DNA from: an uncultured Bifidobacterium sp.
GTDB lineage: Bacteria > Actinomycetota > Acidimicrobiia > Acidimicrobiales > Ilumatobacteraceae
Direction of reading: 5' to 3'
Assembly: GCA_964653385.1 (NCBI GenBank)
Contig: CAZZFB010000001.1
Span: 3,523 to 67,522 of the forward strand
Length of the DNA: 64,000 nt
Below the pieces are notes generated by a model. It made no database searches. It was not told the origin of the DNA and saw only the letters and a program-made list of their open reading frames with translations. Position numbers and translations under genes: made by a program. Below, one piece after another: positions 1-64,000 of the stretch; the stretch's first letter is position 1, and every line of letters starts with the position of its first letter.

Positions 1-2
1 GG

Positions 3-611
3 CTGCACGGGGGCATCGGGAAGGGGCTGCAGAACCACCCGACCGTCACGTTCTCCGTGCCGCGCCCGGACGCGGACCTCGGCCGCTTCGATGCGTGCGT
101 CGTCATGGACATGACCGAGGGGCCGGCAGTGGGACTGGTCGTGGCGTACGAGCGCATGTCGGGCACCGACGCGTCGTCCGGAATGGTCACGCTGTCGCTG
201 CTGAACCCGGTGTCGCGCGGTGCCGTCACCGCGGACGAGGTTGACTTCGCGTTGCTCCACGCGGACAGTGATGCAGCGGCCCTGCTCGCTCTCGTGAGGG
301 CGTTCCTCCGGTCAGCGGGCAGGTCCGGCATGGAGGGTCTCCGGGACTCGCGGGGGGCGGACGCCATGGACATCCTCTCCATGAAGGACGGGACGGCCCT
401 CGAGTGGCTCCGCGGGCACGTGCACGCCGTCTCCCACGCCACATCCTCCTGTGCCTCGGCCGTGCTTCCCGGGGGGCTGCTCGCAGGCACCGGGAACGTG
501 ACCGTCGCCGATGCATCCGTGCTCCCGGGCGTCCCGCACGAGACCCCCGCCGCGTCTGTCACAATCATGGCGCGCCGCATCGCCGCGGCGCTGGGGGAGG
601 ACCTGCCATGA
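3..611 (+). CDS. GMC-family (choline dehydrogenase-like) oxidoreductase, C-terminal fragment; 5' end outside window
   Basis: Frame is open from base 3 (LHGGIGKGLQNHPTVTFSV...). The tail HAVSHATSSCA...VADASVLPGVPHETPAASVTIMARRIA matches the GMC C-terminal region. Stop overlaps the next start (ATGA 608-611). Confidence 0.75.
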   Translation: MHGGIGKGLQNHPTVTFSVPRPDADLGRFDACVVMDMTEGPAVGLVVAYERMSGTDASSGMVTLSLLNPVSRGAVTADEVDFALLHADSDAAALLALVRAFLRSAGRSGMEGLRDSRGADAMDILSMKDGTALEWLRGHVHAVSHATSSCASAVLPGGLLAGTGNVTVADASVLPGVPHETPAASVTIMARRIAAALGEDLP

Positions 612-1534
612 ACTACACGCTCGGCCTGCACGAGGTGGCCCCCGGGACCCATGCCTGGCTCCAGCCGGACGGCGGCTGGGGCTGGTCGAACGCCGGTCTC
701 GTCGTCGGCGACGGCGTGTCGCTGCTCGTCGACACCCTCTTCGACCTCAAGATCACCCAGCGGATGCTCGACGCGATGGCCGTGCACACGTCCGCCGCGC
801 CGATCTCCTCGGTGGTCAACACCCACGCGAACGGCGACCACTGCTACGGGAACTGGCTGGTGCGCGACGCGGACATCATCGCCTCGGCGGCCACCGCGCA
901 CGAGATGAAGGAGGTGCCGCCCTCGATGCTCGCCGCACTCAACGAGGCACCTGGCGACATCGGTGACCTCTTCCGGCACTTCTTCGGGGAGTTCGAGTTC
1001 GGCGGCATCGAGCCGGTCCTCCCCACCACGACGTTCTCCGGGCGTCACTCGTTCGACGTGGGAGGGCGCCGCGTCGACCTCGTGGAGGTCGGCCCGGCCC
1101 ACACGGCAGGTGACACCATCGTGTTCGTGCCCGATGCCCGCACGGTGTACACGGGCGACATCCTCTTCATAGGGGGCACGCCGATCGTGTGGGCCGGCCC
1201 GCTCGACAACTGGATCGCCGCGTGTGACCTCATCAACGCCGCGGATGTCGACACGATCGTGCCGGGGCACGGCCCCGTCACGGACAAGTCCGGGGTCACC
1301 GCCGTGCGCGACTACCTGGCGTACGTGCGCGACGAGGCGACGCAGCGCTTCGAGGGAGGCATGGACGCCTGGGACGCGGCCCGCGACATCGCGCTGAACG
1401 GCTTCGGTTCGTGGGGGGAGACCGGCCGCATCGCCGTCAACGTGGACACCGTGTACAGGTCACTCGACCCGGCGCACCGCAGCCCGGACGTGGTGGAGCA
1501 GTTCAGGCGGATGTTCGCCCTGGAGAACCGCTGA
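608..1534 (+). CDS. MBL-fold metallo-hydrolase
   Basis: Internal start MNYTLGLHEV of track ORF 404..1534, chosen because ATG 608 overlaps the upstream stop. Metal-binding motif variant THANGDHCYGN, with later HTAGD and PGHGP. Confidence 0.8.
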   Translation: MNYTLGLHEVAPGTHAWLQPDGGWGWSNAGLVVGDGVSLLVDTLFDLKITQRMLDAMAVHTSAAPISSVVNTHANGDHCYGNWLVRDADIIASAATAHEMKEVPPSMLAALNEAPGDIGDLFRHFFGEFEFGGIEPVLPTTTFSGRHSFDVGGRRVDLVEVGPAHTAGDTIVFVPDARTVYTGDILFIGGTPIVWAGPLDNWIAACDLINAADVDTIVPGHGPVTDKSGVTAVRDYLAYVRDEATQRFEGGMDAWDAARDIALNGFGSWGETGRIAVNVDTVYRSLDPAHRSPDVVEQFRRMFALENR

Positions 1535-2264
1535 CCGGCGCACCGGCGCGCCACTTGCGCCGCACGACCACGACCCATCCGGCGACCGCAACGAGGCTGA
1601 AGAACGACCACTGGAACACGTACGACCGGTGCGAACCCTCTGACAGTTCGGGGAACGCGACCGGTGCGGGCCAGTCGGCACCTGAGGGTGGCGTCTCGGC
1701 AACTAGCTGCAGGTAGAGCGGGAAGACAGTGCCGTCGAATTTGCGCGCGATGAGAGGGACGTCGATGCGCTGGAACTCGACCGTTGCGGGGTCAGTGGAG
1801 TCCACCGCGCCGAGGGTGCCCCGCGTCTGGGTGACCCTCAGGTAGCCGACCGCAGTGACGGGAGCCGAAGGCACCGGGCTGTCCGGTGCCGTCGCCAGGG
1901 GGACGAAACCACGATTGACGAGCACGATGCCTAGCCCGTCCGTGCGGAGGGGGACCAACTGGTCGTAACCGGCGGCGCCGTTGCTGCTGCGGTTCACGAT
2001 CGTCACCGTGCCCCCGGCGTCGTACGTGCCCGGGACGGACACACGACGCCACTCGACGGAGGAGGGGGACCCGGCGGCGGTCCCCGCCAGGTCTGCCAGG
2101 GGCACGACCGGCTCCTGGGATCTCACCGACACCGTGGCGTTGAACGCACGGCGCTCGTCGAGGCGTCTGGCCTGCCACAGGGCGAAGTTCACCATCAAGG
2201 CGACCAGTGCGGTGATGCCCACGTGAAAGAGGATCCAACGCGGTCGCAGCAAGCCCCTCAGCAC
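1503..2264 (-). CDS. SURF1/Shy1-like cytochrome oxidase assembly protein
   Basis: Track ORF of 253 aa with a GTG start. N-terminal TM helix followed by LWQARRL, and a C-terminal TM helix FFSLVAVAGWVVVV, which is the typical SURF1 architecture. Confidence 0.7.
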   Translation of the reverse strand: MLRGLLRPRWILFHVGITALVALMVNFALWQARRLDERRAFNATVSVRSQEPVVPLADLAGTAAGSPSSVEWRRVSVPGTYDAGGTVTIVNRSSNGAAGYDQLVPLRTDGLGIVLVNRGFVPLATAPDSPVPSAPVTAVGYLRVTQTRGTLGAVDSTDPATVEFQRIDVPLIARKFDGTVFPLYLQLVAETPPSGADWPAPVAFPELSEGSHRSYVFQWSFFSLVAVAGWVVVVRRKWRAGAPVSGSPGRTSA

Positions 2265-2309
2265 GCGACAACGCTACTCCCGGGCGGCCGTGCGGCTACC
2301 GTCACGTGC

Positions 2310-3371
2310 GTGGGGAACAGGGAGTACACGGCGGGGAACATCGACTCCGCATTCTTCAGCGAGGTCTTCGGCACGGAGGTGACGGTCGGCGAGCCCGTGC
2401 GGATCGGCTCGGGCCAGGTGGGCATGAACCTGCGGTTCGCCGCCCGCAGCGCGGACCCGCGTGTGCCCTCCTCGGTCGTCGTGAAACTGGCCTCACCGGA
2501 CGAGACGAGCCGGGCGACCGGCATGGCGCTGCGCAACTACGAGCGCGAGGTGAAGTTCTACAGGGAGATCCAGCCCACCGTCGACATCCGCGTGCCGCAC
2601 TGCCACTTCGCCGACTGGAACGAGACCACGGGGTACTTCGTGCTCGTGATGGAGGACATGGCGCCCGCGGAGCAGGGTGACCAGATCCTCGGGTGCACGC
2701 CGGCCGAGGCGGCCGTGGCGATCGACGAGCTCGCGAGGCTCCACGGTCCCCGTTGGAACGACGACACCCTCTTCGCTGTCGACTGGATGGAACGGCGAGT
2801 GTCCCGCGAGGACGGCGAGAGGCTCGCGGGGCTCGTGTCCATGTTCCTCCCCGGCTTCGCGGACACTCTCGGCGAGCGCGTGCAGGAGGAGACCGGCGGT
2901 GCGGGCATGGGGTTCCTCTCGGAGATGGCGCAGGGCATCGTGGAGTACGTGGAGGCCAAGGGGCCAGCGTTCTGCGTCACCCACGGCGACTACCGGCTGG
3001 ACAACATCCTGTTCCACCGGTCCACTGACGGCCTCTCCTGCGCTGTCGTCGACTGGCAGACGCCGGGGCACGGCAACGGCATCGCGGACCTCGCGTACTT
3101 CATCGGTGCGGGGCTGCTCCCCGCGGAGCGGCGCGCCCACGAGTGGGATCTCGTGGACAGGTACGTGGCGGGCATCGAGCGTTACGGGCACAAGGTGGAC
3201 CGGCAATGGGTGGAGCACCACTACCGCCGCGAGGCGATCAGCGGTGCCGTCATGGCCGTGGTCGCGTCGCAGATCGTGGGGCGCACCGAGCGCGGCGACG
3301 AGATGTTCGTGGCGATGGCCGCCCGCCATGCACTCCAGGGAATGGAGAACGGGGCCCTGTCGCAGCTGTGA
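2310..3371 (+). CDS. Phosphotransferase-family kinase (APH/choline-kinase-like fold)
   Basis: Catalytic loop HGDYRLDNILF and VVDWQT (Mg-binding D) in track ORF 2223..3371. I moved the start to GTG 2310 because the 2223 start would overlap the divergent SURF1 5' end. The start is uncertain. Confidence 0.7.
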   Translation: MGNREYTAGNIDSAFFSEVFGTEVTVGEPVRIGSGQVGMNLRFAARSADPRVPSSVVVKLASPDETSRATGMALRNYEREVKFYREIQPTVDIRVPHCHFADWNETTGYFVLVMEDMAPAEQGDQILGCTPAEAAVAIDELARLHGPRWNDDTLFAVDWMERRVSREDGERLAGLVSMFLPGFADTLGERVQEETGGAGMGFLSEMAQGIVEYVEAKGPAFCVTHGDYRLDNILFHRSTDGLSCAVVDWQTPGHGNGIADLAYFIGAGLLPAERRAHEWDLVDRYVAGIERYGHKVDRQWVEHHYRREAISGAVMAVVASQIVGRTERGDEMFVAMAARHALQGMENGALSQL

Positions 3372-3534
3372 ACAGCGCGACGGAGACCCCGTCTGTTGCT
3401 CCAACTCCGCCCGCTGGAACGCCGCGAACGGTATCGCTCCCCGGGCCGAACGGCAACCCCGCTGGTGACCGTGCGCACCCTTGCTTGCTAGCGTTTCGCC
3501 ATCCGTCGGGGGACGGGCTCACACACGGGGGAAC

Positions 3535-5163
3535 ATGATGACCGTCTGGAACTACGGAAACCTGCTGCGCGGCATCGCCGAGAAGGACCCGGGCCGCACC
3601 GCCCAGGTGTTCGGCGACAAGAAGTACACGTGGGGCGAGTTCCACGACAGGTCGAACGCACTCGCCGTGGACATGGTGGAGGCGGGCCTCGGCCACCAGG
3701 CGAAGGTCGCCCACTACATGTACAACTGTCCCGAGTACCTCGAGGGCACGCTCGCGTCCTGGCTGGGCGGGTACGTGCCGTTCAACGTGAACTACCGGTA
3801 CGGCCCCGAGGAGGTCTTCTACCTCTTCGACAACGCCGATGCCGAGGCCGTCATCTTCCACGGTGCGTTCGCCGGCCTGATCGACCAGGTCCGCGGCCGC
3901 CTGCCGCTCGTGAAGCGCTGGTACATGGTCCCCGACGCGGAGAACTCCGTGGTGCCGGCGTGGGCGCTCGACTACAACGCGGTCGTGGCGGGGAAGAAGG
4001 CACCCGTGGTGCCGGTGGCCGAGCGCTCCGGCGACGACCTGCTGTTCCTGTACACCGGCGGGACGACCGGCATGCCCAAGGGTGTGATGTGGCGCCAGGA
4101 GGACCTGTTCGCGGTCCTCGGATTCGGTGCGAACGCCCTCTACGGCGTGGCCCCGGGTGAGTCCGTGCAGGCACTCGTCGACCGTGTGAACCCGGAGTGG
4201 CCGTGCCTGCGCGCGTACGTGGCCTGCCCGCTCATGCACGGCACGGGCCTCTTCTCGTCGTTCATCGCGCTGGCGACCGCGGGCTGCATCGTGACCAACC
4301 CGAACCGTTCGTTCAGTGCGACCGAACTGCTCGACATCGTGGAGCGCGAGAAGGTGAACACGATCGTGATCGTCGGCCAGGCCTTCGCCGGGCCGATCCT
4401 GGAGGCGCTCGACGCCAACCCGGGCCGGTGGGACCTGTCGAGCGTCGGCCAGATGGGTTCGTCGGGCGTCATGTGGAGCCAGGAGAACAAGAACGGGCTG
4501 CTCGAGCACATCCCGCAGATGGCCATCACCGACAGCTTCGGCTCGTCCGAGGCCGTGGGCATGGGTGCCTCGGTCGCGGTGAAGGGCGCCGCGCCGACCA
4601 CGGCCAAGTTCCAGCTCGGCCCGAACTGCGTGGTCTTCAAGGAGGACGGCACGCGCGTCCAGCCCGGCAGCGGCGAGCGCGGCCTCGTGGCCGTCGGCGG
4701 CGCGATCCCGCTCGGCTACTACAAGGACGAGAAGAAGACGGCCGAGACGTTCCGCATCTTCGAGGGGCGCCGCTGGACGGTGCCCGGCGACTGGGCCGAG
4801 GTGAACGAGGACGGCACGCTGACGCTGCTCGGCCGCGGCTCGGTCTGCATCAACACCGGCGGCGAGAAGGTCTTCCCCGAGGAGGTCGAGGAGTGCCTGA
4901 AGACGCATGCCGGTGTCCGCGACGCGGTGGCCGTGGGAATCCCCGACGCCCGTTTCGGCGAGACGATCTGTGCCGTGGTCGAGCCGGAGCCCGGTTCGTC
5001 ACCCACGCTGGAGGAGCTGTCGGCCCACGTGAAGTCGCGCCTGGCGGCCTACAAGGCGCCGCGCAACCTCGTCATCGTGGACACCATCGGGCGCGCACCG
5101 AACGGCAAGGTGGACTACAAGCGGCTGAAGCAGCACTCCATGGACACCCTCGGGGTGAAGTGA
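3535..5163 (+). CDS. AMP-dependent acyl-CoA synthetase/ligase
   Basis: AMP-binding motif LYTGGTTGMPKGV and C-terminal GKVDYKRL. ATG 3535 (MMTVWNYGNLL) is preceded by GGGGGAA, whereas the track start is TTG 3481. Confidence 0.85.
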   Translation: MMTVWNYGNLLRGIAEKDPGRTAQVFGDKKYTWGEFHDRSNALAVDMVEAGLGHQAKVAHYMYNCPEYLEGTLASWLGGYVPFNVNYRYGPEEVFYLFDNADAEAVIFHGAFAGLIDQVRGRLPLVKRWYMVPDAENSVVPAWALDYNAVVAGKKAPVVPVAERSGDDLLFLYTGGTTGMPKGVMWRQEDLFAVLGFGANALYGVAPGESVQALVDRVNPEWPCLRAYVACPLMHGTGLFSSFIALATAGCIVTNPNRSFSATELLDIVEREKVNTIVIVGQAFAGPILEALDANPGRWDLSSVGQMGSSGVMWSQENKNGLLEHIPQMAITDSFGSSEAVGMGASVAVKGAAPTTAKFQLGPNCVVFKEDGTRVQPGSGERGLVAVGGAIPLGYYKDEKKTAETFRIFEGRRWTVPGDWAEVNEDGTLTLLGRGSVCINTGGEKVFPEEVEECLKTHAGVRDAVAVGIPDARFGETICAVVEPEPGSSPTLEELSAHVKSRLAAYKAPRNLVIVDTIGRAPNGKVDYKRLKQHSMDTLGVK

Positions 5164-6020
5164 GCAGAGCGGAGTCGTTGCGCAGCCGCATCGATGAGTC
5201 CGGCCCCGTGCTGATGCCCGGGGTGTGGGACCCGCTGTCCGCGCTCCTCGCCGAACGTGCCGGTTTCGGCACCGTCTTCCTCTCCGGCTTCGCCCTGAGT
5301 GGCACGCACCTGGGCGAACCGGACATCGGCATCATCGGCCAGGCAGATATGGCTGACGCCGCCCGCCGCGTGTGCAGCGCGGTGCCGGGGCTGGAGGTGG
5401 TCGTGGATGCCGACACCGGTTACGGCGGCACGTCATCGGTGGCGCGCACGGTGGAGCTGTGGGAGCAGGCCGGCGCGGCGGGGATGTTCCTGGAGGACCA
5501 GGAGTGGCCGAAGAAGTGCGGCCACATGGAGGGCAAGCGCGTGGTCGAGCGCGACGAGTGGCTCTCGAAACTGCGCACCGCGCTGCGCACGCGCAGCAAC
5601 CTCCACGTCACCGCCCGCACCGACGCGCGCGCCGTGGTGTCGCTGGACGAGGCCATCACCCGCGGGAAGATGGCTGCGGACCTCGGGGTCGACGCCGTGT
5701 TCGTGGAGGCACCGCAGTCCGTGGCCGAGATGGAAGCCATCGCCGCCGCGCTGCCGGGCGTCCGACTGGTCGCCAACATGGTCGAGAAGGGCAAGACGCC
5801 CCTCCTCACACCCGTGGAACTGGGGGAGCTCGGCTTCTCTCTGATCGTGTCGCCCCTGTCCGGCCTGCTCGCCATGACGAAGGCACTGGGGGATGCGTAC
5901 GCCCGGTTGCGGGCACTCGGGACCATGCGGGACGGCCTGGGGGACATGGCCGGCTTCGACGAGTTCACGGACCTCGTGGGCCTGCCGAAACACCTCGCCA
6001 ACGAGTCGACAGACCGCTAG
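5160..6020 (+). CDS. Isocitrate lyase/PEP mutase superfamily enzyme (methylisocitrate lyase / carboxyvinyl-carboxyphosphonate phosphorylmutase-like)
   Basis: DADTGYGG and the EDQEWPKKCGH signature (K-K-C-G-H). GTG 5160 overlaps the upstream TGA (5161-5163). The N-terminal part of track ORF 4197..6020 is an out-of-frame shadow of the ligase gene. Confidence 0.8.
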   Translation: MSRAESLRSRIDESGPVLMPGVWDPLSALLAERAGFGTVFLSGFALSGTHLGEPDIGIIGQADMADAARRVCSAVPGLEVVVDADTGYGGTSSVARTVELWEQAGAAGMFLEDQEWPKKCGHMEGKRVVERDEWLSKLRTALRTRSNLHVTARTDARAVVSLDEAITRGKMAADLGVDAVFVEAPQSVAEMEAIAAALPGVRLVANMVEKGKTPLLTPVELGELGFSLIVSPLSGLLAMTKALGDAYARLRALGTMRDGLGDMAGFDEFTDLVGLPKHLANESTDR

Positions 6021-6027
6021 TCTTCAC

Positions 6028-6186
6028 GGAGCATTAAGAGAGACCGACAGGTCCGGCAACCGGGGTTCACGCCGCACGGTGCCTTCCCGCGAGAGCGGGG
6101 GATGTGGTCCCGCAGCCAGCGGGGCAACAGGGGCGTGCTCTCCCGGTGCAACGGACACACGGCCACGCGCCCGCACGGAAGGAGAC
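6028..6186 (+). promoter_or_regulatory. Probable SAM riboswitch (SAM-I/SAM-IV core type) in the metX leader
   Basis: The 166-nt leader contains, in order, UUAAGAGA, the hairpin GACC-GACA-GGUC, CCGGCAACC and ACGGUGCC, which are the conserved strings of the SAM-I/IV binding core. It also has a CCCGC-GAGA-GCGGG hairpin. CUCUCC (6138-6143) is complementary to the SD GGAGA (6181-6185). Confidence 0.55.
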
Positions 6187-7377
6187 ATGGTGACGGCACA
6201 GACCCAGCACGGCAACGCCCCTATTCCTGCCTCCGGTGCGTGGACACCCGACCAGCCGGCGGGGAACCGCCGGTTCCATCACTTCGCCACGACCCGGCCC
6301 TTCACGCTCGAGAGCGGGGGCCAGCTCACCGACGTCACGACCGCCTACGAGACGTGGGGCGCCCTGAACGACGCTGCCTCGAACGCTGTGCTCGTGTGCC
6401 ACGCATGGACCGGGGACAGTCATGCCGCGGGTCCCGCAGGTCCCGGCCACCCCACCCCCGGCTGGTGGGAGGGGCTCATCGGCCCGGGCAAGCCGATCGA
6501 CACGGACAGGTACTTCGTGGTGTGCGCGAACGTGCTCGGCGGCTGCCAGGGCACCACGGGCCCGGCGTCCCCCGACCCGTCGGACGGCAGGCCGTACGCG
6601 CTGCGGTTCCCCGTGGTCACGATCCGCGACATGGTGCGCGCGCAGGCGCTGCTCGCCGACTCGCTCGGCATCGCCCGCTGGCACGCGGTGGTCGGCGGTT
6701 CGATGGGCGGCATGCAGGTTCTCGAGTGGGCGATCATGTTCCCCCAGCGGGTCGGCGCTGTGGTGCCGATCGCGACGTGCGCCGAGGCGAGCGCACAGCA
6801 GATCGCGTGGGGATCCATCGGACGGCGCGCCCTGCTCATGGACCCGAAGTGGAACGACGGCGACTACTACGGGGCCGCGGACGACGAGGGGCCGTGGCAC
6901 GGCCTCGCGGTGGCGCGGATGATCGCCCAGGTCACGTTCCGCACGGACAACAAGTTCAGCGAGAGGTTCGGGCGGCGGCTCGCGAACAAGAACTTCCATG
7001 ACGACGGGCTGGACCTGCTCTCGAAGTTCGAGGTGGAGGGATACCTCGACCACCACGGGGACCGTCTCGTCCGCAGGTTCGACGCGAACAGCTACCTCTA
7101 CATCGGCAAGGCGATGGACCTCCACGACGTCGGCCGCGGGCGCGGCGGCGTGGCGCGCGCCATGTCGCGCATCACCGCCCCGTCACTGACGATCGGCATC
7201 AGCAGCGACATCCTCTACCCCGCGTACCAGCAGGAGACGATCCACGCGCACATCACGAACGGCGACCCGCGGAACAGGTACGTGGAGATCGACAGCGACG
7301 AGGGCCACGACGGTTTCCTCATCGCGACACAGCAGGTCGGTGGCGAGGTGGCGGCGTTCCTCTCCGGGCTGGACTGA
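6187..7377 (+). CDS. metX: Homoserine O-acetyltransferase
   Basis: FTLESGGQL...AYETWGALN...VLVCHAWTGDSHAAG and the nucleophile elbow GGSMGGMQ. ATG 6187 follows GGAAGGAGA. Confidence 0.9.
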   Translation: MVTAQTQHGNAPIPASGAWTPDQPAGNRRFHHFATTRPFTLESGGQLTDVTTAYETWGALNDAASNAVLVCHAWTGDSHAAGPAGPGHPTPGWWEGLIGPGKPIDTDRYFVVCANVLGGCQGTTGPASPDPSDGRPYALRFPVVTIRDMVRAQALLADSLGIARWHAVVGGSMGGMQVLEWAIMFPQRVGAVVPIATCAEASAQQIAWGSIGRRALLMDPKWNDGDYYGAADDEGPWHGLAVARMIAQVTFRTDNKFSERFGRRLANKNFHDDGLDLLSKFEVEGYLDHHGDRLVRRFDANSYLYIGKAMDLHDVGRGRGGVARAMSRITAPSLTIGISSDILYPAYQQETIHAHITNGDPRNRYVEIDSDEGHDGFLIATQQVGGEVAAFLSGLD

Positions 7378-7389
7378 GGCCGCCCGCGG

Positions 7390-7767
7390 TCATCGGGGGA
7401 GCATCGCGTCGAGCCGGGCCACGAGCGGGCTGCCCGCGGGGACGCGCAGTGCGACCATCGTCCCCCCGCGCAGGGAGTAGACCGCGTGGCCATGGTGGTC
7501 GTCGGCGACCTTCGCCTCCACCGTGTAGACGCCCGCCACGGCGCGCGAACCGGTGAACCCGGGCTGGAGGACCAGCGAGTCCCGGCCCACGCCGCCCCTC
7601 ACCGGTGCCCACCTGCCCGGCCGCCCGCCGCGCGCATCCAGCAGGCGAGCCCGTGCGATGAAACGCGAGCCGTCGCGGTCCACCCAATGGGGCTCGTGGC
7701 GACGTCCCCACCACACCAGGGCCGAGAGCACCGCGACGAAGAGTGCCGACGTGATGAAGTTCGCCAT
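7390..7767 (-). CDS. Hypothetical membrane-anchored protein (single N-terminal TM helix)
   Basis: Internal start MANFITSALFVAVLSALVWW of track ORF 7390..8010, 125 aa. Non-shadow-like composition. No motif I can name confidently. Confidence 0.5.
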   Translation of the reverse strand: MANFITSALFVAVLSALVWWGRRHEPHWVDRDGSRFIARARLLDARGGRPGRWAPVRGGVGRDSLVLQPGFTGSRAVAGVYTVEAKVADDHHGHAVYSLRGGTMVALRVPAGSPLVARLDAMLPR

Positions 7768-7816
7768 GCCACCCCTTGTCGGTCCCCGGGAACGCCCGCG
7801 TGAGAGAATAGGCGTG

Positions 7817-8260
7817 ATGTCCCCGATCGCACTGGTTGCCTCCGACATGCGCGTGAACGCACTCTCGCTCGCCATGATCGTCACGGGCATCGTGCTCTTC
7901 GTGGTGACGGTGCGGTTCTGGCGGTCGGCCGGCGAGGACCCTGAGGTCCTCGCCCCGCTCGAGGTCATGGGGGACCGCCGGTTCGCCCGTGCCGACGAGG
8001 AGGGGCGCATCGGGATCCTGAACTCGGTGAGGCCCGACGGCGCGGAGAGGATCGACCACGTGGAGGCGCCCGCGGTGCTCGACCACGAGCCGGCGCAGCA
8101 GCGCCGGCCGTTCCGCGACAGGTTCGACCACCGCGACGACGCCGTCGACGTGGTCGAGGAGGCACAGGCGGCGGAGGAGGAGGCCGGGAGGCCCTACGTG
8201 CCGCCGGTGATAGACCCGCTGCTCAGCCAGCAGCAGAACGAGAACAAGCAGGACAACTGA
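7817..8260 (+). CDS. Hypothetical membrane protein with acidic/Gln-rich C-terminal tail
   Basis: Internal start MSPIALVASDMRVNALSLAMIVTGIVLFVVTV of track ORF 7553..8260, containing one TM helix. Alternative starts are GTG 7814 or ATG 7847. Confidence 0.5.
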   Translation: MSPIALVASDMRVNALSLAMIVTGIVLFVVTVRFWRSAGEDPEVLAPLEVMGDRRFARADEEGRIGILNSVRPDGAERIDHVEAPAVLDHEPAQQRRPFRDRFDHRDDAVDVVEEAQAAEEEAGRPYVPPVIDPLLSQQQNENKQDN

Positions 8261-8270
8261 GGAGAAAGCA

Positions 8271-8489
8271 ATGGCAGCGTTCGACCCCAACGAGATGATC
8301 ACCCGGTTCCGGGACCGCGCCGCCGCGGTGCGCAAGCGTCCGCTGCCGCCGGTCGCGGGCGAGGAGCGCCAGCTCTTCATCGCCCAGGCCGAGACCGACT
8401 TCCGTGACTTCGCCATCATCGGCGATGCCGTCGCCACGCTCGAGGACGGCGTCCTCACTCTCCGCATCGACCTCAACCCCCCGAAGTGA
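8271..8489 (+). CDS. Small hypothetical protein (72 aa)
   Basis: ATG preceded by GGAGAAAGC. Stop overlaps the GTG of the next gene (GTGA at 8486-8489), implying translational coupling. Confidence 0.55.
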   Translation: MAAFDPNEMITRFRDRAAAVRKRPLPPVAGEERQLFIAQAETDFRDFAIIGDAVATLEDGVLTLRIDLNPPK

Positions 8490-9415
8490 CCCGCACCGGC
8501 CCGACGCTCCGGGACCGCGTGCGCGGCCGCGACGACATACACGTGATCGCGGCCGTGACGGCGGTGATGGCGTGGGGGATCGGGCCCATCCTCAACAAGT
8601 CGATGTCGGTGGGAACCCCGTCGATCGTCCTCACCCGCATGGTGCTCGGCGTGCCGATCATGGTTCTGATGGCGTACCGCTTCGGCGACGGCCTCTCCAG
8701 GGAACTGATGCGCCGCACCGCGCTGCCCGGCGTCCTCTTCGCGCTGTCGTTCATCTCCGGTTTCGCCGCCATCAAGATGACCTCGATCGCCAATGCCACG
8801 CTGATGAGCAACCTCCAGCCCGTGCTCGTGCTCTTCGTCGCCGGCCGTCTGTTCGGGGAGAGGCTGCGGGCGAGGCAGCTCGTCTACGGGGCGTCGTCGA
8901 TGGGCGGCGTGCTCATCGTCGTGCTCGCCGCCGCGTCCACCAGCGGCGCCCACGTGAGCGGCGACCTGATGGCCGCGGCAAACGTGGTCATCTGGACTGG
9001 CTACTTCCTGCTCGCCAAGCAGCAGAGGCTGGACGGCGTGGACTCGTGGTCCTTCCTCGCCGCGATCTTCGTGTGGGCCTCGGTCGTCGTCATCCCGTTC
9101 GGTCTCGTCGCCAGCAACGACCTCGGCCGCATCACCGCGCGCGACTGGCTGCTCGCGTTCGGCATGGCTATCGGCCCCGGTGTCGTCGGGCACGGTCTCA
9201 TGACGTGGTCGCAGAGCCACGTGGGTGTGTCGCTCGCGTCGATCCTCGGTCTGTTGAGCCCCGTCCTGTCGACCTCGCTCGCATGGGTCATCTTCGGGCA
9301 GTCCCTGACCCCGGTCCAGATGGCGGGCTCCGTGGTGGTGATCGTGTCGCTCGTGGCGCTCGTGCGGGAGCAGTCCGTTTCCGCGGTCCCGGCGGCCAAA
9401 CCAGCCGGATTGTGA
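8486..9415 (+). CDS. EamA/DMT-superfamily transporter
   Basis: About 10 predicted TM helices in two repeated halves, with the typical EamA pattern (IWGIGPI..., LGEsLt..Q..G..vv). Track ORF of 309 aa. Confidence 0.8.
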   Translation: MTRTGPTLRDRVRGRDDIHVIAAVTAVMAWGIGPILNKSMSVGTPSIVLTRMVLGVPIMVLMAYRFGDGLSRELMRRTALPGVLFALSFISGFAAIKMTSIANATLMSNLQPVLVLFVAGRLFGERLRARQLVYGASSMGGVLIVVLAAASTSGAHVSGDLMAAANVVIWTGYFLLAKQQRLDGVDSWSFLAAIFVWASVVVIPFGLVASNDLGRITARDWLLAFGMAIGPGVVGHGLMTWSQSHVGVSLASILGLLSPVLSTSLAWVIFGQSLTPVQMAGSVVVIVSLVALVREQSVSAVPAAKPAGL

Positions 9416-9459
9416 CCCGTTGCGGCGGCCCGATGCCTCGCTACAATGGGCGCACATAC

Positions 9460-9535
9460 GCGGACGTGGCTCAGTTGGTAGAGCATCACCTTGCCAAGGT
9501 GAGGGTCGCGAGTTCGAATCTCGTCGTCCGCTCCA
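9460..9535 (+). tRNA. tRNA-Gly (anticodon GCC), CCA encoded
   Basis: Acceptor GCGGACG/CGTCCGC, D-loop GCTCAGTTGGTAGAGC, anticodon stem TCACC/GGTGA with loop TTGCCAA, T-arm GGTCGCGAGTTCGAATCTCG, then TCCA. Confidence 0.95.
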
Positions 9536-9538
9536 TCC

Positions 9539-9564
9539 GAAAGGCGCCCTCAGGGGCGCCTTTC
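9539..9564. terminator. GC-rich hairpin between tRNA-Gly and a convergent ORF (possible bidirectional terminator)
   Basis: Perfect 11-bp stem GAAAGGCGCCC / GGGCGCCTTTC with loop TCAG. Only a short T run follows. Confidence 0.55.
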
Positions 9565-9605
9565 GTGCGTCACGGTCGCGAAGGCGGTGCCGGCCGCGGA
9601 GGGCG

Positions 9606-9869
9606 TCAGCGGGGGTGGGTGACCCGGGACTCCTCGATGTGGCGGTCCACGATGCGCAGCCTCGCCACGCCCGTGGCGCCGTCGCGCGCGCGGGTCACGT
9701 TCGCCAGGTGCGTCCACCCCTCGGGATGGTCCGCGGTCTCGTGGGTGATGCGCACAACCCTGTAGCTGGTGTACGTCTCGCCGGCCTGTGACACATCGGC
9801 AAACACGGGGTCCTCGAGGAAGTCCTCAACGCGGGTCAGCTCGGAGAGGAGCACGAACGATTCGTCCAT
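9606..9869 (-). CDS. Small hypothetical protein (87 aa)
   Basis: Internal start MDESFVLLSEL of track ORF 9606..10082. It lies 28 nt downstream of the LuxR-type gene on the same strand. Confidence 0.45.
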   Translation of the reverse strand: MDESFVLLSELTRVEDFLEDPVFADVSQAGETYTSYRVVRITHETADHPEGWTHLANVTRARDGATGVARLRIVDRHIEESRVTHPR

Positions 9870-9897
9870 GGGGTGCTGACTTTCGACTGACCGGAGG

Positions 9898-10533
9898 TCA
9901 GGCGAAGTCCGGGATCTTCCAGCCGGTGACCTGGAGGATCGCGAGCTGGGTCCGGTGGGAGAGTTCGTTCGACGTGAGGAGGGCCTCCACCCGGTTGCGA
10001 ACTGTCTGGAGGGGGAGCGACAGCGTCTCGGCGATGTCACTGTCGGTGAGGCCGCTGGCGATGAGGTCGGCCACGTCCGCATCGAGCGGGGTCGGGTACG
10101 TCAGCTCGCGGGCGAGGAGCCCCGGTTCGAGGTCGAGTCTGGCGAGGGACGGGTGGTCGTAGAGGGACACGTGACCGGCGGCGACACCGGACAGGTGGGT
10201 GGAGACGGCGTCCACGTGCTGGTCGGCGTCCACCACGCCCTCGTACCCGTACTGCAGGGCGCGCACGACCTGCACGCGCGACGGGGAGGGAGCCGCGACG
10301 ACGTACGAGGTCGTGGCGGCGGTGTCCAGGCAGGAACGGATCATCCTGGCCAGGTTGAACCAGTCGACGGGGAACATGAATATGTCCACCGGTCCGCTCT
10401 TCAGTGCGTCGACCGCGTGCCGTCCGGTCTCGGCGACATCCACCACCTGCACCGTGCCGGTGGAGGGGAGACCCCCGACGAGGCCGTCAAGGGGGGACTG
10501 GGGGCTGTTCCCGATGACCACTCGCAGCATCAT
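9898..10533 (-). CDS. LuxR/FixJ-family transcriptional regulator with degenerate (pseudo-)receiver domain
   Basis: C-terminal HTH LTDSDIAETLSLPLQTVRNRVEALL...L.SHRTQLA. The N-domain has a receiver-like layout but lacks the acidic pocket (RVVIGNSPQ instead of DD, VDIFMFPVDW at the phospho-acceptor position). ATG 10533 is adjacent to GGAGGA. Alternative start at 10548. Confidence 0.7.
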   Translation of the reverse strand: MMLRVVIGNSPQSPLDGLVGGLPSTGTVQVVDVAETGRHAVDALKSGPVDIFMFPVDWFNLARMIRSCLDTAATTSYVVAAPSPSRVQVVRALQYGYEGVVDADQHVDAVSTHLSGVAAGHVSLYDHPSLARLDLEPGLLARELTYPTPLDADVADLIASGLTDSDIAETLSLPLQTVRNRVEALLTSNELSHRTQLAILQVTGWKIPDFA

Positions 10534-10657
10534 TCCTCCGGTCGTCATCCGTTGCCCCGGGTTCGGAGCACGTTCACTAGGAGCGTAACCCCAGCGACGG
10601 TCGGCATCAGTGACCACGGCATGCGAGGTAGGGACGTCCCCGAGTAGGTTCGCGGCC

Positions 10658-11596
10658 ATGAGCGTGCAGTTCGGTATCCATCTCGGCCCGCAGAACGCCT
10701 CGGTGGCGGACCTCCGTGCACTGTGGCGCTGGTTCGACTCTGCCGGCATGGACTGGATCTCGCTGTGGGACCACATCTACGAGGCGCCGCCCGCCGGCGG
10801 CACACAACCTCATTTCGAGGCGTTCTCGATGCTCGGTGCGCTCGCCGCAGACACCGAGCGCGCGCGCATCGGGTGCCTGGTCTTCTGCTCCCAGTACCGC
10901 AACATCGGTGTCCTCGCCAAGGGTGTCATCTCCGTCGACCACATCTCCGGCGGCCGGTTCGAGATGGGGCTCGGCAGCGGCTGGCACGACCAGGAGGCGA
11001 AGGCATTCGGGCTCGACTGGCCCTCGCAGGGTGGGCGTTTCAAGGTGATGGAGTCGCAGCTGCAGGCACTCACGAAGTGGCGGGCAGGGGAACGCGTCAC
11101 GCAGTCATCCCCCGGGGTCGAGCTGTCCGATGCCGCGATGGTGCCCGGACCGATGGGCCGCATGCCGATCTGGATCGGCGGGGTCGGCCGCGAGAAGACG
11201 CTCCGGATGGCCGGCCGGTACGCGGACGGGTGGAACGCCGCGTACGTGCCACCCGCGGAGTACCGCGAGCTGAACGGCATCCTCGATGACTGGTGCGAGA
11301 AGGCGGGGCGCGACCCCTCCTCGGTGGAGCGCTCCATCAACCTGTCGTACGGGCTCAGCACCGACGACGTGTCCGTGGTGAAGGACCGCCTGCACAGCCA
11401 GTGGGGCGCGGGGGCGGAGCGCATCATCGCCGGTTCGTTGCTGGGCCGGCCCGGGGACGTGATGGAGCAGGTCGCGGCGTTCGTGGATGCCGGTGCGCAG
11501 CTCATCAACATCGCCATCAGGCCGCCGTGGGACCGCGAGGTGCTGGCCGAGTACGTGGAGACGGTCGTCCCGGCCATGCGGAGGGAATGGCCGTAG
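10658..11596 (+). CDS. LLM-class (luciferase-like) flavin/F420-dependent oxidoreductase
   Basis: MSVQFGIHLGPQ...WDHIY...FEAFSMLGALAADTERARIGCLV...GGRFEMGLGSGW, a typical luciferase-like monooxygenase fold pattern. Confidence 0.8.
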   Translation: MSVQFGIHLGPQNASVADLRALWRWFDSAGMDWISLWDHIYEAPPAGGTQPHFEAFSMLGALAADTERARIGCLVFCSQYRNIGVLAKGVISVDHISGGRFEMGLGSGWHDQEAKAFGLDWPSQGGRFKVMESQLQALTKWRAGERVTQSSPGVELSDAAMVPGPMGRMPIWIGGVGREKTLRMAGRYADGWNAAYVPPAEYRELNGILDDWCEKAGRDPSSVERSINLSYGLSTDDVSVVKDRLHSQWGAGAERIIAGSLLGRPGDVMEQVAAFVDAGAQLINIAIRPPWDREVLAEYVETVVPAMRREWP

Positions 11597-11606
11597 GCTC
11601 GCCCGC

Positions 11607-12356
11607 ATGAAGATCGGCGTTCAGCTCCATCCCCAGGCGACATCACTCAACGACATCCGGGCGGCCTGGCGTGCCGCCGATGCGATGGGGGTCGACTCCA
11701 TCTGGGTGTGGGACCACTTCTACCCGCTCTACGGCGACCCGGACGCAGCCCACTTCGAGGCGTACACGCTGCTCGCCGCCATGGCCGCGGACACCTGCCA
11801 CGCGCAGATCGGTGCGCTCGTCACCTGCTACTCGTACCGCAACGCGCAGCTGCTCGCTGACATGTCACGCACCATCGACCACATCTCGAACGGCCGCTTC
11901 GTGCTCGGCATCGGGTCGGGCTGGTTCGAGCGCGACTACAACGAGTACGGGTACGAGTTCGGCACCGCCCCGGGGCGCCTCAGGCTCCTCGGCGAGGGAG
12001 TCCCCGTCATCAAGGAGCGGCTGTCGAAGCTGAACCCGGGACCCGTCAACGGCTCGATCCCGCTGATGATCGGCGGCAGCGGCGAGAAGGTCACGCTGAA
12101 GCTGACCGCCCAGCACGCGGACATGCACAACACGTTCGGGCCGGTCGACCACTTCCGCGGGAAGATGGAGGTGCTCGACAGGTGGTGCGCCGAGCTGGGC
12201 CGTGACCCGCGGTCGATCGAGCGCACCGTTGCCACGCGACCGGAGGATCTCGTCAACCTCTCCGCGTACGAGGACGCCGGCGCCGACCACGTCATCGTGA
12301 TGACGGGCCACCCGTTCGACCTGTCGGCGGTGGAGAAGGTGCTCGGCTCGCGCTGA
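11607..12356 (+). CDS. LLM-class flavin/F420-dependent oxidoreductase (paralog of the preceding gene)
   Basis: MKIGVQLHPQ...WVWDHFYPLYGDP...FEAYTLLAAMAADT...NGRFVLGIGSGWFERDY. It starts 10 nt after the preceding stop. Confidence 0.8.
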   Translation: MKIGVQLHPQATSLNDIRAAWRAADAMGVDSIWVWDHFYPLYGDPDAAHFEAYTLLAAMAADTCHAQIGALVTCYSYRNAQLLADMSRTIDHISNGRFVLGIGSGWFERDYNEYGYEFGTAPGRLRLLGEGVPVIKERLSKLNPGPVNGSIPLMIGGSGEKVTLKLTAQHADMHNTFGPVDHFRGKMEVLDRWCAELGRDPRSIERTVATRPEDLVNLSAYEDAGADHVIVMTGHPFDLSAVEKVLGSR

Positions 12357-12360
12357 ATCC

Positions 12361-13236
12361 TCAGCGCAGCGCGCCGCGGTTGAACTCCACGTCGCCCGCT
12401 CCGAACGAGGACGCGCCGGCGGAGCCGGCCAGGTAGTCCGCCGGGCTGCGGACGTCGTCCACGTACCCGAGCGCGTACGAACCCATCGCATAGCCGACCA
12501 GTCTCTGCAGCTCCTTCGGGAGCGTCCGTGCGACGTCCGGCGGCACGGAGAGGTACTGGTTCTCCTCCTGGCGCAGCCAGCCGAGCACGTAGTCGATGTT
12601 CAGCCCGGTGCGCACCGCACCGCTGCGGTTCTCGCCTCCGCCGTGGATCGTGCGCCCTGTGTAGAGAACGACGGAGCCCTTCGGCATCTCCGCCTGGACC
12701 ACGCGGTGCTCGTGGGCGAGGGAGTCGTTGCTCTCAGTGTGGCTGCCCGGGATGACCCGGGTCGCGCCGTTCTCCGCGGTGAAGTCGTGCATCGCCCAGA
12801 TCGTGGAGACCTCCACATCGATGTCCTCCGGGAAGGGGAACGAGTCGAAGCACCACTGGTCGCGGTGCAGCGGCTGCCTCGCGGAACCGGGCCCGATGGA
12901 GATCAGCTGGGTGAGGTGGAGCTGGAAGGACGTCTTCTTCGGCCACAGGACGCTCTCGCAGACGCCGAGCACGAGCGGGTGGGCGACGAACCCCCACGAC
13001 GCGCGCGAGCGGGCGACGAGGGCGCCCGTGCGCTTCGTCAGCAGCCCGGAGAAAGGGTCGGCCCCGTTCGGGGTGGCGTCGACCCACGGCGCCATGTCGG
13101 CCATGAGCTCGTCCACCGACTCCTCCGGCATGAGCCGCTCGACCACTGCGCACCCCGCGGTGCGGAGCGCCGCCGAGACCTCCTCGACGGTCGCGTCGTT
13201 GCCGAACCTGGGCATTTCCGTGACGGGAGCATCCAT
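12361..13236 (-). CDS. Phytanoyl-CoA dioxygenase (PhyH)-family Fe(II)/2OG oxygenase
   Basis: C-terminal 291 aa of track ORF 12361..14592, starting MDAPVTEMPRF. Contains QPLHRDQ (H-x-D), ENGATRVIPGSH and HGGGENRS. Confidence 0.75.
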   Translation of the reverse strand: MDAPVTEMPRFGNDATVEEVSAALRTAGCAVVERLMPEESVDELMADMAPWVDATPNGADPFSGLLTKRTGALVARSRASWGFVAHPLVLGVCESVLWPKKTSFQLHLTQLISIGPGSARQPLHRDQWCFDSFPFPEDIDVEVSTIWAMHDFTAENGATRVIPGSHTESNDSLAHEHRVVQAEMPKGSVVLYTGRTIHGGGENRSGAVRTGLNIDYVLGWLRQEENQYLSVPPDVARTLPKELQRLVGYAMGSYALGYVDDVRSPADYLAGSAGASSFGAGDVEFNRGALR

Positions 13237-13344
13237 GCGCGCAAGGTAGCACCGGCCGCGCGGGGGCCGCGCCGCGGGTGGGTGTCCGCATGACTCGCGG
13301 CGCAGGCACTGGGCTACCGTTCGGCAGGAGCAACGGGGGGATCC

Positions 13345-14160
13345 ATGGACCTGAGGACGGTGCTGTACGCGGTGGCGGACGGCGTGGCGACGGTGACGCT
13401 GAACAGGCCGGAGGCGATGAACGCCTGGACGCCGCAGCTGAGCGACGAACTGACGATGGCGCTCGGGGCGGCGGACACGGACGACTCGGTCCGCGCGATC
13501 GTCATCACGGGAGCGGGCAAGGCCTTCTGTGCCGGTGCAGACCTGAGCGGGGGCGAGGAGGGTTTCCGCGGCGGCGAGGCGAGCACCTACGACGGCCCGC
13601 GACGCTGGCCGCACCACACGTCGAAGCCCGTGATCGCCGCCATCAACGGCCATGCGGTCGGGGTGGGGATCACCTACCCGATGCTCGCCGACATCCGCAT
13701 CGCGAGCGAGACGGCGAAGATCCAGTACGCGATGGTCCGCCGCGGCATCCTTCCGGAGCTGGGCTCGCACGTGATCCTCCCGCGCATCATCGGTTTCTCG
13801 AGGGCCGCGGAACTGCTCCTCACCGGGCGGATGCTCTCGGGGGCGGAGGCTGCCGAGCTCGGGCTCGTGTCCCGCGCCGTGCCGGCGGAGGAGGTGCTCC
13901 CCGCGGCCATGGAGATCGCCCGCGACATCGCTCAGAACACTGCCCCGGTCTCCGTTGCTCTCGCCAAGCGGATGATGTGGGAGGGCCTCAACGCGGGTGT
14001 CGACGAGATGATCGCCGCCGAGGGGCGCATCATCAACAGGCTTGCCGCGTCGCCGGACTCGGTGGAGGGCGTCCGTGCGTTCTTCGAGAAGCGGACGCCT
14101 CAGTGGTCGATGTCGGTCAACGACGATGCCCCCGTCTACCGCGCTCTCGGGAAGGGCTAG
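13345..14160 (+). CDS. Enoyl-CoA hydratase/isomerase (crotonase family)
   Basis: VATVTLNRPEAMNAW and ITGAGKAFCAGADL, the oxyanion-hole motifs. Confidence 0.9.
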   Translation: MDLRTVLYAVADGVATVTLNRPEAMNAWTPQLSDELTMALGAADTDDSVRAIVITGAGKAFCAGADLSGGEEGFRGGEASTYDGPRRWPHHTSKPVIAAINGHAVGVGITYPMLADIRIASETAKIQYAMVRRGILPELGSHVILPRIIGFSRAAELLLTGRMLSGAEAAELGLVSRAVPAEEVLPAAMEIARDIAQNTAPVSVALAKRMMWEGLNAGVDEMIAAEGRIINRLAASPDSVEGVRAFFEKRTPQWSMSVNDDAPVYRALGKG

Positions 14161-14169
14161 GGTGCGGCC

Positions 14170-14946
14170 ATGCCGACCGCAGAACTGAACGGGACCACCA
14201 TCTACTTCGAGGACACCGGAGGCAAGGGCCCCGCGTTGATCCTCAGCCACGGTTTCCTCATGGACCACACGATGTTCGACGCCCAGGTCGCCGCCTTGCG
14301 CGCGACCCACCGCGTGGTCACGTGGGACGAGCGCGGCTTCGGCGGCACCCACGCGCCCGGCGATTTCACCTACTGGGACTCCGCGAACGACGTGCTGGCC
14401 CTGATGGACCACCTCGGCATCGAGAAGGCCGTGGTCGGCGGGATGTCCCAGGGCGGGTTCCTGTCCCTGCGCGTGGCGCTCACCGCACCCGAGCGGGTGG
14501 AGGCCCTCATCCTGCTCGACACCCAGTCCGGCACCGAGGCCCCCGAGACGGTCGAGCCGTACAACCAGCTGCACGCCGCCTGGGTTGAGCACGGCTCAGT
14601 CGCCGTGCAGGACGTGATCGCCGGCATCATCCTCGGCCCGGGGGAGTGGCCCGAGTGGTTCGCCAAGTGGGCGGCACTCCAGCCCGACCAGTTCACGAGG
14701 GCGTTCAACTGCCTGATGCACCGCGACGACATCACCGGTCGCCTGGGGGAGATCTCCTGCCCGGCGCTCATCGTCCACGGCACCGCCGACGTGGCCATCC
14801 CCATGGCAAAGGCAGAGGTGCTGCGGGACGGGATTTCCGGGCCCACCACGCTGGTGCCGGTGGAGGGCGGGCCCCATGCCGCCAACATCACGCACGCGGA
14901 CGAGGTCAACAGGGCGATCGTCCGGTTCTTGACGGCGCTCTCCTGA
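14170..14946 (+). CDS. Alpha/beta-fold hydrolase
   Basis: HGFLMD, nucleophile elbow GMSQGG and a late HG..D...P motif. 258 aa. Confidence 0.85.
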   Translation: MPTAELNGTTIYFEDTGGKGPALILSHGFLMDHTMFDAQVAALRATHRVVTWDERGFGGTHAPGDFTYWDSANDVLALMDHLGIEKAVVGGMSQGGFLSLRVALTAPERVEALILLDTQSGTEAPETVEPYNQLHAAWVEHGSVAVQDVIAGIILGPGEWPEWFAKWAALQPDQFTRAFNCLMHRDDITGRLGEISCPALIVHGTADVAIPMAKAEVLRDGISGPTTLVPVEGGPHAANITHADEVNRAIVRFLTALS

Positions 14947-14992
14947 CTGCGAAAATGGGCCACGCGCCACCGTGGCGCGACTGGGGGACACC

Positions 14993-16204
14993 ATGCCGTT
15001 GGAACTTGACTTTGGACCGGCCGCGGAGGCCTTCCGCACCGAGGTGCGCGAGTGGCTGGAGGCGAACAAGCCTGCCGACCTGGTGGGCGTCAACGCCGAC
15101 GAGGCACAGCGCGGTCAGCACCCGGGCCTGAGCGCCTGGGCGAAGAAGCTGACTGAGGCCGGTTACATGTGCGTCGGCTGGCCGAAGGAGTACGGCGGCC
15201 GCGGCCTGACCGGCGTGGAAGTGGCGGTGCTGAACGAGGAGTTCGCCCGCGCGAACGTTCCGCGCATCACCCGCGGCATGGGCGAGTGGCTCGTGGGCCC
15301 CTCCATCATCGTGTGGGGCACCGAGGAGCAGAAGCGCCGCTTCCTTCCGCGCATCGTGGACGGCACCGACCGTTACTGCCAGGGCTTCTCGGAGCCGGAC
15401 GCCGGTTCCGACCTCGCGTCACTGAAGACGCGCGGCGTCATCGACGGTGACGAGGTCGTCATCACCGGCCAGAAGGTGTGGACCTCCGGCGCGACCGAGG
15501 CGAACATGATGTTCTGTCTCGCGCGCACGGACCTGGATGCCCCGAAGCACGCCGGCATCTCGTACGTGCTGCTCCCCATGTTCAAGGAGGACAAGTCCTC
15601 CAACGGCATCGAGCTGCGCCCGATCCGCCAGCCGCACGGTGCCTCGCACTTCACCGAGACGTTCCTCACGGAGTCACGCGCGCCGGTCGACAACATCATC
15701 GGCGGCATGAACAACGGGTGGCGCGTCACCATGACCACGCTCGGCAACGAGCGCGGCGGCAACGCCACCACACAGCACGTGGAGTTCACGAAGCAGTTCT
15801 GGGCCGCGGTGAAGATGCTGCAGGCCTCCGGCAAGGCCAAGGACCCGATCATCCGCCAGGAGCTGGCCTGGGCCTACAGCCACGTGGAGATCATGCGCTT
15901 CAACGGCCTGAAGGTGCTGTCCGAGGTCATCGCCCGCAAGGAGCCCGGCCCGGGTGCCTCGGTGAACAAGATGTTCTGGTCCGAGTACGCCCAGAAGTTC
16001 TCCGAGCGGATGATGAACGCCCGCGGCGCCGACGCCATGCTGGCCATCAACGAGCCGGGCCAGCCGTTCGCGGTGGACCGGTGGACGTCGATGTTCTTCC
16101 AGCACAGGTCCTCCACGATCTGGGGCGGCACCGCACAGGTGCAACGCAACATCGTGGGCGAGAGGGTGCTCGGGCTCCCGAAGGAGCCGGGCCAGAAGGG
16201 CTGA
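14993..16204 (+). CDS. Acyl-CoA dehydrogenase
   Basis: YCQGFSEPDAGSDLASL, ITGQKVWTSGA and C-terminal IWGGTAQVQRNIVGERVLGLP. ATG 14993 follows GGGGGACA, whereas the track start is GTG 14972. Confidence 0.85.
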   Translation: MPLELDFGPAAEAFRTEVREWLEANKPADLVGVNADEAQRGQHPGLSAWAKKLTEAGYMCVGWPKEYGGRGLTGVEVAVLNEEFARANVPRITRGMGEWLVGPSIIVWGTEEQKRRFLPRIVDGTDRYCQGFSEPDAGSDLASLKTRGVIDGDEVVITGQKVWTSGATEANMMFCLARTDLDAPKHAGISYVLLPMFKEDKSSNGIELRPIRQPHGASHFTETFLTESRAPVDNIIGGMNNGWRVTMTTLGNERGGNATTQHVEFTKQFWAAVKMLQASGKAKDPIIRQELAWAYSHVEIMRFNGLKVLSEVIARKEPGPGASVNKMFWSEYAQKFSERMMNARGADAMLAINEPGQPFAVDRWTSMFFQHRSSTIWGGTAQVQRNIVGERVLGLPKEPGQKG

Positions 16205-16234
16205 CCCGGCCCCTTGGGGGCCACCCTGCGGGGC

Positions 16235-16936
16235 TCAGCTCTTGTCTTCGCCGTCCTTGCCGGTCTCGAAGAAGTCCTTCGCGTCTGCGTCCATGCCGCG
16301 GCGCTTCTTGTCGCGGAAGTTGGACGTGGCCCGGGACATGCTCGCCATGGCCGCCCGCGAGCTGCGGCCCGTGGCCTGCCACGCAGACGTGGAGCCCTGG
16401 TCGTAGCCGAACCGGGCGGCGTCGGCGTAGGCATCGAGCCCGGCCGAGAGGAAGACGAACTGCCAGCCGTCGGCCGTGCGCTCCGCGATGAGCTGGCGCA
16501 CCTTCTCGAGCGTGTACTCGCGGCTCTGGTTCTCCTCGCCGTCGGTCACGGTGACGAAGACGATGTCGTCCTTGCGCAGGCCGGTGGCCTCGCGTGCCCC
16601 CTGGTCCACCATGACCCGGCCGATGGCCAGACCGGTGGCGTCGAGGAGGGGAGTGCCGCCGCGGGGCACGTAGGACGTGCGGTCGAGTGCGACCGCCTCC
16701 GTGATCGGGGCCCCCCAGACGACCACCTCCTGCGGGTCCTGGGAGTCGAACAGGATGATGCTGACGCGGGCGTCGGGCCCGTTCGCCTGCTGGTCGGCGA
16801 GGAAGGTGTTGAACCCCCCGATGACGTCGTTGACGATCGAGGACATGGAGCCGGACCTGTCGAGCAGCACCACGATGTGGGTGCCGTTCGGGCGGGCCTG
16901 CTGCTGGTTGTCGTTGGTGGACGGGTTGTTGGTCAT
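16235..16936 (-). CDS. Small von Willebrand factor A (vWA) domain protein
   Basis: MIDAS motif VVLLDRSGSM and later TDGEEN. 233 aa with a charged C-terminal tail. RBS GAAAGG. Confidence 0.8.
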   Translation of the reverse strand: MTNNPSTNDNQQQARPNGTHIVVLLDRSGSMSSIVNDVIGGFNTFLADQQANGPDARVSIILFDSQDPQEVVVWGAPITEAVALDRTSYVPRGGTPLLDATGLAIGRVMVDQGAREATGLRKDDIVFVTVTDGEENQSREYTLEKVRQLIAERTADGWQFVFLSAGLDAYADAARFGYDQGSTSAWQATGRSSRAAMASMSRATSNFRDKKRRGMDADAKDFFETGKDGEDKS

Positions 16937-16956
16937 TGTGTGCCTTTCGTGATCTC

Positions 16957-16975
16957 AATCCCGACCGTCGGGATT
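16957..16975. promoter_or_regulatory. 19-bp perfect palindrome between the Nudix-regulator gene and the vWA gene
   Basis: AATCCCGAC-C-GTCGGGATT, with imperfect extension CTCAAT.../...ATTTGAG. It lies 31 nt after the Nudix stop and 20 nt before the vWA start. No U-tract follows on the transcribed strand. Confidence 0.45.
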
Positions 16976-17006
16976 TGAGTAAAGGTCACTATAACCAGAG
17001 GGTGTG

Positions 17007-17747
17007 TCAGTCCCTCCGCGGGGCTGAGCGGAACCGGATCGGCGGGGAGATCTCCCGTGCCCGGCCTGCCTTGTAGAGCATCGGCGGGCGACCGGGGCTG
17101 GGCTGGTCGGAAGTGATGATCCCGAGCGGCTGGATGAAGTTCTTGGTGAGCTCCACCTTGCGGCGGAAGTTGGCCGGGTCGACCTCGTCCTGGAGGAACG
17201 CCTCGTAGACCATCCGCAGGTCGGACATGGTGAACTTCGGCTGGCAGAAGCTGACCGCGATCGGGGTGTCCTCGAGCATCTGGAAGGCCTTGGCCCTGGC
17301 GTCGCTGATGATCCGGTGGTGGTCGAACTCGAGCACCCGGGAGGACTGGAGCTGGCGGTAGGGAACGAACTTGGCCTCCACCGAGTGCTTGATCGGGGCT
17401 ATCTCGCCGGGATGGGGCAGGAGGGCGAGGTAGGCGATCGAAAAGGCCCGCCAACGGCTGTCCCTGTCGGGGTCCCCGTAGGCACCCACCTGGTGGAGAT
17501 CCTTGTGGCGCAGGGTTATGCCAGTCTCCTCGTGCACTTTCCGCAGGGCGGTGTCTTCCAGGGGTTCCTTCTCCTTGACGGCCCCTCCGGGAAGTGCCCA
17601 ACTCTTGGAGGGGGCATCAGGACGGCGCATCACCAACACCTCGAGGCGGTCCTTGGCGGCCAGGTTCCTGTCCGGGTTCACGGTCAGCACGACCGTGTCG
17701 ACATAGACGTAGAAGTCCGACTGGATGGTTCGCTCATGCTTCGGCAT
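17007..17747 (-). CDS. NrtR-like regulator: Nudix domain fused to C-terminal winged-helix DNA-binding domain
   Basis: Nudix box GAVKEKEPLEDTALRKVHEETGI (RK replaces RE). The C-terminal stretch LEFDHHRII...FTMSDLRMVYEAFL...DPANFRRKV...GRPPMLY is characteristic of the NrtR wHTH. ATG 17747 follows GGAGG. Confidence 0.75.
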   Translation of the reverse strand: MPKHERTIQSDFYVYVDTVVLTVNPDRNLAAKDRLEVLVMRRPDAPSKSWALPGGAVKEKEPLEDTALRKVHEETGITLRHKDLHQVGAYGDPDRDSRWRAFSIAYLALLPHPGEIAPIKHSVEAKFVPYRQLQSSRVLEFDHHRIISDARAKAFQMLEDTPIAVSFCQPKFTMSDLRMVYEAFLQDEVDPANFRRKVELTKNFIQPLGIITSDQPSPGRPPMLYKAGRAREISPPIRFRSAPRRD

Positions 17748-17943
17748 GCCTCCAGTGTGCCACCACCGAGTGTCAGATTTGGGACAAAGGCTCCCATTCC
17801 GCTTGTCACAGTGCCCGGGCGGGGAGGGCCGGCCTGGGAACGGGGAATAAGTCCGGACCACCGTTAGTTGCACACACCCTGTCGTTATAGTCCGACCGTC
17901 CTAAACCCCCGGCCCCGGCCGGGCCGATCGCTCAAGGAGCCCA

Positions 17944-19431
17944 ATGACCACACACACCACCGGACAGCCCGTCTCAACCCGCCACATCAGCTACCCCCAG
18001 AAGTTCCGTGCCACCGGCGCCATCCTCGGCGCGGCCATCGGGGACGCCCTCGGGGCCCCGTTCGAGTTCAAGCCCGGCGGCCTGTACTCGTCACACTTCC
18101 CCGGTCCGGTCCTGTCCGGCACCGGCGAGATGATCGGCGGGGGCGGTTTCGGGTGGGCGCCCGGTGAGTTCACGGACGACACACAGATGGCCATGGCCCT
18201 CGCGGAGTCGCTCATCGCCCACGGCGGCCTGGACCTCGACGACCTGTGGGAGCGCTTCCAGGCATGGAAGCACTCGGCCGTCGACGTCGGGATCGTCACG
18301 GGAGTCGTGCTGTCCCAGCCGGTGCGCCACGGCGCGGCCGAGCACGGCCACCACGCCACCGGCGGCCGCAGCGCGAGCAACGGCTGCGTCATGCGCATCG
18401 CGCCCGTGGGCGTGCTCGGGGTGCGTCTCGGTTCGGACGCCACGGTCGCACTCGCGGCCGGCCAGGCCCGCCTCACGCACCACGACCCCGCCGCGGCGGT
18501 CGGCGCTGCGCTCGTGGCCGAGTTGATCCGCCACATCATCGTCACGGGCGAGTTCCGCGGGGTCGCCGAAGCGATCCTCGACGACTTCGCCGCCACCGGC
18601 ACGTTCGACGCCGCCGTAGTGGGCGAGTATCGCGGCTACGTGGCGGACGGCTTCGATCCGCTGTCGCCCGCGATCCCCGGGAACGGGTCCGTGTGGACGA
18701 CCGTGGGCCAGGCACTGTGGGCCGTGCGCAGCACGGACTCGTTCGAGGCCGCGATGCGCGCCGTCATCGACCTCGGCGGGGACACCGACACCGTGGCGGC
18801 CGTGGCAGGTGCCGTCGCGGGCGCACTGTACGGGGCGCAGCGCATCCCCATCCGCTGGACGACCTACGTGCACGGGTACCTGCGCATGCCCGACGGCTCC
18901 CAGCGCGAGTACCGCATGCAGGACCTGATCGATGTCTCGCGCCTGCTGCTGGGCGAAGGGAAGTCGACCATGTCGTACCGTGACGCGCCCGTCGGCCCGC
19001 GCCTGGTGCACAAGGCGGGGGTGCACGCCGCGAACCTGGACGGCGCGGCCACCGCCCCGCGCGACCACGCGGTCGTGTCGCTGTGCATGACGGAGGAGCG
19101 CTTCCTCAACCACGTCAACCGCCGCCAGATCTACATCCGCGACAAGGAGAACCCGCAGAACGACGACCTGTTCTTCGTGGTGCGCGACGCCGTGGAGGCG
19201 ATCGAGGCCTTCCTCGCGGAGGGGCGTGACGTGGTGGTGCACTGCCACGGCGGCCGCAGCCGCACCGGTCTCGTGCTGAAGGCCTGGTACATGGCCCATG
19301 AGGGTGCCTCCCACCGCCAGGCACACGATTGGCTGCGCGGCACGTGGGAGCACTACGAGACGTGGACACAGTCGTTCTGGGATTTCCTGGAGACCGAGTG
19401 GACGGCCCACGTGGGCCGGAAGGGAGCCTGA
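17944..19431 (+). CDS. ADP-ribosylglycohydrolase (ARH) fused to a CX5R dual-specificity/PTP-like phosphatase domain
   Basis: ARH motifs AAIGDALGAPFEF, EFTDDTQMAMALAESL and GGDTDTVAAVAGAVAGALYG in the first ~330 aa. The C-terminal ~130 aa has VVHCHGGRSRTGLV (C-x5-R-T). SD AAGGAG lies 5 nt upstream of ATG 17944. Confidence 0.85.
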   Translation: MTTHTTGQPVSTRHISYPQKFRATGAILGAAIGDALGAPFEFKPGGLYSSHFPGPVLSGTGEMIGGGGFGWAPGEFTDDTQMAMALAESLIAHGGLDLDDLWERFQAWKHSAVDVGIVTGVVLSQPVRHGAAEHGHHATGGRSASNGCVMRIAPVGVLGVRLGSDATVALAAGQARLTHHDPAAAVGAALVAELIRHIIVTGEFRGVAEAILDDFAATGTFDAAVVGEYRGYVADGFDPLSPAIPGNGSVWTTVGQALWAVRSTDSFEAAMRAVIDLGGDTDTVAAVAGAVAGALYGAQRIPIRWTTYVHGYLRMPDGSQREYRMQDLIDVSRLLLGEGKSTMSYRDAPVGPRLVHKAGVHAANLDGAATAPRDHAVVSLCMTEERFLNHVNRRQIYIRDKENPQNDDLFFVVRDAVEAIEAFLAEGRDVVVHCHGGRSRTGLVLKAWYMAHEGASHRQAHDWLRGTWEHYETWTQSFWDFLETEWTAHVGRKGA

Positions 19432-19435
19432 CCCC

Positions 19436-20869
19436 GTGATCGACCTGATGGAGGCCGAGGAGGCTGTGATCGCGCACCTCAACCGCATCGCGTGCATCGA
19501 CCAGGACGTGGACGAGCACGGCGAGGAGGTCCCGCTCTCGTTCCCGCTCACGTTCTTCACCCTGGAGAACGCGGTGGTGTGCCGCGCGACGCTGTACACG
19601 CGCTTCAACGGCGCGGTGGTGCTGCGCATCGACGCCGACGTCACGGAGGCGGACGACTCGGCGTCGCTCCGCCAGTGGGCGCTCGACACGCCAGGCCAGC
19701 TGCCGTACGTGCAGATCCGCTACCAGCGCGACTCCCGCGACGGCACGGCCACGGTCACGGCCACCCACTCCCTCGCGGTGGACCAGCTGAACCGGTTCGT
19801 GCTGGAGCAGGTGGTGTCGTCGTTCGACTTCATAGTCCCGCAGTGGATCGCGAAGGCGGCCCAGATCGAGGCCGTCGCCGAGCTGAACGCCCAGCGCCAG
19901 CGCAAGAAGATCGAGGAGGCCGCGCGCTCCGGGACCGAAGAGGACCACAGCGACGACTCCGACGACCCGTTCGGTGTCGACGAGGACGCTCCCGCACCCG
20001 CCACCACCGTCCACGAGGCCACCGGTGTGGACGCCGTGCTGAAGGAACTGTCCGGTCTGATCGGTCTCGAGCCGGTGAAGAAGCTGGTGCGCGACCTGAC
20101 CGACGTGCAGCGCGTCGCGACGCTCCGCGAGAACGCCGGCCTCAAGCCGCTCCGTCCCTCGCCGCATCTCGTGTTCACCGGCAACCCGGGGACCGGCAAG
20201 ACCACGGTCGCCCGCCTCATCGGACGTCTCTACAAGGAGATGGGGCTCCTGCGCCGCGGCCACGTGGTGGAGACCGGCCGCCAGGGGTTGATCGGCGGCT
20301 ACATCGGGCAGACGGCGATCAAGACCGCCGAGGTGCTGAAGTCCGCCGAGGACGGCGTGCTCTTCATCGACGAGGCGTACTCGCTCGCGGTCGGCCACCA
20401 CCTCGACTACGGCCGCGAGGCCATCGAGACGATCCTCGCGCACATGGAGAACAACCGCGGGCGCATCGCGGTCGTCGTCGCGGGGTACCCCGACAAGATG
20501 AAGGATTTCCTGGTGATGAACCCGGGTCTCGCCAGCCGCTTCGACCACACGCTGAAGTTCCCCGACTTCTCGAACGACGAGCTCGTCGAGGTCTTCGAGA
20601 TGTTCGCCCGCGCGCACGACTACGTGCTCACGCCCGCCGCGCGTGCACACCTGCTGGGGATCGTCTCCGGATGGCCCCGCGGCGCGACATTCGCGAACGC
20701 GCGGGAGGTCCGCAAGCTCTTCAACGACGTGGTGATGAGGCACTCCGCGGCCGTCGTGGCCGGCGGGATGAGCCTGGGGAACGGTCTCGTCGAGATCGAC
20801 ACGTGCCACTTCGCGGATGGCGGCGGCACGTCGTCCGGCGGCGGGGCGCGTCGTTTCGGCTATCTCTGA
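19436..20869 (+). CDS. CbbX/SpoVK/EccA-type AAA+ ATPase with a ~170-aa non-TPR N-terminal domain and acidic linker
   Basis: Walker A GNPGTGKTT, Walker B VLFIDEAYSL, AGYPDKM and GLASRF. GTG 19436 lies 4 nt after the upstream stop (alternative ATG 19448). The N-domain has a mixed alpha/beta pattern that I judge YbjN/secretion-chaperone-like by eye only. Confidence 0.8.
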   Translation: MIDLMEAEEAVIAHLNRIACIDQDVDEHGEEVPLSFPLTFFTLENAVVCRATLYTRFNGAVVLRIDADVTEADDSASLRQWALDTPGQLPYVQIRYQRDSRDGTATVTATHSLAVDQLNRFVLEQVVSSFDFIVPQWIAKAAQIEAVAELNAQRQRKKIEEAARSGTEEDHSDDSDDPFGVDEDAPAPATTVHEATGVDAVLKELSGLIGLEPVKKLVRDLTDVQRVATLRENAGLKPLRPSPHLVFTGNPGTGKTTVARLIGRLYKEMGLLRRGHVVETGRQGLIGGYIGQTAIKTAEVLKSAEDGVLFIDEAYSLAVGHHLDYGREAIETILAHMENNRGRIAVVVAGYPDKMKDFLVMNPGLASRFDHTLKFPDFSNDELVEVFEMFARAHDYVLTPAARAHLLGIVSGWPRGATFANAREVRKLFNDVVMRHSAAVVAGGMSLGNGLVEIDTCHFADGGGTSSGGGARRFGYL

Positions 20870-20927
20870 CATACCCGCGCGGGGCAATGGCCGTCCCGCG
20901 GTGCGCCGCGGAAACTAGGGTCGAGCC

Positions 20928-22688
20928 GTGCGATTCGAGGCGTTGCGGCGGCTGGACGGCCGTCTCCACCCGGACAGCGGCAAGTCCCCCGGCGGCACTG
21001 CGTTCTCCGCCATCCACCGCAGGGCGGCACTCGTCGCGGCACTCGTCGCGGGTCTCGTCTCGTTCTCCGTGGCGTTGCGCCAGTACGGGCCCACCGTGCA
21101 CCCCGACGAGTGGGGATTCCTGCTGAACGGCAGGGTCATCATGGGGCACGCCGAGGCGCAGATCCCCACGGGCAGCTTCTACCCCGCGGGGTTCGGCCTG
21201 GTGACCGGGCCGCTCGCCGAGCTCACCGGCTCGCTCGCGGGCGGGTACCGGGCGACGCTCGTCGTCAACTTCGTGCTGTGCGTCCTGGTGGGCGTCACCG
21301 CGCGGCTCGTGGGTCGGCGCGTGTTCGGGATGGGCGAGAACGCGGCAACCGTGGCCGGGGCCCTCGCCTTCGTGGTCCCGGGCACGATCGTGACGAGCCT
21401 GTTCGCCTGGCCGGAGACCGCGGCCCGTCTCGCGTTCCTCGTGTTCGTGCTCTGGTTCCACCGCATCGCGGGGGAGCGCAGGAGAGGCCCGATGCTCCTG
21501 TTCGGGTTCCTGGTGGGTCTCATGCCCGGCCTGCACGGGAGGTTCACCCTGGTCCTGCCCGTCGTGTGCTGCGTGTTCCTGCTGTGGGGGCTGCGCCGTG
21601 ACATCAGCAGGGTGCTCGCCGTGGGGGCGTGCGCCGTCACCACCGCCGGGTACGCGTGCAGCTACCTGCTGAACAGGTTCGTGAAGAACTCGCTCTACGG
21701 GGCCTCCTACGACCAGGAGAACAGGCTCCTGCGCCGTCTCGTCGACCCCACGCTGTGGCCGGCGCTCCTGCGCACCATGACGGGGCAGTCGTGGTACCTC
21801 GTGGCCACCTCGGGAGGGCTGGTCGCCGTGGCAGTGGCGTACATGGTCGTCCGCGTGCGCTCCGGCGGCGGGCTGCGGACCGTGCGCACGGACCCCTCCC
21901 GCCTGACGTGCCTCGTGATCGTCGTCAACACCGCGCTCCTCGTGTTCACCGGGGGGCTGCAGCTCCTCTTCGGGAACCGCGGAGACCACCTCATCTACGG
22001 CAGGTACGTGGAGATCCTCGTGCCCGTCATCCTCGTGGCCGGGTGCGCGGCGCTCGAGTCCTCGCGCCTGCTCGCGCTGCGGGCATGGTTGCTCGGCGCG
22101 GTCGGCACGCTCGCCGTCGCGCTTCTGTACGTGCTCGTCGACATGGGTGACGGCGTCAAGGGCGGCTGGGCGCGCAACGACATCGTCTTCCCGAACATCG
22201 TCGGCACCGATGCGATGAGGTACCTGGTGCGGCCCGGTCTCGTGACGTTCGGTGCCGCGTTCGCCCTCGCCGGCCTGCTCCTGTGGTGGGCCTACCGGAG
22301 GCACGGAGCGTGGGCACCCGTGCTCATGGTCGCCTTGCTCGCGGTCGGGTCCTCGTGGTCGGCGCAGCGCAGCATCCTCACCCGCACCGACGACCTCGAG
22401 GCCACCGGGGTGAGCGTCGACTACGTGAGGGAGGCCGGCGGAACGCTCATCGGCTTCGACGAGGGAGTGCGCAACGACCGCTCGTACTACTACCTGCGGT
22501 ACCGCCTGCACCCCGTCGCTCTCGTCAGGTTCGACATCTCCTCCCCGGACGCGGTGATCCCGGCCGCGTACTCCTGCCTCTACGGGTTCCCGAACAAGCC
22601 CCCGCGGGGCGGGGAGTGGCGCATCGTCGCCGATGAGATACCCCTCAGACGAGTACTGTGGCAACGGGTCGGGACCGACCGTTGTTGA
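20928..22688 (+). CDS. Polytopic membrane protein, probable GT-C-type glycosyltransferase
   Basis: More than 10 TM helices, acidic motif VHPDEWGF after TM1 and a ~110-aa soluble C-terminus. Immediately upstream of a polyprenol-phosphate GT2 gene. Confidence 0.55.
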   Translation: MRFEALRRLDGRLHPDSGKSPGGTAFSAIHRRAALVAALVAGLVSFSVALRQYGPTVHPDEWGFLLNGRVIMGHAEAQIPTGSFYPAGFGLVTGPLAELTGSLAGGYRATLVVNFVLCVLVGVTARLVGRRVFGMGENAATVAGALAFVVPGTIVTSLFAWPETAARLAFLVFVLWFHRIAGERRRGPMLLFGFLVGLMPGLHGRFTLVLPVVCCVFLLWGLRRDISRVLAVGACAVTTAGYACSYLLNRFVKNSLYGASYDQENRLLRRLVDPTLWPALLRTMTGQSWYLVATSGGLVAVAVAYMVVRVRSGGGLRTVRTDPSRLTCLVIVVNTALLVFTGGLQLLFGNRGDHLIYGRYVEILVPVILVAGCAALESSRLLALRAWLLGAVGTLAVALLYVLVDMGDGVKGGWARNDIVFPNIVGTDAMRYLVRPGLVTFGAAFALAGLLLWWAYRRHGAWAPVLMVALLAVGSSWSAQRSILTRTDDLEATGVSVDYVREAGGTLIGFDEGVRNDRSYYYLRYRLHPVALVRFDISSPDAVIPAAYSCLYGFPNKPPRGGEWRIVADEIPLRRVLWQRVGTDRC

Positions 22689-22707
22689 GGAAAAAGGCGA
22701 ACGAGAC

Positions 22708-23613
22708 ATGACCACCTACGCCCCCGACGAGTGCGACGTCAGCGTCGTCCTGCCCATCTACAACGAGAAGGGCCACCTCAGGGCCGAGATCGACAGGATC
22801 CGCGAGGCTCTTGAGGCCTCCCGCTACTCCTACGAGCTCATCGTGGTGGACGACGGCTCCAACGACGGCTCGGAGGCGGAACTCTCCCGCATAGATGGCA
22901 TCACGCTCATCACCCACCGGCGCAACCAAGGTTCCGGTGCCGCCAGGCGCACCGGCACCACGGCAGCGAGGGGGCGCGTGGTGGTGTGGACGGACGTGGA
23001 CATGACGTACCCGAACGACCTCATCCCCGATCTCGTGGACGCCATGGAGGGCGTGGACCACGTGGTGGGCTGGCGCCAGACGGAGGAGGGCACCCACAAG
23101 CTGCTGCGCACGCCGGCCAAGTGGGTCATCCGCAAGCTGGCGAGCTTCCTCTCCGAGACCGACATCAAGGATCTCAACTCGGGCCTCCGTGCCTTCCGCC
23201 GTGACGTCGCCATGCAGTACGTGCACGAGCTGCCGAAGGGTTTCTCGTGCGTGACCACGCTGACGATGTCGTTCCTCGGCAACGGCTACAGCATCGGGTT
23301 CTTCCCGATCCAGTACTTCCCGCGCGCCGGGCGCAGCAAGTTCCACTGGCTGCGCGACACGCGCCGGTACATCCTGCAGGTCATCAGGATGACGCTGTCC
23401 TACAACCCGCTGAAGGTCTTCCTGCCCGTCGGGCTGGGTCTTCTCGTCATCGGCCTCGTGAAACTGGGCTTCGACTGGGCCGAGCGCGACTTCCGCCTGG
23501 CGGCCAACACCCTCCTCATTTTCTTCGCGGCGCTCCAGGTCATCACGGTCGGCCTTCTCGCGGACCTCGTGGTGCGCGCGACAAAGTCCCCGAACTCGGT
23601 CCCGCCGGCCTGA
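22708..23613 (+). CDS. GT2 glycosyltransferase (polyprenol-phosphate sugar synthase, GtrB/DPM1-like) with two C-terminal TM helices
   Basis: VSVVLPIYNEKGHL, IVVDDGSNDGS and TDVDMTYP (DxD). C-terminal TM helices FLPVGLGLLVIGLV and LIFFAALQVITVGLLADLV. Confidence 0.85.
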   Translation: MTTYAPDECDVSVVLPIYNEKGHLRAEIDRIREALEASRYSYELIVVDDGSNDGSEAELSRIDGITLITHRRNQGSGAARRTGTTAARGRVVVWTDVDMTYPNDLIPDLVDAMEGVDHVVGWRQTEEGTHKLLRTPAKWVIRKLASFLSETDIKDLNSGLRAFRRDVAMQYVHELPKGFSCVTTLTMSFLGNGYSIGFFPIQYFPRAGRSKFHWLRDTRRYILQVIRMTLSYNPLKVFLPVGLGLLVIGLVKLGFDWAERDFRLAANTLLIFFAALQVITVGLLADLVVRATKSPNSVPPA

Positions 23614-23616
23614 CCC

Positions 23617-24849
23617 ATGCGCGTCGCGATCGTGGGTGCCGCGTTGTCGGCGAACAAGGGCGCCGCCGCGATGCTCGAGACGGTCATCGCGCGCCAGCCG
23701 GGCGTGTCGGGGCCGTGCACCTTCGACATCCTCACCACGTACCCGGAGGCCGATGCACCGCTCGTCCCGGCCGGTGCCGACGCGCGCGTGGTGGGGCTGC
23801 AGCCGCTGCGTCTCGCCCTGGTGGAGTTCCCGGTGGCGGTCCTCGCATTCGTGGCGCGGCTCGCGCGGCTCCCGCTCGGCTGGGTGCGCACCCGGGCCTC
23901 ACGCGCCATTCTCGACGCCGACGTGGTTGTGGACGTGGCGGGGATCAGTTTCGCCGACGGCCGCGGCGTGCCCATCACCGTCTACAACGCACTGATGACG
24001 GGCCTGCCGTTGCTCCTCGGCACCCCAACGGTCAAGGCGGCGCAGGCGCTCGGTCCGTTCCGCAACCCGCTGAACCGTCTGCTCGCCCGTCTGGTGCTTC
24101 CGCGTCTCGCCGCTGTGTGCGCACGGGGCGCACGGACGCGCGAGCACCTCGACTCCCTCGGCCTGCGCAACGTCACCGACGTCGCGGATCTCGCGTTCTC
24201 GCTCGACGAGGCTGCCGACCTGCCCGCAGGGGTCGAGTCCGCTGTGGCCGCCGTTCGCGGGGGGTATGCAGTCGTGATGCCGAGCTCGGTCGTGCGGCGG
24301 ATGTTCGAGTCCGCCGGGGGCGACTACGTGGCGGCAGTCGCCGCCGTCGTGCGCGGCGTGCGGGAGCGCACCGGCCTCGGTGTGGTCGTCGCGCCGCACA
24401 GTTACCGCACGGGCCAGCCAGAGGGGCGCATGAACGACGGCCCGGTGTGCCGCGAGGTGTCGGCGGTGCTCGCGGGCGACCCCGGCGTGGTGGGCATCGA
24501 CGCCCCGCTCACCGCCGGCGAGCTGCGCAGGCTCGTGGCCGGGTCTCGCGTGCTCGTCACCTCCCGTTTCCACGCGATGATCTCCGGACTCGCCACGTGC
24601 ACGCCGACCGTCGTCGTGGGCTGGAGCCACAAGTACCGCGAGGTCCTGGACGACTTCGGTCTGGCCGGGCTGGGGATGGACTCGGCGGTACTGGCGGACC
24701 CGGCGACGGTCGTCGACGCGGTCGTTGACTGCGCGGGTCGGCGCGACGAGATCGCGGCGACGATCTCCGCGGCACTCCCTGCCGTGCAGGAGAAGTCGAT
24801 GCGGAATTTCGCGGTCATCCACCGCGCCGCCACGGGGGCCGGCGCATGA
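23617..24849 (+). CDS. Polysaccharide pyruvyl transferase family protein
   Basis: MRVAIVGAALSANKGAAAML and later VTSRFHAMISGLA, with overall WcaK/CsaB-like length. Starts 3 nt after the GT2 stop. Confidence 0.7.
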   Translation: MRVAIVGAALSANKGAAAMLETVIARQPGVSGPCTFDILTTYPEADAPLVPAGADARVVGLQPLRLALVEFPVAVLAFVARLARLPLGWVRTRASRAILDADVVVDVAGISFADGRGVPITVYNALMTGLPLLLGTPTVKAAQALGPFRNPLNRLLARLVLPRLAAVCARGARTREHLDSLGLRNVTDVADLAFSLDEAADLPAGVESAVAAVRGGYAVVMPSSVVRRMFESAGGDYVAAVAAVVRGVRERTGLGVVVAPHSYRTGQPEGRMNDGPVCREVSAVLAGDPGVVGIDAPLTAGELRRLVAGSRVLVTSRFHAMISGLATCTPTVVVGWSHKYREVLDDFGLAGLGMDSAVLADPATVVDAVVDCAGRRDEIAATISAALPAVQEKSMRNFAVIHRAATGAGA

Positions 24850-24865
24850 GCGGGAGGGCGGCACG

Positions 24866-26221
24866 GTGAACGTGTCAACCGACCTCAGCGGGGTCATCTC
24901 GTCGGGCATGTGCATCGGGTGCGGTGCGTGCGAGATGGCCGACGGTTCCGTGCGCGTGTCACTGAACCCGCGCAGCCTCATCTACGAGCCGCAGAGCACC
25001 GGCTCGCAGGCGGCGGCCGATGTGTGCCCCGCGGTGGCGGTGGACTACGCGGGCCTGCAGGAGTACCTCTTCCCCGGGGCCGTGCCGGGCCCGTACGGCG
25101 TCGTGCGCTCGGTGCACCTGGCGCAGAGCACGGACCTCGACCGCAACATGAAGGCGAGCTCGGGGGGCCTCATCAAGGAGGTGCTGCGGTCGCTCCTCTC
25201 CTCGGGAGACATCGACGGCGTCATCGCGCTCGACCACGTGGAGGGGATCGAGTTCGCGGCGCGCCTCGTCACGGACCCCGACGATGTCGACAACCTGCCG
25301 GGCAGCATCTACCACAACCTCTCCCAGGCGCCGGCGCTGCGGCTCCTCCGCGACACGCCCGGTCGCCTCGCCGTCGTGGCGATCCCGTGCCAGCTGGAGG
25401 GCCTGTACTCGTGGGTGCGCCGCTTCGCACCGGAGCTGCGCGAGCGGATCACCGTCACCATCGGGCTGCTGTGCGGCTGGCAGTACTCGCACCACAGCAT
25501 CAACGCCATGGGGGAGTACCTCGGTTACGACCCCGCCGACATCACGGACATCTCGTACCGCGGGGGCGGGCCCGTCGGCAAGCTCACCGTGCGCACCGGC
25601 GACGGCAAGGAGTACTCGGCGAGCCGACGTGTCGACTTCGGCTACCAGGTGGCCTTCGACCGCCACTTCAACACGACGCGCTGCCACGTCTGCGTGAACC
25701 ACGGCAACTTCCTCGCTGACCTGGTCGTCGGCGACGCGTGGCTGCCCAGCACGGTGTTCACGAAGACCGGGATCAGCCTGGTCGTGTGCCGCACCGCCCT
25801 TGCCGAGCAGGTCCTCGCGCGAATCGTCGAGTCCGGGTCGTGCATCGCCACCGAGGTGTCGGACGAGGAGATCCGCGAGTCCCAGACGGACCGTGTCGTC
25901 TTCGGCGAGTTCGCCTATGCGTACGCGGAGCACCTGCGCCGTCTCGGCGGCCACGTCCCCGAGCTCCACGGCCCGAACGAGGGGCACGGCACGCCGAAGC
26001 CCAGGCGCCAGGTGGCCAGGTTCCACCGCGAGCTCGTGCGCAAGCAGGCACTCATGGCCGCGCGCCGGTACAGGTACATGAAGCTGCGCAAGGCCACGCT
26101 GGAGCTGCGCGGGTACGTGATGCGCTACGTGCGCTGGTTCCTCGTGCGCATCCTCCGCGTGAAGAGCATCAGCGGCAAGCGTCGGGAGATCCCGCGGGAG
26201 CGGCTGTCCAGGTTCCGCTGA
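24866..26221 (+). CDS. FrhB/FdhB-like (coenzyme F420 hydrogenase beta-subunit family) iron-sulfur flavoprotein
   Basis: N-terminal cluster motif CIGCGACEMAD, central VAIPCQLEGL and later CHVCVNHGNFLADLVVGDAW. GTG 24866 follows GGGAGGG. Confidence 0.7.
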   Translation: MNVSTDLSGVISSGMCIGCGACEMADGSVRVSLNPRSLIYEPQSTGSQAAADVCPAVAVDYAGLQEYLFPGAVPGPYGVVRSVHLAQSTDLDRNMKASSGGLIKEVLRSLLSSGDIDGVIALDHVEGIEFAARLVTDPDDVDNLPGSIYHNLSQAPALRLLRDTPGRLAVVAIPCQLEGLYSWVRRFAPELRERITVTIGLLCGWQYSHHSINAMGEYLGYDPADITDISYRGGGPVGKLTVRTGDGKEYSASRRVDFGYQVAFDRHFNTTRCHVCVNHGNFLADLVVGDAWLPSTVFTKTGISLVVCRTALAEQVLARIVESGSCIATEVSDEEIRESQTDRVVFGEFAYAYAEHLRRLGGHVPELHGPNEGHGTPKPRRQVARFHRELVRKQALMAARRYRYMKLRKATLELRGYVMRYVRWFLVRILRVKSISGKRREIPRERLSRFR

Positions 26222-26229
26222 GCAGGGCG

Positions 26230-27159
26230 TCAGGCCGCCGCACGGCGGCCGGACGCGCCCGCGACGGCTGTCGACACGGCGGCACCCGCGAGGTCGACGC
26301 ACACGAACACCAGGCGGCTGACCAACGCGAGCGACACGGCCACGGGCGTTCCCACCAGCGGTCCCGCGAGCGCGGTGAACACCGACTCGCGGACTCCGAT
26401 GCCGCCCGGCACCCCCGGCACGAGGAAGCCGACGAGCCAGGAGGCAGACGCCACGAACAGCATCTCCGTCACGCTGATGCGGGCGCCGAACGCCGAGGCG
26501 GTCACTGAGGTGCTGAGCGACATGAGCACCCATGCGGGCACGTGGAGCGCGGTGAGCCGCACGAAGTCCGCCCGTCGGGGGAGCACCAGCCCGCGCCCCG
26601 TGACGCGGGTCGCGAGCGCCGAGACGCGCGCCGACACCCCGGCAGACCCGAGGACGACCCCGGCTGACACGAGGCACAGCACGGCACCTGCGCCGACGAC
26701 GGGCCTGTCCCACGAGAGCAGGGAACCCGCGGCCACGGCGACGACAGCGGCCGAGTAGGTGGTCACGAGGGACAGCCCCGTGGCCCTGTACGCGGCGCCA
26801 CGCTCGACACCACCGCGCACGGCGAGCTCGGCGCGCCCCACGATGGGCCAGATGCCCCCGGGCACGTACTTGCCGAGCTGGCCGACGAAATACCACGACA
26901 TCGCCCGCCGCCCCGGGGCATGGTGCCCGCGGTCGCGGAGCATCCCCGCCCAGATCCAGCCGATGGAGCCCATTGCCGCCAGGCCGAGGAGGAGGCTGAG
27001 GAGGAGGGGGGCGGGTTCGGCCCCCGAGAGGGCGTCGCCGACCTCCTCGCGACGGGTCACCAGCGTGCGGACCACGAACGCGACGCCGGCGATGCCGATG
27101 ACGGCGCCGACCAGCGGCACCAGCCGCCTGCGCACGTCGGTTCGCGCGGTCCCGTTCAT
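26230..27159 (-). CDS. Lysylphosphatidylglycerol-synthase-TM-region-like (UPF0104, flippase-like) membrane protein
   Basis: C-terminal 309 aa of track ORF 26230..28323, starting MNGTARTD. About 8 TM helices, with GKYVPGGIW and PGVPGGIGVRE motifs. Confidence 0.65.
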   Translation of the reverse strand: MNGTARTDVRRRLVPLVGAVIGIAGVAFVVRTLVTRREEVGDALSGAEPAPLLLSLLLGLAAMGSIGWIWAGMLRDRGHHAPGRRAMSWYFVGQLGKYVPGGIWPIVGRAELAVRGGVERGAAYRATGLSLVTTYSAAVVAVAAGSLLSWDRPVVGAGAVLCLVSAGVVLGSAGVSARVSALATRVTGRGLVLPRRADFVRLTALHVPAWVLMSLSTSVTASAFGARISVTEMLFVASASWLVGFLVPGVPGGIGVRESVFTALAGPLVGTPVAVSLALVSRLVFVCVDLAGAAVSTAVAGASGRRAAA

Positions 27160-27237
27160 CCCCCGACAATACGTCCCGCACGGCTGGCACGGCCCGTATC
27201 CCCTGGGCAAGGATGACGACCGGACAAAGGGGGAGCC

Positions 27238-28485
27238 ATGGCCATGACAGCCGACGAGGCCGCATCGATCTTCTACACGCCGGAGGCGTACGCCGACGAG
27301 GAGCTCTTCGAGAGGGCGTGCGCGTTCCTCCGGCGCAACTCGCCCGTGCACCTGGTGGAGCACCCGGACGGAGAGGTGAACCCGTTCTGGGCGATCACGA
27401 AGCACGCCGACGTGCTGGAGATCGAGCTGCACAACAACATCTTCATCAACGAGCCGCGGCCCGTCCTGGGGCCCGCCGAGAGCGACCGCCGAAACGCCGA
27501 GAACGGACACATGCTGCGCACTCTCATCCACGTGGACGACCCCGAGCACCGCGAGCTGCGCGGCGTGACGAGCGAGTGGTTCCTGCCGAAGAACATGGCG
27601 AAACTGGACGACCGTCTCGCGGGGCTCGCGGTCCAGTACGTGGACAAGATGGCGTCCATGGGCGGGAGGTGCGACTTCGCCACCGACATCGCGATGCACT
27701 ACCCGCTGAACGTCATCCTGCACATCCTCGGCCTCCCCGAGTCGGACTACCCGCGCATGCTGAAGCTCACGCAGGAACTCTTCGGTGCCGCCGACGAGGA
27801 CCTGCGCCGTGACGACGACCCGGAGGCGGTCATCAAGGTCATCGAGGACTTCTTCGCCTACTTCACGAGGATCACCGAGGAGCGCCGCGCGAACCCGACC
27901 GACGACCTCGCGTCCGCCGTGGCGAACGGCCGCATCAACGGCGAGGAACTGAACCTGATGCAGACCATCAGCTACTACGTCATCACGGCCACCGCGGGCC
28001 ACGACACCACGGCCTCCGCGATGGCCGGCGGTGTGCTCGCCTTCATCCAGCACCCCGACCAGTGGGAGCGCCTGAAGAAGGACCCGTCGCTCGTGGCGAC
28101 CGCGGCCGACGAGATCATCCGCTGGGTGACGCCCGTGAAGCACTTCATGCGCACCGCAACCGAGGACTACACGCTCGCGAGCGGGCACACCATCCGCAAG
28201 GGGGAGAGCGTGCTGCTGTCCTACCCCTCCGCCAACCGGGACGAGGACGTGTTCGCGGACCCGTACGTGTTCGACATCGGCCGCTCGCCGAACAAGCACC
28301 TGTCGTTCGGGTTCGGCGTGCACTACTGCCTCGGCGCGATGCTCGCACGCATGGAGATCAAGGCGATGCTCGCCGAGATGGTGCGGCGCGTGGAGCGATT
28401 CGAGCTGGCGGGCGAGCCGAGGCTCATGAAGACCACGTTCGTCGGCGGGCTGAAGCGCCTGCCCGTGTCATACGTGATGGCCTGA
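27238..28485 (+). CDS. Cytochrome P450
   Basis: Heme loop FGFGVHYCLGAMLAR, I-helix TATAGHDTTAS and ExxR (DEIIRW). Confidence 0.92.
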   Translation: MAMTADEAASIFYTPEAYADEELFERACAFLRRNSPVHLVEHPDGEVNPFWAITKHADVLEIELHNNIFINEPRPVLGPAESDRRNAENGHMLRTLIHVDDPEHRELRGVTSEWFLPKNMAKLDDRLAGLAVQYVDKMASMGGRCDFATDIAMHYPLNVILHILGLPESDYPRMLKLTQELFGAADEDLRRDDDPEAVIKVIEDFFAYFTRITEERRANPTDDLASAVANGRINGEELNLMQTISYYVITATAGHDTTASAMAGGVLAFIQHPDQWERLKKDPSLVATAADEIIRWVTPVKHFMRTATEDYTLASGHTIRKGESVLLSYPSANRDEDVFADPYVFDIGRSPNKHLSFGFGVHYCLGAMLARMEIKAMLAEMVRRVERFELAGEPRLMKTTFVGGLKRLPVSYVMA

Positions 28486-28495
28486 GGGGGACGCG

Positions 28496-29899
28496 ATGGG
28501 TGACGAACTCTGGCGCCTCGGCGCACTGCAGCTGGCCGAGGGGATCCGCTCGCGGCGCTTCAGCAGCCGCGAGGTGGTGCAGGCCCACCTGGACCGCATC
28601 GCGCAGGTGAACGGGCACGTGAACGCCGTCGTGAAGGTGCTCGCGGACAGTGCCCTCGCCGCCGCCGACGGGGCCGACGCGGCGGTCCGCGATGGTGCCC
28701 CGCTCGGTGCGTTCCACGGCGTCCCGTTCACCATCAAGGAGAACATCGACATTGCCGGCCAGCCCACCACGAGCGGCGTGCCGATCTTTGCCGGGGCGAT
28801 CGCCCCGGAGACCGCCCCCGCTGTGGAGAGGATGCTCGCCGCGGGGGCGATCCCCGTCGGGCGCACGAACCTGCCCGACATGGGCCTTCGCATCCACACC
28901 GACTCCACTCTCTACGGCCGCACCAAGAACCCGTGGAATGCCGAACGAACGGCGGGCGGGTCCAGCGGAGGGGAGGCGGCGGCCCTCGCGACGGGCATGT
29001 CGCCGATCGGGCTGGGCAACGACATCGGGGGCTCCCTGCGCAACCCCGCGCACGCGTGCGGGATCGTGTCGATCAAGCCGTCCCGCGGCGTGGTGCCCGA
29101 CACGCAGGCGTTCCCCACGCCGGACCGTTCGCTCTCGTCGCAGGTGATGCTGAACCAGGGCGTGATGGCGCGCACGGTCGCCGACGTGCGTGCGGGCCTG
29201 GAGACTGTCGCCGGGCACGACCCGCGCGACCCCGTGAGCGTCCCCGCAGTCCTCACGGATCTCGTCCCCGGGGAGCGACTGAGGGTCGCGGTCCTCGCCG
29301 AGCCACCGGGCGGCTCCACGCACCCCGGTGTCGCGGCCGCCGTGCGGGCGGCCGCTGACGCCCTCGCGGACGCGGGGCATGACGTGGTGGAGGCCGTGCC
29401 GCCGGACTACGAGCTGTCGTTCCTCCTGTGGGCGGCGATGCTCTTCACCGAGCTCCACGACATCCGCGACCAGATCGACCTGGTGATGGGCGAAGGCGGC
29501 AAGGCGCTCATCGCGAACGCACTCGACAAGTTCCCGAAGATGTCGTCGCTCGAGTACTACATGGTCCACGCGCAGCGGGACGGCGTCGCCCGCAGGTGGG
29601 GCATGTGGTTCCGGGACCACCCGGTGCTGCTGTCGCCCACGTGGTCGCAGCCCGCCTTCGTGGCCGACTGGGACATCTCCGGGGAGGAGGGCTCCATGGG
29701 AACGCTCGAGCTGATGCGACCCGTGCTGCCGGGCAACCTGCTCGGCCTGCCGTGCGCCGTTGTGCCCGGCGGCATGGCTGACGGCCTGCCGGTGGGCGTG
29801 CAGGTCATCGGCGACCGTTACACGGACCTGCGCGTGCTCTCTGTTGCCCAGCAGGTGGAGGACGCGCTCGGCATCATCACCCCGATCGACCCGCGCTGA
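28496..29899 (+). CDS. Amidase (amidase-signature family)
   Basis: GGSSGGEAAALA and FTIKENID. Starts 10 nt after the P450 stop. Confidence 0.9.
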   Translation: MGDELWRLGALQLAEGIRSRRFSSREVVQAHLDRIAQVNGHVNAVVKVLADSALAAADGADAAVRDGAPLGAFHGVPFTIKENIDIAGQPTTSGVPIFAGAIAPETAPAVERMLAAGAIPVGRTNLPDMGLRIHTDSTLYGRTKNPWNAERTAGGSSGGEAAALATGMSPIGLGNDIGGSLRNPAHACGIVSIKPSRGVVPDTQAFPTPDRSLSSQVMLNQGVMARTVADVRAGLETVAGHDPRDPVSVPAVLTDLVPGERLRVAVLAEPPGGSTHPGVAAAVRAAADALADAGHDVVEAVPPDYELSFLLWAAMLFTELHDIRDQIDLVMGEGGKALIANALDKFPKMSSLEYYMVHAQRDGVARRWGMWFRDHPVLLSPTWSQPAFVADWDISGEEGSMGTLELMRPVLPGNLLGLPCAVVPGGMADGLPVGVQVIGDRYTDLRVLSVAQQVEDALGIITPIDPR

Positions 29900-29923
29900 G
29901 GATCCCCGCGCGGCTGGTGGTGT

Positions 29924-30682
29924 TCAGCCGCGGCGGTCCTGCAGGAAGGGGAACCGCCCGCGCACGTCCGCGACCACCGAGGGGTCGACGTCGGCGCACG
30001 TCACAGACACGCCCGCCCCGGCGACGGTCTCGTTGCCGAGCGGGTCGATGATGCGGGAGTCACCTGCATACGACAGACCCCCGCCGTCGCCGACCCGGTT
30101 CACACCGGCCACGTACGCCTGGTTCTCGATGGCCCGCGCGCGCAGGAGGGTCATCCAGTGCTCGCGCCGGCTCACCGGCCAGTTGGCGGGCACCACGTAG
30201 AGGTCGGTGCCCGTGGCGAGCGCCCAGAACTCGTCGGCGAAGCGCAGGTCGTAGCACACGAAGAGGGAGGTTCGCACCCCGTCGATGTCCACCGTGACGT
30301 GCCTGTCGCCCGCGCGGAAGTGCCTGTCCTCGCCCCCGTAGGTGAAGGGATGGATCTTGGCGTAGCGGTGCTGTGTTCCGTCGGGGCCGGCGACGACGAG
30401 CGAGTTGAACGGGCGCGGGTCGTCCGGTGCCGTCTCGGGGCAGCTGCCCGCGACCCACACCCCGTGCCGCGCCGCCATCTCCGAGAGGAACATGCTGGAG
30501 GGCCCGCCGGCCGGTTCGCCGATGTCGTCACGGTCGACCACGAAGCCCGTGGAGAACATCTCGGACAGCACGACCAGCTGCGCACCCTCTCCGGCGGCAC
30601 GCGCGACGAGCGGTGCGAGCGCGGCGAAGTTGGCGGCCCTGTCGGCCCACACGATGTCGTGCTGGACGGCGGCGATGCGCAT
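29924..30682 (-). CDS. Carbon-nitrogen hydrolase (nitrilase superfamily; omega-amidase-like)
   Basis: E-K-C triad contexts VVLSEMF, YAKIHPF and LFVCYDLRF. 252 aa. Confidence 0.85.
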   Translation of the reverse strand: MRIAAVQHDIVWADRAANFAALAPLVARAAGEGAQLVVLSEMFSTGFVVDRDDIGEPAGGPSSMFLSEMAARHGVWVAGSCPETAPDDPRPFNSLVVAGPDGTQHRYAKIHPFTYGGEDRHFRAGDRHVTVDIDGVRTSLFVCYDLRFADEFWALATGTDLYVVPANWPVSRREHWMTLLRARAIENQAYVAGVNRVGDGGGLSYAGDSRIIDPLGNETVAGAGVSVTCADVDPSVVADVRGRFPFLQDRRG

Positions 30683-30694
30683 GACCGCAGTCTG

Positions 30695-31885
30695 TCACTT
30701 CCAGGAGGCGAGCCGCCGCGCCGCCTCCTCGATGGTGGGCATCTGCTTGCAGAACGCGAAGCGGACGATGTGCCTGCCCTCGGCGGCGTTCGCCGGCGAG
30801 TAGAGGACGCCAGCCGGGATCGCCACCACCCCGCAGGCCGACGGCATCGACCTGCAGAACTCCATCCCGTCGCCGTCGGCGCGCCTGGCGCGGACGTCGG
30901 CGGTGACGAAGTAGGTGCCCGAGGAGGCGTACGGGGCGAGACCCGCGTGCGCGAGGGCCGTCCGCAGCACGTCCCGCTTTGCCTGCAGGTCGGCAGCGAG
31001 GGCGGTGAAGTACGCGTCGGGGAGGCGCAGACCCGCGGCGATGGCGGGCTGGAACGGCGTGCCCCCGGCGAACGTGAAGAGCTGCTTGGCCATGCGGACC
31101 GCGTTGACGAGAGGCGCCGGGCCGCAGGCCCACCCGATCTTCCACCCCGTCGTGTTGAACGACTTGCCCCCCGAGGACACGGTGACGGTGCGCCCGGCCA
31201 TCCCCTCGAGACAGGCGATCGGGACGTGCCGCGCGCCGTCGAAGACGAGGTGCTCGTACACCTCGTCCGACACGACGATCAGGTCGTTCCTGGTCGCGAC
31301 GTCAGCGACCGCCTGCAGTTCCTCGCGGGTGAAGACGGTGCCCGTGGGGTTGTGCGGCGAGTTGAGCAGGATCATCCGGGTGCGCGGCGACACCGCCCGC
31401 CGCAGGTCCCCCTCGTCGAAACCGAAACGGCCGTTGCTGTCGGGACGCAGCGTGACGGGGGAGAGGACCGCCCCGGCCAGCGAGACGCACGCGGCGTACG
31501 TGTCGAACAGGGGCTCGAAGACGATGACCTCGTCACCCGTGTCGAGCATGCCGAGGAGCGCGCCCGCGATCGCCTCTGTGGCGCCCATGGTCACGAGCAC
31601 CTCGGTGTCCGGGTCGTGGCTCAGGCCCCAGAACCTCTGCTGGTGCTCGGCGATCGCGTGCCGCAGGTCGGGCAAGCCGGTGCCCGGCGGGTACTGGTTC
31701 GCGCCCGCGGCGATCTGCTCCCGCGCGATGTGCAGGACCTCCGCGGGGCCGTCGTAGTCGGGGAACCCCTGGCCGAGGTTGATGGATCCCGTGGAGACCG
31801 CGAGCGCCGTCATCTCGGCGAAGATCGAGGCCCCGAACCCCTCCAGTCGGGATGCGAGCGGCGGCCGTGGGGTCACGTTCCCCAC
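30695..31885 (-). CDS. PLP-dependent aminotransferase, class I/II
   Basis: INLGQGFPD, NPHNPTG, PLP-lysine context SSGGKSFNTTGWKIGW and C-terminal RFAFCK. Confidence 0.88.
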   Translation of the reverse strand: MGNVTPRPPLASRLEGFGASIFAEMTALAVSTGSINLGQGFPDYDGPAEVLHIAREQIAAGANQYPPGTGLPDLRHAIAEHQQRFWGLSHDPDTEVLVTMGATEAIAGALLGMLDTGDEVIVFEPLFDTYAACVSLAGAVLSPVTLRPDSNGRFGFDEGDLRRAVSPRTRMILLNSPHNPTGTVFTREELQAVADVATRNDLIVVSDEVYEHLVFDGARHVPIACLEGMAGRTVTVSSGGKSFNTTGWKIGWACGPAPLVNAVRMAKQLFTFAGGTPFQPAIAAGLRLPDAYFTALAADLQAKRDVLRTALAHAGLAPYASSGTYFVTADVRARRADGDGMEFCRSMPSACGVVAIPAGVLYSPANAAEGRHIVRFAFCKQMPTIEEAARRLASWK

Positions 31886-31907
31886 AGTATGTGACGCGGT
31901 CCGTGCG

Positions 31908-32930
31908 TCAGGCGGTCCAGCCGGAGAATGCGTCGATCATCGCCTTCACATCGCCGAGCGGGTAGAGGATCGGGCACGTGGCGCCGTCCTTCATGTACTC
32001 CCGCACCTTCGCGCGCGCGTCCTCGGGGGTCCCCGAGGCCGTCAGCATCTGCACGATCTCGTCGGGGACGAGCTTCGAAGCCGCGACGACCTGCTCGTGT
32101 GTGGCGGGCCACGTGAGGACCTCGCCGACCTTGTCGAGCAGCGACTGCGGGACGCCGGACGCCTTCATGATGTGGGGCTGCTGGCCGAGGTACTGGGTGA
32201 CCATGAGGCGCGCCATGTCGAGTGCGGTCTTGCGGTCCTCGTGGACGCTGCACACCACCAGCTGCGGGCGGTCGATGTCCTCCCAGCGGCGGCCCTTCTT
32301 CTCTGCGCCGCGGGCGAGTGCCTCGATGGCGGTCTTGTTGTAGTCGGGCGAGACGAGGTAGTTGAGCACGACGCCGTCGGCGATCTCACCGGCGAGCTCC
32401 ATCATCTGCAGGCCGGTGGCACCCAGGTAGATCGGCACGTCCTTCGGCCTGCGCTCCTGGTACACGTAGTCCAGCTCGACCCCGTCGAGGTGGACGAAGT
32501 CGCCGTGGAATGTGACGGTCTCGTTGTGCAGCAGCGCCCGCACCGACGTGATGATCTCGCGCATCACGCGGAGCGGCTTGTCGCGGCTGATACCGACCTT
32601 GGAGGCGAGGGGGTCCCACCACGCACCGATGCCGAGGATCACCCGGCCAGGGGCGAGGTCGTCGAGGGTGGAGAACGTGGCGGCGAGGCGCGCGGGGTTG
32701 CGGGTCCAGCAGTCGACCACGCCCGAGCCGATCTTGATCGTGTCGGTGACCGCGGCGAAGGCGGACATCGGCACGATGGCATCGCGCACGAGGCGGCTGT
32801 CGGCCTGCCAGACGGCCTCGAAACCCTTCGACTCGGCGTACCTCGCGTACTCCATGCCCTCGGCGATGGGGTGCGCGTCCTGCAGGTAGAGGGCGGCGGG
32901 GCTTGTCATGGTGGTCCTCGTTCCGGTCAT
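31908..32930 (-). CDS. LLM-class flavin/F420-dependent oxidoreductase
   Basis: C-terminal 340 aa of track ORF 31908..33467. Contains [26 protein letters not shown] and GVVLNY. ATG 32930 overlaps the upstream stop (ATGA). Alternative ATG at 32909. Confidence 0.8.
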
Positions 32931-35518
32931 TCGCTGTCGTCGTTGTTCTTCGGCTTCATCGGCAGCGTGGTGCGCCAGGTGCCGTCCGCATCGTGCAGGG
33001 CGGCGGCGACGGCCGGGGCGGTGGGCACCAGTCCGATCTCGCCCACGCCCTTGATGCCGTAAGGGCTGCGGGGCTGCGGGCACTCCACGATCGTCACGTC
33101 GATCGGTGGCACGTCCTTGGCGCGCAGGATGCCGAGCGAGCGCAGCGTCATGTTGACCGGGAATCCGCGCTCGTCGCTGGGGAAGTCCTCGGTGAGCGCG
33201 TACCCGAGACCCATGTGCACCGCACCCTCGATCTGGCCCTCGCAGAGCGTGGGGTTCACGGCGCGGCCGACGTCGTGGACCGCGACGACCCGCTCGATGG
33301 CCTGCGTCTCCCTGTCCATGACGACCATCTGCGCGGCATAGCCGAAGGCCGAGTGGATCGTGGGGTTCGGGTGGTCGGGATCGCCCAGGTGCTGCGTCCA
33401 GTCCACGACGTACTCGCCGGTGTAGTCGACGCCCGGTGCGCATCCCGCGGCCTTCGCCTCGGCGCACGCGGCCTGCACGCTCGCGGCCGCCATCAACGTG
33501 CCGCGGCTGCCGGTCGTCTGGCCGAAACCGAGCTGGCGCGTGGTGTCCACGATGACCCTGATGCGCGCGGGGTCGAGGCCGAGCTCCTCGACGGCGACCT
33601 GCAGCGCGACGGTGTGCACGCCCTGGCCCATCTCGGTCCAGCCGTGGCGGACCTCGACGGTGCCGTCATCCCCGAAGCGGACGACGGCCCTGGTCACCTC
33701 GCGGAACCCGTTGCCGAGGCCGGAGTTCTTCAGGCCGAGACCGAGGCCGACGGCGGCACCGGAGGCGACCGCCGCGTCGTACTGCGGCCTGATCGCGTCG
33801 AGGCAAGCCTCGGCTCCCGCGCATCCGTCGTCCATGATCTGCCCGGGTCCCCACACCTCGCCCGGGTGGATGACGTTGCGCTTGCGGATCTCCCAGCCGC
33901 TGATGCCCACGATCCCCGCCAGACGGTCGAGGCAGCCCTCCATCGCGAACTGGGCCTGGTTGGCGCCGAAACCCCGGAACGCCCCGCACACGGGGTTGTT
34001 CGTGCGGACCGCGACGCTCGCGACGTCGACGGACGGCGTGTGGTACGGGCCGGTGGCGTGCCCGGCGGCGCGCTCGAGAACCTTCATGCCGACGGAGGCG
34101 TACGCGCCGGAGTCGCCGATCATCCGGGCCTTGACCGCGGTGAGCTTCCCCTGTGCGTCGCAACCGACCCAGTACTCCATGCGGATCGGGTGGCGCTTGG
34201 CGTGGATGAGCAGGCTCTCCTCGCGGGAGAGGGTGCACTTCACCGGCCTGCCGAGGAGCCACGCCGCGAGGGCCGTCTGGCCCTGGTTCGACATGTCCTC
34301 CTTGCCGCCGAACGCCCCGCCGTTCGACACGAGCTCGACGGTCACCCTGTCGGTGGGGACCCCGAGGACGGCGCAGATCTGGTCACGGTCGTCCCACACG
34401 CCCTGTCCGCCGGAGTAGACGTGCATCGTGCCGGCCTCCGTGTCGGGAACTGCCAGTGTGCTCTCGGGCTCCAGGAACGCGTGCTCGATGCGCTGGGTCT
34501 GGAACGTCTCGTGCACCACGTGGGCGCTGGCCGCGAGGGCGGCGTCGGCGTCACCGCGCGCGTACTCGCTGCGGGACAGCACGTTCGAGTCCGTCCCCCA
34601 CACCGCGATCTCGGGGTCGTCCACCGCGGCGACGGCGTCGACGATGGGGCGCAGCACCCCGTACTCCACGCTGACGAGCTGCGCCGCGGCGCGTGCCTGC
34701 TGGCGTGTCTCCGCCACGACGATTGCGAGGACGTCGCCCGCGTACGAGGTGCGCTCGCCCTCGCCGATGAAGACGGGCCAGTCCTTGTGGATGATGCCCA
34801 CCATGTTGGTGCCGGGCACGTCCCGGCGGGTGTAGACCGCGACGACACCGTCGGCCGCCTCGGCCGCGGAGGTGTCGATGCGGATGATGTCCGCGCGCGC
34901 GTGCTCCGTGAGGTGCAGCGCCGCGTGCAGCATCCCGTCCACGCGGATGTCGTCCACGTACCCGCGGTCGCCGAGGGCGAGTTCGTGGGCCTCGTACTTC
35001 AGCCCGCGTGACCCGACGCCGCCGGGCAGGGAGACGTCGACCGGTGTGCCCTTGGCGACGGCGTCGATCGCGTCGAGGATCTTCACGTACCCGGTGCAGC
35101 GGCACAGGTGCGCGCCGAGGTGGCGCGCCATGTCCTCGCGCTTCAGGTCCGCGCCCTTCTTGTCGACCTGCGCCTTCGCGCGCATCACGATGCCGGGGAT
35201 GCAGAACCCGCACTGGAGGCCGCCGCACGCGGCGAACGCGTCCGAGAACTTCTTCCGCTCGGCCTCGTCCACCCCCTCGAGGGTGGTGACCGTGCGGCCC
35301 TCGGCGCGTGCGACCGGGTACTGGCAGCTGACCTGGGCCTTGCCGTCGATCATCACCGTGCAGCAGCCGCACTGCCCGGAGGGGGAGCAGCCGTCCTTCG
35401 GGGAGGTGATGCCGAGTTCCTCGCGCAGCGCCGACAGCAGGTGCGGGTGGCCTGCCCGGACCGACACGGGGGTGCCGTTCACGGTGAACGAGACGGTCTG
35501 CTGGGCGAGGTCGGTCAT
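32927..35518 (-). CDS. Xanthine dehydrogenase/aldehyde oxidase-family molybdoenzyme with fused [2Fe-2S] small-subunit and Mo-pterin large-subunit domains
   Basis: N-terminal [24 protein letters not shown] and CRCTGY, followed by a CoxL/XdhB-like body ([14 protein letters not shown]). 863 aa. Confidence 0.88.
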
Positions 35519-35603
35519 GGGCCAACTTTACAAAATGTCAACCCGAATTGCCCGTGTCACAAGGGTTCCCGTGGGGCGGGCGGGGCTGGCATAGTCTCGC
35601 CAC

Positions 35604-36587
35604 GTGAGCAAGGCATGGCTGCGGCGCACCGTGACGATCACGGTGCTGGGCCTCATCGACATCCTCGTGACACTCCTCGTGCCCGTCTGGGTAGTGCTGT
35701 TCTCCGCGTACGACCTGGCCCGGGGCAAGCGGCGGATGCCCACCGTGCGGCTCATGTCGTTCGGCCTGCTGTGGGCCTGGATCGAGACGGCTGGCGTGTT
35801 CCTCATCTTCGTGCTCTGGGCAACGGGCCAGTCGCGCAACCACGGTGCCCACTACCGCATCCAGCGCTGGTGGTGCGGCTGGATCATCGCGGCCCTTCGG
35901 CTGACCGTCGGGCTGCGGGTGACCATCATCGGCACCGAGCACGTGGACCGCGGCCCGTACGTGGTGTTCTGCCGCCACGCGAGCCTCGCCGACTCCATCA
36001 TCAGTTGCTTCATCGTCAACAACACGCTCGGGCTGGAGCCGCGGTACGTGCTGAAGAGCGACCTGGAGATGGTGCCGTGCCTCGACCTGCTGGGCCACCG
36101 CACACCGAACTGCTTCGTGCGGCGCGGCTCGTCGAACGTGGCGGGGGAGCTGGCCGCGTTGATGCAGATGATGGACGGGCTCGCTGAGGGCCAGGCCGCC
36201 GTGATCTTCCCCGAGGGCAGCCGGGCGAACCCGGAGAAGAGGGAGCGCGAGCTCGCTCGCCTCGCCGAGCGCCACCCCGACAGGCACGCGCGCCTCGGCA
36301 GGCTGCAGCGGTTGATCCCGCCGAAGCCGGCCGGCGCGAAGGCCATGCTGGACGCCGCACCCCGGGCTGACGTCATCACCGTCTGGCACGAGGGCCTGGA
36401 CGGGCTCGACACGTTCCCCGGGATGCTCGCGGCGCTCGCCGAGCGGAAGGTCGGAGCGCACGTCGTCGTCACGGTCCACCCGCGCGCCGAGGTGGACGCG
36501 GCGGGTGACTTCACGGAATGGATCGACAGCCGGTGGGTGGAGATGGACGATGCAGTCGCCAGGTTCACCCAGGCAGCCGGCGTGTAG
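35604..36587 (+). CDS. Lysophospholipid (1-acyl-glycerol-3-phosphate-type) acyltransferase, PlsC family
   Basis: HX4D motif CRHASLADS and FPEGSR, with two N-terminal TM helices. GTG start, with TAGTCT 8 nt upstream (possibly leaderless). Confidence 0.8.
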   Translation: MSKAWLRRTVTITVLGLIDILVTLLVPVWVVLFSAYDLARGKRRMPTVRLMSFGLLWAWIETAGVFLIFVLWATGQSRNHGAHYRIQRWWCGWIIAALRLTVGLRVTIIGTEHVDRGPYVVFCRHASLADSIISCFIVNNTLGLEPRYVLKSDLEMVPCLDLLGHRTPNCFVRRGSSNVAGELAALMQMMDGLAEGQAAVIFPEGSRANPEKRERELARLAERHPDRHARLGRLQRLIPPKPAGAKAMLDAAPRADVITVWHEGLDGLDTFPGMLAALAERKVGAHVVVTVHPRAEVDAAGDFTEWIDSRWVEMDDAVARFTQAAGV

Positions 36588-36600
36588 GAAAGGAACAACA

Positions 36601-37377
36601 GTGGGAAACGCAATGCTCGTGGCCGCGCTCGCGATCGTGGCCCTGATGCTCACCACGTGGGTCATCAGCGTCCTGATAAAGAACGCATCGATCGTCGACA
36701 TCGTGTGGGGTCTCGGCTTCGTCGTGGTGGCATGGGCTGTCCGCATCAGCGTGGACGGCGATGCCGCCCGGCAGAACCTCATCACCTTGCTCGTCACGCT
36801 GTGGGGCCTGCGCCTCGCGCTGTACCTCGGCAGGCGCAACCTGGGGCACGGCGAGGACTTCCGCTACGTGCTCATGCGCCGCAAGCACGGCGAGAAGTTC
36901 CCGTGGGTCAGCCTGTACACGGTGTTCGGCCTGCAGGGCGCGCTGATGTGGGCGGTCTCGCTGCCTGTGCAGCTGGGCCAGGCCGATGACGGCGTGTCCG
37001 TGGGGCCACTGGCGGTCATCGGCACGGTGATCTGGGTGGTCGGCTTCGTGTTCGAGACCGTGGGCGACGCCCAGCTCGCGCGCTTCAAGAAGGACCCCGC
37101 GAACGCAGGCAAGGTGATGGACAGGGGGCTGTGGAGCCTCACGCGCCATCCCAACTACTTCGGCGACGCGGTCCAGTGGTGGGGAATCGGAATCATCGCC
37201 GCGGAGGCGGGCACCGCCGCCATCGGGCTCGTCGGCCCCGTCGTGATGACGGTGCTGCTCACGCGGGTGTCGGGTGTGCCGATGCTCGAGCACTCGATGG
37301 CGAAGCGCCGTCCCGGTTACGCCGAGTACGTGGCGCGCACGAGCGCGTTCGTGCCGCGGCCGCCGAAGCGCCTATAG
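36601..37377 (+). CDS. DUF1295 / steroid-5-alpha-reductase-like membrane protein
   Basis: IVDIVWGLGF, WGLRLALYL..R, GLWSLTRHPNYFGD and WWGI. GTG 36601 or ATG 36613. Confidence 0.75.
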   Translation: MGNAMLVAALAIVALMLTTWVISVLIKNASIVDIVWGLGFVVVAWAVRISVDGDAARQNLITLLVTLWGLRLALYLGRRNLGHGEDFRYVLMRRKHGEKFPWVSLYTVFGLQGALMWAVSLPVQLGQADDGVSVGPLAVIGTVIWVVGFVFETVGDAQLARFKKDPANAGKVMDRGLWSLTRHPNYFGDAVQWWGIGIIAAEAGTAAIGLVGPVVMTVLLTRVSGVPMLEHSMAKRRPGYAEYVARTSAFVPRPPKRL

Positions 37378-38532
37378 CGCGCGGTCGAGCGCCGATGTGA
37401 GGTCGGCAATCAGGTCCTCGGGATCCTCGAGCCCGACAGAGAGGCGCAGGAGGCCGTCGGTGACGCCGGTGGAGGCGAGGTCCTCGCCGGACACGCCCAC
37501 CTGGATCGCGGTCGCCGGGTGACAGACGAGTGTCTCCGGCCCGCCGAAGCTCGTTGCGGGGCGCACCAAGCGGAGCGACTCCATGACGCGCCGGCATGCA
37601 TCCGTGCCGCCGGCAATCTCCACTGCCACCAGGGTGCCGCCCATCCGCATCTGCGCACGGGCGAGACCGTGCTGCGGGTGGGACTCGAGGAACGGGTGCG
37701 ACACGTCCGTGACTCGGGGATGCGCGGCGAGCGCGCGCGCGATGCGCAGTGCCGAGGAGTGCTGGCGCTCCGTGCGCACGGCGAGCGTGCGGATGCCGCG
37801 CAGTGCGTTCTGTGCGTCGTGCGGCGAGGCGACCGAGCCGTGCATTACCGAGTACGCCCACACGGAGTCGACGAGGTCCCGTTCCCCGGCGATGACACCG
37901 ATCAACGCGTCGTTGTGCCCACCGATCCCCTTGGTGGCGGAATGGAGCACGAAGTCGATGCCGAAGTCGAGCGGGCGCTGCCCCATGGGGGTGGCCATGG
38001 TGGAGTCGACCACCGTGAACGGACCGGAGATGCGGCCCAGTTCCGATAGGTCCGTCACCGCGAGGCGCGGGTTTGAGGGCGTCTCGGCCATCACGAGCAT
38101 CGTGCGGCCCGGCCTGACCGCTGACTCGAACGAACCCGGCACCGAGGCATCGACGAACGTGGTCTCGATGCCGAACCTGCCGCACGGGCCCTGCAGGAAC
38201 GCCATGGTGGCCCCGTAGAGATTGTTCTGGGCAACGATGTGGCTGCCCTGGCCGCAGAACGCGAGGACCAGGCTCGCCACGGCGCCCATCCCCGAACCGA
38301 ACGCAAGGGCTGATTCTGCGCCCTCGAGTTGCGCGACGGCGTCCTCGAAGGCGGCCACGGTCGGGTTCGAGTACCGCCCGTAGACGCCGCCGTGGCGGAC
38401 CCCGGTGGCTCGGCGGCGCATCTCGTCCAGCCCCTCCTGCTGCCACACCGTCGACGGGTCGACCGGTGTGCCGAGACCGCGGGAGTCACCGCGACCTGCG
38501 GTGATGGCGGTGGTCTCGGGCTTCTGGGTCAC
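37372..38532 (-). CDS. Cys/Met-metabolism PLP enzyme (cystathionine gamma-synthase/lyase or O-acylhomoserine sulfhydrylase family)
   Basis: YGRYSNPT and PLP-lysine context HSATKGIGGHND. 386 aa. Confidence 0.85.
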   Translation of the reverse strand: MTQKPETTAITAGRGDSRGLGTPVDPSTVWQQEGLDEMRRRATGVRHGGVYGRYSNPTVAAFEDAVAQLEGAESALAFGSGMGAVASLVLAFCGQGSHIVAQNNLYGATMAFLQGPCGRFGIETTFVDASVPGSFESAVRPGRTMLVMAETPSNPRLAVTDLSELGRISGPFTVVDSTMATPMGQRPLDFGIDFVLHSATKGIGGHNDALIGVIAGERDLVDSVWAYSVMHGSVASPHDAQNALRGIRTLAVRTERQHSSALRIARALAAHPRVTDVSHPFLESHPQHGLARAQMRMGGTLVAVEIAGGTDACRRVMESLRLVRPATSFGGPETLVCHPATAIQVGVSGEDLASTGVTDGLLRLSVGLEDPEDLIADLTSALDRAL

Positions 38533-38631
38533 GGGGCAAGGCTAGTGACGGGCCCGCGTCCGGCGCTCCCGAATACCGCGCCGCACGTGCTTTCCCCGCC
38601 CCGGCCGGGGTGCTGGGGTAGGGTTCACTCC

Positions 38632-38811
38632 ATGATTTCGTACCTTGACGCCGGCACCGGCTCCATGATCGTGACCGCAATCGCGGGTGGCGTCGCCGGC
38701 ATCGGCGTGGCCTTCAAGATGGGCATGGCCCGCCTGAAGTCGAAGGTCACCGGCAAGCCGCTGCCCGAGCAGGATTCCGAGGAGTCCGAGTCCGGCTCCT
38801 CCCACGACTGA
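38632..38811 (+). CDS. Small membrane peptide (59 aa)
   Basis: MISYLDAGTGSMIVTAIAGGVAGIGVAFKM, then a basic stretch, then the acidic/Ser tail EQDSEESESGSSHD. Stop lies 4 nt before the next ATG. Confidence 0.5.
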   Translation: MISYLDAGTGSMIVTAIAGGVAGIGVAFKMGMARLKSKVTGKPLPEQDSEESESGSSHD

Positions 38812-38815
38812 GCAG

Positions 38816-40216
38816 ATGCCCTCCGTCCACCAAGACCCGGGGTCGTTTCGTGACCCCCTGAGCCGGGTCTTCGTCGGTGAGGACCGCGTGGTGCGGGCCT
38901 TCACCGCGGCCGGCAAGGCCGATCTCGATGCCGTGTGGTCGAGGAAGTCGATTGCCGGTGCGCTCTCCTCCGGGGACCTGATCGAGTCCACACTTGTGGA
39001 TCCCGCCTCGGCCGGCCTGTCCGCGCCGTGGGTCGCGGCGATGACCCATCCCCGGGTCCCGTTCATCTCGTACCCGTACGAGTGGACGTTCTCCATGCTG
39101 AAGGATGCCGCCCTCCTGCAGCTGCGGCTCACGCGCCAGACCCTCGCCGACGGTGTGGGCCTGAAGGATGCCACGCCCTACAACGTCCAGTTCATCGGGT
39201 CGCGGGCACAGTTCATCGATGCGGGATCGTTCGAGGTCCGCAGGAAGTCGGACCCGTGGTACGGCTACCGCCAGTTCTGCGAACTGTTCCTGTACCCGCT
39301 CATGCTGCAGGCCTACCTGGGCGTGGGCTTCCAGCCCTTCCTCCGCGGCGCCGTGAACGGCATCGCTCCCGGCACGATGCGCAAACTGCTGCCCGCGAGC
39401 ATCAGGCACCCGCGCAAGGGGCGGCTCACGCACGTCGTGCTGCACGCCGCGGCGCAGGACAGGTTCGCCGACACCGATGTGGAGGTGAAGAAGGAGGCCG
39501 CCAAGGCGGGCATGAGCGCGGCAGTCCTCGACGCCACGCTCCGGAAACTGGAGAAGCTGGTGTCGTCGCTGGAGCTCGGCGACAAGAAGTCCACGTGGTC
39601 CGAGTACACCGAGCGCGGCCACTACATCGAGGACAGCCTGGACGAGAAGGAGCGCTTCGTGCGCGACGCGGTGGCCTTGAGCCCGCGGCGCCTCGTGACC
39701 GACATCGGGTGCAACGACGGCAAGTTCAGCCGCATCGCCGCCGCCCACAGTGACCACGTCGTGGCGATGGACGCGGACCCGCTGGTGGTCGACCGGCTCT
39801 ACGGTGCGCTGAAGAGCGAGAAGAACGAGAAGATCCTCCCGCTGTACGTGGACATGTCCGACTCGGGCGGCGGGATCGGCTGGCGCGGCCGGGAGCGTCC
39901 CGGCGTGTTCGACCGCGGCACGCCCGACGTCGTCCTGTACCTGGCGGTCATCCACCACGTCGCGATCACGTTCAACATCCCTGTCGCCGCGCAGCTCGAC
40001 ATGCTCGCCGACCTCGCGCCGGAGATCGTGATCGAGATGCCGCACGCGGATGACCCGATGGTGCGCAAGCTGCTCGTCAACAAGCGCGTGGGTATCCACG
40101 ACGACTTCACACTCGAGGAGTTCGAGCGCCTCCTCGGCGAGCGGTTCGACGTGAAGTCGCGGTTGCTCCTCTCCAGCGGGACCCGCACGATCTTCCACGC
40201 CGTGCGCCGGGCCTGA
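38816..40216 (+). CDS. Two-domain protein: N-terminal kinase-like-motif domain plus C-terminal class I SAM-dependent methyltransferase
   Basis: C-terminal motif I VTDIGCNDGKFS and VVAMDADP. The N-domain has YPYEWTFSMLKDAAL and LKDATPYNVQF...FIDAGSFE (D-x4-N followed 17 residues later by a D-x-G). Confidence 0.7.
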   Translation: MPSVHQDPGSFRDPLSRVFVGEDRVVRAFTAAGKADLDAVWSRKSIAGALSSGDLIESTLVDPASAGLSAPWVAAMTHPRVPFISYPYEWTFSMLKDAALLQLRLTRQTLADGVGLKDATPYNVQFIGSRAQFIDAGSFEVRRKSDPWYGYRQFCELFLYPLMLQAYLGVGFQPFLRGAVNGIAPGTMRKLLPASIRHPRKGRLTHVVLHAAAQDRFADTDVEVKKEAAKAGMSAAVLDATLRKLEKLVSSLELGDKKSTWSEYTERGHYIEDSLDEKERFVRDAVALSPRRLVTDIGCNDGKFSRIAAAHSDHVVAMDADPLVVDRLYGALKSEKNEKILPLYVDMSDSGGGIGWRGRERPGVFDRGTPDVVLYLAVIHHVAITFNIPVAAQLDMLADLAPEIVIEMPHADDPMVRKLLVNKRVGIHDDFTLEEFERLLGERFDVKSRLLLSSGTRTIFHAVRRA

Positions 40217-40257
40217 GCCCGGGGGAGACCAGCACCCGCCGCGATAGCATCAGGGCA

Positions 40258-40277
40258 GTGCCCCGTCCGCGGGGCAC
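40258..40277 (+). terminator. Hairpin abutting the 5' end of tRNA-Cys
   Basis: GTGCCCCG-TCCG-CGGGGCAC, an 8-bp stem. It lies 41 nt after the methyltransferase stop and 2 nt before the tRNA. No T-tract. Confidence 0.35.
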
Positions 40278-40279
40278 TT

Positions 40280-40354
40280 GGCGACGTGGCGGAATGGTTT
40301 ACGCAGCGGCCTGCAAAGCCGTTTATCCGAGTTCGATTCTCGGCGTCGCCTCCA
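40280..40354 (+). tRNA. tRNA-Cys (anticodon GCA), CCA encoded
   Basis: Acceptor GGCGACG/CGTCGCC, anticodon loop CTGCAAA, T-arm CCGAGTTCGATTCTCGG, then TCCA. Confidence 0.92.
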
Positions 40355-40395
40355 GTGCTCGCACCCCGTGCAGGTTTGCCCTACCGTTTCCTGCC

Positions 40396-41196
40396 GTGAC
40401 GAACAGCAGCTCAACCACGGCAACCATCCTCTTCGACCGTTTCCGGCTCCTCTTCTCCTCGATCCCGGTGGTCGCGGTGGTGCTGGTCGTGCGCTTCCTC
40501 GTGCAGGAGGTGTGGGACATCGGCGAGGTCGCCACCTTCGGCGAGATCGGGTCTGTCATCACCGGCGTGACCCTCATCCTCGGTTTCATGCTGGGTGGCG
40601 TGCTGGCGGACTACAAGGAGTCGGAACGCCTGCCCGCGGTCGTTGCAGTCGGCCTCGGGGGCTTCCAGTCCACGTGCGCGCTCGCCCTCACCGCGAAGGA
40701 CCAAGACCACGCGTGGGCAACGGCGCGTGTCGCCGCGGTCGGGGAGGCGGTCCACGGTTGGCTGCTGGGGCAGCGCACGGACGCCGAGATGTGGGCGGCG
40801 CACGCGGACTTCGCGAGGCTCGTCACCGACGTCGAGAAGGCCGGCGGCGGCACCCACTACCTGGGACGGATGATGACCGTGAACGGGGAGCTCACCGCCA
40901 CGCTGAACCGCATCGCAGTTATCCGGAACACCTCGTTCGTGCAGTCGGGGTACGTGCTGATGACGTTCCTCGTCTTCATCCTTCAGCTCTCGCTCGCCGT
41001 CGTCACCTTCCCGTCGACGGTGATGTCGTGGATCGCGCCGTCGGTGCTGAGCCTCGCGTACGCGTACCTCCTGCTGCTGGTCCGCGACCTCGACAACCCG
41101 TTCGGTCACGGTGACAACGACGGCCACGGCAGCGGGGCGGACGTGGACATCTCGCCGGTCGCGGGTGCCGTGGCCGCCCTGCGGCGGGCTGTCTGA
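40396..41196 (+). CDS. Membrane protein, possibly bestrophin/DUF4239-like
   Basis: Track ORF 40258..41196 trimmed to GTG 40396 because its 5' part overlaps tRNA-Cys. Two TM pairs and C-terminal LVRDLDNPFGHGDND. The family call is tentative. Confidence 0.5.
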   Translation: MTNSSSTTATILFDRFRLLFSSIPVVAVVLVVRFLVQEVWDIGEVATFGEIGSVITGVTLILGFMLGGVLADYKESERLPAVVAVGLGGFQSTCALALTAKDQDHAWATARVAAVGEAVHGWLLGQRTDAEMWAAHADFARLVTDVEKAGGGTHYLGRMMTVNGELTATLNRIAVIRNTSFVQSGYVLMTFLVFILQLSLAVVTFPSTVMSWIAPSVLSLAYAYLLLLVRDLDNPFGHGDNDGHGSGADVDISPVAGAVAALRRAV

Positions 41197-41229
41197 TCAG
41201 CGGGCGCGGACCGGGCCACGGTCCCGGTT

Positions 41230-41667
41230 TCAGACGCGGCTGATCGGGATGCGCCTCTTCTCCTCGTGGTGACCGTTGGTCTTCACGCGGATCTCGAGGA
41301 TGCCGTCCCGGTACGTCGCCTTCACGTCGTCGGCACCGGCCCGGCCGTCCAGGTGGACCGCACGGTGGAGGTGGCCGTACGAGAACTCGGACCTGAACTG
41401 GCCGGACTCCGACTTCTCGGCCCTCCGCTCGCGGGTGATGTCGATGTTGAGCACGTCGTCGTCGACGGTCAGCGAGACGTCCTTCTCCGGGTCAATTCCC
41501 GGGATCTCGGCACGGATCACTCGGTGGTGGTCGGAGTCGAACTCCTCGATGCGGATGTCGGTGGAAGGGCCGAGCAACTCCATCTTCGGGGGCCAGAAGC
41601 CCACCGGCCAGGTGGGGAAACTGGCCGGCCAATCCAGCAACGGCCGCATCAGTGTGTTCCTGCTCAT
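41230..41667 (-). CDS. Hsp20/alpha-crystallin small heat-shock protein
   Basis: Alpha-crystallin domain: DIRIEEFDSDHHRVIRAEIPGIDPEKDVSLTVDDDVLNI...YRDGILEIRV. Confidence 0.9.
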   Translation of the reverse strand: MSRNTLMRPLLDWPASFPTWPVGFWPPKMELLGPSTDIRIEEFDSDHHRVIRAEIPGIDPEKDVSLTVDDDVLNIDITRERRAEKSESGQFRSEFSYGHLHRAVHLDGRAGADDVKATYRDGILEIRVKTNGHHEEKRRIPISRV

Positions 41668-41935
41668 GTCGTGTTCCTTTCGTCAGGGGACGATCTGACG
41701 GTAGGAAGCGGTGCGGCCGAGGTGAAGACCCGGCGTACCGAAGGGTAGGTGCGTCACCCGCGGGCGAGCACAAGTTCTCAAGCGAGGCGCCGATGATTGG
41801 CGACTGCAAGAAACCCTTGACCCTGTTGAGATTTTCTGTAAATCACCCCTGTGCCGAATGTGACACCTATGTGACTTTCGTCTACATTGGGGGGACGTCG
41901 CCGACCGGGCGGCACACCAATGGGGGGTTATCAAC

Positions 41936-43699
41936 ATGACATCACGAAGGAAGAGGTGGGGGGCAGCAGTCGCAGTCGCAATCGCGGCGTCGGCAATGGC
42001 CACTACCACCCAGGCCGCTGGCACCAAGCCGGCTGCCTCGAAACTCGGAGGCGACATCAACGTCGGCATCCTGAACACGATCTCGGGCTGGTGCTTCTCG
42101 AATGCACTCACCGGCGATGCCCTCGGTGCCACACGCACCGTGTACGAGAGCCTCGTGGAGCGCGACTCGCGCGGCAACTTCATCCCGCACCTCGCGTCCA
42201 AGTGGGCGTCCTCCGAGGGCGGCAAGGTGTGGACGTTCACGCTTCGCCCGAACATCAAGTTCTCCAACGGTGAGGATTTCAACGCCGAAGTCGTGAAAAT
42301 GAACATGGACCTCGGTCGTGGCGCTGTCATCAGCGGCAAGCTCGGCAGCTATACGTACTCCGGTATCGCGTACGGCTCGACTGGTGTCGGCGTGAACGCC
42401 AACATCATGAGCGTCGATGCTGTCGATCCGCTCACAGTGAAGATCACGCTCGAGCGCCCTGACAACGACTTCATCGGTCTCATGTACCGCGCGGGTCGCT
42501 ACGTCATGCGCGCCCCTGGTCAGATCCTGACTCCTGACGGCAAGGCCAACACGACGTCCACTACCGCGTCGTGCTCTCTCAAGGGCATCGGAACTGGTCC
42601 GTTCATGATCCAGTCGTACAACCCGAACGAACTCGTGGTCGTGCGCAACCCGAACTACTGGCGCAAGGACGCAGCCGGCACGCAACTGCCGTACCTGAAC
42701 TCCATCACCTTCGTTGTGGTGAAGGAGGCCTCGCAGCGTGCCGCAGCGCTCCGCCGCGGAAACCTGGATGCCGCGTCGTTCACCACGGGTGAGTCGACCT
42801 TCATCCTCGACCTGCGCAAGCGCAAGAGCGTCGTCACCGAGTATGCCGGCAAGGCGGCCTCGTGGGGCCAGTGGGTGCCGAACCAGAACAAGACCGGCTC
42901 TCCCTTCAAGTACCAGAACTGCCGCCTCGCAGCGGCGTTCGCCGTGGACTGGAAGACCTACAACCAGGTCCGCTTCAAGGGCCTCGGCGTGTACTCCGGC
43001 TCGATCGTGGGCACTGACCACATCATGTACACCCGCGCCGGTGCGCCCACCTACAACGTGGCGAAGGCCAAGGAGTACGTGGCGAAGTGCAACACCGATC
43101 TCGGCGCTGCCGGGCCGATGAAGCTCACGCTCTACGCGGACACCAGCACATCCTCGCTCAACAACGTGAAGGAAGTGCAGAAGTACTTCGAGGCGGCCGG
43201 CATCCAGATGAACCCGATCTTCCAGGCCGAGTCGGCCGTGCTGATCGCGTCCATCTACCGCGGTGGCGGCAACCTGTACGACTTCGCAGAGGGCACCCCG
43301 GCCGAGGGCCCGGGTTCGGGCTACGTTCTCCCGTTCTTCGTGACGGGCGCGTTCCCCGCGAACTCGACCAACCCGATCGCCAAGACTGCTCTGGGAATCG
43401 GCTACAACAAGGTCATCGCGCTCGGCAACCACAGCGACACCCAGGTGGACAACCTCCTGTACGCCGCCCAGGCTGAGACCAACGCGGCAGCCCGCAAGAA
43501 GAAGTTCCAGGAAGCCACTGCATACATGCAGGCGACGGGATTGCTCATCCCGACCGTGCACACGGCGACCTGGACCTTCGTCAACAACAAGGCCAAGCTG
43601 AAGGGCATCACCCAGTTCAAGAACCCTGATGGCAAGACCCTCGCTCCCACGAGGGACATCAAGGGCTTCGAGTGGACGGGAATCTGGCAGGAGCGCTAG
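41936..43699 (+). CDS. ABC transporter substrate-binding protein, family 5 (peptide/nickel type); no cognate permease genes adjacent
   Basis: Signal peptide without Cys. Contains KVWTFTLRPNIKFSNGEDFNAEVV and NPNYWRKD...LPYLNSITF. Paralogous to 56953..58755. Confidence 0.88.
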   Translation: MTSRRKRWGAAVAVAIAASAMATTTQAAGTKPAASKLGGDINVGILNTISGWCFSNALTGDALGATRTVYESLVERDSRGNFIPHLASKWASSEGGKVWTFTLRPNIKFSNGEDFNAEVVKMNMDLGRGAVISGKLGSYTYSGIAYGSTGVGVNANIMSVDAVDPLTVKITLERPDNDFIGLMYRAGRYVMRAPGQILTPDGKANTTSTTASCSLKGIGTGPFMIQSYNPNELVVVRNPNYWRKDAAGTQLPYLNSITFVVVKEASQRAAALRRGNLDAASFTTGESTFILDLRKRKSVVTEYAGKAASWGQWVPNQNKTGSPFKYQNCRLAAAFAVDWKTYNQVRFKGLGVYSGSIVGTDHIMYTRAGAPTYNVAKAKEYVAKCNTDLGAAGPMKLTLYADTSTSSLNNVKEVQKYFEAAGIQMNPIFQAESAVLIASIYRGGGNLYDFAEGTPAEGPGSGYVLPFFVTGAFPANSTNPIAKTALGIGYNKVIALGNHSDTQVDNLLYAAQAETNAAARKKKFQEATAYMQATGLLIPTVHTATWTFVNNKAKLKGITQFKNPDGKTLAPTRDIKGFEWTGIWQER

Positions 43700-43724
43700 A
43701 AGCCAGTCACTGAAAGGCTCGGGA

Positions 43725-43750
43725 GGGGCGGTGGCTTCGGCCACCGCCCC
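43725..43750 (+). terminator. Strong hairpin downstream of the SBP gene
   Basis: Perfect 11-bp stem GGGGCGGTGGC / GCCACCGCCCC with a TTCG tetraloop, 25 nt after the stop, followed by TTCTGCG. Confidence 0.65.
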
Positions 43751-43806
43751 TTCTGCGTACCCGGGCCGTGTTCCTGCCCGGGGAGAGCAGCGTTTAGGGT
43801 GTGTCC

Positions 43807-45333
43807 ATGAAGGTTGCCCTCACGATTGTCGACCACCTCCGCCGCGCCGAGCAGGTCTACGGCGACCGCATCGCAGTGGTCGACGAGCCGGACCAGCCGG
43901 CAGAGTCCTGGGGGTCCCTGACGTACTCCCGCATGGCCGATCTGGCGCGTGCCCAGGCAGCCGGCCTGGATGCCCTCGGGGTGCCCCGGGGGGCGCGCGT
44001 GGCAGTGGTCAGCCAGAACTCGGCCAGGCTCATCACGTCGTTCTTCGGCGTCAGCGGGTGGGGCCGCGTTCTCGTGCCGATCAACTTCCGTCTGGTGGCG
44101 GAGGAGGTCGCCTACATCGTGGAGCACAGCGGCGCCGAGGTGCTCATAGTGGACCCGGAGCTGGACGAGGCGCTCGCGGGCGTGACAGCCCGGCACAGGT
44201 TCGTGATCGGCGCGGAGTCCGATGCCGTGCTGTACCGCCACGGCGTGGAGCCCGACCCGTGGGAGCCTGACGAGGACGCGACAGCGACGATCAACTACAC
44301 CAGCGGCACGACGGCCAGGCCGAAGGGCGTGCAGCTGACCCACCGCAACCTGTGGGTGAACGCGGCGGTCTTCGGGTGGCAGATGGGCGTCAATGATCGC
44401 GACGTCTACCTTCACACTCTCCCGCAGTTCCACGCGAACGGGTGGGGCATGGTCTTCGCGGTCACGGGCATGGGCGGTCGTCACGTCGTGCTGCGCAAGG
44501 TGGACGGGGCAGAGATCCTCCGGCGGGTCGAGGAGCACGGGGTGACCCTCCTGTGCGGGGCACCCGCCGTGGCGAACATGATCCTCGATGCTGCGCCGGG
44601 CGCCGGGAGCAACCGTGGCAACGTGCGCATGGTCGTTGCCGGTGCGCCGCCGCCCACCAAGACCATCGAGCGGATCGAGACCGAGCTCGGGTGGGAGTTC
44701 GTGCAGATCTACGGGCTCACCGAGACATCCCCGTTGCTCACCATGAACCGCACACGCTCCGAGTGGGACGGTCTGTCACCGGCGGACCGCGCGTCGCGTC
44801 TCGGCGCAGCTGGTGCGCCCAGCCTGGGCGTGGAGATGGCGGTGGATGCCGAGGGCGAAGTGCTGGCCCGCGGGTCGGTCGTCATGGAGGGGTACTGGAA
44901 CCAGCCCGAGGAGACCTCGAAGGCGATCGCGGACGGTTGGTTCCGCACCGGCGACGGGGGCTCCATCGGCGCGCACCACCACGTGACGATCGCAGACCGC
45001 AAGAAGGACGTGATCATCTCCGGTGGCGAGAACGTGTCGTCCATCGAGGTGGAGGACGCCGTGTTCTCCCACCCTGACGTTGCCGAGGTGGCGGTCATCG
45101 GTGTGCCCGACGAGAAGTGGGGCGAGCTCGTCCTCGCCCTCGTGGTCAAGACGCCCGGCTCGCCACTGACGGAAGACGAGCTGATTGCCTACGTGAAGAC
45201 AAAACTGGCTGGGTACAAGTGCCCGAAGCGGATCGAGTTCCGCACGGAGCTGGCGCGAACTGCAACCGGCAAGCTGCAGAAGTTCAAGCTGCGCGCCCCG
45301 TACTGGGAAGGCCTCTCGAAGCAGGTGAACTGA
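43807..45333 (+). CDS. AMP-dependent acyl-CoA synthetase/ligase
   Basis: INYTSGTTARPKGV, YGLTETS and GKLQKFKLR. ATG 43807, whereas the track start is GTG 43801. Confidence 0.88.
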   Translation: MKVALTIVDHLRRAEQVYGDRIAVVDEPDQPAESWGSLTYSRMADLARAQAAGLDALGVPRGARVAVVSQNSARLITSFFGVSGWGRVLVPINFRLVAEEVAYIVEHSGAEVLIVDPELDEALAGVTARHRFVIGAESDAVLYRHGVEPDPWEPDEDATATINYTSGTTARPKGVQLTHRNLWVNAAVFGWQMGVNDRDVYLHTLPQFHANGWGMVFAVTGMGGRHVVLRKVDGAEILRRVEEHGVTLLCGAPAVANMILDAAPGAGSNRGNVRMVVAGAPPPTKTIERIETELGWEFVQIYGLTETSPLLTMNRTRSEWDGLSPADRASRLGAAGAPSLGVEMAVDAEGEVLARGSVVMEGYWNQPEETSKAIADGWFRTGDGGSIGAHHHVTIADRKKDVIISGGENVSSIEVEDAVFSHPDVAEVAVIGVPDEKWGELVLALVVKTPGSPLTEDELIAYVKTKLAGYKCPKRIEFRTELARTATGKLQKFKLRAPYWEGLSKQVN

Positions 45334-45379
45334 GGCCCGGCCACACCGCCCTGGTCGCATCCGGGCGCAAGTGCGCTGC

Positions 45380-46888
45380 CTACTGCGGCCAGTAGGCGTC
45401 GCGCAGCAGCCGCTTCTTCAGCTTCCCGTGCGCCTCGCGGGGGAGCGCATCGTGGAAGTCCACGCTGCGGGGGCACTTGAACCCGGCGAGCCTCTCCCGT
45501 GACCACGCGATCAGGTCCTCCTCGGTCAGCACGGCGCCGTCCTCCAGTTCGACTGCGGCCTTGACCTGCTGGCCGAACTCGGGGTCGGGGATGCCGAACA
45601 CGGCGACGTCGCGCACCGCGGGGTGCTGGCTGAGCACGCCCTCGATCTCGGCGGGGTACACGTTGACTCCGCCGTTCAGGATGAGGTCGACCCTGCGGTC
45701 CACCAGGTACATGAAACCGTCGGCGTCCAGGTAGCCCACGTCTCCCACGGTGAAGCGGCCGTCGGGGAGCTGCGAGCTGCGTGTCTTCTCCTCGTCGCCG
45801 TGGTACCTCGGCGCACCGTCCGCACGGCGGAAATAGAGGGTGCCGATCGAGCCTGCGGGCAGGTCGCGGCCTTCCTCGTCGACGACGGAGATCTCCAGCC
45901 CGGGATTCGGCCGGCCGACGGTGCCGGGCCTGGCCATCCAGTCCTGGCTCGTGCACACCACGGGCCCCGTGCCCTCCGAACTGCCGTAGAACTCCACGAT
46001 GCACGGACCGAGAAGGTCGATGAGCCGCTGTTTCGCCCACGGCGGGCAGGGGGCGGCCGTGTGCGCAATCCACTCGAGCGACGAGAGGTCGCGGCGGGTG
46101 AACTCGTGGTCGTCCAGCTTGGCCAGCCGCACCATCAGGGTGGGAACGAGAGGTGCGCTCGTGACGCGGCGCGTCTCGACGAGGTCAAGGAAGCGGTGAG
46201 GGTCGAACCTGTCCTCGATCACGAGGGTGTGGCCCCTGTTCAGCGCCGCACCGAGAACGCCCGCGCCGAAGGCGTGGTACAGCGGCGTCGTGATGCACAT
46301 GATCCCGGTCTCGGGCATCCGGACGAACCCGCCCCATGTGCGCATCCCCGGGCCCCAGCGCGCGATGGGCAGACCCTGGTCGGGGCGCACGACCCCCTTG
46401 GAGGCCCCCGTCGTGCCTCCGGTGTACTGCAGCGGGGCACCGGCGAAGGTGGAGGCGACAGGGGAGTCATCGTGCGCGTCGCGCCAGGCCTCGTAGGTGG
46501 AGCCGATCACGAGGATGCGCCGGGGGTCCAGGCCGGCCTCGGCGGCGGCGTCGCGGGCGACGGGCTCCAGGTCGGGTTCGGTGACGATGAGTGTCGCCCC
46601 GCTGTTGACGAGGAGATACGCGAGTTCCGGTGCGGTGAGGTGCCAGTTGAGCGGCACGTATCTCGTGCCCGCCATCGTGTTGCCGAGGAACATCTCGACC
46701 CACTCGGTGCGGTTGTGGCTGAGGATTGCCCACGGGGCGTCCGCTGTGACCCCCGACGCGGCCAGGGCGTGCGCGACGCGACGTGCCACCGACTCCAGCC
46801 CCGACCACGTGAGACGCGTCGTGCCGTCGTCGACTGCGACCTCGTCCGGCGCGGCCGCGGACGCCTCGAGCAGGAAATCCCCCTCCAT
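45380..46888 (-). CDS. AMP-dependent acyl-CoA synthetase/ligase
   Basis: LQYTGGTTGASKGV, YGSSEG and GKLKKRLLRD. I prefer ATG 46888 (MEGDFLLEAS) over the TTG 46936 track start. Confidence 0.85.
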   Translation of the reverse strand: MEGDFLLEASAAAPDEVAVDDGTTRLTWSGLESVARRVAHALAASGVTADAPWAILSHNRTEWVEMFLGNTMAGTRYVPLNWHLTAPELAYLLVNSGATLIVTEPDLEPVARDAAAEAGLDPRRILVIGSTYEAWRDAHDDSPVASTFAGAPLQYTGGTTGASKGVVRPDQGLPIARWGPGMRTWGGFVRMPETGIMCITTPLYHAFGAGVLGAALNRGHTLVIEDRFDPHRFLDLVETRRVTSAPLVPTLMVRLAKLDDHEFTRRDLSSLEWIAHTAAPCPPWAKQRLIDLLGPCIVEFYGSSEGTGPVVCTSQDWMARPGTVGRPNPGLEISVVDEEGRDLPAGSIGTLYFRRADGAPRYHGDEEKTRSSQLPDGRFTVGDVGYLDADGFMYLVDRRVDLILNGGVNVYPAEIEGVLSQHPAVRDVAVFGIPDPEFGQQVKAAVELEDGAVLTEEDLIAWSRERLAGFKCPRSVDFHDALPREAHGKLKKRLLRDAYWPQ

Positions 46889-46967
46889 GCAGACATTCTT
46901 GCGTCCCCGCGGTGGCGGGACGTCACGGAGGGTCAACTACGGTTCGTGTGGGCCAGAGGGGGAGACA

Positions 46968-47903
46968 ATGGACAAGCCGGAACCGATCAGGAACAGGATT
47001 ACCGAGATGCTGGGCATCGACTACCCGGTGGTCCAGGCCCCGATGGGGTGGATCGCCCGCAGCCAGCTGGCCTCGGCGGTGTCCAACGCCGGGGGTCTCG
47101 GCATCATCGAGACCTCCTCCGGGGAACTTGACGTCATCAAGGCGGAGATCGCCGCGATGCGCACCCTCACGGACAGGCCCTTCGGCGTGAACATCGCGCA
47201 GGCCTTCGTGAGGGACCCCCAGATCGCCGACTTCGTGGTGGAGCAGGGCGTGAGGTTCGTGACCACGTCGGCTGGTGACCCGACCAAGTACACCTCGAAG
47301 CTGAAGTCGGCCGGGTTGACGGTCTTCCATGTCGTGCCCACGCTCGCGGCGGCACTGAAGGCGGTGGAGGCCGGGGTCGACGGCCTGGTGGTGGAGGGCG
47401 GCGAGGGCGGCGGTTTCAAGAACCCCCGGGACGTGTCCACGATGGTCCTCGTGCCCCTGGTGGCAGAGCACGTGGATGTGCCGATCATCGCCGCCGGCGG
47501 GATCACCGACGGTGCGGGGATGGCCGCGGCGTTCTCGCTGGGTGCGGGCGGTGTCCAGATGGGCACCCGGATGGTCGCCGCCGCCGAGTCCCCGGTGCAC
47601 GACAACTGGAAGAACGCGATTGTCGGTGCCGCAGAGACGGACACGGTGTTCCTCAACCGTTTCGGGCGTCCGGGTCTGCGGGCGCTGCGCACGGAGAAAA
47701 CGACCCTTCTGGAGCGCGAGGACCAGGTGGACCTCTCGGTGTTCGGGCGTGCCACGGACCTCTACTTCGGCGGCGACATGGAGGCATCCATCGCGCTCAC
47801 CGGGCAGGTGGCAGGAAGGATCTCGGACGTCCGGCCCGTGAGGGACATCATCTGGGGCACGGTCAACGAGTACCGGGCGAGAGCTTCGTCCCTGCCCGGC
47901 TGA
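46968..47903 (+). CDS. Nitronate monooxygenase / NAD(P)H-dependent flavin oxidoreductase (FabK-like fold)
   Basis: LGIDYPVVQAPMGWIA, GGLGII, EGGEGGG and IIAAGGITDG. ATG 46968 follows GGGGGAGA. Confidence 0.85.
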   Translation: MDKPEPIRNRITEMLGIDYPVVQAPMGWIARSQLASAVSNAGGLGIIETSSGELDVIKAEIAAMRTLTDRPFGVNIAQAFVRDPQIADFVVEQGVRFVTTSAGDPTKYTSKLKSAGLTVFHVVPTLAAALKAVEAGVDGLVVEGGEGGGFKNPRDVSTMVLVPLVAEHVDVPIIAAGGITDGAGMAAAFSLGAGGVQMGTRMVAAAESPVHDNWKNAIVGAAETDTVFLNRFGRPGLRALRTEKTTLLEREDQVDLSVFGRATDLYFGGDMEASIALTGQVAGRISDVRPVRDIIWGTVNEYRARASSLPG

Positions 47904-47969
47904 CCGGCAGCCACCCCGGCGTCCGGCCTGCGACGCCTGCGGGCGCACCTGACCGCCTAGGGTGGACGG

Positions 47970-48881
47970 ATGGACGACCTGGCACTCCTGACCGAACTCG
48001 AGCCCGAGGTGGAGCGTCTCCTGAACCGTCACCTGGAATCCGCCGAGGACTGGTACCCGCACGAGCACGTCCCGTGGGACCGTGCCGCACGGCTCGCGAC
48101 CGACGGTTTCACCCACGGCGAGCCTGCACTGTCCCAGGGTGCCCGCAGTGCCCTGCTGGTGAACCTGCTCACCGAGGACAACCTCCCGTGGTACACCCGA
48201 ACGATCTCGCGAGTGTTCGGCGGGAAGTCCGCCTGGGGTGAGTGGGTCCAGCGCTGGACAGCCGAGGAGGGCCGCCACGCCATCGTGATGCGTGACTACA
48301 TCACCGTCAGCGGGCTCGTGGACCCGAAGGTCCTGGAGGACGGCCGCATGGCCCAGGTGAGCGGCGCGGTGGTGCCCGAGCCCGAGACCGCCGTGGACGG
48401 CATGTGCTACGTGGCCATCCAGGAACTCGCCACCAGAATCTCGCACCGCAATACGGGCACGGTGCTCGACGACCCGGTCGGCTACGACGTGATGATGAAG
48501 CTGTCCTCCGACGAGAACCGCCACCATCTCTTCTACCGCGATCTCGTCACGGCGACGCTCGGGATCGACCCCTCGGCGGTGGTGGAGGCGCTGCACCGCC
48601 AGGTGACCAACTTCGAGATGCCTGGGGTGGGCATACCCGGGTTCACGGACCACGCCCGCCACATCGCCGCCGCCGGCATCTATGACTTCGCCATCCACCA
48701 CGAGCGCATCATCGTCCCTCTCGTGTTCCGTCAGTGGGCGATCGACAAGGTGGAGGGCCTTTCTGCTACCGCCGAGAAGGCGCGTGACGAGATGATGCAC
48801 TTCATCGAGCGCGTCGGACGTGTCGCGCGACGGCAGATCGAGCGCCGCGAGGCAGCGGCGGCGGCCGTGAACCCCGCCTGA
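47970..48881 (+). CDS. Acyl-ACP desaturase (soluble di-iron, DesA-like)
   Basis: Di-iron EXXH motifs in TAEEGRHAIVMRDY and SSDENRHHLFYRD, plus TEDNLPWY. Confidence 0.88.
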   Translation: MDDLALLTELEPEVERLLNRHLESAEDWYPHEHVPWDRAARLATDGFTHGEPALSQGARSALLVNLLTEDNLPWYTRTISRVFGGKSAWGEWVQRWTAEEGRHAIVMRDYITVSGLVDPKVLEDGRMAQVSGAVVPEPETAVDGMCYVAIQELATRISHRNTGTVLDDPVGYDVMMKLSSDENRHHLFYRDLVTATLGIDPSAVVEALHRQVTNFEMPGVGIPGFTDHARHIAAAGIYDFAIHHERIIVPLVFRQWAIDKVEGLSATAEKARDEMMHFIERVGRVARRQIERREAAAAAVNPA

Positions 48882-48887
48882 CAGAAG

Positions 48888-50420
48888 TCAGAGCGAGGGG
48901 AACTGCAGGCGAAGGTCGCGCTTCAGGATCTTCCCCGACGCGTTGCGGGGGATTCCCTCCACGAAGCGCACGGCCACCGGCATCTTGAAGCGGGCGAGCT
49001 TGCCGTCGCAGAACGACAGCACGTCCTTCTCCTCGAGGGCCGGGTCCTTCTTCACGACGACTGCGATGGGGGACTCGCCCCACTTCTCGGACGGGACCCC
49101 GATGACCGCCACGTCGGCGACCCCGGGGCAGCCGAGCAGGAGGTTCTCGATCTCGGCCGGGTAGACGTTCTCGCCGCCGGAGATGATCATGTCCTTCAGG
49201 CGGTCCTGGATGAAGATGAACCCCTCCTCGTCGCGGATGCCCATGTCGCCGGAGTGGAACCAGCCGTCGCGGATGGCCTCGGCCGTGGCATCGGGCCTGT
49301 TCCAGTAGCCGGTCATGATGTGACCGCCGCGGATCACGATCTCGCCCGACTCGTTGTCGTCGCACTCTGTCCCGTCCGGGCGCACCACCATCACGTCGGT
49401 GTGGAAGAAGCTCTTGCCCGTGGAACCGGCCTTGCGGATCGCGACGTCGGGCGTGGTGACACAGGCCGGCCCGCACGTCTCCGTGAGGCCGTACACCTGG
49501 TGGATCTCGATGCCCATCTCCGTGTACTGGTTGATGAGGGTGACGGGCACGGGTGCCGCCCCGCTCAGGAACCACCTGACCGTCTTCTTGTCGTGCTGTG
49601 CGGGGTCGAAGGTGACGCGCATCGCCTGGAGCATCGCGGGCACGAGGAGTGCGTTGTTGATCCTCTCGGCCGTCACGAGTTCCCATGCCTTCACGGGGTC
49701 GAAGGCCCGCATGAGCACCTGGGCCAGCCCGCGGTACGTGGTGACTATCGCGGGGGTCAGTGCCCCCACGTGGAAGAGCGGCATCGGGTTCAGGTAGCGG
49801 TCACCGATGCAGAAGTCGCTCGTGGCGTTGAGGGTGACGAGTGCGTCCATTTGCGTGCTGTGGGTGTGCATGACGCCCTTCGGGAGGCCCGTGGTGCCCG
49901 AGGTGTACATGATGTAGAGGAGGTCGTCATCGAAGGCGGTGACGACCGGCTCGGCGCTCGACTGGGGGTCCACGAGGCTGTCGAACCCGGAGGCGAATGC
50001 CGGGACGCTCCCCGGGGAGCCCACGTGGATCCAGTGTGCGACGTCCGTCTTCCCCGCACGGGACTGCAGTTCCACGGCGGAGGGCAGGAACTCCTCTCCG
50101 TAGAAGAGAACTGTCGTGCCGGAGTCCTTCAGGATGAACTCGAGCTCATCGGGCACGAGACGCCAGTTCAGCGGCACCACGACCCCGCCCAGCTTGGCCA
50201 CGGCGAAGAAGGCCGTGATGTACTCGTGCGAGTTCATCATGAGGAGCGCCACACGGTCACCCTTGGAGACCCTGCCGGCAAGGGCGTTCGCGACCTGGTT
50301 GGTGCGGGCGTTCAGTTCTTCGTAGGTGAAACGCCGGCCCGCAGCCACGTCATAGAGGGCCTCGAGGTCGGGGTTGATGTAGGCACGCTTGGAGAGGATC
50401 TGGCCGATGTTGACTCGCAT
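48888..50420 (-). CDS. AMP-dependent long-chain-fatty-acid-CoA ligase
   Basis: IMYTSGTTGLPKGV, YGLTETC and SGKILKRDLR. Confidence 0.9.
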   Translation of the reverse strand: MRVNIGQILSKRAYINPDLEALYDVAAGRRFTYEELNARTNQVANALAGRVSKGDRVALLMMNSHEYITAFFAVAKLGGVVVPLNWRLVPDELEFILKDSGTTVLFYGEEFLPSAVELQSRAGKTDVAHWIHVGSPGSVPAFASGFDSLVDPQSSAEPVVTAFDDDLLYIMYTSGTTGLPKGVMHTHSTQMDALVTLNATSDFCIGDRYLNPMPLFHVGALTPAIVTTYRGLAQVLMRAFDPVKAWELVTAERINNALLVPAMLQAMRVTFDPAQHDKKTVRWFLSGAAPVPVTLINQYTEMGIEIHQVYGLTETCGPACVTTPDVAIRKAGSTGKSFFHTDVMVVRPDGTECDDNESGEIVIRGGHIMTGYWNRPDATAEAIRDGWFHSGDMGIRDEEGFIFIQDRLKDMIISGGENVYPAEIENLLLGCPGVADVAVIGVPSEKWGESPIAVVVKKDPALEEKDVLSFCDGKLARFKMPVAVRFVEGIPRNASGKILKRDLRLQFPSL

Positions 50421-50496
50421 GAACGGTCATTGTGGCACAGGGCGTCCCGGCCCCGGAACTGTGCTCCCCACCGTCCTGGGGGCCCGCAGAGAGGGC

Positions 50497-51270
50497 TCAG
50501 CCGCGGAGGTAGGTGACCCCGCCGTCCACGACGAGGGTGGACCCGAGGACGTAGTCGCCTGCCCGTGAGGCGAGGTACACGGCCGCCCCGGCCATGTCCT
50601 CGGTGGTGCCGATCCGGCGGGCAGGGATGCCGGCAGAGATCGCGTCACCGTGGTCACGGGCGGCCTTGTTCATCTCCGAGGCGAAGGCACCCGGTGCGAT
50701 GGCCGTCATCACGATGTTGTCCTTGGCGAGATGCAGTGCCATGCGCTTCGTCATGTGGATCAGCCCGGCCTTGCTGCCCGCGTACGAGTAGGTCTCCAGC
50801 ATGTTCACCGAGATGCCGTCGATGGACGCGATGTTGATGACCTTGGCCAGGTGGCCGTCGCGCGCACCGGCCCTGAGCAGGGGGGTGAGCTCGCGGGTGA
50901 GGAAGAACGGTGCCTTCAGGTTGAGGTCGACGACCTTGTCCCAGCCGGATTCGGGGAACGTGTCCCACGACTCGCCCCACGCCGCCCCTGCATTGTTGAC
51001 GAGGATGTCGAGGGCCTGCTCCCGCTTCCCGATCTCGGAGACGAGGGCCTTGATCCCGTCCAGGGTGGACACGTCACCGGGGACGGAGATGCACTCCCCG
51101 AACTCGCTCAGCTGCCGTGCGGCCTCGTCGCACTGGGCCGCCTTGCGCGAGGAGATGTACACGCGGGCGCAACCGAACTCGAGCAGGCCCTGGGCGATCA
51201 TGAACCCGATGCCGCGTGAGCCGCCGGTGACGAGTGCGACGCGGCCGTTGAGGGAGAAGAGGTCTTTCAT
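50497..51270 (-). CDS. SDR-family oxidoreductase (3-oxoacyl reductase-like)
   Basis: VTGGSRGIG, NNAG and YAGSKAG (YxxxK). ATG overlaps the upstream stop (ATGA 51267-51270). Confidence 0.9.
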   Translation of the reverse strand: MKDLFSLNGRVALVTGGSRGIGFMIAQGLLEFGCARVYISSRKAAQCDEAARQLSEFGECISVPGDVSTLDGIKALVSEIGKREQALDILVNNAGAAWGESWDTFPESGWDKVVDLNLKAPFFLTRELTPLLRAGARDGHLAKVINIASIDGISVNMLETYSYAGSKAGLIHMTKRMALHLAKDNIVMTAIAPGAFASEMNKAARDHGDAISAGIPARRIGTTEDMAGAAVYLASRAGDYVLGSTLVVDGGVTYLRG

Positions 51271-51791
51271 GCCCGCGACTGTAAGCGCTGGACCGTGCGC
51301 AGGGCGACCCAGGAGCCGATGGCCGCGCCGAGGACGGAGCCGACGACGACGTCCGAGGGCCAGTGGACGCCCAGCACCACGCGGGCGGCGGCGGCGCAGG
51401 CGGCCAGGCCGACCGCGACGCCGCGAAGCAGCCTTCTGCGGGGGTGCCCGGCGAGGAGCACCCAGGCCACTCCGGCGAGGGCGGCTGCGTACGCCGCATG
51501 ACCGGAGGGCATCGATGCGGACGAGGTCTCCACGAGCCGTCCCGCGAGGGGCGGCCTGTCCCTGTCGAGCGCGAGCTTGGCGAGGCCCGTGACGATGACC
51601 GCGAGGACCATCGACAGGAACGGGGCGACCGTGCGGGCGGAGGACCTGCCCGTCATGAAGCCGACGGCGAGGAGAGCGAGAGTGAGGGGCACCAGGACGG
51701 TGTCGTCGCCGGCGTGGTGGAGGAGCGTGGCCGCATCGACCACCCAGTCGGGACGGTTGACGGTGACCCAGTCGAGGATGGATCTGTCCAC
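51267..51791 (-). CDS. PAP2-family lipid phosphatase
   Basis: KLALDRDRPP, MPSGHA and RVVLGVHWPSD, the three PAP2 motifs. Confidence 0.88.
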   Translation of the reverse strand: MDRSILDWVTVNRPDWVVDAATLLHHAGDDTVLVPLTLALLAVGFMTGRSSARTVAPFLSMVLAVIVTGLAKLALDRDRPPLAGRLVETSSASMPSGHAAYAAALAGVAWVLLAGHPRRRLLRGVAVGLAACAAAARVVLGVHWPSDVVVGSVLGAAIGSWVALRTVQRLQSRA

Positions 51792-51801
51792 GTCCCCGAA
51801 C

Positions 51802-52416
51802 CTAGTCGGAGGGCCGCCGCACGAGGCGGAAGGTCAGGTTGACCCTCGGTGCGCGGACCTTCTTCATGGCGGGCACCTGGTGGACCCAACGTTGCTGGAG
51901 CACCCCGGACATGACCAGGAGTGAGCCGTGCGGGAGGAGGACGCGCTTCGTCTCCCCGGTGTCCCTGTGGCGCAGGTCGAAGAACCTCTCCGCCCCCAGG
52001 CTCACCGACGCGATGGTCGGCTCCGGGCCGTTGATCTCCTCGTTGTCCGCGTGCCAACCGAGTCGGTCATTGCCGTCCCTGTAGAGGTTGACGAGTGCGG
52101 AGTTGAACCGCGCGCCGGTGTGCGCCTCCACCAATCGGTGGATCTCGGCAACCGCGGGCGTGAAGGGGTGGGCGGCACGTCGTGCGCCCGAGTAGACGTA
52201 GTCGACGCCGTCGGGGGAGTACCACACTGACATGCGGGGTTCCGTGACCTTCCTGCCGAACATGACGAGGTCAGCCTGCTCCCAGGCAACCTCTTCGACC
52301 AGGCGGGAGAGGAGGGCATCCGCCGCCTCCCAGTTGATGAACCCGGGGAACAGTTCGGCCCGGCCGTCGTGGTCGACGACAGCCCCCGCCTCAGGGAACA
52401 ACCCGGGCCCGCTCAC
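51802..52416 (-). CDS. AlkB-like Fe(II)/2-oxoglutarate dioxygenase
   Basis: NLYRDGNDRLGWHADNE (H-x-D), HGSLLVM and RVNLTFR. I use GTG 52416; the alternative ATG 52455 would overlap the divergent gene start by 2 nt. Confidence 0.8.
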   Translation of the reverse strand: MSGPGLFPEAGAVVDHDGRAELFPGFINWEAADALLSRLVEEVAWEQADLVMFGRKVTEPRMSVWYSPDGVDYVYSGARRAAHPFTPAVAEIHRLVEAHTGARFNSALVNLYRDGNDRLGWHADNEEINGPEPTIASVSLGAERFFDLRHRDTGETKRVLLPHGSLLVMSGVLQQRWVHQVPAMKKVRAPRVNLTFRLVRRPSD

Positions 52417-52453
52417 GTGTCCTGCCTCGATGCCACGGGTGCAATGATGGCGC

Positions 52454-53023
52454 ATGACCAGCATCGAACGCCCGCACAGCCCCCGCATAGCCCCGGTGAC
52501 AGACCCCGGCCCCGCCGTGGCCGATTCCCTCTCGCGGACGCTCATGGCCGGGTCTGGGCAGCCCCTCAACATCTTCGGCACGCTCGCGCGGCACCCTGCC
52601 CTGCTCGACCGCTTCAACCGGTTCGGGGGCTTCCTGCTGAACAAGGGGCTGCTCGACCCGCGGGAGCGCGAGCTGGTGATCCTGCGCGTCGGCTGGAACT
52701 GCCGCTCGGTGTACGAGTTCGGCCAGCACACCGTCATCGGCAGGCGGGAGGGTCTCACGGAAGGGGAGATATCGGCGCTCACCGGCCCGGCCGGGGGGCA
52801 CCCCTGGAGCGCGAGCGACAGGGCGCTGATTGACATGTGCGACGAGCTCTGTGCTGACGACTGCGTCTCGGGGGATACCTACGCGCGGGTCGCAGGCACG
52901 CACGGCGACGCCGAGATGCTGGAGCTCCTCGTGGTCGCCGGGTTCTACAGGCTCGTGTCCGGGTTCCTGAACACCTTCGGGGTGCAGCTGGACCCGGGTG
53001 TGCCGGGCTGGCCCGACAGCTGA
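52454..53023 (+). CDS. Carboxymuconolactone decarboxylase (AhpD-like) family protein
   Basis: NIFGTLARHPALLDRF, LDPRERELVILRV and EFGQH, the typical CMD-domain pattern. Confidence 0.75.
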   Translation: MTSIERPHSPRIAPVTDPGPAVADSLSRTLMAGSGQPLNIFGTLARHPALLDRFNRFGGFLLNKGLLDPRERELVILRVGWNCRSVYEFGQHTVIGRREGLTEGEISALTGPAGGHPWSASDRALIDMCDELCADDCVSGDTYARVAGTHGDAEMLELLVVAGFYRLVSGFLNTFGVQLDPGVPGWPDS

Positions 53024-53024
53024 C

Positions 53025-54014
53025 TCAGCCGAGCGGGTGGTGGCAGGCCACGAAGTGGCCCGGTGCGACCTCGCGCAGCTGCGGCTCCTCGTTGGCGCAC
53101 TGCTCGCTCGCCATGGGGCAGCGGGTGCGGAAGCGGCAACCCGAGGGCGGGTTCATCGGCGACGGCGGCTCACCCTGGATGCGCCCGCCCTCGGGCTTGC
53201 GCGTGGGATCGGGGATCGGCACGGAGGCAACCAGGGCCTTGGTGTAGTGGTGCCGCGTGCGCTGGTACAGGTCATCCGGTGTGGCGACCTCGCACACCTT
53301 GCCCAGGTACATCACCATGACGCGGGTGCTGATCGTCTTCACGACCGCCAGGTCGTGGGAGATGAAGATCAGGGTCAGGCCGTAGCGGTCCTTCATGTCC
53401 TGCATCAGGTTGAGGATCTGGGCCTGCACCGACACGTCGAGGGCGGACACCGGCTCGTCACAGATGATGAGCGTGGGGTCGAGGGCCAGGGCCCTGGCGA
53501 TGCTGATGCGCTGGCACTGGCCGCCGGAGAACTCGTAGGAGTGGCGCTCGCGCACGACTGCCGGGTCCAGGTTCACCGCCCAGAGGAGCTCGTCGATCTT
53601 GGCGTTGATCTCGGCCTCGTTGCCCTTGTTCCAGACGCGAAGCGGCTCAGCGAGGGTCTCTGACACGTTCATTCGCGGGTCCAGGGAGGAGACGGGATCC
53701 TGGAAGATCATCTGCATCGCCGGGCGCATGTCGCGGAGCTCGTCGCCCTTGAGCTTCGTGAGGTCCTTCGAGAGGAACTCGACCGAACCGCTGGTCGGCT
53801 TCGGGAGCTGCAGTACTGCCTTGCCGAGCGTGGACTTGCCGCACCCGGACTCGCCCACGACGGCCAGGGTCTCGCCGCGCACGAGGTCGAAGCTCACCCC
53901 GGAGACCGCCTTGACGACCTTGTTCTTGCCCAGGTTGAACTCGACCGTGAGGTCGTCGACGACGAGGACGCGGTCGCCCTCTGGCCTCATGTGGGCCTTG
54001 CCGCTACCAGCCAT
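53025..54014 (-). CDS. Peptide-type ABC transporter ATP-binding protein (DppF/OppF-like)
   Basis: Walker A GESGCGKST, signature FSGGQCQR, Walker B LIICDEP and C-terminal Cys-rich CRFRTRC...C motif. ATG 54014 overlaps the upstream TAA (TAATG). Confidence 0.9.
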   Translation of the reverse strand: MAGSGKAHMRPEGDRVLVVDDLTVEFNLGKNKVVKAVSGVSFDLVRGETLAVVGESGCGKSTLGKAVLQLPKPTSGSVEFLSKDLTKLKGDELRDMRPAMQMIFQDPVSSLDPRMNVSETLAEPLRVWNKGNEAEINAKIDELLWAVNLDPAVVRERHSYEFSGGQCQRISIARALALDPTLIICDEPVSALDVSVQAQILNLMQDMKDRYGLTLIFISHDLAVVKTISTRVMVMYLGKVCEVATPDDLYQRTRHHYTKALVASVPIPDPTRKPEGGRIQGEPPSPMNPPSGCRFRTRCPMASEQCANEEPQLREVAPGHFVACHHPLG

Positions 54015-54988
54015 TACTTGTTTCCTCCGATCGGGAACCAACAACGATAGAAGTGGTCGTTGCCGTCACTCTTCAGCGGCGGCTTCTCCGCGCGGCACTT
54101 GTCCTGCACGTAGGGGCAACGGTTCGCGAAGGCGCACCCTGGCTCGTCCTTGGTGGGGTCGGGCAACCGGCCCTCGATGACCGGGAGACGGGTGCCCGTG
54201 GGTGTCTCGAGCCGCGGGATGGACTTGAGGAGTGCCTCCGTGTAGGGCATCTTCATGTTGGCGAAGAGTTCCCCGGTGGGGGCGTACTCGACGAGGTCAC
54301 CCGCGTACATCACGGCGATCTTGTCGGTGTGCCCGGCCACGACGCCCAGGTCATGGGTGACCAGGATCATCGCGGTGTTGAACTCCTCGCGCAGCTCGTC
54401 GAGGAGTTCCAGCACCTGAGCCTGCACCGTGACGTCGAGCGCAGTGGTGGGCTCGTCGGCGAACAGCAGCTCCGGGTTGCAGGAGACCGCAATCGCGATC
54501 ATGATGCGCTGGCGCATGCCTCCCGACAGCTGGTAGGGGAACTTGCGCAGCATCGCCTCGGGATCCGGGATGCGGACCCTCTTCAGCAGCTCGATCGCAC
54601 GCTCGCGGGCAGCCTTCTTGTCCATCCCGAGCCGGACTGTGAGGCTCTCCGTCACCTGGGAGCCGATGCGGCGCACGGGGTTGAGGGCCGTCATGGGGTC
54701 CTGGAAGATCATCGCCATGCCGACACCCCAGAGCTCGCGCACCTTCTCCTTCGGCAGAAGAGAGATGTCCTGGCCCTGGTACCAGATGGCACCGGTGCGG
54801 GTAGCAGTGCCGGGCAGCAGGCCCATGGTGGCGCGGGACAGGACCGTCTTGCCGGAGCCGGACTCGCCCACGACACCCAGGCTCTCTCCGGCCTGGACCT
54901 CGATGGAGACGTCGCGGACAGCCTTCAGCAGGCCGCGCGGCGTCTTGAACGAGACGTTCAGGTTCTCCAGTTTGAGGAGCGTGCTCAT
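54014..54988 (-). CDS. Peptide-type ABC transporter ATP-binding protein (DppD/OppD-like)
   Basis: Walker [17 protein letters not shown] and [12 protein letters not shown]. Starts [10 protein letters not shown], overlapping the permease stop. Confidence 0.9.
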
Positions 54989-55905
54989 ATCTTGGCCTCC
55001 CGGAGGTCGAGCTTTCTGCGGACGTAGTCGCCGAACCAGTTGCTGGAGATGACCGTGAACGCGATGCACAGCGACGGCATGTAGACCTCGTGCGGGCTGA
55101 AGGCGATGTTTCCGCGGCCGTTCGCGAGCATGGAACCCCACGAGGCGCCACCCGGCACGCCGATACCGAGGATCGAGAGCGAGCCTTCCACGATGATGAC
55201 CGAGCCGATGGCGAGGAACCCGATGGCGAGAATCGCCGGCGCCACGTTCGGCAGGATGTGCTTGCGGATGATCGTGAAGTTCTTCGTGCCCATGGACTTC
55301 GACGCGAGGACGAACTCGCGCCCCGCCCACTGGAGGGTGCTGGCCCTGGCGATTCGACCGAGAATCGGGATGATTACCAGTGTCAGGGAGAGCATCAGAA
55401 CCATCACGCGGCGCGTCGTCGTTGCCGGGTTGTTGGCATCCGAGTAGGCGAGCACCGAGAGGAGCGCGAGCGAGAGCACCAGGTTGGGGATCGAGAGCAT
55501 CACGTTGAAGATGCTGGTCACGATCAGGTCGAACTTGCCGCGGAAGTATGCGGACGTGATGCCGATGAAGGAACCGATTCCTCCCCCGAGGAGGACAGCC
55601 ACGAACGACACGGATGCGGAGATCTTCGCGCCGTTCACCAGTCCGGCGAGCATGTCGTAGCCGTCCTGCGTGGTCCCCAGGAAGTGGCCGGATGTGCCGG
55701 GTCTCGCCCCGAGGTAGTCGTAGAACGACTCGTCCCAGGCGGGCAGGGGCAGCAGAGGCCCGAAAATCGCCGCGAAGACCACAAGGCCGAGCCATGTGCC
55801 GGCGATGTAGAAGCCGACGGGGCGCTTGCGCTCCTTCTTTTGCTTTGCCGGGAGGGCGGCCTCCTCGGCCGTCGTCTCGGCGGGAATGGTGGACTGCTCA
55901 GACAC
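54985..55905 (-). CDS. ABC transporter permease (DppC/OppC-like)
   Basis: Six TM segments. BPD-transport EAA-type loop context SKSMGTKNFTIIRKHILPN. Confidence 0.88.
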   Translation of the reverse strand: MSEQSTIPAETTAEEAALPAKQKKERKRPVGFYIAGTWLGLVVFAAIFGPLLPLPAWDESFYDYLGARPGTSGHFLGTTQDGYDMLAGLVNGAKISASVSFVAVLLGGGIGSFIGITSAYFRGKFDLIVTSIFNVMLSIPNLVLSLALLSVLAYSDANNPATTTRRVMVLMLSLTLVIIPILGRIARASTLQWAGREFVLASKSMGTKNFTIIRKHILPNVAPAILAIGFLAIGSVIIVEGSLSILGIGVPGGASWGSMLANGRGNIAFSPHEVYMPSLCIAFTVISSNWFGDYVRRKLDLREAKI

Positions 55906-56860
55906 GGCGCTCCCTCGTTCTCGGGTCGATGATGTTGGTCAGGATGTCGATGAGGCTGTTGAAGAACACGTAGCCGAAGGAAATCAGCGCGATCAGGGTC
56001 TGCATTGCGATGACCTGCCGCGCACCGATGGAGTAGAAGACCTCGTACCCGATGCCGGGGATCACGAAGATCGTCTCGATGACGATCGTGCCACCGATGA
56101 GCCCGCCCATGTTCAGTGCCGCCGAGGTGAGGAGCGTGGTGCTGGAGGGGCGGAAGACGTGGCGCCACAGGATGCGCCGGTCCGAGATGCCCTTGGAGGC
56201 GGCCATCGTGACGTAGTCGTCCTTGAGCGTGGCGATCACGTCGGTGCGGAGAAGTCTCGTGTACGACGATGTCAGTCCGACCGCGATGCTGACGACCGGG
56301 AGGATCATCAACTTCAGGTGCTCGAGCAGGTTCTCGCTCGGCGGCGTGTACCCGATGGGGTCGACCCAGCCGAGCTGCACCGCGAAGACGAGCGACAGGA
56401 TCAGTGCCAGCGCGAAACCGGGGAAGGACACCAGGGTGAACAGGGTGCTCGACACGATGCGGTCGAACCGGCCGTTCTCCTTGTAGGCCGAGATGAGGCC
56501 GAGCGGGATGGCGGCCGAGAGGGCGACGATCTGGGCGTACATGATCAATTGCAGAGTGACCGGCAGTGTCGACTTGATGACCTCCGACAGAGGGCGCCTG
56601 CCACCGTTCAGGAAGTAGTACCCGAAGTCGCCGCTGAGCAGGTTGGAGTACCAGTTCCACCAATAGCCGATGATTCCCTTGTCGAGGTTCAGTTCCCTGC
56701 GGATCTCGGCGATGATCTCGGGTGTCCCGGAACCCGCAACGAGCAGTGCGGCCGGATCACCCGGAAGCAACCACACCAGGCACGCAAGCAGGAAGGTTGC
56801 GGTCGTGACGATCACCGCCATCCCGACTATGCGCTTGGCCAACAGACGCAAGATGTCCAT
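55898..56860 (-). CDS. ABC transporter permease (DppB/OppB-like)
   Basis: MDILRLLAKRIVG... and ASKGISDRRILWRHVFRP. ATG 56860 follows GAGGGGGAA. Confidence 0.88.
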   Translation of the reverse strand: MDILRLLAKRIVGMAVIVTTATFLLACLVWLLPGDPAALLVAGSGTPEIIAEIRRELNLDKGIIGYWWNWYSNLLSGDFGYYFLNGGRRPLSEVIKSTLPVTLQLIMYAQIVALSAAIPLGLISAYKENGRFDRIVSSTLFTLVSFPGFALALILSLVFAVQLGWVDPIGYTPPSENLLEHLKLMILPVVSIAVGLTSSYTRLLRTDVIATLKDDYVTMAASKGISDRRILWRHVFRPSSTTLLTSAALNMGGLIGGTIVIETIFVIPGIGYEVFYSIGARQVIAMQTLIALISFGYVFFNSLIDILTNIIDPRTRERRV

Positions 56861-56952
56861 GTTCCCCCTCTTGTTCTTTCTGACGATACATGAGAAAGGG
56901 GGTGGCACCCAAGTTGGGCGCCACCCCCTTTCGAGGTTTGCTCAGCGAGCGA

Positions 56953-58755
56953 TCAGCCCTTGCCGGCGATCTTCTGGACTCCCGACCAGTCGATACCCCA
57001 GTTGGTCATGATGCGCTGCGTCTTGCCCTCGGGCAGCTTGGTCTTGCCGATGTTGGTGAGACCGTTCTTCTTGTTCACGAACATCGTGAAGTAGAAGTGC
57101 GCGACCGAGCCCATGTATGCCTCGCCCTGCAGGATGGCCGCGGCCTCTGCGAACTTGGTCTTGGCACCGAGCTTGGTGGCGGCTGCCTGTGCGTCGTAGA
57201 TCGCCTTGTCGACGTTGGTGTTCGAGTGCTTGTTCAGCTGCAGCAGCGAACCGAGAGCGGTGCGCAGCAGGGCAGCGGTCTGGCCGCCGGCGGCCGCACC
57301 CAGGGAGGGCAGCCACGAGTCGGTCAGGATGAACGGAGCGTTGAACGTCATGTCGGTGCCCTCGAAGAGGGTGGCGAAGAAGCCGTCGTAGGCGTTCTGG
57401 TTCTTGATGCTCGTTGCCGAGGAGTTCCAGGCCTTGGCGATGATCACTGCCGATTCCTCGACGACGATGTTCGCGGTGATGCCGCACTTGGCCCACTGGC
57501 TCTGGAAGAACTTCGCGTTGGCCTGTGCCGCCGTGGAGACGTCGGACGGGAACGAGAAGGTCAGGTCCTTGCCGGTCTCGGCCTTGTACGCCTCGGCGTA
57601 CTTCTTGGCACCCGCAGGATCGAACTTCTGGAAGCCGCGGGTCGTGTACATCGGGCTCGCGGGCTGCACCAGCGCCTTGGCGATGGTGGTCTCACCCTTG
57701 GTGCGGACCTTCACGTAGTTGGCGCGGTCGAGGCAGTGGAGAACAGCGAGACGCGCGTTCTTGTTCGCGAACGGCGAGCCGTCCTTGGCCTGGTTCAGCC
57801 ACAGGGACGGGTAGAACTCGATCTTCGACTTGTACTCGGTGACCACGGACTTGCGCTGGCGCAGGTCACGGATGAACGTTGCCTCGGTGGCGGAGCCGAA
57901 CTGGCCGGCGTCGTAGGTGCCCTTGCGGACTGCGGCCGCACGCTGCGACGCTTCCTTCACGTTGGTGAACGTGATGGAGTCGAGGTACGGGAGCTTGTCG
58001 CCATTGGCAGCGGTGCGCCAGTAGTCAGCGTTGCGGACGACCTTCAGCTCGTCCTGGTTGACGAGCGTGTAGTTGCTCTCCACCTTGAACGGACCGGTGC
58101 CGATCGGCTTCTTGAGACAGGTATCCCTGTCGGCCGCCTGGCTGGGCGCACGCATCACGAAACGACCCGACGCGTAGAGCGTGCCGGGGAAGTCGTTCTG
58201 GGCGCGGTCAAGGTCGAACTTCACCACGTAGTCACTGACCTTGGTCATCTTGGCGATGTTCGCCGAGAAGGTCGATCCGGTGCCCACGGTGTAGCCCTTG
58301 GTCGCGTAACCGGCGAGACCACCCGCGGCGAACGCGGCGAGCGCGACACGGCCGGTGATGTTGTTGAAGTTGGTGATCACTGCGTCAGCGTTGAATGCGG
58401 AGCCGTCGTGGAACTTCACGTTCTCGCGGAGGGTGAACGTCCAGGACTTGAAGTCGGAGGACGCAGACCAGCTCTTGGCGAGCAGCGGGATGTAGTCGCC
58501 GCCGACCGACTTCTCGACGAGTGTCTCGTAGATGGTGCGCACGGCCATGAGGGCCGAGTTGTTCGGGTTGTTGGAGAAGCAGAAGCCCGGGAAGGTGTCG
58601 CCGATGGCGACCTTCGCGTTTCCTCCATACGTCCCTGCCTGCGGCTTGGAAGCCGCACTGGCGGTGGAGGCCACGGTGGAGACGGCAATCGCGGCCGCAA
58701 GGGCCACTCCCGCGCGTCGCAACACTCGTGACCGGCTGGTCTGACGTTGAGTCAT
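56953..58755 (-). CDS. ABC transporter substrate-binding protein, family 5
   Basis: Starts MTQRQTSRSRVLRRAGVALAAAIA, a signal peptide without Cys. Contains KSWTFTLRENVKFHDGSAFNADAV and NADYWR. First gene of the five-gene importer operon. Confidence 0.88.
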   Translation of the reverse strand: MTQRQTSRSRVLRRAGVALAAAIAVSTVASTASAASKPQAGTYGGNAKVAIGDTFPGFCFSNNPNNSALMAVRTIYETLVEKSVGGDYIPLLAKSWSASSDFKSWTFTLRENVKFHDGSAFNADAVITNFNNITGRVALAAFAAGGLAGYATKGYTVGTGSTFSANIAKMTKVSDYVVKFDLDRAQNDFPGTLYASGRFVMRAPSQAADRDTCLKKPIGTGPFKVESNYTLVNQDELKVVRNADYWRTAANGDKLPYLDSITFTNVKEASQRAAAVRKGTYDAGQFGSATEATFIRDLRQRKSVVTEYKSKIEFYPSLWLNQAKDGSPFANKNARLAVLHCLDRANYVKVRTKGETTIAKALVQPASPMYTTRGFQKFDPAGAKKYAEAYKAETGKDLTFSFPSDVSTAAQANAKFFQSQWAKCGITANIVVEESAVIIAKAWNSSATSIKNQNAYDGFFATLFEGTDMTFNAPFILTDSWLPSLGAAAGGQTAALLRTALGSLLQLNKHSNTNVDKAIYDAQAAATKLGAKTKFAEAAAILQGEAYMGSVAHFYFTMFVNKKNGLTNIGKTKLPEGKTQRIMTNWGIDWSGVQKIAGKG

Positions 58756-58775
58756 TGAGTTACCCCCAAAGTTGG

Positions 58776-58792
58776 CACACCACCGTGGTGTG
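58776..58792. promoter_or_regulatory. 17-bp palindrome in the leader of the peptide-ABC operon
   Basis: CACACCAC-C-GTGGTGTG lies 21-37 nt upstream of the SBP start codon. A second inverted repeat TGACGAGG...CCTCGTCA follows at 58791-58823. Confidence 0.35.
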
Positions 58793-58915
58793 ACGAGGGA
58801 CACGATAGCACCGGGCCTCGTCACGAAAGCAAGGCACGCCGCGAAGATTTTCCTTGCGGCACTTGGCTTGTGCAAGGGTCGCAGGTGCACCCGGCGCACA
58901 ATTGCACGTCCTCCG

Positions 58916-59857
58916 TCAGGGCCGGATGTGGACCTTTATCGCACCGCTCGACCTGTCGGCGGCGGTGCGGAATGCCTCGGGGGCGTCCTCCAGGCCGAAT
59001 TCGTGGGTGACGAGCGTGTCCGCCACGGCTGGGTGCGCCCCCACGATCCCCGCCGCCTCGGCAAAGTCATTGTGGTCGTGGTCGTGCCCGTAGAACATGG
59101 CCGGCACGAAGGTGACTTCCTTGAGCAACAGGGCATTGGACATGCGCACCGGTGACCAGAACAGGCCGAACTCGAGCAGGGTGCCGCCGGGTTCCGTGGC
59201 GTTGATGCACAGGTCCACCGTCTCCTGGGTGCACACGGCGTCGAAGGTGTGAGCGTACGCCGACCCCGCCGGGCTCCCGACGACACGCGCCCCGAGGGCC
59301 TCTGCGGCCGCGGCCTGGTGGGCGTGGCGCGTGACAATGTCGCACTCCACACCCCACGCGCGGAGGGCGGCGGCCGTGAGCAGGCCGATGCTCCCCGCCC
59401 CGACGACGAGGGCGCGGTCACCCCTGGTCACGCCGGAGCGCCGCAACCCGTGGATCGCAACCGCGAGAGGTTCGACCAGGGCGGCGTCCCTCGGGCGCGA
59501 GCCGGCGGGCATCACGGTGAGACGCGACTCCTCGACCCGTGCGGTGGGGGCAAGGCCGCCGTTCATCGAGATCCCGTACGAGCGCGCCATCGCGTCGGAG
59601 CAGAGATGGTGCTTGCCGCGGCTGCAGTGGCGGCACGTGCCGCACTCGCCGGTGGGACGGACGGCGACGAGCCGTCCGTCCGGGAGCCAGCCGCCGAACT
59701 CGTGGCCGATGACGACCCCGCGCATGCCGTTCTCGATCATGTGCAGGTCGCTCCCGCAGATGCCGCACATGGCGACCCGCAAGTCGACACCGTCACCATC
59801 GGGTGCTTCGATGTCCCTCAGCACGACGGACTTCTGCTCGGCGAACACTGCGCGCAT
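58916..59857 (-). CDS. Zinc-dependent alcohol dehydrogenase (MDR family)
   Basis: CGICGSDLH, GHEFGG, structural-zinc CGTCRHCSRGKHHLC and Rossmann GAGSIGL. Starts MRAVFAEQK. Confidence 0.88.
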   Translation of the reverse strand: MRAVFAEQKSVVLRDIEAPDGDGVDLRVAMCGICGSDLHMIENGMRGVVIGHEFGGWLPDGRLVAVRPTGECGTCRHCSRGKHHLCSDAMARSYGISMNGGLAPTARVEESRLTVMPAGSRPRDAALVEPLAVAIHGLRRSGVTRGDRALVVGAGSIGLLTAAALRAWGVECDIVTRHAHQAAAAEALGARVVGSPAGSAYAHTFDAVCTQETVDLCINATEPGGTLLEFGLFWSPVRMSNALLLKEVTFVPAMFYGHDHDHNDFAEAAGIVGAHPAVADTLVTHEFGLEDAPEAFRTAADRSSGAIKVHIRP

Positions 59858-59888
59858 GCGTGGAACGGTACAGCCCGTCGGGCGCAGG

Positions 59889-60716
59889 TCACGGCCCGGG
59901 GGCCGTCGTCGGTGAAGCAGCGGGGGAGGTTGTTGCCGGCGGGACAGTGGTCGGCGATGTCGTCGTCGTGGGGATCGTTGTCGTGGGGATTGTTGTCGTC
60001 GTGGTGGTGGAAGTCGAGGTTGTCGTGGTTGTCGCGTCGATGATCGTCCTGCCGAAGGAAGCCACCTGGCGTACCGTCCATGACGCACGCGTCCGGTACC
60101 CGGACACCGTGAGGTGGACCCCGTCGGCGATGTAGCGGGACGCGCCCCTCGGCACGAACGCGCCCGACCAGTCGGCGACGTGGAGATTCGGCCACTCGGT
60201 CTGTGCTGCGCGCAGCGCACGGTTGAATCGGAGCGCGCGCTGACGCCAGTCGGGCCTGATGGTCGACGAGAAAGTGGGGGTGACCCACAGGACGGGGACG
60301 CCCAGCGACTCGTTCATCACCTTCTCGATGACCGCCGGCGGATAGGACGCCGCCCGCTGCGAGATCATGTCGTTCGTCCCGAGAGCGACGACCACCGCCG
60401 TGGGGTTGCGTGTCGACTCCATCCTCGACGCGAGTGTCGAAGCCCCCTGGCGGGCGGTGCGCCCGACGCGCGCATCCATCACCACCGCGGTCCAGATCCC
60501 GGCGCGCCTGAGGTTGACGGCCACCGCGCCGAAGGCGTCGGCGCCGACGGTGAGGCTGTCCCCGATGAAGAGGAGCGTGCCCTGGCCGTCCCGCGTGAGG
60601 TCGCCCGCGCGCGCTGACGCACTTCGGGGCGCCCCCGCCAGTGTCCACGCGAGGAGCAGGGCGCCGCACATGAGGACGACGGTCACGCGCCGGGGGCCGG
60701 GCAGGGGGTTGCGCAC
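59889..60716 (-). CDS. Secreted SGNH/GDSL hydrolase with C-terminal Thr/Pro-rich tail
   Basis: FIGDSLT (block I), GTND (block III) and DGVHLT (block V). Signal peptide RRVTVVLMCGALLLAWTLAGAPRSASA. The tail is TTTTTSTSTTTTTTIPTTTIPTTTTSPTTVPPATTSPAASPTTAPGP. I prefer GTG 60716 over 60749. Confidence 0.8.
   Translation of the reverse strand: MRNPLPGPRRVTVVLMCGALLLAWTLAGAPRSASARAGDLTRDGQGTLLFIGDSLTVGADAFGAVAVNLRRAGIWTAVVMDARVGRTARQGASTLASRMESTRNPTAVVVALGTNDMISQRAASYPPAVIEKVMNESLGVPVLWVTPTFSSTIRPDWRQRALRFNRALRAAQTEWPNLHVADWSGAFVPRGASRYIADGVHLTVSGYRTRASWTVRQVASFGRTIIDATTTTTSTSTTTTTTIPTTTIPTTTTSPTTVPPATTSPAASPTTAPGP
59966..59995. repeat. Tandem 15-bp duplication inside the Thr-rich tail coding region
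   Basis: TCGTGGGGATCGTTG followed directly by TCGTGGGGATTGTTG (one mismatch). On the minus strand this encodes the repeated TTIPT units. Confidence 0.8.
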
Positions 60717-60742
60717 CCGACCATTGTGGCAAGGTTGGGGGC

Positions 60743-62785
60743 GTGACACGGAAGCACTTCCTCACTTACCTGTCGCTCTCCACCGTGTCGATCGCCCAGC
60801 CGATCTTCGACCTCTACGGCAAGAACCTCACCGTCTTCAGCGCGGGGAAGCTCTCGCGGTGGGAGGTGTTGTTCTTCCTGCTGTTCTTCCTGCTCGGCCC
60901 GGCGCTCGTCGCGGTCGCAGTCGACAGGTTCTCGGCGATGTTCGGGCCCCGGGTCAACGAGGCCACGCGGCTGGTGCTGGTCGGCGCCCTCTCGTTCCTC
61001 TCGGGTCTCGCGGTGGCGCGGTGGATCGGCATGGGTTCCGATGCCGGGTACGTGCTGCTCGCGTTGGCGCTTGCCTTCCTGGTGCCCTGGGCCTTCGACA
61101 AGCGGAAGGGGGTGCGCGAGTGGTCGCGTTGGCTCGCGGTGCTCTCCCTTGCGCTCGGGGCGACGACGTTCGTGCAGCTGCGCCCGCTCATCTTCCCCCT
61201 GTCGGACACGCAGGCGAACGCGACGGTCGCGAACGACGACCTGTCGGTGTTCCTGGTCGTCATGGACGAGTTCCCGCTGTACGCCCTGCTCGGGCCGGAC
61301 GGGAACATCAACGCCGAGAGGTGGCCGGGCTTTGCCGCGCTTGCCGCGCAGTCCACGTGGTACCGGGACGCACTTGCGGTCTCGAACTTCACCCACCAGG
61401 CCGTGCCCGCAGTCCTCGCGTCCTCGCGCCCGGTCCGGGACGGCGGGCCGTTCCTGTACTCGTACCCCCACAACATCTTCACGCTCTACGCCGACGAGAT
61501 GAAGGTCGCGGGGACGGAGCCGGTCACGACCCTCTGCCCGAAGCGGGTCTGCGGCGGCGAGTCGGAGTTCGGCACGGGCATCTCCGCGACCAGGCTGCGG
61601 CGTTTCCTGAAGGACGTCTCGATCGTCTACGGCCAGCGCGTGCTGCCGCCGTCCCTCCGCGAGAGGTTGCCGCGCGTGGACCAGGGCTGGGGAGGGTTCG
61701 CCGCCGTGCGGGACAAGTTCAAGGAGCAACTGCACGACCAGGTCTTCAGCCAGCGCGACGCGATCGTCGATGGTGCCGAGGCGCTCGCCACCTCCGCGGA
61801 ACCGATGGTGAAGGTCGTCCATGCGCTCCTCCCGCACGCGCCGTGGCGCCTCACCCCGGACGGAAGGGTCGCGCCCCTCAGCCCGGAGATCGGCACCCAG
61901 AACCCGGAGGACGAGGACGGCACGAGGGACACGTACCAGGCTTTCCTCCACCAGCTCGCCGCCACCGATGCCGCCGTCGCGAAGGCGATGGCGACGATCA
62001 AGGCCTCGGGCAAGTGGGACAGCACGATGTTCGTGCTGACCGCCGACCACGGGATCTCGTTCCTCCCCACGTTGCCGCAGCGCAACACCGATTTCACCGA
62101 TCTCGAGCAGTCCGAGGACATCTACAGGATCCCGATGTTCGTCAAGTACCCGGGCCAGAAGGCAGGGAAGGCTGACGAGTGCCCGGTGACGAACCTCGAC
62201 ATCCTGCCCACCGTGAACGCTGTCCTCGGCACGACGTCAGACTGGAAGTTCGACGGGCAGCCGGTGCGGGACGCCTGTCCCTCCCGCGGCGGGCGCGAGG
62301 TCGTGGCGGCAACAGGCGAGAAGCACACTTTCGCGTCGGGCTTCGCGGCCGCACGGGGACGCGCGGAGTACTACTCCATGCTCGTGCCGAACACGGGTCC
62401 GGTCAGCCGGATCGCCGCTGTCGGGCAGTCTGCGGGCCTCGTCGGTCTCCCCATCTCGGCCGGGACGCAGTCGAGCCTCGTCGGTTCCTGGACGCTGAAG
62501 CAGCGGGACGCGTTCGCCGCAATCGACGGCCGGCCGGGAACCACCGTTCCTGCGACGGTCACGGGCACGGTCACCCTGTCGGGGCCCGCAGTGGAGGGCA
62601 CGGAGGGAATCATCGCGGTGGACGGGATCGCCGCCGGCGTCCTCGGCGAGCTGTCCGGGCAGGAGGGCGAGATCAGGTTCACGTCCGTCCTCGACATCAC
62701 CCGTCTCGGTGCAGGTGCGCACACCGTGGAGCTCTTCGTGCGCGACGAGAACGGGACCGTCACCCGCGTCGGCCCGCCCGCGTGA
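60743..62785 (+). CDS. Membrane-anchored sulfatase/alkaline-phosphatase-superfamily protein (LtaS / phosphoethanolamine-transferase-like) with C-terminal extension
   Basis: Five or six N-terminal TM helices, then VVMDEFP, SNFTHQAVPAVL and LTADHG. A ~200-aa C-terminal beta-rich region follows. Confidence 0.7.
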   Translation: MTRKHFLTYLSLSTVSIAQPIFDLYGKNLTVFSAGKLSRWEVLFFLLFFLLGPALVAVAVDRFSAMFGPRVNEATRLVLVGALSFLSGLAVARWIGMGSDAGYVLLALALAFLVPWAFDKRKGVREWSRWLAVLSLALGATTFVQLRPLIFPLSDTQANATVANDDLSVFLVVMDEFPLYALLGPDGNINAERWPGFAALAAQSTWYRDALAVSNFTHQAVPAVLASSRPVRDGGPFLYSYPHNIFTLYADEMKVAGTEPVTTLCPKRVCGGESEFGTGISATRLRRFLKDVSIVYGQRVLPPSLRERLPRVDQGWGGFAAVRDKFKEQLHDQVFSQRDAIVDGAEALATSAEPMVKVVHALLPHAPWRLTPDGRVAPLSPEIGTQNPEDEDGTRDTYQAFLHQLAATDAAVAKAMATIKASGKWDSTMFVLTADHGISFLPTLPQRNTDFTDLEQSEDIYRIPMFVKYPGQKAGKADECPVTNLDILPTVNAVLGTTSDWKFDGQPVRDACPSRGGREVVAATGEKHTFASGFAAARGRAEYYSMLVPNTGPVSRIAAVGQSAGLVGLPISAGTQSSLVGSWTLKQRDAFAAIDGRPGTTVPATVTGTVTLSGPAVEGTEGIIAVDGIAAGVLGELSGQEGEIRFTSVLDITRLGAGAHTVELFVRDENGTVTRVGPPA

Positions 62786-62841
62786 CGAGCCCGTGAGTTC
62801 CCGGGCCGCGGACCCGCGGTGACGGTGCGGTCAGCTGCGGG

Positions 62842-64000
62842 TCATCGGCGCCACTGCGGGGAGTCCTCCAGCGCGGAGACGGTGGAGGCGACGGAGGCGG
62901 CCGGCACGGGGTGGCTGATGAGGTAGCCCTGCGCCTTGTGGCACTGCAGCGACGACAGGATGTCCATCTGCTCGAGGGTCTCGACACCCTCCGCCACCAC
63001 GTCGGCGCCCAGCGACTCCGCCATCGCGATGATCGTCCGCACGAGCGTGTGGGACCCGCCGTCGGCACGGAGCTCGTTCACGAATGCCCTGTCGATCTTG
63101 ACCCGCTGGATGGGGAAGCGCTGGAGGAGGGAGAGCGACGAGTACCCGGTGCCGAAGTCGTCGATGGCGATGCGGACACCGAGCGAGTTCAGCTGCCGCA
63201 GTGACGACAGCGCCTGGGTCGGCTCGGCGATCATCACGCTCTCCGTGACCTCCAGCCACAGCCGGTCCGCGGGGACGCCGGAGCGGGAGAGGGCGTCCGC
63301 CACGACGGAGACGAATGTCGGGTCGTGCAGCTGCCGGGCCGAGACGTTCACGCTGACGGTCGTGTGGGGCCCGCACGTGCCGGCGTCCATCCACTGGCGC
63401 AGGTTCGTGAGGGCGTCGTGCAGTGCCCACGACCCGAGGGGCACGATGGTGCCGGTCTCCTCTGCGACCGGGATGAACTCCGCGGGCGAGACGGTCCCGT
63501 TGTCGCCGCGGTCCCATCTCATCAGGGACTCGAAGCCGACCACTATGCCGAGACGAGTGTCGATGATCGGCTGGTGCACGAGGTGGACCTCGTTCCTCTC
63601 CAGTGCCCTGTACAGCGCGGTCTCGATGTCGAGGCGGTGGGTCACCCGCTCCACCATGGAGTCGTCGAAGAAGGCGATGCAGTTGCGCCCGGCCGCCTTG
63701 GCGCGGTACATCGCCGTGTCCGCGTGGCGCAGGATCTCGTCGGCCGTGAGCGAGAGGTTCCGCACGGCCATCGCCACCCCGATGCTGGCCGAGACGAACA
63801 TGTCGCCCTGGCGGAGCGACAGCGGCGCACGGAGCGAGTCGAGAACGTGCTCGGCCAGGACGACGGCCTGCGTGGCGCTCTCCGTGGTCGGGTCGAGGAC
63901 CACGAACTCGTCGCCGGAGATGCGCCCCACCCGTGCGTGTGCCGGCACGGAACCGACGAGGCGCCGCGCGACGTCGAGGAGCACGTCGTCGCCGGCGGAG
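62842..64000 (-). CDS. GGDEF-EAL diguanylate cyclase/phosphodiesterase, N-terminus outside window
   Basis: Frame stays open to the window edge (..GDDVLLDVARRL). GGDEF site reads RISGDEF. The EAL domain has FESLMRW, EVTES, DDFGTGYSSL, KIDRAFV and AEGVET. Confidence 0.88.
   Translation of the reverse strand, partial: SAGDDVLLDVARRLVGSVPAHARVGRISGDEFVVLDPTTESATQAVVLAEHVLDSLRAPLSLRQGDMFVSASIGVAMAVRNLSLTADEILRHADTAMYRAKAAGRNCIAFFDDSMVERVTHRLDIETALYRALERNEVHLVHQPIIDTRLGIVVGFESLMRWDRGDNGTVSPAEFIPVAEETGTIVPLGSWALHDALTNLRQWMDAGTCGPHTTVSVNVSARQLHDPTFVSVVADALSRSGVPADRLWLEVTESVMIAEPTQALSSLRQLNSLGVRIAIDDFGTGYSSLSLLQRFPIQRVKIDRAFVNELRADGGSHTLVRTIIAMAESLGADVVAEGVETLEQMDILSSLQCHKAQGYLISHPVPAASVASTVSALEDSPQWRR

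Follow-up and report, generated by a model that had tools for sequence, protein, structure and literature searches.

Gene clusters that would undo ADP-ribosylation have already been described from genome comparisons. In section 3.8 of their survey, Iyer, Burroughs, Anantharaman and Aravind (2022; PMC9503650; Viruses 14:1977) set out, as a computational prediction, "ARG-centric" systems whose predicted role is the reversal of ADP-ribosylation carried out by foreign enzymes. The parts listed there are an ARG fused to a phosphatase of the rhodanese-phosphatase superfamily, a Nudix-HTH or WYL regulator, and vWA or T3SS/YbjN-type chaperones, with ART absent. The same source puts forward a feedback model based on ADP-ribose, places ARPP-1 beside nuclease effectors as well, and records this set of components, independently of the present locus, in other phyla. 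In the text of Rodionov et al. (2008; PMC2330246; NAR 36:2047), Streptomyces nrtR1-draG-SCO1765 is listed as an NrtR 'ADPR' regulon, in which the predicted target of an actinobacterial NrtR is the adjoining gene for a DraG-like ADP-ribosylglycohydrolase and not NAD biosynthesis.

The locus considered here lies in a window of 64 kb (the whole stretch of DNA that was analysed) and consists of a vWA gene (16235-16936, minus strand; 233 aa), an NrtR-like gene (17007-17747, minus strand; 246 aa, counted from the ATG also used by orthologues), an ARH-phosphatase fusion gene (17944-19431, plus strand; 495 aa), and an AAA+ gene (19436-20869, plus strand; 477 aa from a GTG start supported by orthologues). 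The nrtR and vWA genes are separated by 70 nt, the divergent region is 196 nt, and the fusion and AAA+ genes are 4 nt apart, overlapping in orthologues. Re-reading of the ORFs and domain searches returned the genes, spacings and domains as they had been described previously. The four-gene set is a real unit with two transcription units, the vWA gene alone in one and the fusion and AAA+ genes in the other.

Component by component, the locus agrees with what has been published on ARG-centric systems, and it is best explained as a chromosomal, NrtR-controlled member of these ADP-ribosylation-reversal systems whose two units share an unusual promoter block, a reading to which we assign a probability of about 0.6. 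Shared with the systems of PMC9503650, as they are presented there, are the fusion of ARG/ARH to a rhodanese-phosphatase-superfamily (DSP/PTP) domain, a Nudix-HTH (NrtR-like) regulator for which WYL is the mutually exclusive alternative in related loci, vWA and T3SS/YbjN-fold chaperone accessories with ARPP in related loci, the lack of a coupled ART or sirtuin, fast sequence evolution with module turnover, and the proposed induction by ADP-ribose feedback. The differences are that this lineage occupies a fixed syntenic chromosomal site without a nuclease effector, and that its chaperone-fold domain forms one protein with a CbbX-class AAA+ module that has a C-terminal GY[LIV], whereas 'AAA' has 0 occurrences in the main text of PMC9503650. 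For the Streptomyces cluster, the text of PMC2330246 mentions neither a phosphatase fusion nor a vWA or AAA+ partner. The preliminary description had proposed a self-regulated unit for the reversal of an ADP-ribose modification, its regulator responding to ADP-ribose and its ATPase acting on the substrate. This remains the best-supported reading of the function, with favourable linkage and fold checks, but the description was wrong in taking the four-gene arrangement as undescribed: its type was predicted in 2022 (PMC9503650) and nrtR-draG was listed in 2008 (PMC2330246). As far as these sources go, only the chaperone-ATPase partner with its conserved tail looks new.

The fusion protein carries a complete ARH domain and a CX5R phosphatase domain, both of which are matched in Pfam and have intact active sites, in agreement with the earlier account. 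The ARH domain (18016-18849, plus strand; aa 25-302; Pfam ADP_ribosyl_GH, 1e-60) has Tri1 (6dre, 1.2e-31) and DraG (2woc, 1.5e-28) as its closest solved structures, and its metal-binding and catalytic residues (E41, T77, D78, D79, D280, D282 and T283), all kept as in these ADP-ribosylarginine hydrolases, are invariant in 20 homologues. Given this DraG/Tri1-like character, arginine-linked ADP-ribose is the probable substrate. Tri1 and DraG are, however, genetically coupled to transferases (Tre1 and DraT), none of which lies near the fusion gene; the fusion protein scores far under the NCBIfam equivalog cut-offs (135.7 vs 490 and 126.8 vs 337) and has the additional phosphatase domain. This second domain (18997-19431, plus strand), of the cysteine DSP/PTP type (DSPc, 1e-9; Tc-R-P, 7e-8), keeps D400 and C434-X5-R440 in all 20 homologues and is modelled confidently as a DSP/PTP fold by AF2 (pLDDT 91.3), with Foldseek matches to DUSP5, DUSP10, SDP-1 and Tk-PTP (TM 0.7-0.85, E about 4e-7). 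The fusion family is large and constant in architecture, with 2607 matches at E<=1e-10, the best 120 of which all have PF03747 and PF00782, and 451 fusion loci in GTDB species representatives.

The regulator, in which Pfam searches find a Nudix sensor (NUDIX, 4.6e-15) and a winged-helix DNA-binding domain (NrtR_WHD, 6.5e-12) and which resembles AraR (5bs6) and Shewanella NrtR (3gz5) over its full length, is predicted from its sequence to be an ADP-ribose-responsive repressor of the NrtR family. Its Nudix box, GX5EX7-RK-VxEExGI, has an RE-to-RK change conserved in the clade and keeps most catalytic residues, so that an additional enzymatic role is conceivable for the regulator. The vWA protein scores only marginally in Pfam (VWA, 5.7e-5; 23.9 bits vs a cut-off of 23.8), though the MIDAS residues DxSxS..T..D that had been noted in it are present (DRSGS...T...D); it aligns to the integrin I-domain, strongly matches the phage family phrog_7371 (8.7e-49), and is predicted to be a peptide-binding accessory subunit.

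The N-terminal domain of the ATPase (19436-19930, plus strand), for which a Pfam search gave no match, had been called a chaperone domain, and its AF2 model (pLDDT 90.2) bears this out: with an alpha-beta3-alpha-beta2-alpha topology, it has the T3SS class-I chaperone/YbjN ('TY-chaperone') fold, and each of its top 17 Foldseek matches in the PDB (probability 1.0, TM 0.45-0.6) is a T3SS class-I chaperone or YbjN/AmyR. By exhaustive phmmer searches, the domain is restricted to this ATPase family. It is followed by an AAA+ module of the CbbX/SpoVK/EccA class with a variable C-terminal linker (20006-20857, plus strand; Walker A GNPGTGKT, Walker B DEAY, pore loop GYIG; Pfam AAA and AAA_lid_6), which scores 6e-75 for SpoVK, 4e-68 for CbbX and 5e-62 for EccA, all under the equivalog cut-offs, and has CbbX (3zuh, 6e-58) and EccA1 (9lur, 9e-44) as its nearest structures. 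CbbX, the red-type Rubisco activase, and EccA, the ESX secretion ATPase, belong to the same AAA+ clade with AAA_lid_6 and work as single rings that remodel specific protein clients, and EccA likewise has a client-binding domain at its N-terminus; the N-domain here, however, is of the T3SS-chaperone/YbjN fold and not TPR, and the genomic partners differ. A further difference is the family-specific C-terminus, here Gly-Tyr-Leu (20858-20866, plus strand), with Ile for Leu in some members and Val in one lineage. The GY[LIV] tripeptide comes after the variable linker in all complete members, and is kept in 29/29 complete fusion-gene neighbours and in all distant members (P0244-P0252), with identities falling to about 30%; some 100 other SpoVK-type ATPases lack it. 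A CbbX-like AAA+ protein with a T3SS-chaperone-fold N-domain and this conserved C-terminus is possibly new.

With respect to regulation, the region from which nrtR and the fusion operon diverge (17748-17943) contains blocks conserved across orthologous loci and is AT-richer than the window, as had been pointed out, but only slightly so (GC 0.648 vs 0.686); a search of the region for a canonical sigma-70 -35/-10 pair found none. Nor is it the single control region of the four genes, as had been supposed, because the vWA gene is preceded by a separate copy of the promoter motif. In the fusion-operon block (17872-17907, plus strand) CACACCC-N5-TTATAGT lies at 17873-17891, and in the vWA block (16975-17009, minus strand) the same motif, at 16988-17006, overlaps the stop codon of nrtR, which is inside the block. 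The composite CACACCC-N4-7-TAnnnT has 2 matches in 64 kb (0.06 expected), found only upstream of vWA and the fusion gene, and a profile built from orthologous sites of other genomes recovers the two at E=0.0016 (fusion) and E=0.0028 (vWA), the next best match being at E=18. That the vWA gene and the fusion operon have the same rare promoter motif supports their linkage. Upstream of the fusion gene the motif is conserved in nearly all NrtR-type loci. The CACACCC block also occurs in four loci (L027, L028, L030 and L033) where no NrtR gene was found, only L028 being long-flanked on both sides. Candidate 21-bp NrtR-type sites can be placed at 16974-16994 (minus strand; TTATAGT-GACCTTT-ACTCAAA), extending one base beyond the vWA block, with 6/10 palindromic pairs and a GT-N7-AC core, and at the equivalent position of the fusion operon (17885-17905, plus strand; TTATAGT-CCGACCG-TCCTAAA), where the core is imperfect; no clean 21-bp NrtR palindrome was found.

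Of 50 related loci with flanks of at least 3 kb, 31 have NrtR and 12 a PafBC-like WYL regulator, and none has both; the AAA+ gene is found in 21, vWA in 15 and ARPP in 9. In the wider set of 83 loci, Pfam ARPP-1 (PF20208, E=2.9e-70), which is the signature protein of ARG-centric systems, flanks fusion homologues in 11. The neighbourhood check showed that the linkage of fusion homologues to NrtR-like and AAA+ genes is kept in rearranged and non-syntenic contexts as well. For instance, NrtR and the fusion gene are convergent in L083, where the context (ZnuABC/GerE) is unrelated; NrtR lies downstream in three loci (L067, L070 and L078); in an ARPP-carrying locus (L068) the AAA+ gene is 1.5 kb downstream of the fusion gene; and in L103 NrtR and the AAA+ gene are divergent neighbours. 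This recurrence, the mutual exclusion of the two regulators and the association with ARPP-1 all speak for a genuine linkage of the genes. The four genes evolve faster than their flanks, with median identities of 50-63% as against 83% for an acyl-CoA dehydrogenase and 89% for a glycosyltransferase. Their position among metabolic and polysaccharide genes is stable across Ilumatobacteraceae-like genomes and is not a mobile or defence island, and the PADLOC defence models gave no meaningful match. A sweep of the window's gene content (Pfam on about 40/46 called genes, with flanking genes inferred from annotated syntenic loci) detected no ADP-ribosyltransferase, sirtuin or NAD gene, consistent with the preliminary description, which had seen neither a cognate transferase nor NAD genes. 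The stable chromosomal synteny, the lack of a PADLOC match, the imperfect NrtR palindrome, the CACACCC block in loci with no detected NrtR and the largely retained Nudix catalytic residues of the regulator count against an ARG-centric reading.

The computation shows which genes and domains are present, their intact active sites and operon structure, the promoter motif in common, a linkage that is both conserved and modular, and no transferase in the sweep of the window. What serves as substrate, inducer and trigger in the ARG-centric reading, and what the two accessory proteins do, we infer as follows. At rest, the NrtR-like repressor would occupy a site that overlaps the -10 region in each of the two units. 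Host proteins would be modified by a foreign ADP-ribosyltransferase of phage or toxin origin, and basal ARH activity would free ADP-ribose, probably from an arginine linkage; binding of this ADP-ribose to the regulator's Nudix domain would result in derepression. The induced fusion enzyme would then take ADP-ribose off its targets, after which the cysteine-phosphatase domain may process a terminal phosphate on the freed ADP-ribose or a related nucleotide or sugar. To give the enzyme access, the vWA protein and the ATPase, the latter by its T3SS-chaperone-like domain and CbbX-type threading ring, may recognise, hold or unfold modified proteins.

A tentative alternative, distinctly less probable than the ARG-centric reading, is endogenous ADP-ribose housekeeping or signalling, whereby the locus would recycle O-acetyl-ADP-ribose, ADP-ribose-1''-phosphate or 2'-phospho-ADP-ribose, or form the 'off' arm of a DraT/DraG-like cycle with its transferase elsewhere, NrtR tying expression to NAD turnover. 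The syntenic position, stable over deep divergence, would suit such a role, as would a sugar- or nucleotide-directed phosphatase domain, the stand-alone Nudix hydrolase found alongside the fusion gene in 13 loci, and the classical control of NAD/ADP-ribose metabolism by the NrtR family, to which the 'ADPR' filing of nrtR1-draG in PMC2330246 belongs. Peptide-binding accessories (vWA and chaperone-AAA+) are, however, hard to fit to a small-molecule pathway, the nearest ARH relatives act on protein arginine, and the genes diverge faster than their flanks, with close relatives gaining and losing modules and swapping equivalent regulators; the association with ARPP-1, given its other neighbours reported in PMC9503650, also speaks against housekeeping. 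That the four genes are adjacent merely by inherited synteny, with no joint function, is disfavoured as very improbable. Most four-gene loci share the same flanking genes, and much of the co-occurrence is therefore due to common descent, but the linkage recurs in non-syntenic contexts, the promoter motif is limited to the two transcription units, the 4-nt gap becomes an overlap in orthologues, and other phyla are reported to have the same set (PMC9503650).

The tail of the ATPase bears on an unlikely third explanation, in which the chaperone-AAA+ protein would be the core of a partner-linked quality control system and the hydrolase auxiliary: damaged or ADP-ribosylated proteins would be recognised by the T3SS-chaperone-like domain and unfolded by the ATPase, which would dock by its Gly-Tyr-Leu/Ile tail on the actinobacterial 20S proteasome or another ring-shaped partner. 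This C-terminus, confined to the family, recalls proteasome-docking tails such as those of the actinobacterial proteasome activators Mpa/ARC and Bpa/PafE, of which the mycobacterial Mpa and Bpa dock on 20S by a C-terminal GQYL on a flexible tail; the penultimate Tyr followed by Leu is shared, and the Gln is dispensable. Mpa is, in addition, an AAA+ protein with a threading pore loop, as here (GY[IV]G, typical of threading unfoldases), Bpa being ATP-independent. Also suggestive are a distant member (L099) whose gene immediately follows one of the PAC2 (proteasome assembly chaperone 2) family, and the locus L103, where the divergent NrtR and AAA+ genes adjoin each other without an intervening hydrolase gene. 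The register, however, is x-G-Y-L and not G-Q-Y-L, with Gly at -3 rather than -4 and no hydrophobic residue at -3, unlike HbYX, and Mpa belongs to another AAA+ clade. No proteasome, Pup or Paf genes occur in the window or beside WYL-type loci, and the ATPase is not linked in the genome to pup, prc or paf genes; PAC2 adjacency is seen only once, CbbX and EccA, which are the closest relatives with a characterised function, remodel proteins and are not protease partners, and the ATPase is dispensable, being missing from five syntenic loci.

Both predicted 5' UTRs contain a stem-loop. In the vWA mRNA, a perfect inverted repeat with 9-bp arms (16957-16975, minus strand; RNAfold z=-3.2) lies between the promoter and the RBS. 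It was ruled out as an intrinsic terminator, because no T-run follows it, and orthologues keep a hairpin of different sequence at this position. In the fusion mRNA, a GC-rich stem-loop (17908-17923, plus strand; CCCGGCC-CC-GGCCGGG) directly precedes the AAGGAG RBS, and most orthologues have a hairpin at the same position.

The module consists of two divergent units. On the minus strand, a vWA gene (16235-16936) is separated by 70 nt from a gene for an NrtR-like regulator (17007-17747). A gap of 196 nt then leads to a plus-strand fusion gene (17944-19431), which encodes an ADP-ribosylglycohydrolase (ARH, or ARG) domain and a cysteine phosphatase domain in one polypeptide, and which is followed after 4 nt by an AAA+ ATPase gene (19436-20869, plus strand). 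These positions, given in a preliminary description made from the sequence alone, match the open reading frames exactly, and the domain assignments made there were all confirmed by Pfam and NCBIfam. The window has a high GC content (0.686), and its nearest relatives are freshwater Acidimicrobiia/Ilumatobacteraceae metagenome-assembled genomes. Forty-six genes were called in the window, about 40 of which were put through Pfam, with flanking genes inferred from annotated syntenic loci. Among the 40 or so genes searched, those besides the module that could be assigned are metabolic, transport and polysaccharide genes only. This search of the 64 kb detected no gene for an ADP-ribosyltransferase (ART) or a sirtuin and none for NAD biosynthesis, the proteasome or a mobile element, upholding the initial remarks that the window has neither a visible cognate transferase nor an NAD gene. 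Four of the proteins searched are left without an assignment: Pfam returned zero matches for 7553-8260 and 40258-41196, and weak sub-threshold matches only for 9898-10776 and 38816-40216. PADLOC gave weak generic IetA/TRIP13 AAA+ matches only, with none for the fusion and vWA proteins, and Rfam gave no match across 16200-21000. Two stretches of lower GC (0.62-0.65, at 41000-44000 and 54000-59000) correspond to peptide ABC-transporter genes (SBP_bac_5 and permeases), lack mobile-element genes, and represent compositional variation. A gene for an HSP20 small heat-shock protein lies at 41230-41667 (minus strand), about 20 kb from the module, and in an unrelated locus (L083, 11226-11672) another is separated from the fusion gene by about 2 kb; both placements are probably coincidental.

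The four-gene arrangement had been regarded as undescribed. In fact, the class to which it belongs was predicted by Iyer et al. 2022 (PMC9503650), and was anticipated by the nrtR1-draG-SCO1765 genes of Streptomyces, listed as an NrtR regulon for 'ADPR' by Rodionov et al. 2008 (PMC2330246). As set out in section 3.8 of Iyer et al., ARG-centric systems are built on ADP-ribosylglycohydrolases found without a coupled transferase. Over 42% of them carry a Nudix-HTH (NrtR-like) or a WYL regulator, the two being mutually exclusive, and about 55% carry a phosphatase, mostly of the rhodanese-phosphatase superfamily, that is fused or adjacent. That section also lists accessory chaperones, including vWA, SseB and three T3SS/YbjN-fold families, and variable extras that include ARPP, Macro, NADAR and nucleases (PMC9503650). 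The window agrees with this description in having an ARG enzyme with no coupled ART or sirtuin, a phosphatase of the rhodanese-phosphatase superfamily fused to it, a Nudix-HTH regulator for which WYL is the exclusive alternative in related loci, and both a vWA protein with a MIDAS motif and a T3SS-chaperone/YbjN-fold domain, the latter at the N-terminus of the ATPase. Moreover, its ARG family is associated with ARPP (PF20208) in other genomes. The difference lies in the AAA+ ATPase, of which the main text of Iyer et al. (PMC9503650) makes no mention. No experimental study of any ARG-centric system was found in the literature.

Linkage of the genes was examined in 80 of the 451 fusion loci present among GTDB species representatives, together with three more, using partner-gene profiles. 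Twenty-seven loci share the flanking genes of the window. All of them (27/27) have NrtR divergent from the fusion gene, with the ATPase gene following the fusion gene in 22/27 and the vWA gene present in 16/27. Within this set, linkage could simply be inherited synteny. The association of the fusion gene with NrtR-like and AAA+ genes, which the preliminary description had made a test of its proposal, is nonetheless conserved, and linkage among the genes recurs outside the window synteny. In L083, where the surroundings are of ZnuABC/GerE type, the NrtR gene is next to the fusion gene and convergent to it. The NrtR gene of L067, L070 and L078 is downstream of the fusion gene, and that of L076 is upstream at a distance. 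L068, an ARPP-carrying locus, has its ATPase gene downstream of the fusion gene at a distance of 1.5 kb, and in L103 the NrtR and ATPase genes are neighbours. Among 50 related loci that have flanks of 3 kb or more on either side, NrtR was present in 31 and a PafBC-like fused WYL regulator (HTH_PafC, WYL, WCX) in 12, the two together in none (0/50). The ATPase was found in 21/50, vWA in 15/50 and ARPP in 9/50, with six of the 50 having none of these five partners. ARPP-1 (PF20208, E=2.9e-70) lies beside fusion homologues in 11 loci and is absent from the window. The module genes diverge faster than their flanks, with a median identity to the window of 50-63%, as compared with 83% for the flanking acyl-CoA dehydrogenase and 89% for the glycosyltransferase. 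Since the NrtR/WYL exclusivity, the ARPP association, the turnover of the module and its fast evolution are thus reproduced independently, the locus can be placed in the ARG-centric class. It is a well-formed member of that predicted class, in a variant architecture that includes an ATPase. One of its conserved features is unexplained, but the system as such is not of a new kind.

A different gene set surrounds the fusion gene in acIV-type genomes (L035-L063; for instance L052 8439-13672 and L053 5377-7350). It comprises a fused PafB/PafC-like WYL regulator of 657 aa, a 504-aa protein, a stand-alone Nudix hydrolase of 176 aa, often ARPP-1, and two proteins of 255-266 aa that are paralogues of each other (hhalign 98%). 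Neither the 255-266-aa proteins nor the 504-aa protein has a Pfam match. The former were considered as equivalents of the chaperone domain, an idea that found no support in hhalign (probability of 0.2% to the ATPase N-domain). A setting of the PafBC-like regulator within a Pup-proteasome cluster was discarded, its neighbours being the 504-aa protein, a CoA-transferase and an enoyl-CoA hydratase.

The fusion protein matches ADP_ribosyl_GH (1e-60) in its ARH domain, and DSPc (1e-9) and Tc-R-P (7e-8) in its phosphatase domain. When 20 homologues of 48-79% identity are aligned, the residues for metal binding and catalysis in the ARH domain (E41, T77, D78, D79, D280, D282 and T283) prove invariant, as do D400 and C434-X5-R440 of the phosphatase. 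The closest relatives of the ARH domain are the arginine-specific hydrolases Tri1 and DraG, with which it shares the fold and the residues of the di-metal site. Tri1 is an immunity protein that reverses the modification made by Tre1. However, the equivalog scores fall far short of the cut-offs (126.8 versus 337 for DraG and 135.7 versus 490 for Tri1), and no DraT or Tre1-type gene is found near the module. The initial reading would have been in difficulty had the C-terminal domain lacked a PTP fold; modelled alone (pLDDT 91.3), this domain has a DSP/PTP-type fold that superposes on DUSP5, DUSP10, SDP-1 and Tk-PTP (TM 0.7-0.85), which removes that objection. The family is large, with 2607 matches at E<=1e-10, the best 120 of which all have the same two domains. 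Five IMG/VR contigs classified as viral (L084-L088) also bear full-length ARH-phosphatase fusions of 38-40% identity, with none of the partner genes beside them; these may be genuine phage genes or host DNA flanking prophages.

The NrtR-like protein combines an N-terminal Nudix domain (PF00293, 4.6e-15) with a C-terminal winged helix (PF21906, 6.5e-12); residues 34-226 align to AraR (5bs6), and similarity to AraR and the Shewanella NrtR extends along the whole protein. It scores 72.8 bits against NF050029, the NCBIfam model for the ADP-ribose-responsive NAD regulator, for which the cut-off is 400. This cut-off is missed, and no NAD gene was found in the window; the protein belongs to the family without being the NAD-regulon orthologue. 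Its Nudix box (aa 54-77; GX5EX7-RK-VxEExGI) is nearly intact, with the canonical Arg-Glu replaced by Arg-Lys throughout the syntenic clade and retained in remoter NrtR partners of the fusion gene. The replacement suggests that, in this clade, a hydrolase has become purely a sensor.

Alignment of intergenic regions reveals a conserved block upstream of the fusion gene and also of the vWA gene, in the order CACACCC, a spacer of 5-6 nt, a -10 element (TATAGT or TATATT), a CC(C)TAA box and a stem-loop, after which comes the ribosome-binding site. In the window there are two, and only two, copies of the composite CACACCC-N4-7-TAnnnT, at 16988-17006 (minus strand) and 17873-17891 (plus strand), as against 0.06 expected, and two matches were reached in 0/100 shuffles. 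A profile of 19 orthologous sites, built with the window and its closest relatives left out, also matches the window at these two sites only (E=0.0016 and 0.0028; next best E=18). The presence of the block at both units means that the vWA gene has its own promoter, in the same regulon as the fusion-ATPase operon. Thus, the vWA gene does not rely solely on the divergent control region first proposed for all four genes, its own promoter block lying at 16988-17006. The nrtR stop codon (TGA) is located inside the TGACACACCC box of this promoter (17000-17009), such that the end of the regulator gene overlaps the promoter. As a marker, the TGACACACCC box alone is uninformative, giving 55 matches at 2 mismatches versus 85 expected; specificity is reached only when the box is combined with the -10 element. 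A promoter scan found no -35 element and no sigma-70 promoter, and a terminator scan no terminator on the relevant strand. The placing of the upstream box, some 8 nt away from the -10 element, resembles that in PafBC-dependent RecA-NDp promoters, by analogy only. The CACACCC-N5-TATAGT block also precedes the fusion gene, by about 60 nt, in L027, L028, L030 and L033, where no NrtR gene was found, both flanks being long (about 7 kb) in L028 only. Conservation of the block in such loci raises the prospect that the factor reading the CACACCC box may not be the adjacent NrtR.

Candidate NrtR operators overlap the -10 element at both promoters. The one at the vWA gene, TTATAGTGACCTTTACTCAAA (TTATAGT-GACCTTT-ACTCAAA), has the GT-N7-AC core of the NrtR operator described by Rodionov et al. 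(PMC2330246) and 6/10 palindromic pairs. The one at the fusion gene (TTATAGT-CCGACCG-TCCTAAA) has the same layout with GT-N7-TC, a single core mismatch. By eye, the GT-N7-AC core is found at the equivalent place in 11/20 orthologous promoters, and no strong palindrome was found within 17748-17943; confidence in these putative operators is moderate at best. A stem-loop lies between promoter and ribosome-binding site in both units, at 16957-16975 (minus strand) and 17908-17923 (plus strand). The hairpin is retained with changed sequence in most orthologous leaders (RNAfold z of about -1.2 to -4.1), and may be mRNA-stabilising or regulatory. The preliminary description had taken 16957-16975 for a possible regulator site. 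As the hairpin outlasts its sequence among orthologues and lies in a transcribed leader, an RNA stem-loop is more likely here than a protein operator, and the site was rejected as an NrtR site.

The ATPase shares with CbbX, SpoVK and EccA an AAA plus AAA_lid_6 module with Walker A and B motifs and a pore loop, which in its own family reads GY[IV]G, and this module is closest to CbbX (6e-58), then EccA1 (9e-44). However, it differs from these proteins in its N-terminal domain and C-terminal tail and is an equivalog of none, falling below the three cut-offs in every case (251.6 versus 423, 229.9 versus 459 and 210.3 versus 467). The N-terminal 165 residues have no Pfam match, with only a spurious DUF3824 at E<=10. 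Their model (pLDDT 90.2) has an alpha-beta3-alpha-beta2-alpha arrangement, and each of its best 17 Foldseek matches is either a T3SS class-I chaperone or a member of the YbjN family, lending support to the original label of a chaperone-domain AAA+ protein. A word-indexed search with this domain alone gave one fragment, and an exhaustive phmmer search gave 12 representative clusters, all of the same ATPase family or its fragments; the domain is therefore without detectable stand-alone relatives. At the other end, a variable tail leads to a C-terminal Gly-Tyr-Leu/Ile, or Val in one lineage (20858-20866 in the window), that is kept in every complete member: in 16/16 aligned orthologues, in 29/29 complete neighbours of the fusion gene, and in all distant representatives (30-38% N-domain identity). 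The same tail is present in none of about 100 other SpoVK-type ATPases. This pairing of a chaperone-fold domain with a CbbX-class AAA+ module and a conserved GY[LIV] tail may be a new part of the module. Distant members of the family also occur without the hydrolase. In L103 (89-2324) the gene and an NrtR gene diverge directly, without a fusion gene separating the two, and in L098 (101-2693) it adjoins an ECF sigma factor; in L099 (1799-4188) it lies immediately after a gene of the PAC2 (proteasome assembly chaperone 2) family.

How the module works can be framed by the model of Iyer et al., which the preliminary description reached independently in an interpretation that is sound in substance, if anticipated in the literature. 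The operon would be repressed by default, and ADP-ribose freed by the hydrolase would induce it; the enzymes would strip the ADP-ribose modification from proteins that the chaperones bind. DNA binding by the NrtR-like regulator is predicted to be relieved by ADP-ribose. As in the ARG-centric class at large, the predicted role of the module is to reverse ADP-ribosylation that the ART of a phage or a toxin has introduced. The main rival is a role in endogenous ADP-ribose housekeeping or signalling, a view that the stable chromosomal position of the locus speaks for, and that the peptide-binding accessories, the turnover of the module and the ARPP/WYL associations all speak against.

A further reading concerns the fate of the modified proteins. 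The chaperone-AAA+ proteins might be an unrecognised family of client-specific unfoldases in Acidimicrobiia, whose Gly-Tyr-Leu/Ile tail docks on the 20S proteasome or another ring partner, such that ADP-ribosylated host proteins are sorted, some to be repaired by the ARH-phosphatase and others to be degraded. The mycobacterial activators Mpa and Bpa dock on the 20S proteasome by the penultimate Tyr of a flexible C-terminal tail (GQYL, the Gln being dispensable), and the ATPase tail resembles theirs in its conserved penultimate Tyr; the PAC2-family gene directly upstream of one distant member (L099) points the same way. However, the register of GY[LIV] differs from that of GQYL/HbYX activators, no proteasome genes are found nearby in the 64-kb window, and the relatives CbbX and EccA are remodellers, making this proposal an improbable one. 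Were it true, the ATPase would be a third ATP-dependent partner of the proteasome in bacteria, and one under ADP-ribose-sensing transcriptional control.

If reversal of phage- or toxin-imposed ADP-ribosylation is the function, modules of this type would count as some of the first bacterial systems dedicated to undoing such modifications rather than those of a cognate partner, an activity predicted but never demonstrated. A regulator, two promoters of shared motif, a bifunctional enzyme and a pair of accessory proteins make the locus a compact and complete test case from abundant freshwater Acidimicrobiia, and natural variants without the vWA gene or without the ATPase gene provide built-in controls, making it a good experimental entry point. 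In addition, the conserved tail and chaperone-fold domain of the ATPase offer a concrete way into the question of how the module might recognise modified proteins, and may link the system to actinobacterial proteolysis.

The vWA protein, with its MIDAS motif, is a predicted accessory chaperone of the module, and its match to the phage family phrog_7371 (8.7e-49) is far stronger than that to Pfam VWA. Its homologues are found in 217 phage genomes (32-46% identity), mostly of Streptomyces, Microbacterium and Pseudomonas phages, and are annotated as hypothetical, as in Microbacterium phage Megan gp59, Streptomyces phage LukeCage gp101 and Xanthomonas phage XacN1. No ADP-ribose-related genes were found near the phage homologues in two neighbourhoods examined. 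These phage proteins could mimic the accessory protein of the host or antagonise it.

Follow-up and report, generated by a model that had tools for sequence, protein, structure and literature searches.

The gene at positions 17944–19431 of the analysed DNA (hereafter the window, a stretch of 64,000 nucleotides) encodes a real and widely conserved bacterial two-domain protein, ARH-DSP, in which an ADP-ribosylglycohydrolase (ARH or ARG) domain is joined to a cysteine phosphatase domain of the DSP/PTP type. The architecture has already been catalogued, and the value of the locus is that of an experimental lead. ARH-DSP is predicted to be a bifunctional enzyme. A proposal held with about even confidence places it at the centre of a four-gene module that would respond to ADP-ribose and undo ADP-ribosylation, most plausibly by an extrinsic (phage or toxin) transferase. 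A gene for a vWA-domain protein and one for an NrtR-like regulator lie on one strand of this module, with ARH-DSP and a TY-chaperone-AAA+ ATPase gene on the other.

Reading frame and conservation of the fusion

The gene and the segment connecting its two domains are located as follows.

17944–19431, + strand: ARH-DSP fusion gene, 495 residues, ATG start, stop included
18871–18999, + strand: inter-domain connector, a beta-hairpin (residues 310–324), a helix (325–335) and a linker to residue 352 in the AlphaFold2 (AF2) model

The frame runs through the window sequence without a stop or frameshift and is preceded by an AAGGAG Shine-Dalgarno sequence at 17934–17939. All motifs quoted in the preliminary description were found in their places, namely GDALGAPFEF (residues 33–42), TDDTQM (77–82), GGDTDTV (278–284), NPQNDDLFF (403–411) and HCHGGRSRTG (433–442), and the linker quoted there is PVGPRLVHKAGVHAANLDG (residues 349–367). 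For the whole chain, AF2 predicts one rigid two-domain body (pLDDT 95.9, pTM 0.95). Both catalytic sites are invariant among 77 aligned homologues of 47–89% identity. The ARH and DSP domains evolve at equal rates (median identity 54% and 57%), and the connector, with 33%, is the fastest-evolving stretch of the protein.

The same full-length architecture is found in at least 120 clusters at 90% identity, and relatives are present in 372 GTDB species-representative genomes, mostly of freshwater Acidimicrobiia; the fusion is common in this class and present elsewhere too. A single frame of 460–510 codons recurs in hundreds of independent assemblies, so the junction is not an assembly fusion and the gene is, as first described, a genuine single open reading frame. 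The epithet "unusual" has to be given up, as the fusion is widespread in Acidimicrobiia and beyond and has been in print since 2022 (PMC9503650).

An assembly or annotation artefact was ruled out by these independent assemblies. Together with the related notion that one domain is a dead pseudo-enzyme retained for binding only, it forms an exceedingly improbable explanation. Just one assembly is analysed here, and pseudophosphatases with a substrate-trapping role exist; however, the recurrent single frame, the invariant catalytic Cys, Arg, Asp and metal ligands, and the predicted rigid body all speak against it.

The glycohydrolase and phosphatase domains

The N-terminal part of the protein contains the following features.

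18016–18849, + strand: ARH/ARG domain, residues 25–302 (PF03747, E=1e-60)
18040–18069, + strand: GDALGAPFEF motif (D34 in 76/77 homologues, E41 in 77/77)
18172–18189, + strand: TDDTQM metal-binding motif (T77, D78, D79 and Q81, each 77/77)
18472–18486, + strand: LTHHD, the "TH" motif (T178, H179), invariant in 77/77
18775–18795, + strand: GGDTDTV, second metal-binding motif (D280 and D282 in 77/77, T283 in 75/77)

The ADP_ribosyl_GH profile (PF03747) is matched with 206.3 bits against a cutoff of 26.2, over positions 1–285 of its 287. The binuclear-metal ligands and the TH motif, the latter called catalytic in PMC9503650, are conserved in 75–77 of the 77 sequences, and the di-metal site is thus intact, as had been claimed. 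The best sequence matches in the PDB are Tri1 (6dre, E=1e-31) and DraG (2woc, E=1e-28). In Foldseek searches with the model, DraG 2woe was matched with a TMt of 0.82, and DraG, Tri1, TTHA ARH and ARH3 were all matched with a probability of 1.0 and TMt of 0.65–0.84; model and matches together present the all-helical ARH fold as the predicted structure. DraG and Tri1 are arginine-specific and remove ADP-ribose from proteins. As these nearest relatives are only 26–30% identical and the sole source of the assignment, arginine specificity of ARH-DSP is presumptive.

The C-terminal part carries the second catalytic domain.

19000–19428, + strand: DSP/PTP-fold cysteine phosphatase domain, residues about 353–495 (Pfam, PDB matches, AF2)
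19141–19143, + strand: codon of D400, probable general acid (role deduced from position only)
19240–19269, + strand: P-loop HCHGGRSRTG (C434 nucleophile, R440), invariant residues

The preliminary description had seen a CX5R(S/T) cysteine phosphatase in this region, and profile searches agree, assigning a phosphatase fold and no non-phosphatase fold. DSPc (PF00782) matches residues 389–466 with 38.7 bits (cutoff 33.5) and Tc-R-P (PF22785) reaches 33.3 bits (cutoff 27). Additionally, archaeal PTPs and DUSPs are found among PDB sequences (E=1e-5 to 1e-3), and the AF2 model shows strand 430–433 leading into the P-loop and helix 439–453. The best 50 Foldseek matches of the full-length model are all ARH domains and none is a DSP; the predicted DSP fold is based on Pfam, PDB sequence matches and secondary structure.

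H433, C434, G436, G437, S439, R440 and T441 are each present in all 77 homologues. The same holds for D400, which lies within Y-I-R-D, 34 residues before C434, and is the probable general acid. That role had earlier been suggested for the acidic residues in NPQNDDLFF, where Asp occupies position 407 in 2/77 and position 408 in 18/77 sequences; this "NDD" candidate was dropped in favour of the invariant D400. Furthermore, four invariant tryptophans (W448, W463, W468 and W486) mark a Trp-rich C-terminal helical extension. The DSP subfamily is small, with 248 representatives at 50% identity. All 81 that were scanned match DSPc, 43 of them are fused to ARH, and the catalytic Cys is the sole invariant column across this diverse set. 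Among distant members there are fusions to cREC (cyclic-phosphate processing) and matches to the PTP-NADK profile. The preliminary description put forward the idea that the substrate is processed in two steps, the phosphate being carried by an ADP-ribose species or a phosphoribosyl remnant; this conjecture is chemically sensible and close to a published hypothesis.

Regulator, partners and genomic setting

The regulator gene and the control elements of the module are located at the following positions.

17007–17747, − strand: NrtR-like regulator (Nudix domain and NrtR winged helix), 246 residues, conserved start M at 17747
17517–17588, − strand: Nudix box G-x5-E-x7-R-K-V-x-E-E-T-G (RE changed to RK; 35 orthologues aligned)
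17875–17891, + strand: CACCC-N5-TTATAGT before ARH-DSP, with -10-like TATAGT, kept in relatives
16988–17004, − strand: the other exact copy of CACCC-N5-TTATAGT, before vWA here and in relatives
17908–17923, + strand: GC-rich leader hairpin CCCGGCCCCGGCCGGG, just 5' of the ARH-DSP Shine-Dalgarno sequence, pairing kept
16954–16979, − strand: vWA leader hairpin, CTCAAATCCCGAC GGT CGGGATTGAG, with an 8-bp perfect core

The NrtR-like gene is divergent from and adjacent to ARH-DSP. Its frame extends to 17873, upstream of the conserved start, and independent gene calls give 242 residues in one relative. Both of its domains score above cutoff (NUDIX 5e-15, 56 bits; NrtR_WHD 8.5e-12, 45.5 bits), and the protein falls below the NCBIfam NtrR equivalog (72 versus 400). 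The linkage to ARH-DSP persists without other synteny and at changed positions (loci L052/53, L056, L058, L063, L064 and L070). The change from RE to RK makes it doubtful that the Nudix domain helps in making a phosphomonoester here. NrtR regulators classically govern NAD metabolism, and ADPR and pADPR free NrtR from DNA in vitro (PMC2330246).

Two exact copies of CACCC-N5-TTATAGT occur in the 64-kb window, one before ARH-DSP and one before vWA, and the element is conserved in 27 non-identical upstream regions of related loci. The ARH-DSP leader hairpins vary in sequence among relatives and retain pairing (covarying), with stems of at least 5 bp in 11 of 29 leaders against 1.35 expected. The core of the vWA leader hairpin was matched by 0 of 300 shuffles. 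The shared promoter-proximal motif and the covarying leader hairpins before ARH-DSP and vWA are new here. A sigma-70 consensus scan of 16100–21100 gave no promoter, and the TATAGT is accompanied by no recognisable -35; three terminator-like sites in the same interval all fall within vWA coding sequence and are no more than shuffling leads one to expect. The Rfam scan of 16800–18100 returned no match. In a symmetry-axis scan for an NrtR operator, no GT-N7-AC pattern was common to all sequences; the palindromes that emerged, at about -26, were weak and confined to particular clades.

The remaining two genes of the module encode possible protein-handling partners.

16235–16936, − strand: vWA-domain protein, 233 residues (VWA PF00092, 23.9 bits, cutoff 23.8)
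19436–20869, + strand: TY-chaperone-AAA+ ATPase, 477 residues, GTG start 5 nt past the ARH-DSP stop
19436–19879, + strand: N-domain of the AAA+ protein, YbjN/T3SS-chaperone fold (AF2 pLDDT 91.4, Foldseek)
20171–20563, + strand: AAA+ ATPase core (PF00004, E=3.5e-13)
20858–20866, + strand: invariant C-terminal G-Y-L of the AAA+ protein, conserved in ARH-DSP-linked genes

To judge from the sequence, the AAA+ gene is translationally coupled to ARH-DSP, and the two genes overlap by 4 nt in one relative. The protein matches AAA, AAA_lid_6 and CbbX/SpoVK/EccA-like profiles. Its N-domain has no Pfam match; the best 26 Foldseek matches are YbjN-family proteins, T3SS chaperones or uncharacterised proteins (probability 0.8–1.0, TM about 0.5). 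A word-indexed homologue search with the N-domain alone gave 1 match, and full-length orthologues were used instead. The coupling of a gene with such a chaperone-type domain points to protein substrates. Moreover, all 25 complete ARH-DSP-linked AAA+ genes end in G-Y-[LV], as does none of the other SpoVK-like AAA matches listed (about 100). This terminus resembles proteasome-docking motifs such as GQYL of Mpa and Bpa; it and the fold of the N-domain are further additions of the present analysis. It is a long shot that the AAA+ protein is a new proteasome-docking unfoldase, with the chaperone-fold domain recognising ADP-ribosylated or damaged proteins and GYL docking on the actinobacterial 20S proteasome. 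If so, an ADP-ribosylated protein would be directed either to repair by ARH-DSP or to Pup-independent degradation, and the locus would be the first case of bacterial immunity against viral ADP-ribosyltransferases that is open to experiment.

These partners also bear on whether the substrates are proteins at all. ARH-DSP might instead degrade a phosphorylated ADP-ribose (ADPr) derivative in two steps, the chaperone-like neighbours being unrelated, and this is considered unlikely. Candidate nucleotides would be 2'-phospho-ADPr (derived from NADP), two products of RNA repair (ADPr-1''-phosphate and ADPr>p), O-acyl-ADPr, and an immune signal made of cyclic or modified ADPr. A cysteine phosphatase needs a terminal phosphate, which ADP-ribose itself, free or protein-bound, does not have, and O-acetyl-ADPr and esters like ADPr-1''-P are substrates of ARH3-type enzymes. 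The cREC-fused or PTP-NADK-matching distant phosphatases and the response of NrtR to pADPR besides ADPR (PMC2330246) point the same way. However, the nearest ARH relatives, DraG and Tri1, act on proteins. Furthermore, ARH-DSP is coupled to an AAA+ protein with a peptide-binding chaperone fold and vWA shares its promoter element, and Iyer et al. make the case for macromolecular adducts as the favoured targets of ARG domains (PMC9503650).

The genomic setting was assessed from 48 well-flanked related loci, of which 27 have an NrtR-like regulator, 8 a WYL regulator and 0 both; AAA+ is found in 19, vWA in 11 and ARPP-1 in 8. Neighbour clustering was based on GC3-weighted gene calls, by which some window genes were mis-called and the ARH-DSP frame was dropped, and was cross-checked by tblastn. 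In relatives, ARPP-1 was identified at 9 loci (E=3e-70). A Pimelobacter plasmid operon combines DUF6569 (ARPP), a 30%-identical ARH-DSP fusion and a RecB-like nuclease. In the window itself, tblastn with ARPP and other neighbour-cluster representatives found no ARPP or nuclease effector. No ART or sirtuin was detected by Pfam in the 12 neighbouring ORFs within about 6 kb on each side (10.6–26.2 kb).

The locus is chromosomal, of uniform GC and syntenic in 23 genomes amid acyl-CoA and glycosyltransferase genes. It is passed on vertically amid a stable set of metabolic and cell-envelope genes and lies outside any defence island. Across these genomes the module genes are 50–64% identical and the flanking metabolic genes 70–89%; as the adjacent membrane protein diverges equally fast (52% identity), this is weak evidence of conflict. 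PADLOC holds no model of the module and matched neither ARH-DSP nor vWA, giving only weak Nudix and AAA matches, and tblastn against 50,697 phage records found no phage homologue of ARH-DSP. In the literature, no biochemical or genetic experiment on any module member was found.

Such a setting lends some weight to a housekeeping role, which is possible but clearly less favoured: the same chemistry would reverse endogenous, regulatory protein ADP-ribosylation, or serve NAD/ADP-ribose homeostasis under NrtR control, and the transferase gene would lie elsewhere in the genome. Models for it are the action of DraG on nitrogenase and a proposal for Streptomyces. The stable chromosomal position, the absence of a nuclease or ARPP effector from the window and of a PADLOC match, the classical tie of NrtR to NAD metabolism, and the nrtR1-draG-SCO1765 "ADPR" regulon (PMC2330246) are in keeping with this role. 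On the other hand, no ART or sirtuin is linked, relatives bear conflict-system hallmarks (ARPP, RecB-like nuclease, plasmid location, swapping of WYL and Nudix regulators), the module genes outpace their flanks in divergence, and chaperone and AAA+ partners would be unexpected beside a metabolic recycling enzyme.

In the preferred reading, that of a module undoing foreign ADP-ribosylation, the NrtR-like Nudix-wHTH protein would repress both CACCC-N5-TTATAGT promoters, as the duplicated motif and the knowledge of NrtR suggest, and free ADP-ribose or 2'-phospho-ADP-ribose would release it, as shown for other NrtRs. The DraG/Tri1-like domain would then cleave ADP-ribose from macromolecules, most likely arginine-ADP-ribosylated proteins, using a binuclear metal held by D34/E41, T77-D78-D79 and D280-D282-T283, a role suggested by homology and the intact site. 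Next, C434, R440 and D400 may remove a terminal phosphomonoester. The candidates are 2'-phospho-ADPr, ADPr-1''-P, a phosphoribosyl remnant, and ribose-5-P or AMP left by cleavage of the pyrophosphate. To judge from their folds, vWA and the AAA+ ATPase with its chaperone-type domain might bind and remodel the modified proteins. The locus has no linked transferase, which makes an extrinsic one, of phage or toxin origin, the most plausible source of the mark. Counted against this reading were the failure to define a GT-N7-AC-type operator palindrome in the conserved element, the RK Nudix box, an arginine specificity deduced from relatives only, the position outside a defence island, the lack of a PADLOC model, of a phage homologue and of an effector in the window, and the fast divergence shared by the adjacent membrane protein.

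Phage and toxin ADP-ribosyltransferases are widespread, and we know of no demonstrated case of a host system devoted to removing the marks they leave. ARG-phosphatase modules are published candidates for this task, and the present locus is a compact and well-conserved example. It suits a first biochemical test, with a high-confidence model and C434, D400, D78/D79 and D280/D282 as targets, and further offers a putative ADP-ribose-responsive promoter pair and a tightly coupled chaperone-AAA+ partner. The phosphatase substrate would reveal whether bacteria have a use for, or a problem with, phosphorylated forms of ADP-ribose or phosphoribosyl remnants.

Comparison with known systems

The phosphatase domain resembles small atypical DSPs and archaeal PTPs. 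As in Tk-PTP (5z59), ShufPTP (9e9l) and DUSP18/21/28, an HCxxGxxR(S/T) P-loop follows a beta-strand, and an Asp lies about 30–35 residues upstream. The three best alignments cover only the P-loop and the neighbouring helix (about 45–50 residues), and weaker PDB matches extend over up to about 95 residues; the Trp-rich C-terminal helical extension sets the present subfamily apart. Poa1p-type macro-domain ADP-ribose-1''-phosphate phosphatases also take phosphate off an ADP-ribose derivative, but are functional analogues only, of unrelated fold and mechanism, and are not expected to be related in sequence.

ARH-DSP is placed by its sequence in the same superfamily as DraG and Tri1, as an orthologue of neither. 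DraG, the best structural match (TMt 0.81–0.84), has the ARH fold and binuclear metal motifs in common with ARH-DSP. However, DraG is devoid of a phosphatase domain, the locus has no DraT or nitrogenase context, and ARH-DSP scores 126.8 bits against the 337.05 of the DraG equivalog TIGR02662. Tri1 (PDB 6DRE/6DRH), which confers immunity to the T6SS ART toxin Tre1, sets the example of an ARH enzyme shielding a cell through reversal of arginine ADP-ribosylation by a foreign transferase. Its gene adjoins that of its toxin, which it also blocks by binding, and no phosphatase, regulator or chaperone partner accompanies it; against its equivalog NF041672, ARH-DSP reaches 135.7 bits of 490. In the Streptomyces nrtR1-draG-SCO1765 operon (Rodionov et al. 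2008, PMC2330246), an NrtR-family regulator and an ARH gene are coupled in Actinobacteria, as at the present locus, where the 21-bp GT-N7-AC palindrome of NrtR operators is not recognisable. The Streptomyces plasmid homologues found have ARH only.

The closest parallel is provided by the "ARG-centric systems" of Iyer, Burroughs, Anantharaman & Aravind 2022 (Viruses 14:1977, section 3.8; PMC9503650), predicted computationally to reverse phage-inflicted ADP-ribosylation. They comprise an ARG domain, a fused or adjacent phosphatase of the rhodanese-phosphatase superfamily, a one-component regulator that is either of the Nudix-HTH (NrtR-like) or of the WYL type, and peptide-binding chaperone partners (vWA, SseB, TY-Chap), with ARPP, REase, Macro and NADAR as optional accessories. 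By its predicted domains, the locus belongs to this class, and the published description fits it point by point: an ARG domain and an R-P-superfamily cysteine phosphatase, here in one polypeptide; an NrtR-like regulator, mutually exclusive with WYL among relatives; vWA and TY-chaperone-type partners; no linked ART; and ARPP and restriction-endonuclease-fold nucleases in relatives. The present locus differs in having no effector nuclease or ARPP and in its stable syntenic chromosomal position. Moreover, while AAA+ is not mentioned anywhere in the main text of PMC9503650, the chaperone fold is here joined to a CbbX/SpoVK-type AAA+ with an invariant GYL.

The fusion gene and its two domains

The gene at 17944-19431 (+) starts with ATG, lacks internal stops and encodes a 495-aa protein, ARH-DSP, in which an ADP-ribosylglycohydrolase (ARH) domain precedes a C-terminal cysteine phosphatase (DSP) domain. 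A ribosome-binding site (AAGGAG) is located 4 nt 5' of the ATG. The GC content of the window is about 70%, and a compositional break at the locus is absent. Residues 25-302 match the Pfam family ADP_ribosyl_GH (E=1e-60), and residues 389-466 match DSPc with 38.7 bits against a gathering score of 33.5. Tc-R-P, an Aravind-lab model, also exceeds its Pfam cutoff (33.3 bits against 27). Thus, the phosphatase assignment and the uninterrupted reading frame proposed in the preliminary description are both borne out, and every motif quoted there is in place.

To count residues column by column, 77 homologues of ARH-DSP were aligned. The metal-binding and catalytic residues of the ARH domain, which had been described as intact, are nearly all invariant: E41, T77, D78, D79, Q81, T178, H179, D280 and D282 occur in 77/77, D34 in 76/77 and T283 in 75/77. 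The phosphatase loop of the CX5R(S/T) type is likewise intact, since H433, C434, G436, G437, S439, R440 and T441 are each found in all 77 sequences. The general acid is a different matter. It had been sought in the 'NDD' residues, but Asp occupies position 407 in only 2/77 and position 408 in 18/77 homologues, which speaks against D407/D408; D400, 34 residues N-terminal of C434, is present in 77/77 and is therefore the better candidate. This conservation indicates selection on both catalytic centres. With a median identity of 54% for the ARH domain and 57% for the phosphatase domain, the pair has evolved at an equal pace; the connector, at 33%, has changed faster.

An AlphaFold2 model based on the 77-homologue alignment reached a pLDDT of 95.9 and a pTM of 0.95, and predicts one rigid two-domain body. 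For the N-terminal part of this model, Foldseek retrieved from the PDB DraG, an ARH from Thermus, Tri1, an ART-ARH immunity protein from Listeria (ART, ADP-ribosyltransferase) and ARH3 (TMt up to 0.84), and no PDB structure spanning both domains was found (TMq up to 0.51). By sequence, the ARH domain is nearest to Tri1 (E=1e-31), followed by DraG (E=1e-28), yet it scores far under both NCBIfam equivalog cutoffs. Tri1 and DraG are arginine-ADP-ribose hydrolases. For the phosphatase domain, the nearest sequences of known structure are those of small PTPs from archaea and of atypical DUSPs (E=1e-5 to 1e-3).

Distribution of the architecture

The phosphatase subfamily is small. Queried with residues 340-495, phmmer matched 248 of 1.84 billion cluster representatives at E<=1e-3, of which 97 reach E<=1e-10, and the majority of the matches are C-terminal in proteins of 400-525 aa. 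Among 81 scanned representatives, DSPc was found in all and ADP_ribosyl_GH as well in 43 (Pfam); a few carry an EVE domain, an Mrr-type nuclease or cREC, a cyclic-phosphate-processing receiver domain. The catalytic Cys is the sole invariant column among the 81.

ARH-DSP has 2679 matches among 5.8 billion proteins searched. The best 120 clusters of these are all two-domain proteins like ARH-DSP (47-99% identity, 416-511 aa). Scanning GTDB with a single genome for each species yielded 372 encoded relatives, and the best 80 of them come nearly all from freshwater Acidimicrobiia (Ilumatobacteraceae, acIV lineage). Moreover, genes called independently for a contig of 2.13 Mb again included a single gene with neighbours identical in kind. 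The recurrence of the same architecture in the best 120 clusters and the 372 relatives, together with these gene calls, rules out an assembly artefact and establishes a genuine fusion. The observation of the fusion frame and its motifs therefore stands, whereas the proposed general acid and the rarity are not supported: the architecture is not unusual and has been in print since 2022 (PMC9503650). It is already catalogued computationally and is not new as such.

Several metagenome-assembled genome records titled 'uncultured Bifidobacterium sp.', 'Bifidobacterium breve', 'Bordetella parapertussis', 'Haloferula sp.' or 'beta proteobacterium' hold an Acidimicrobiia-type locus (related loci L015, L019-L021, L027, L041, L048, L073 and L080). 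Such titles probably reflect mislabelling of bins or contaminating contigs.

Locus organization and regulation

The module around ARH-DSP consists of the following genes.

Genes of the ARH-DSP module
16235-16936, minus strand: vWA protein
17007-17747, minus strand: regulator with Nudix and NrtR winged-helix domains
17944-19431, plus strand: ARH-DSP fusion
19436-20869, plus strand: AAA+ ATPase of the CbbX/SpoVK/EccA type

The NrtR-like regulator and ARH-DSP are divergently transcribed. According to orthologues and independent gene calls, the regulator starts with the Met at 17747 (246 aa); its mechanical reading frame (288 aa, GTG at 17873) overruns the conserved promoter element, the over-extension covering 17748-17873 (-). 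The AAA+ gene begins with a GTG 5 nt past the ARH-DSP stop, in one relative the two reading frames share 4 nt, and the AAA+ gene appears to be translationally coupled to ARH-DSP. The surroundings of the module are unremarkable. One flank holds PhyH, enoyl-CoA hydratase (ECH), alpha/beta hydrolase and acyl-CoA dehydrogenase (ACAD) genes, and the other encodes a 586-aa membrane protein without a Pfam match, a GT2 glycosyltransferase, a polysaccharide pyruvyl transferase and an FrhB-like protein. A Pfam scan of neighbouring reading frames between 10.6 and 26.2 kb revealed no ADP-ribosyltransferase or sirtuin.

Synteny extends over the whole 13-25 kb region in 23 genomes, with a sharp gap in median identity between the module genes, which are lower, and most flanking genes.

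Median identity to the window in 23 syntenic genomes
vWA (module): 64%
NrtR-like regulator (module): 59%
ARH-DSP (module): 56%
AAA+ (module): 50%
ECH (flank): 75%
alpha/beta hydrolase (flank): 81%
ACAD (flank): 83%
GT2 (flank): 89%
pyruvyl transferase (flank): 70%
membrane protein (flank): 52%

The multi-pass membrane protein (20928-22688, +) diverges as fast as the module. In syntenic relatives that keep it, it lies 3' of the AAA+ gene and is followed by the GT2 and pyruvyl-transferase genes; in L016-L018, which are devoid of the AAA+ gene, it comes directly after ARH-DSP.

An NrtR-like gene remains near ARH-DSP even without synteny, in altered position or orientation (L052/53, L056, L058, L063, L064, L070). 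Neighbours within 5 kb of ARH-DSP were clustered and annotated with Pfam. Beyond NrtR, AAA+ and vWA, the clusters include a fused PafBC-like WYL regulator (HTH_PafC, WYL and WCX), ARPP-1 (PF20208, E=3e-70), an ECF sigma factor and two conserved proteins without a Pfam match. In the 48 loci whose flanks reach 3 kb or more on either side of ARH-DSP, the NrtR-like regulator occurs in 27, the WYL regulator in 8 and both together in none, while AAA+, vWA and ARPP genes occur in 19, 11 and 8, respectively. In the WYL-type relatives L034-L047 (e.g. L041, 8401-9162, 9227-11200 and 12968-14479), a PafBC-like regulator of about 657 aa with two HTH-WYL-WCX units flanks ARH-DSP; two conserved proteins that lack a Pfam match (about 260 aa and about 504 aa) and, upstream, a small stand-alone Nudix hydrolase are also present. 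On the Pimelobacter simplex plasmid pA-N39 (L081, 3908-10044), a 30% identical ARH-DSP of 502 aa lies in an operon ordered hypothetical, DUF6569 (the ARPP family), hypothetical, ARH-DSP and TM0106 RecB-like nuclease, with a GIY-YIG nuclease gene nearby on the opposite strand. This operon represents the effector-bearing form of the ARH-DSP system.

In 27 non-identical upstream regions of related loci, ARH-DSP is preceded by the conserved motif ACACCC-N5-TA(T)A(G)T and, about 7 nt further on, TCTAC/CCTAA. The pattern CACCC-N5-TTATAGT has two perfect copies only in the 64-kb window, each accompanied by a GC-rich hairpin just 5' of the Shine-Dalgarno sequence.

Upstream elements of ARH-DSP and vWA
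17875-17891, plus strand: exact CACCC-N5-TTATAGT before ARH-DSP
16988-17004, minus strand: exact CACCC-N5-TTATAGT before vWA
17908-17923, plus strand: GC-rich leader hairpin before ARH-DSP
16954-16979, minus strand: GC-rich leader hairpin before vWA

Allowing up to 2 mismatches, the window contains 3 matches against 0.47 expected, and relatives also keep the vWA copy. Because the exact element is common to both upstream regions, vWA and ARH-DSP/AAA+ would form one regulon, and the pair looks like a shared promoter or operator. Neither a consistent NrtR-type palindrome in the element nor a sigma-70 -35 box at it was found. The hairpins occupy the same position in L001-L062, varying in sequence with pairing maintained, and some of them have loops resembling GNRA (GCAA, GAGA). 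Of 29 leaders, 11 have a perfect stem of 5 bp or longer, compared with 1.35 expected by shuffles (maximum 6); no Rfam match was obtained for the hairpins.

Partner proteins and relation to known systems

The Nudix box of the regulator (17517-17588, -) reads G-x5-E-x7-R-K-V-x-E-E-T-G in the window's clade, Lys replacing the Glu of 'RE' (RKVxEE vs REUxEE); more remote linked regulators retain the canonical REL-EE. This makes a sensor likelier than an active ADP-ribose pyrophosphatase for the regulator of this clade and weakens the idea that it supplies the phosphatase with a phosphomonoester in the window's module.

Residues 1-148 of the AAA+ protein lack a Pfam match and were modelled with a pLDDT of 91.4. 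Except for two uncharacterised proteins, the first 26 Foldseek matches are members of the YbjN family (YbjN, AmyR) or type III secretion chaperones (SycH, ExsC, SycT, VecA, CesT, SycE), with a probability of 0.8-1.0 (about 1.0 in the first 22), TM of about 0.5 and E-values no better than 6e-3. The model thus points to the 'TY-chaperone' fold of Iyer et al., fused to an ATPase. The 25 complete AAA+ genes linked to ARH-DSP all terminate in G-Y-[LV] behind a variable tail, including linked copies of 42-44% identity located 1.4-1.5 kb away, and this end is found in none of about 100 other SpoVK-like AAA matches listed. It resembles the C-terminal penultimate-Tyr motif (GQYL, HbYX) by which Mpa and Bpa attach to the 20S proteasome of actinobacteria, and through which Bpa was discovered (PMC8223512). 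The proposed link to the proteasome is only a lead. The main text of PMC9503650 makes no mention of this AAA+ partner, and the chaperone-AAA+ protein with its GYL tail may be new.

'ARG-centric' systems (ARG being the ARH domain) possess no linked ART; a phosphatase, mostly of the rhodanese-phosphatase superfamily, is coupled by fusion or adjacency in >55% of neighbourhoods, and a Nudix-HTH or a WYL repressor, mutually exclusive, in >42%, along with peptide-binding chaperones (vWA, SseB, TY-Chap1-3) and variable Macro, NADAR, REase and ARPP genes (Iyer, Burroughs, Anantharaman, Aravind, Viruses 2022, section 3.8; PMC9503650). They are predicted to counter phage-catalysed ADP-ribosylation, the operon being induced by freed ADP-ribose and the phosphatase processing the released nucleotide further (PMC9503650). 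Additionally, a Streptomyces nrtR1-draG-SCO1765 operon was noted by Rodionov et al. 2008, who reported that NrtR is released from DNA by ADPR and 2'-phospho-ADPR (PMC2330246).

For the window's module, homology speaks for a DraG/Tri1-like glycohydrolase that depends on metal, a phosphatase that would use Cys434, Arg440 and Asp400, a repressor that would sense ADP-ribose and partners that would bind proteins. We further infer that the acceptor would be a protein arginine and the modification of foreign origin. Since ADP-ribose has no terminal phosphate, the substrate of the phosphatase must be one of three kinds, given in no order of preference: a phosphorylated variant (2'-P-ADPr or ADPr-1''-P), a molecule left when the pyrophosphate is cleaved (R5P, AMP or a protein phosphoribosyl remnant) or a separate phospho-mark. 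The substrates suggested in the preliminary description fall inside this set. The stable chromosomal context of the locus leaves room for a housekeeping role, with the module acting in a cycle of endogenous ADP-ribosylation or as part of an NAD/ADPr regulon; we consider this possible, though rather unlikely, and prefer a response to foreign ADP-ribosylation. A tblastn search of 50,697 phage records gave no ARH-DSP homologue, PADLOC contains no model for ARH-DSP, and no experimental work on any ARH-phosphatase fusion was found in the literature. Matching the ARG-centric description of Iyer et al. exactly, the locus is well suited to opening the biochemistry of an experimentally untouched class.
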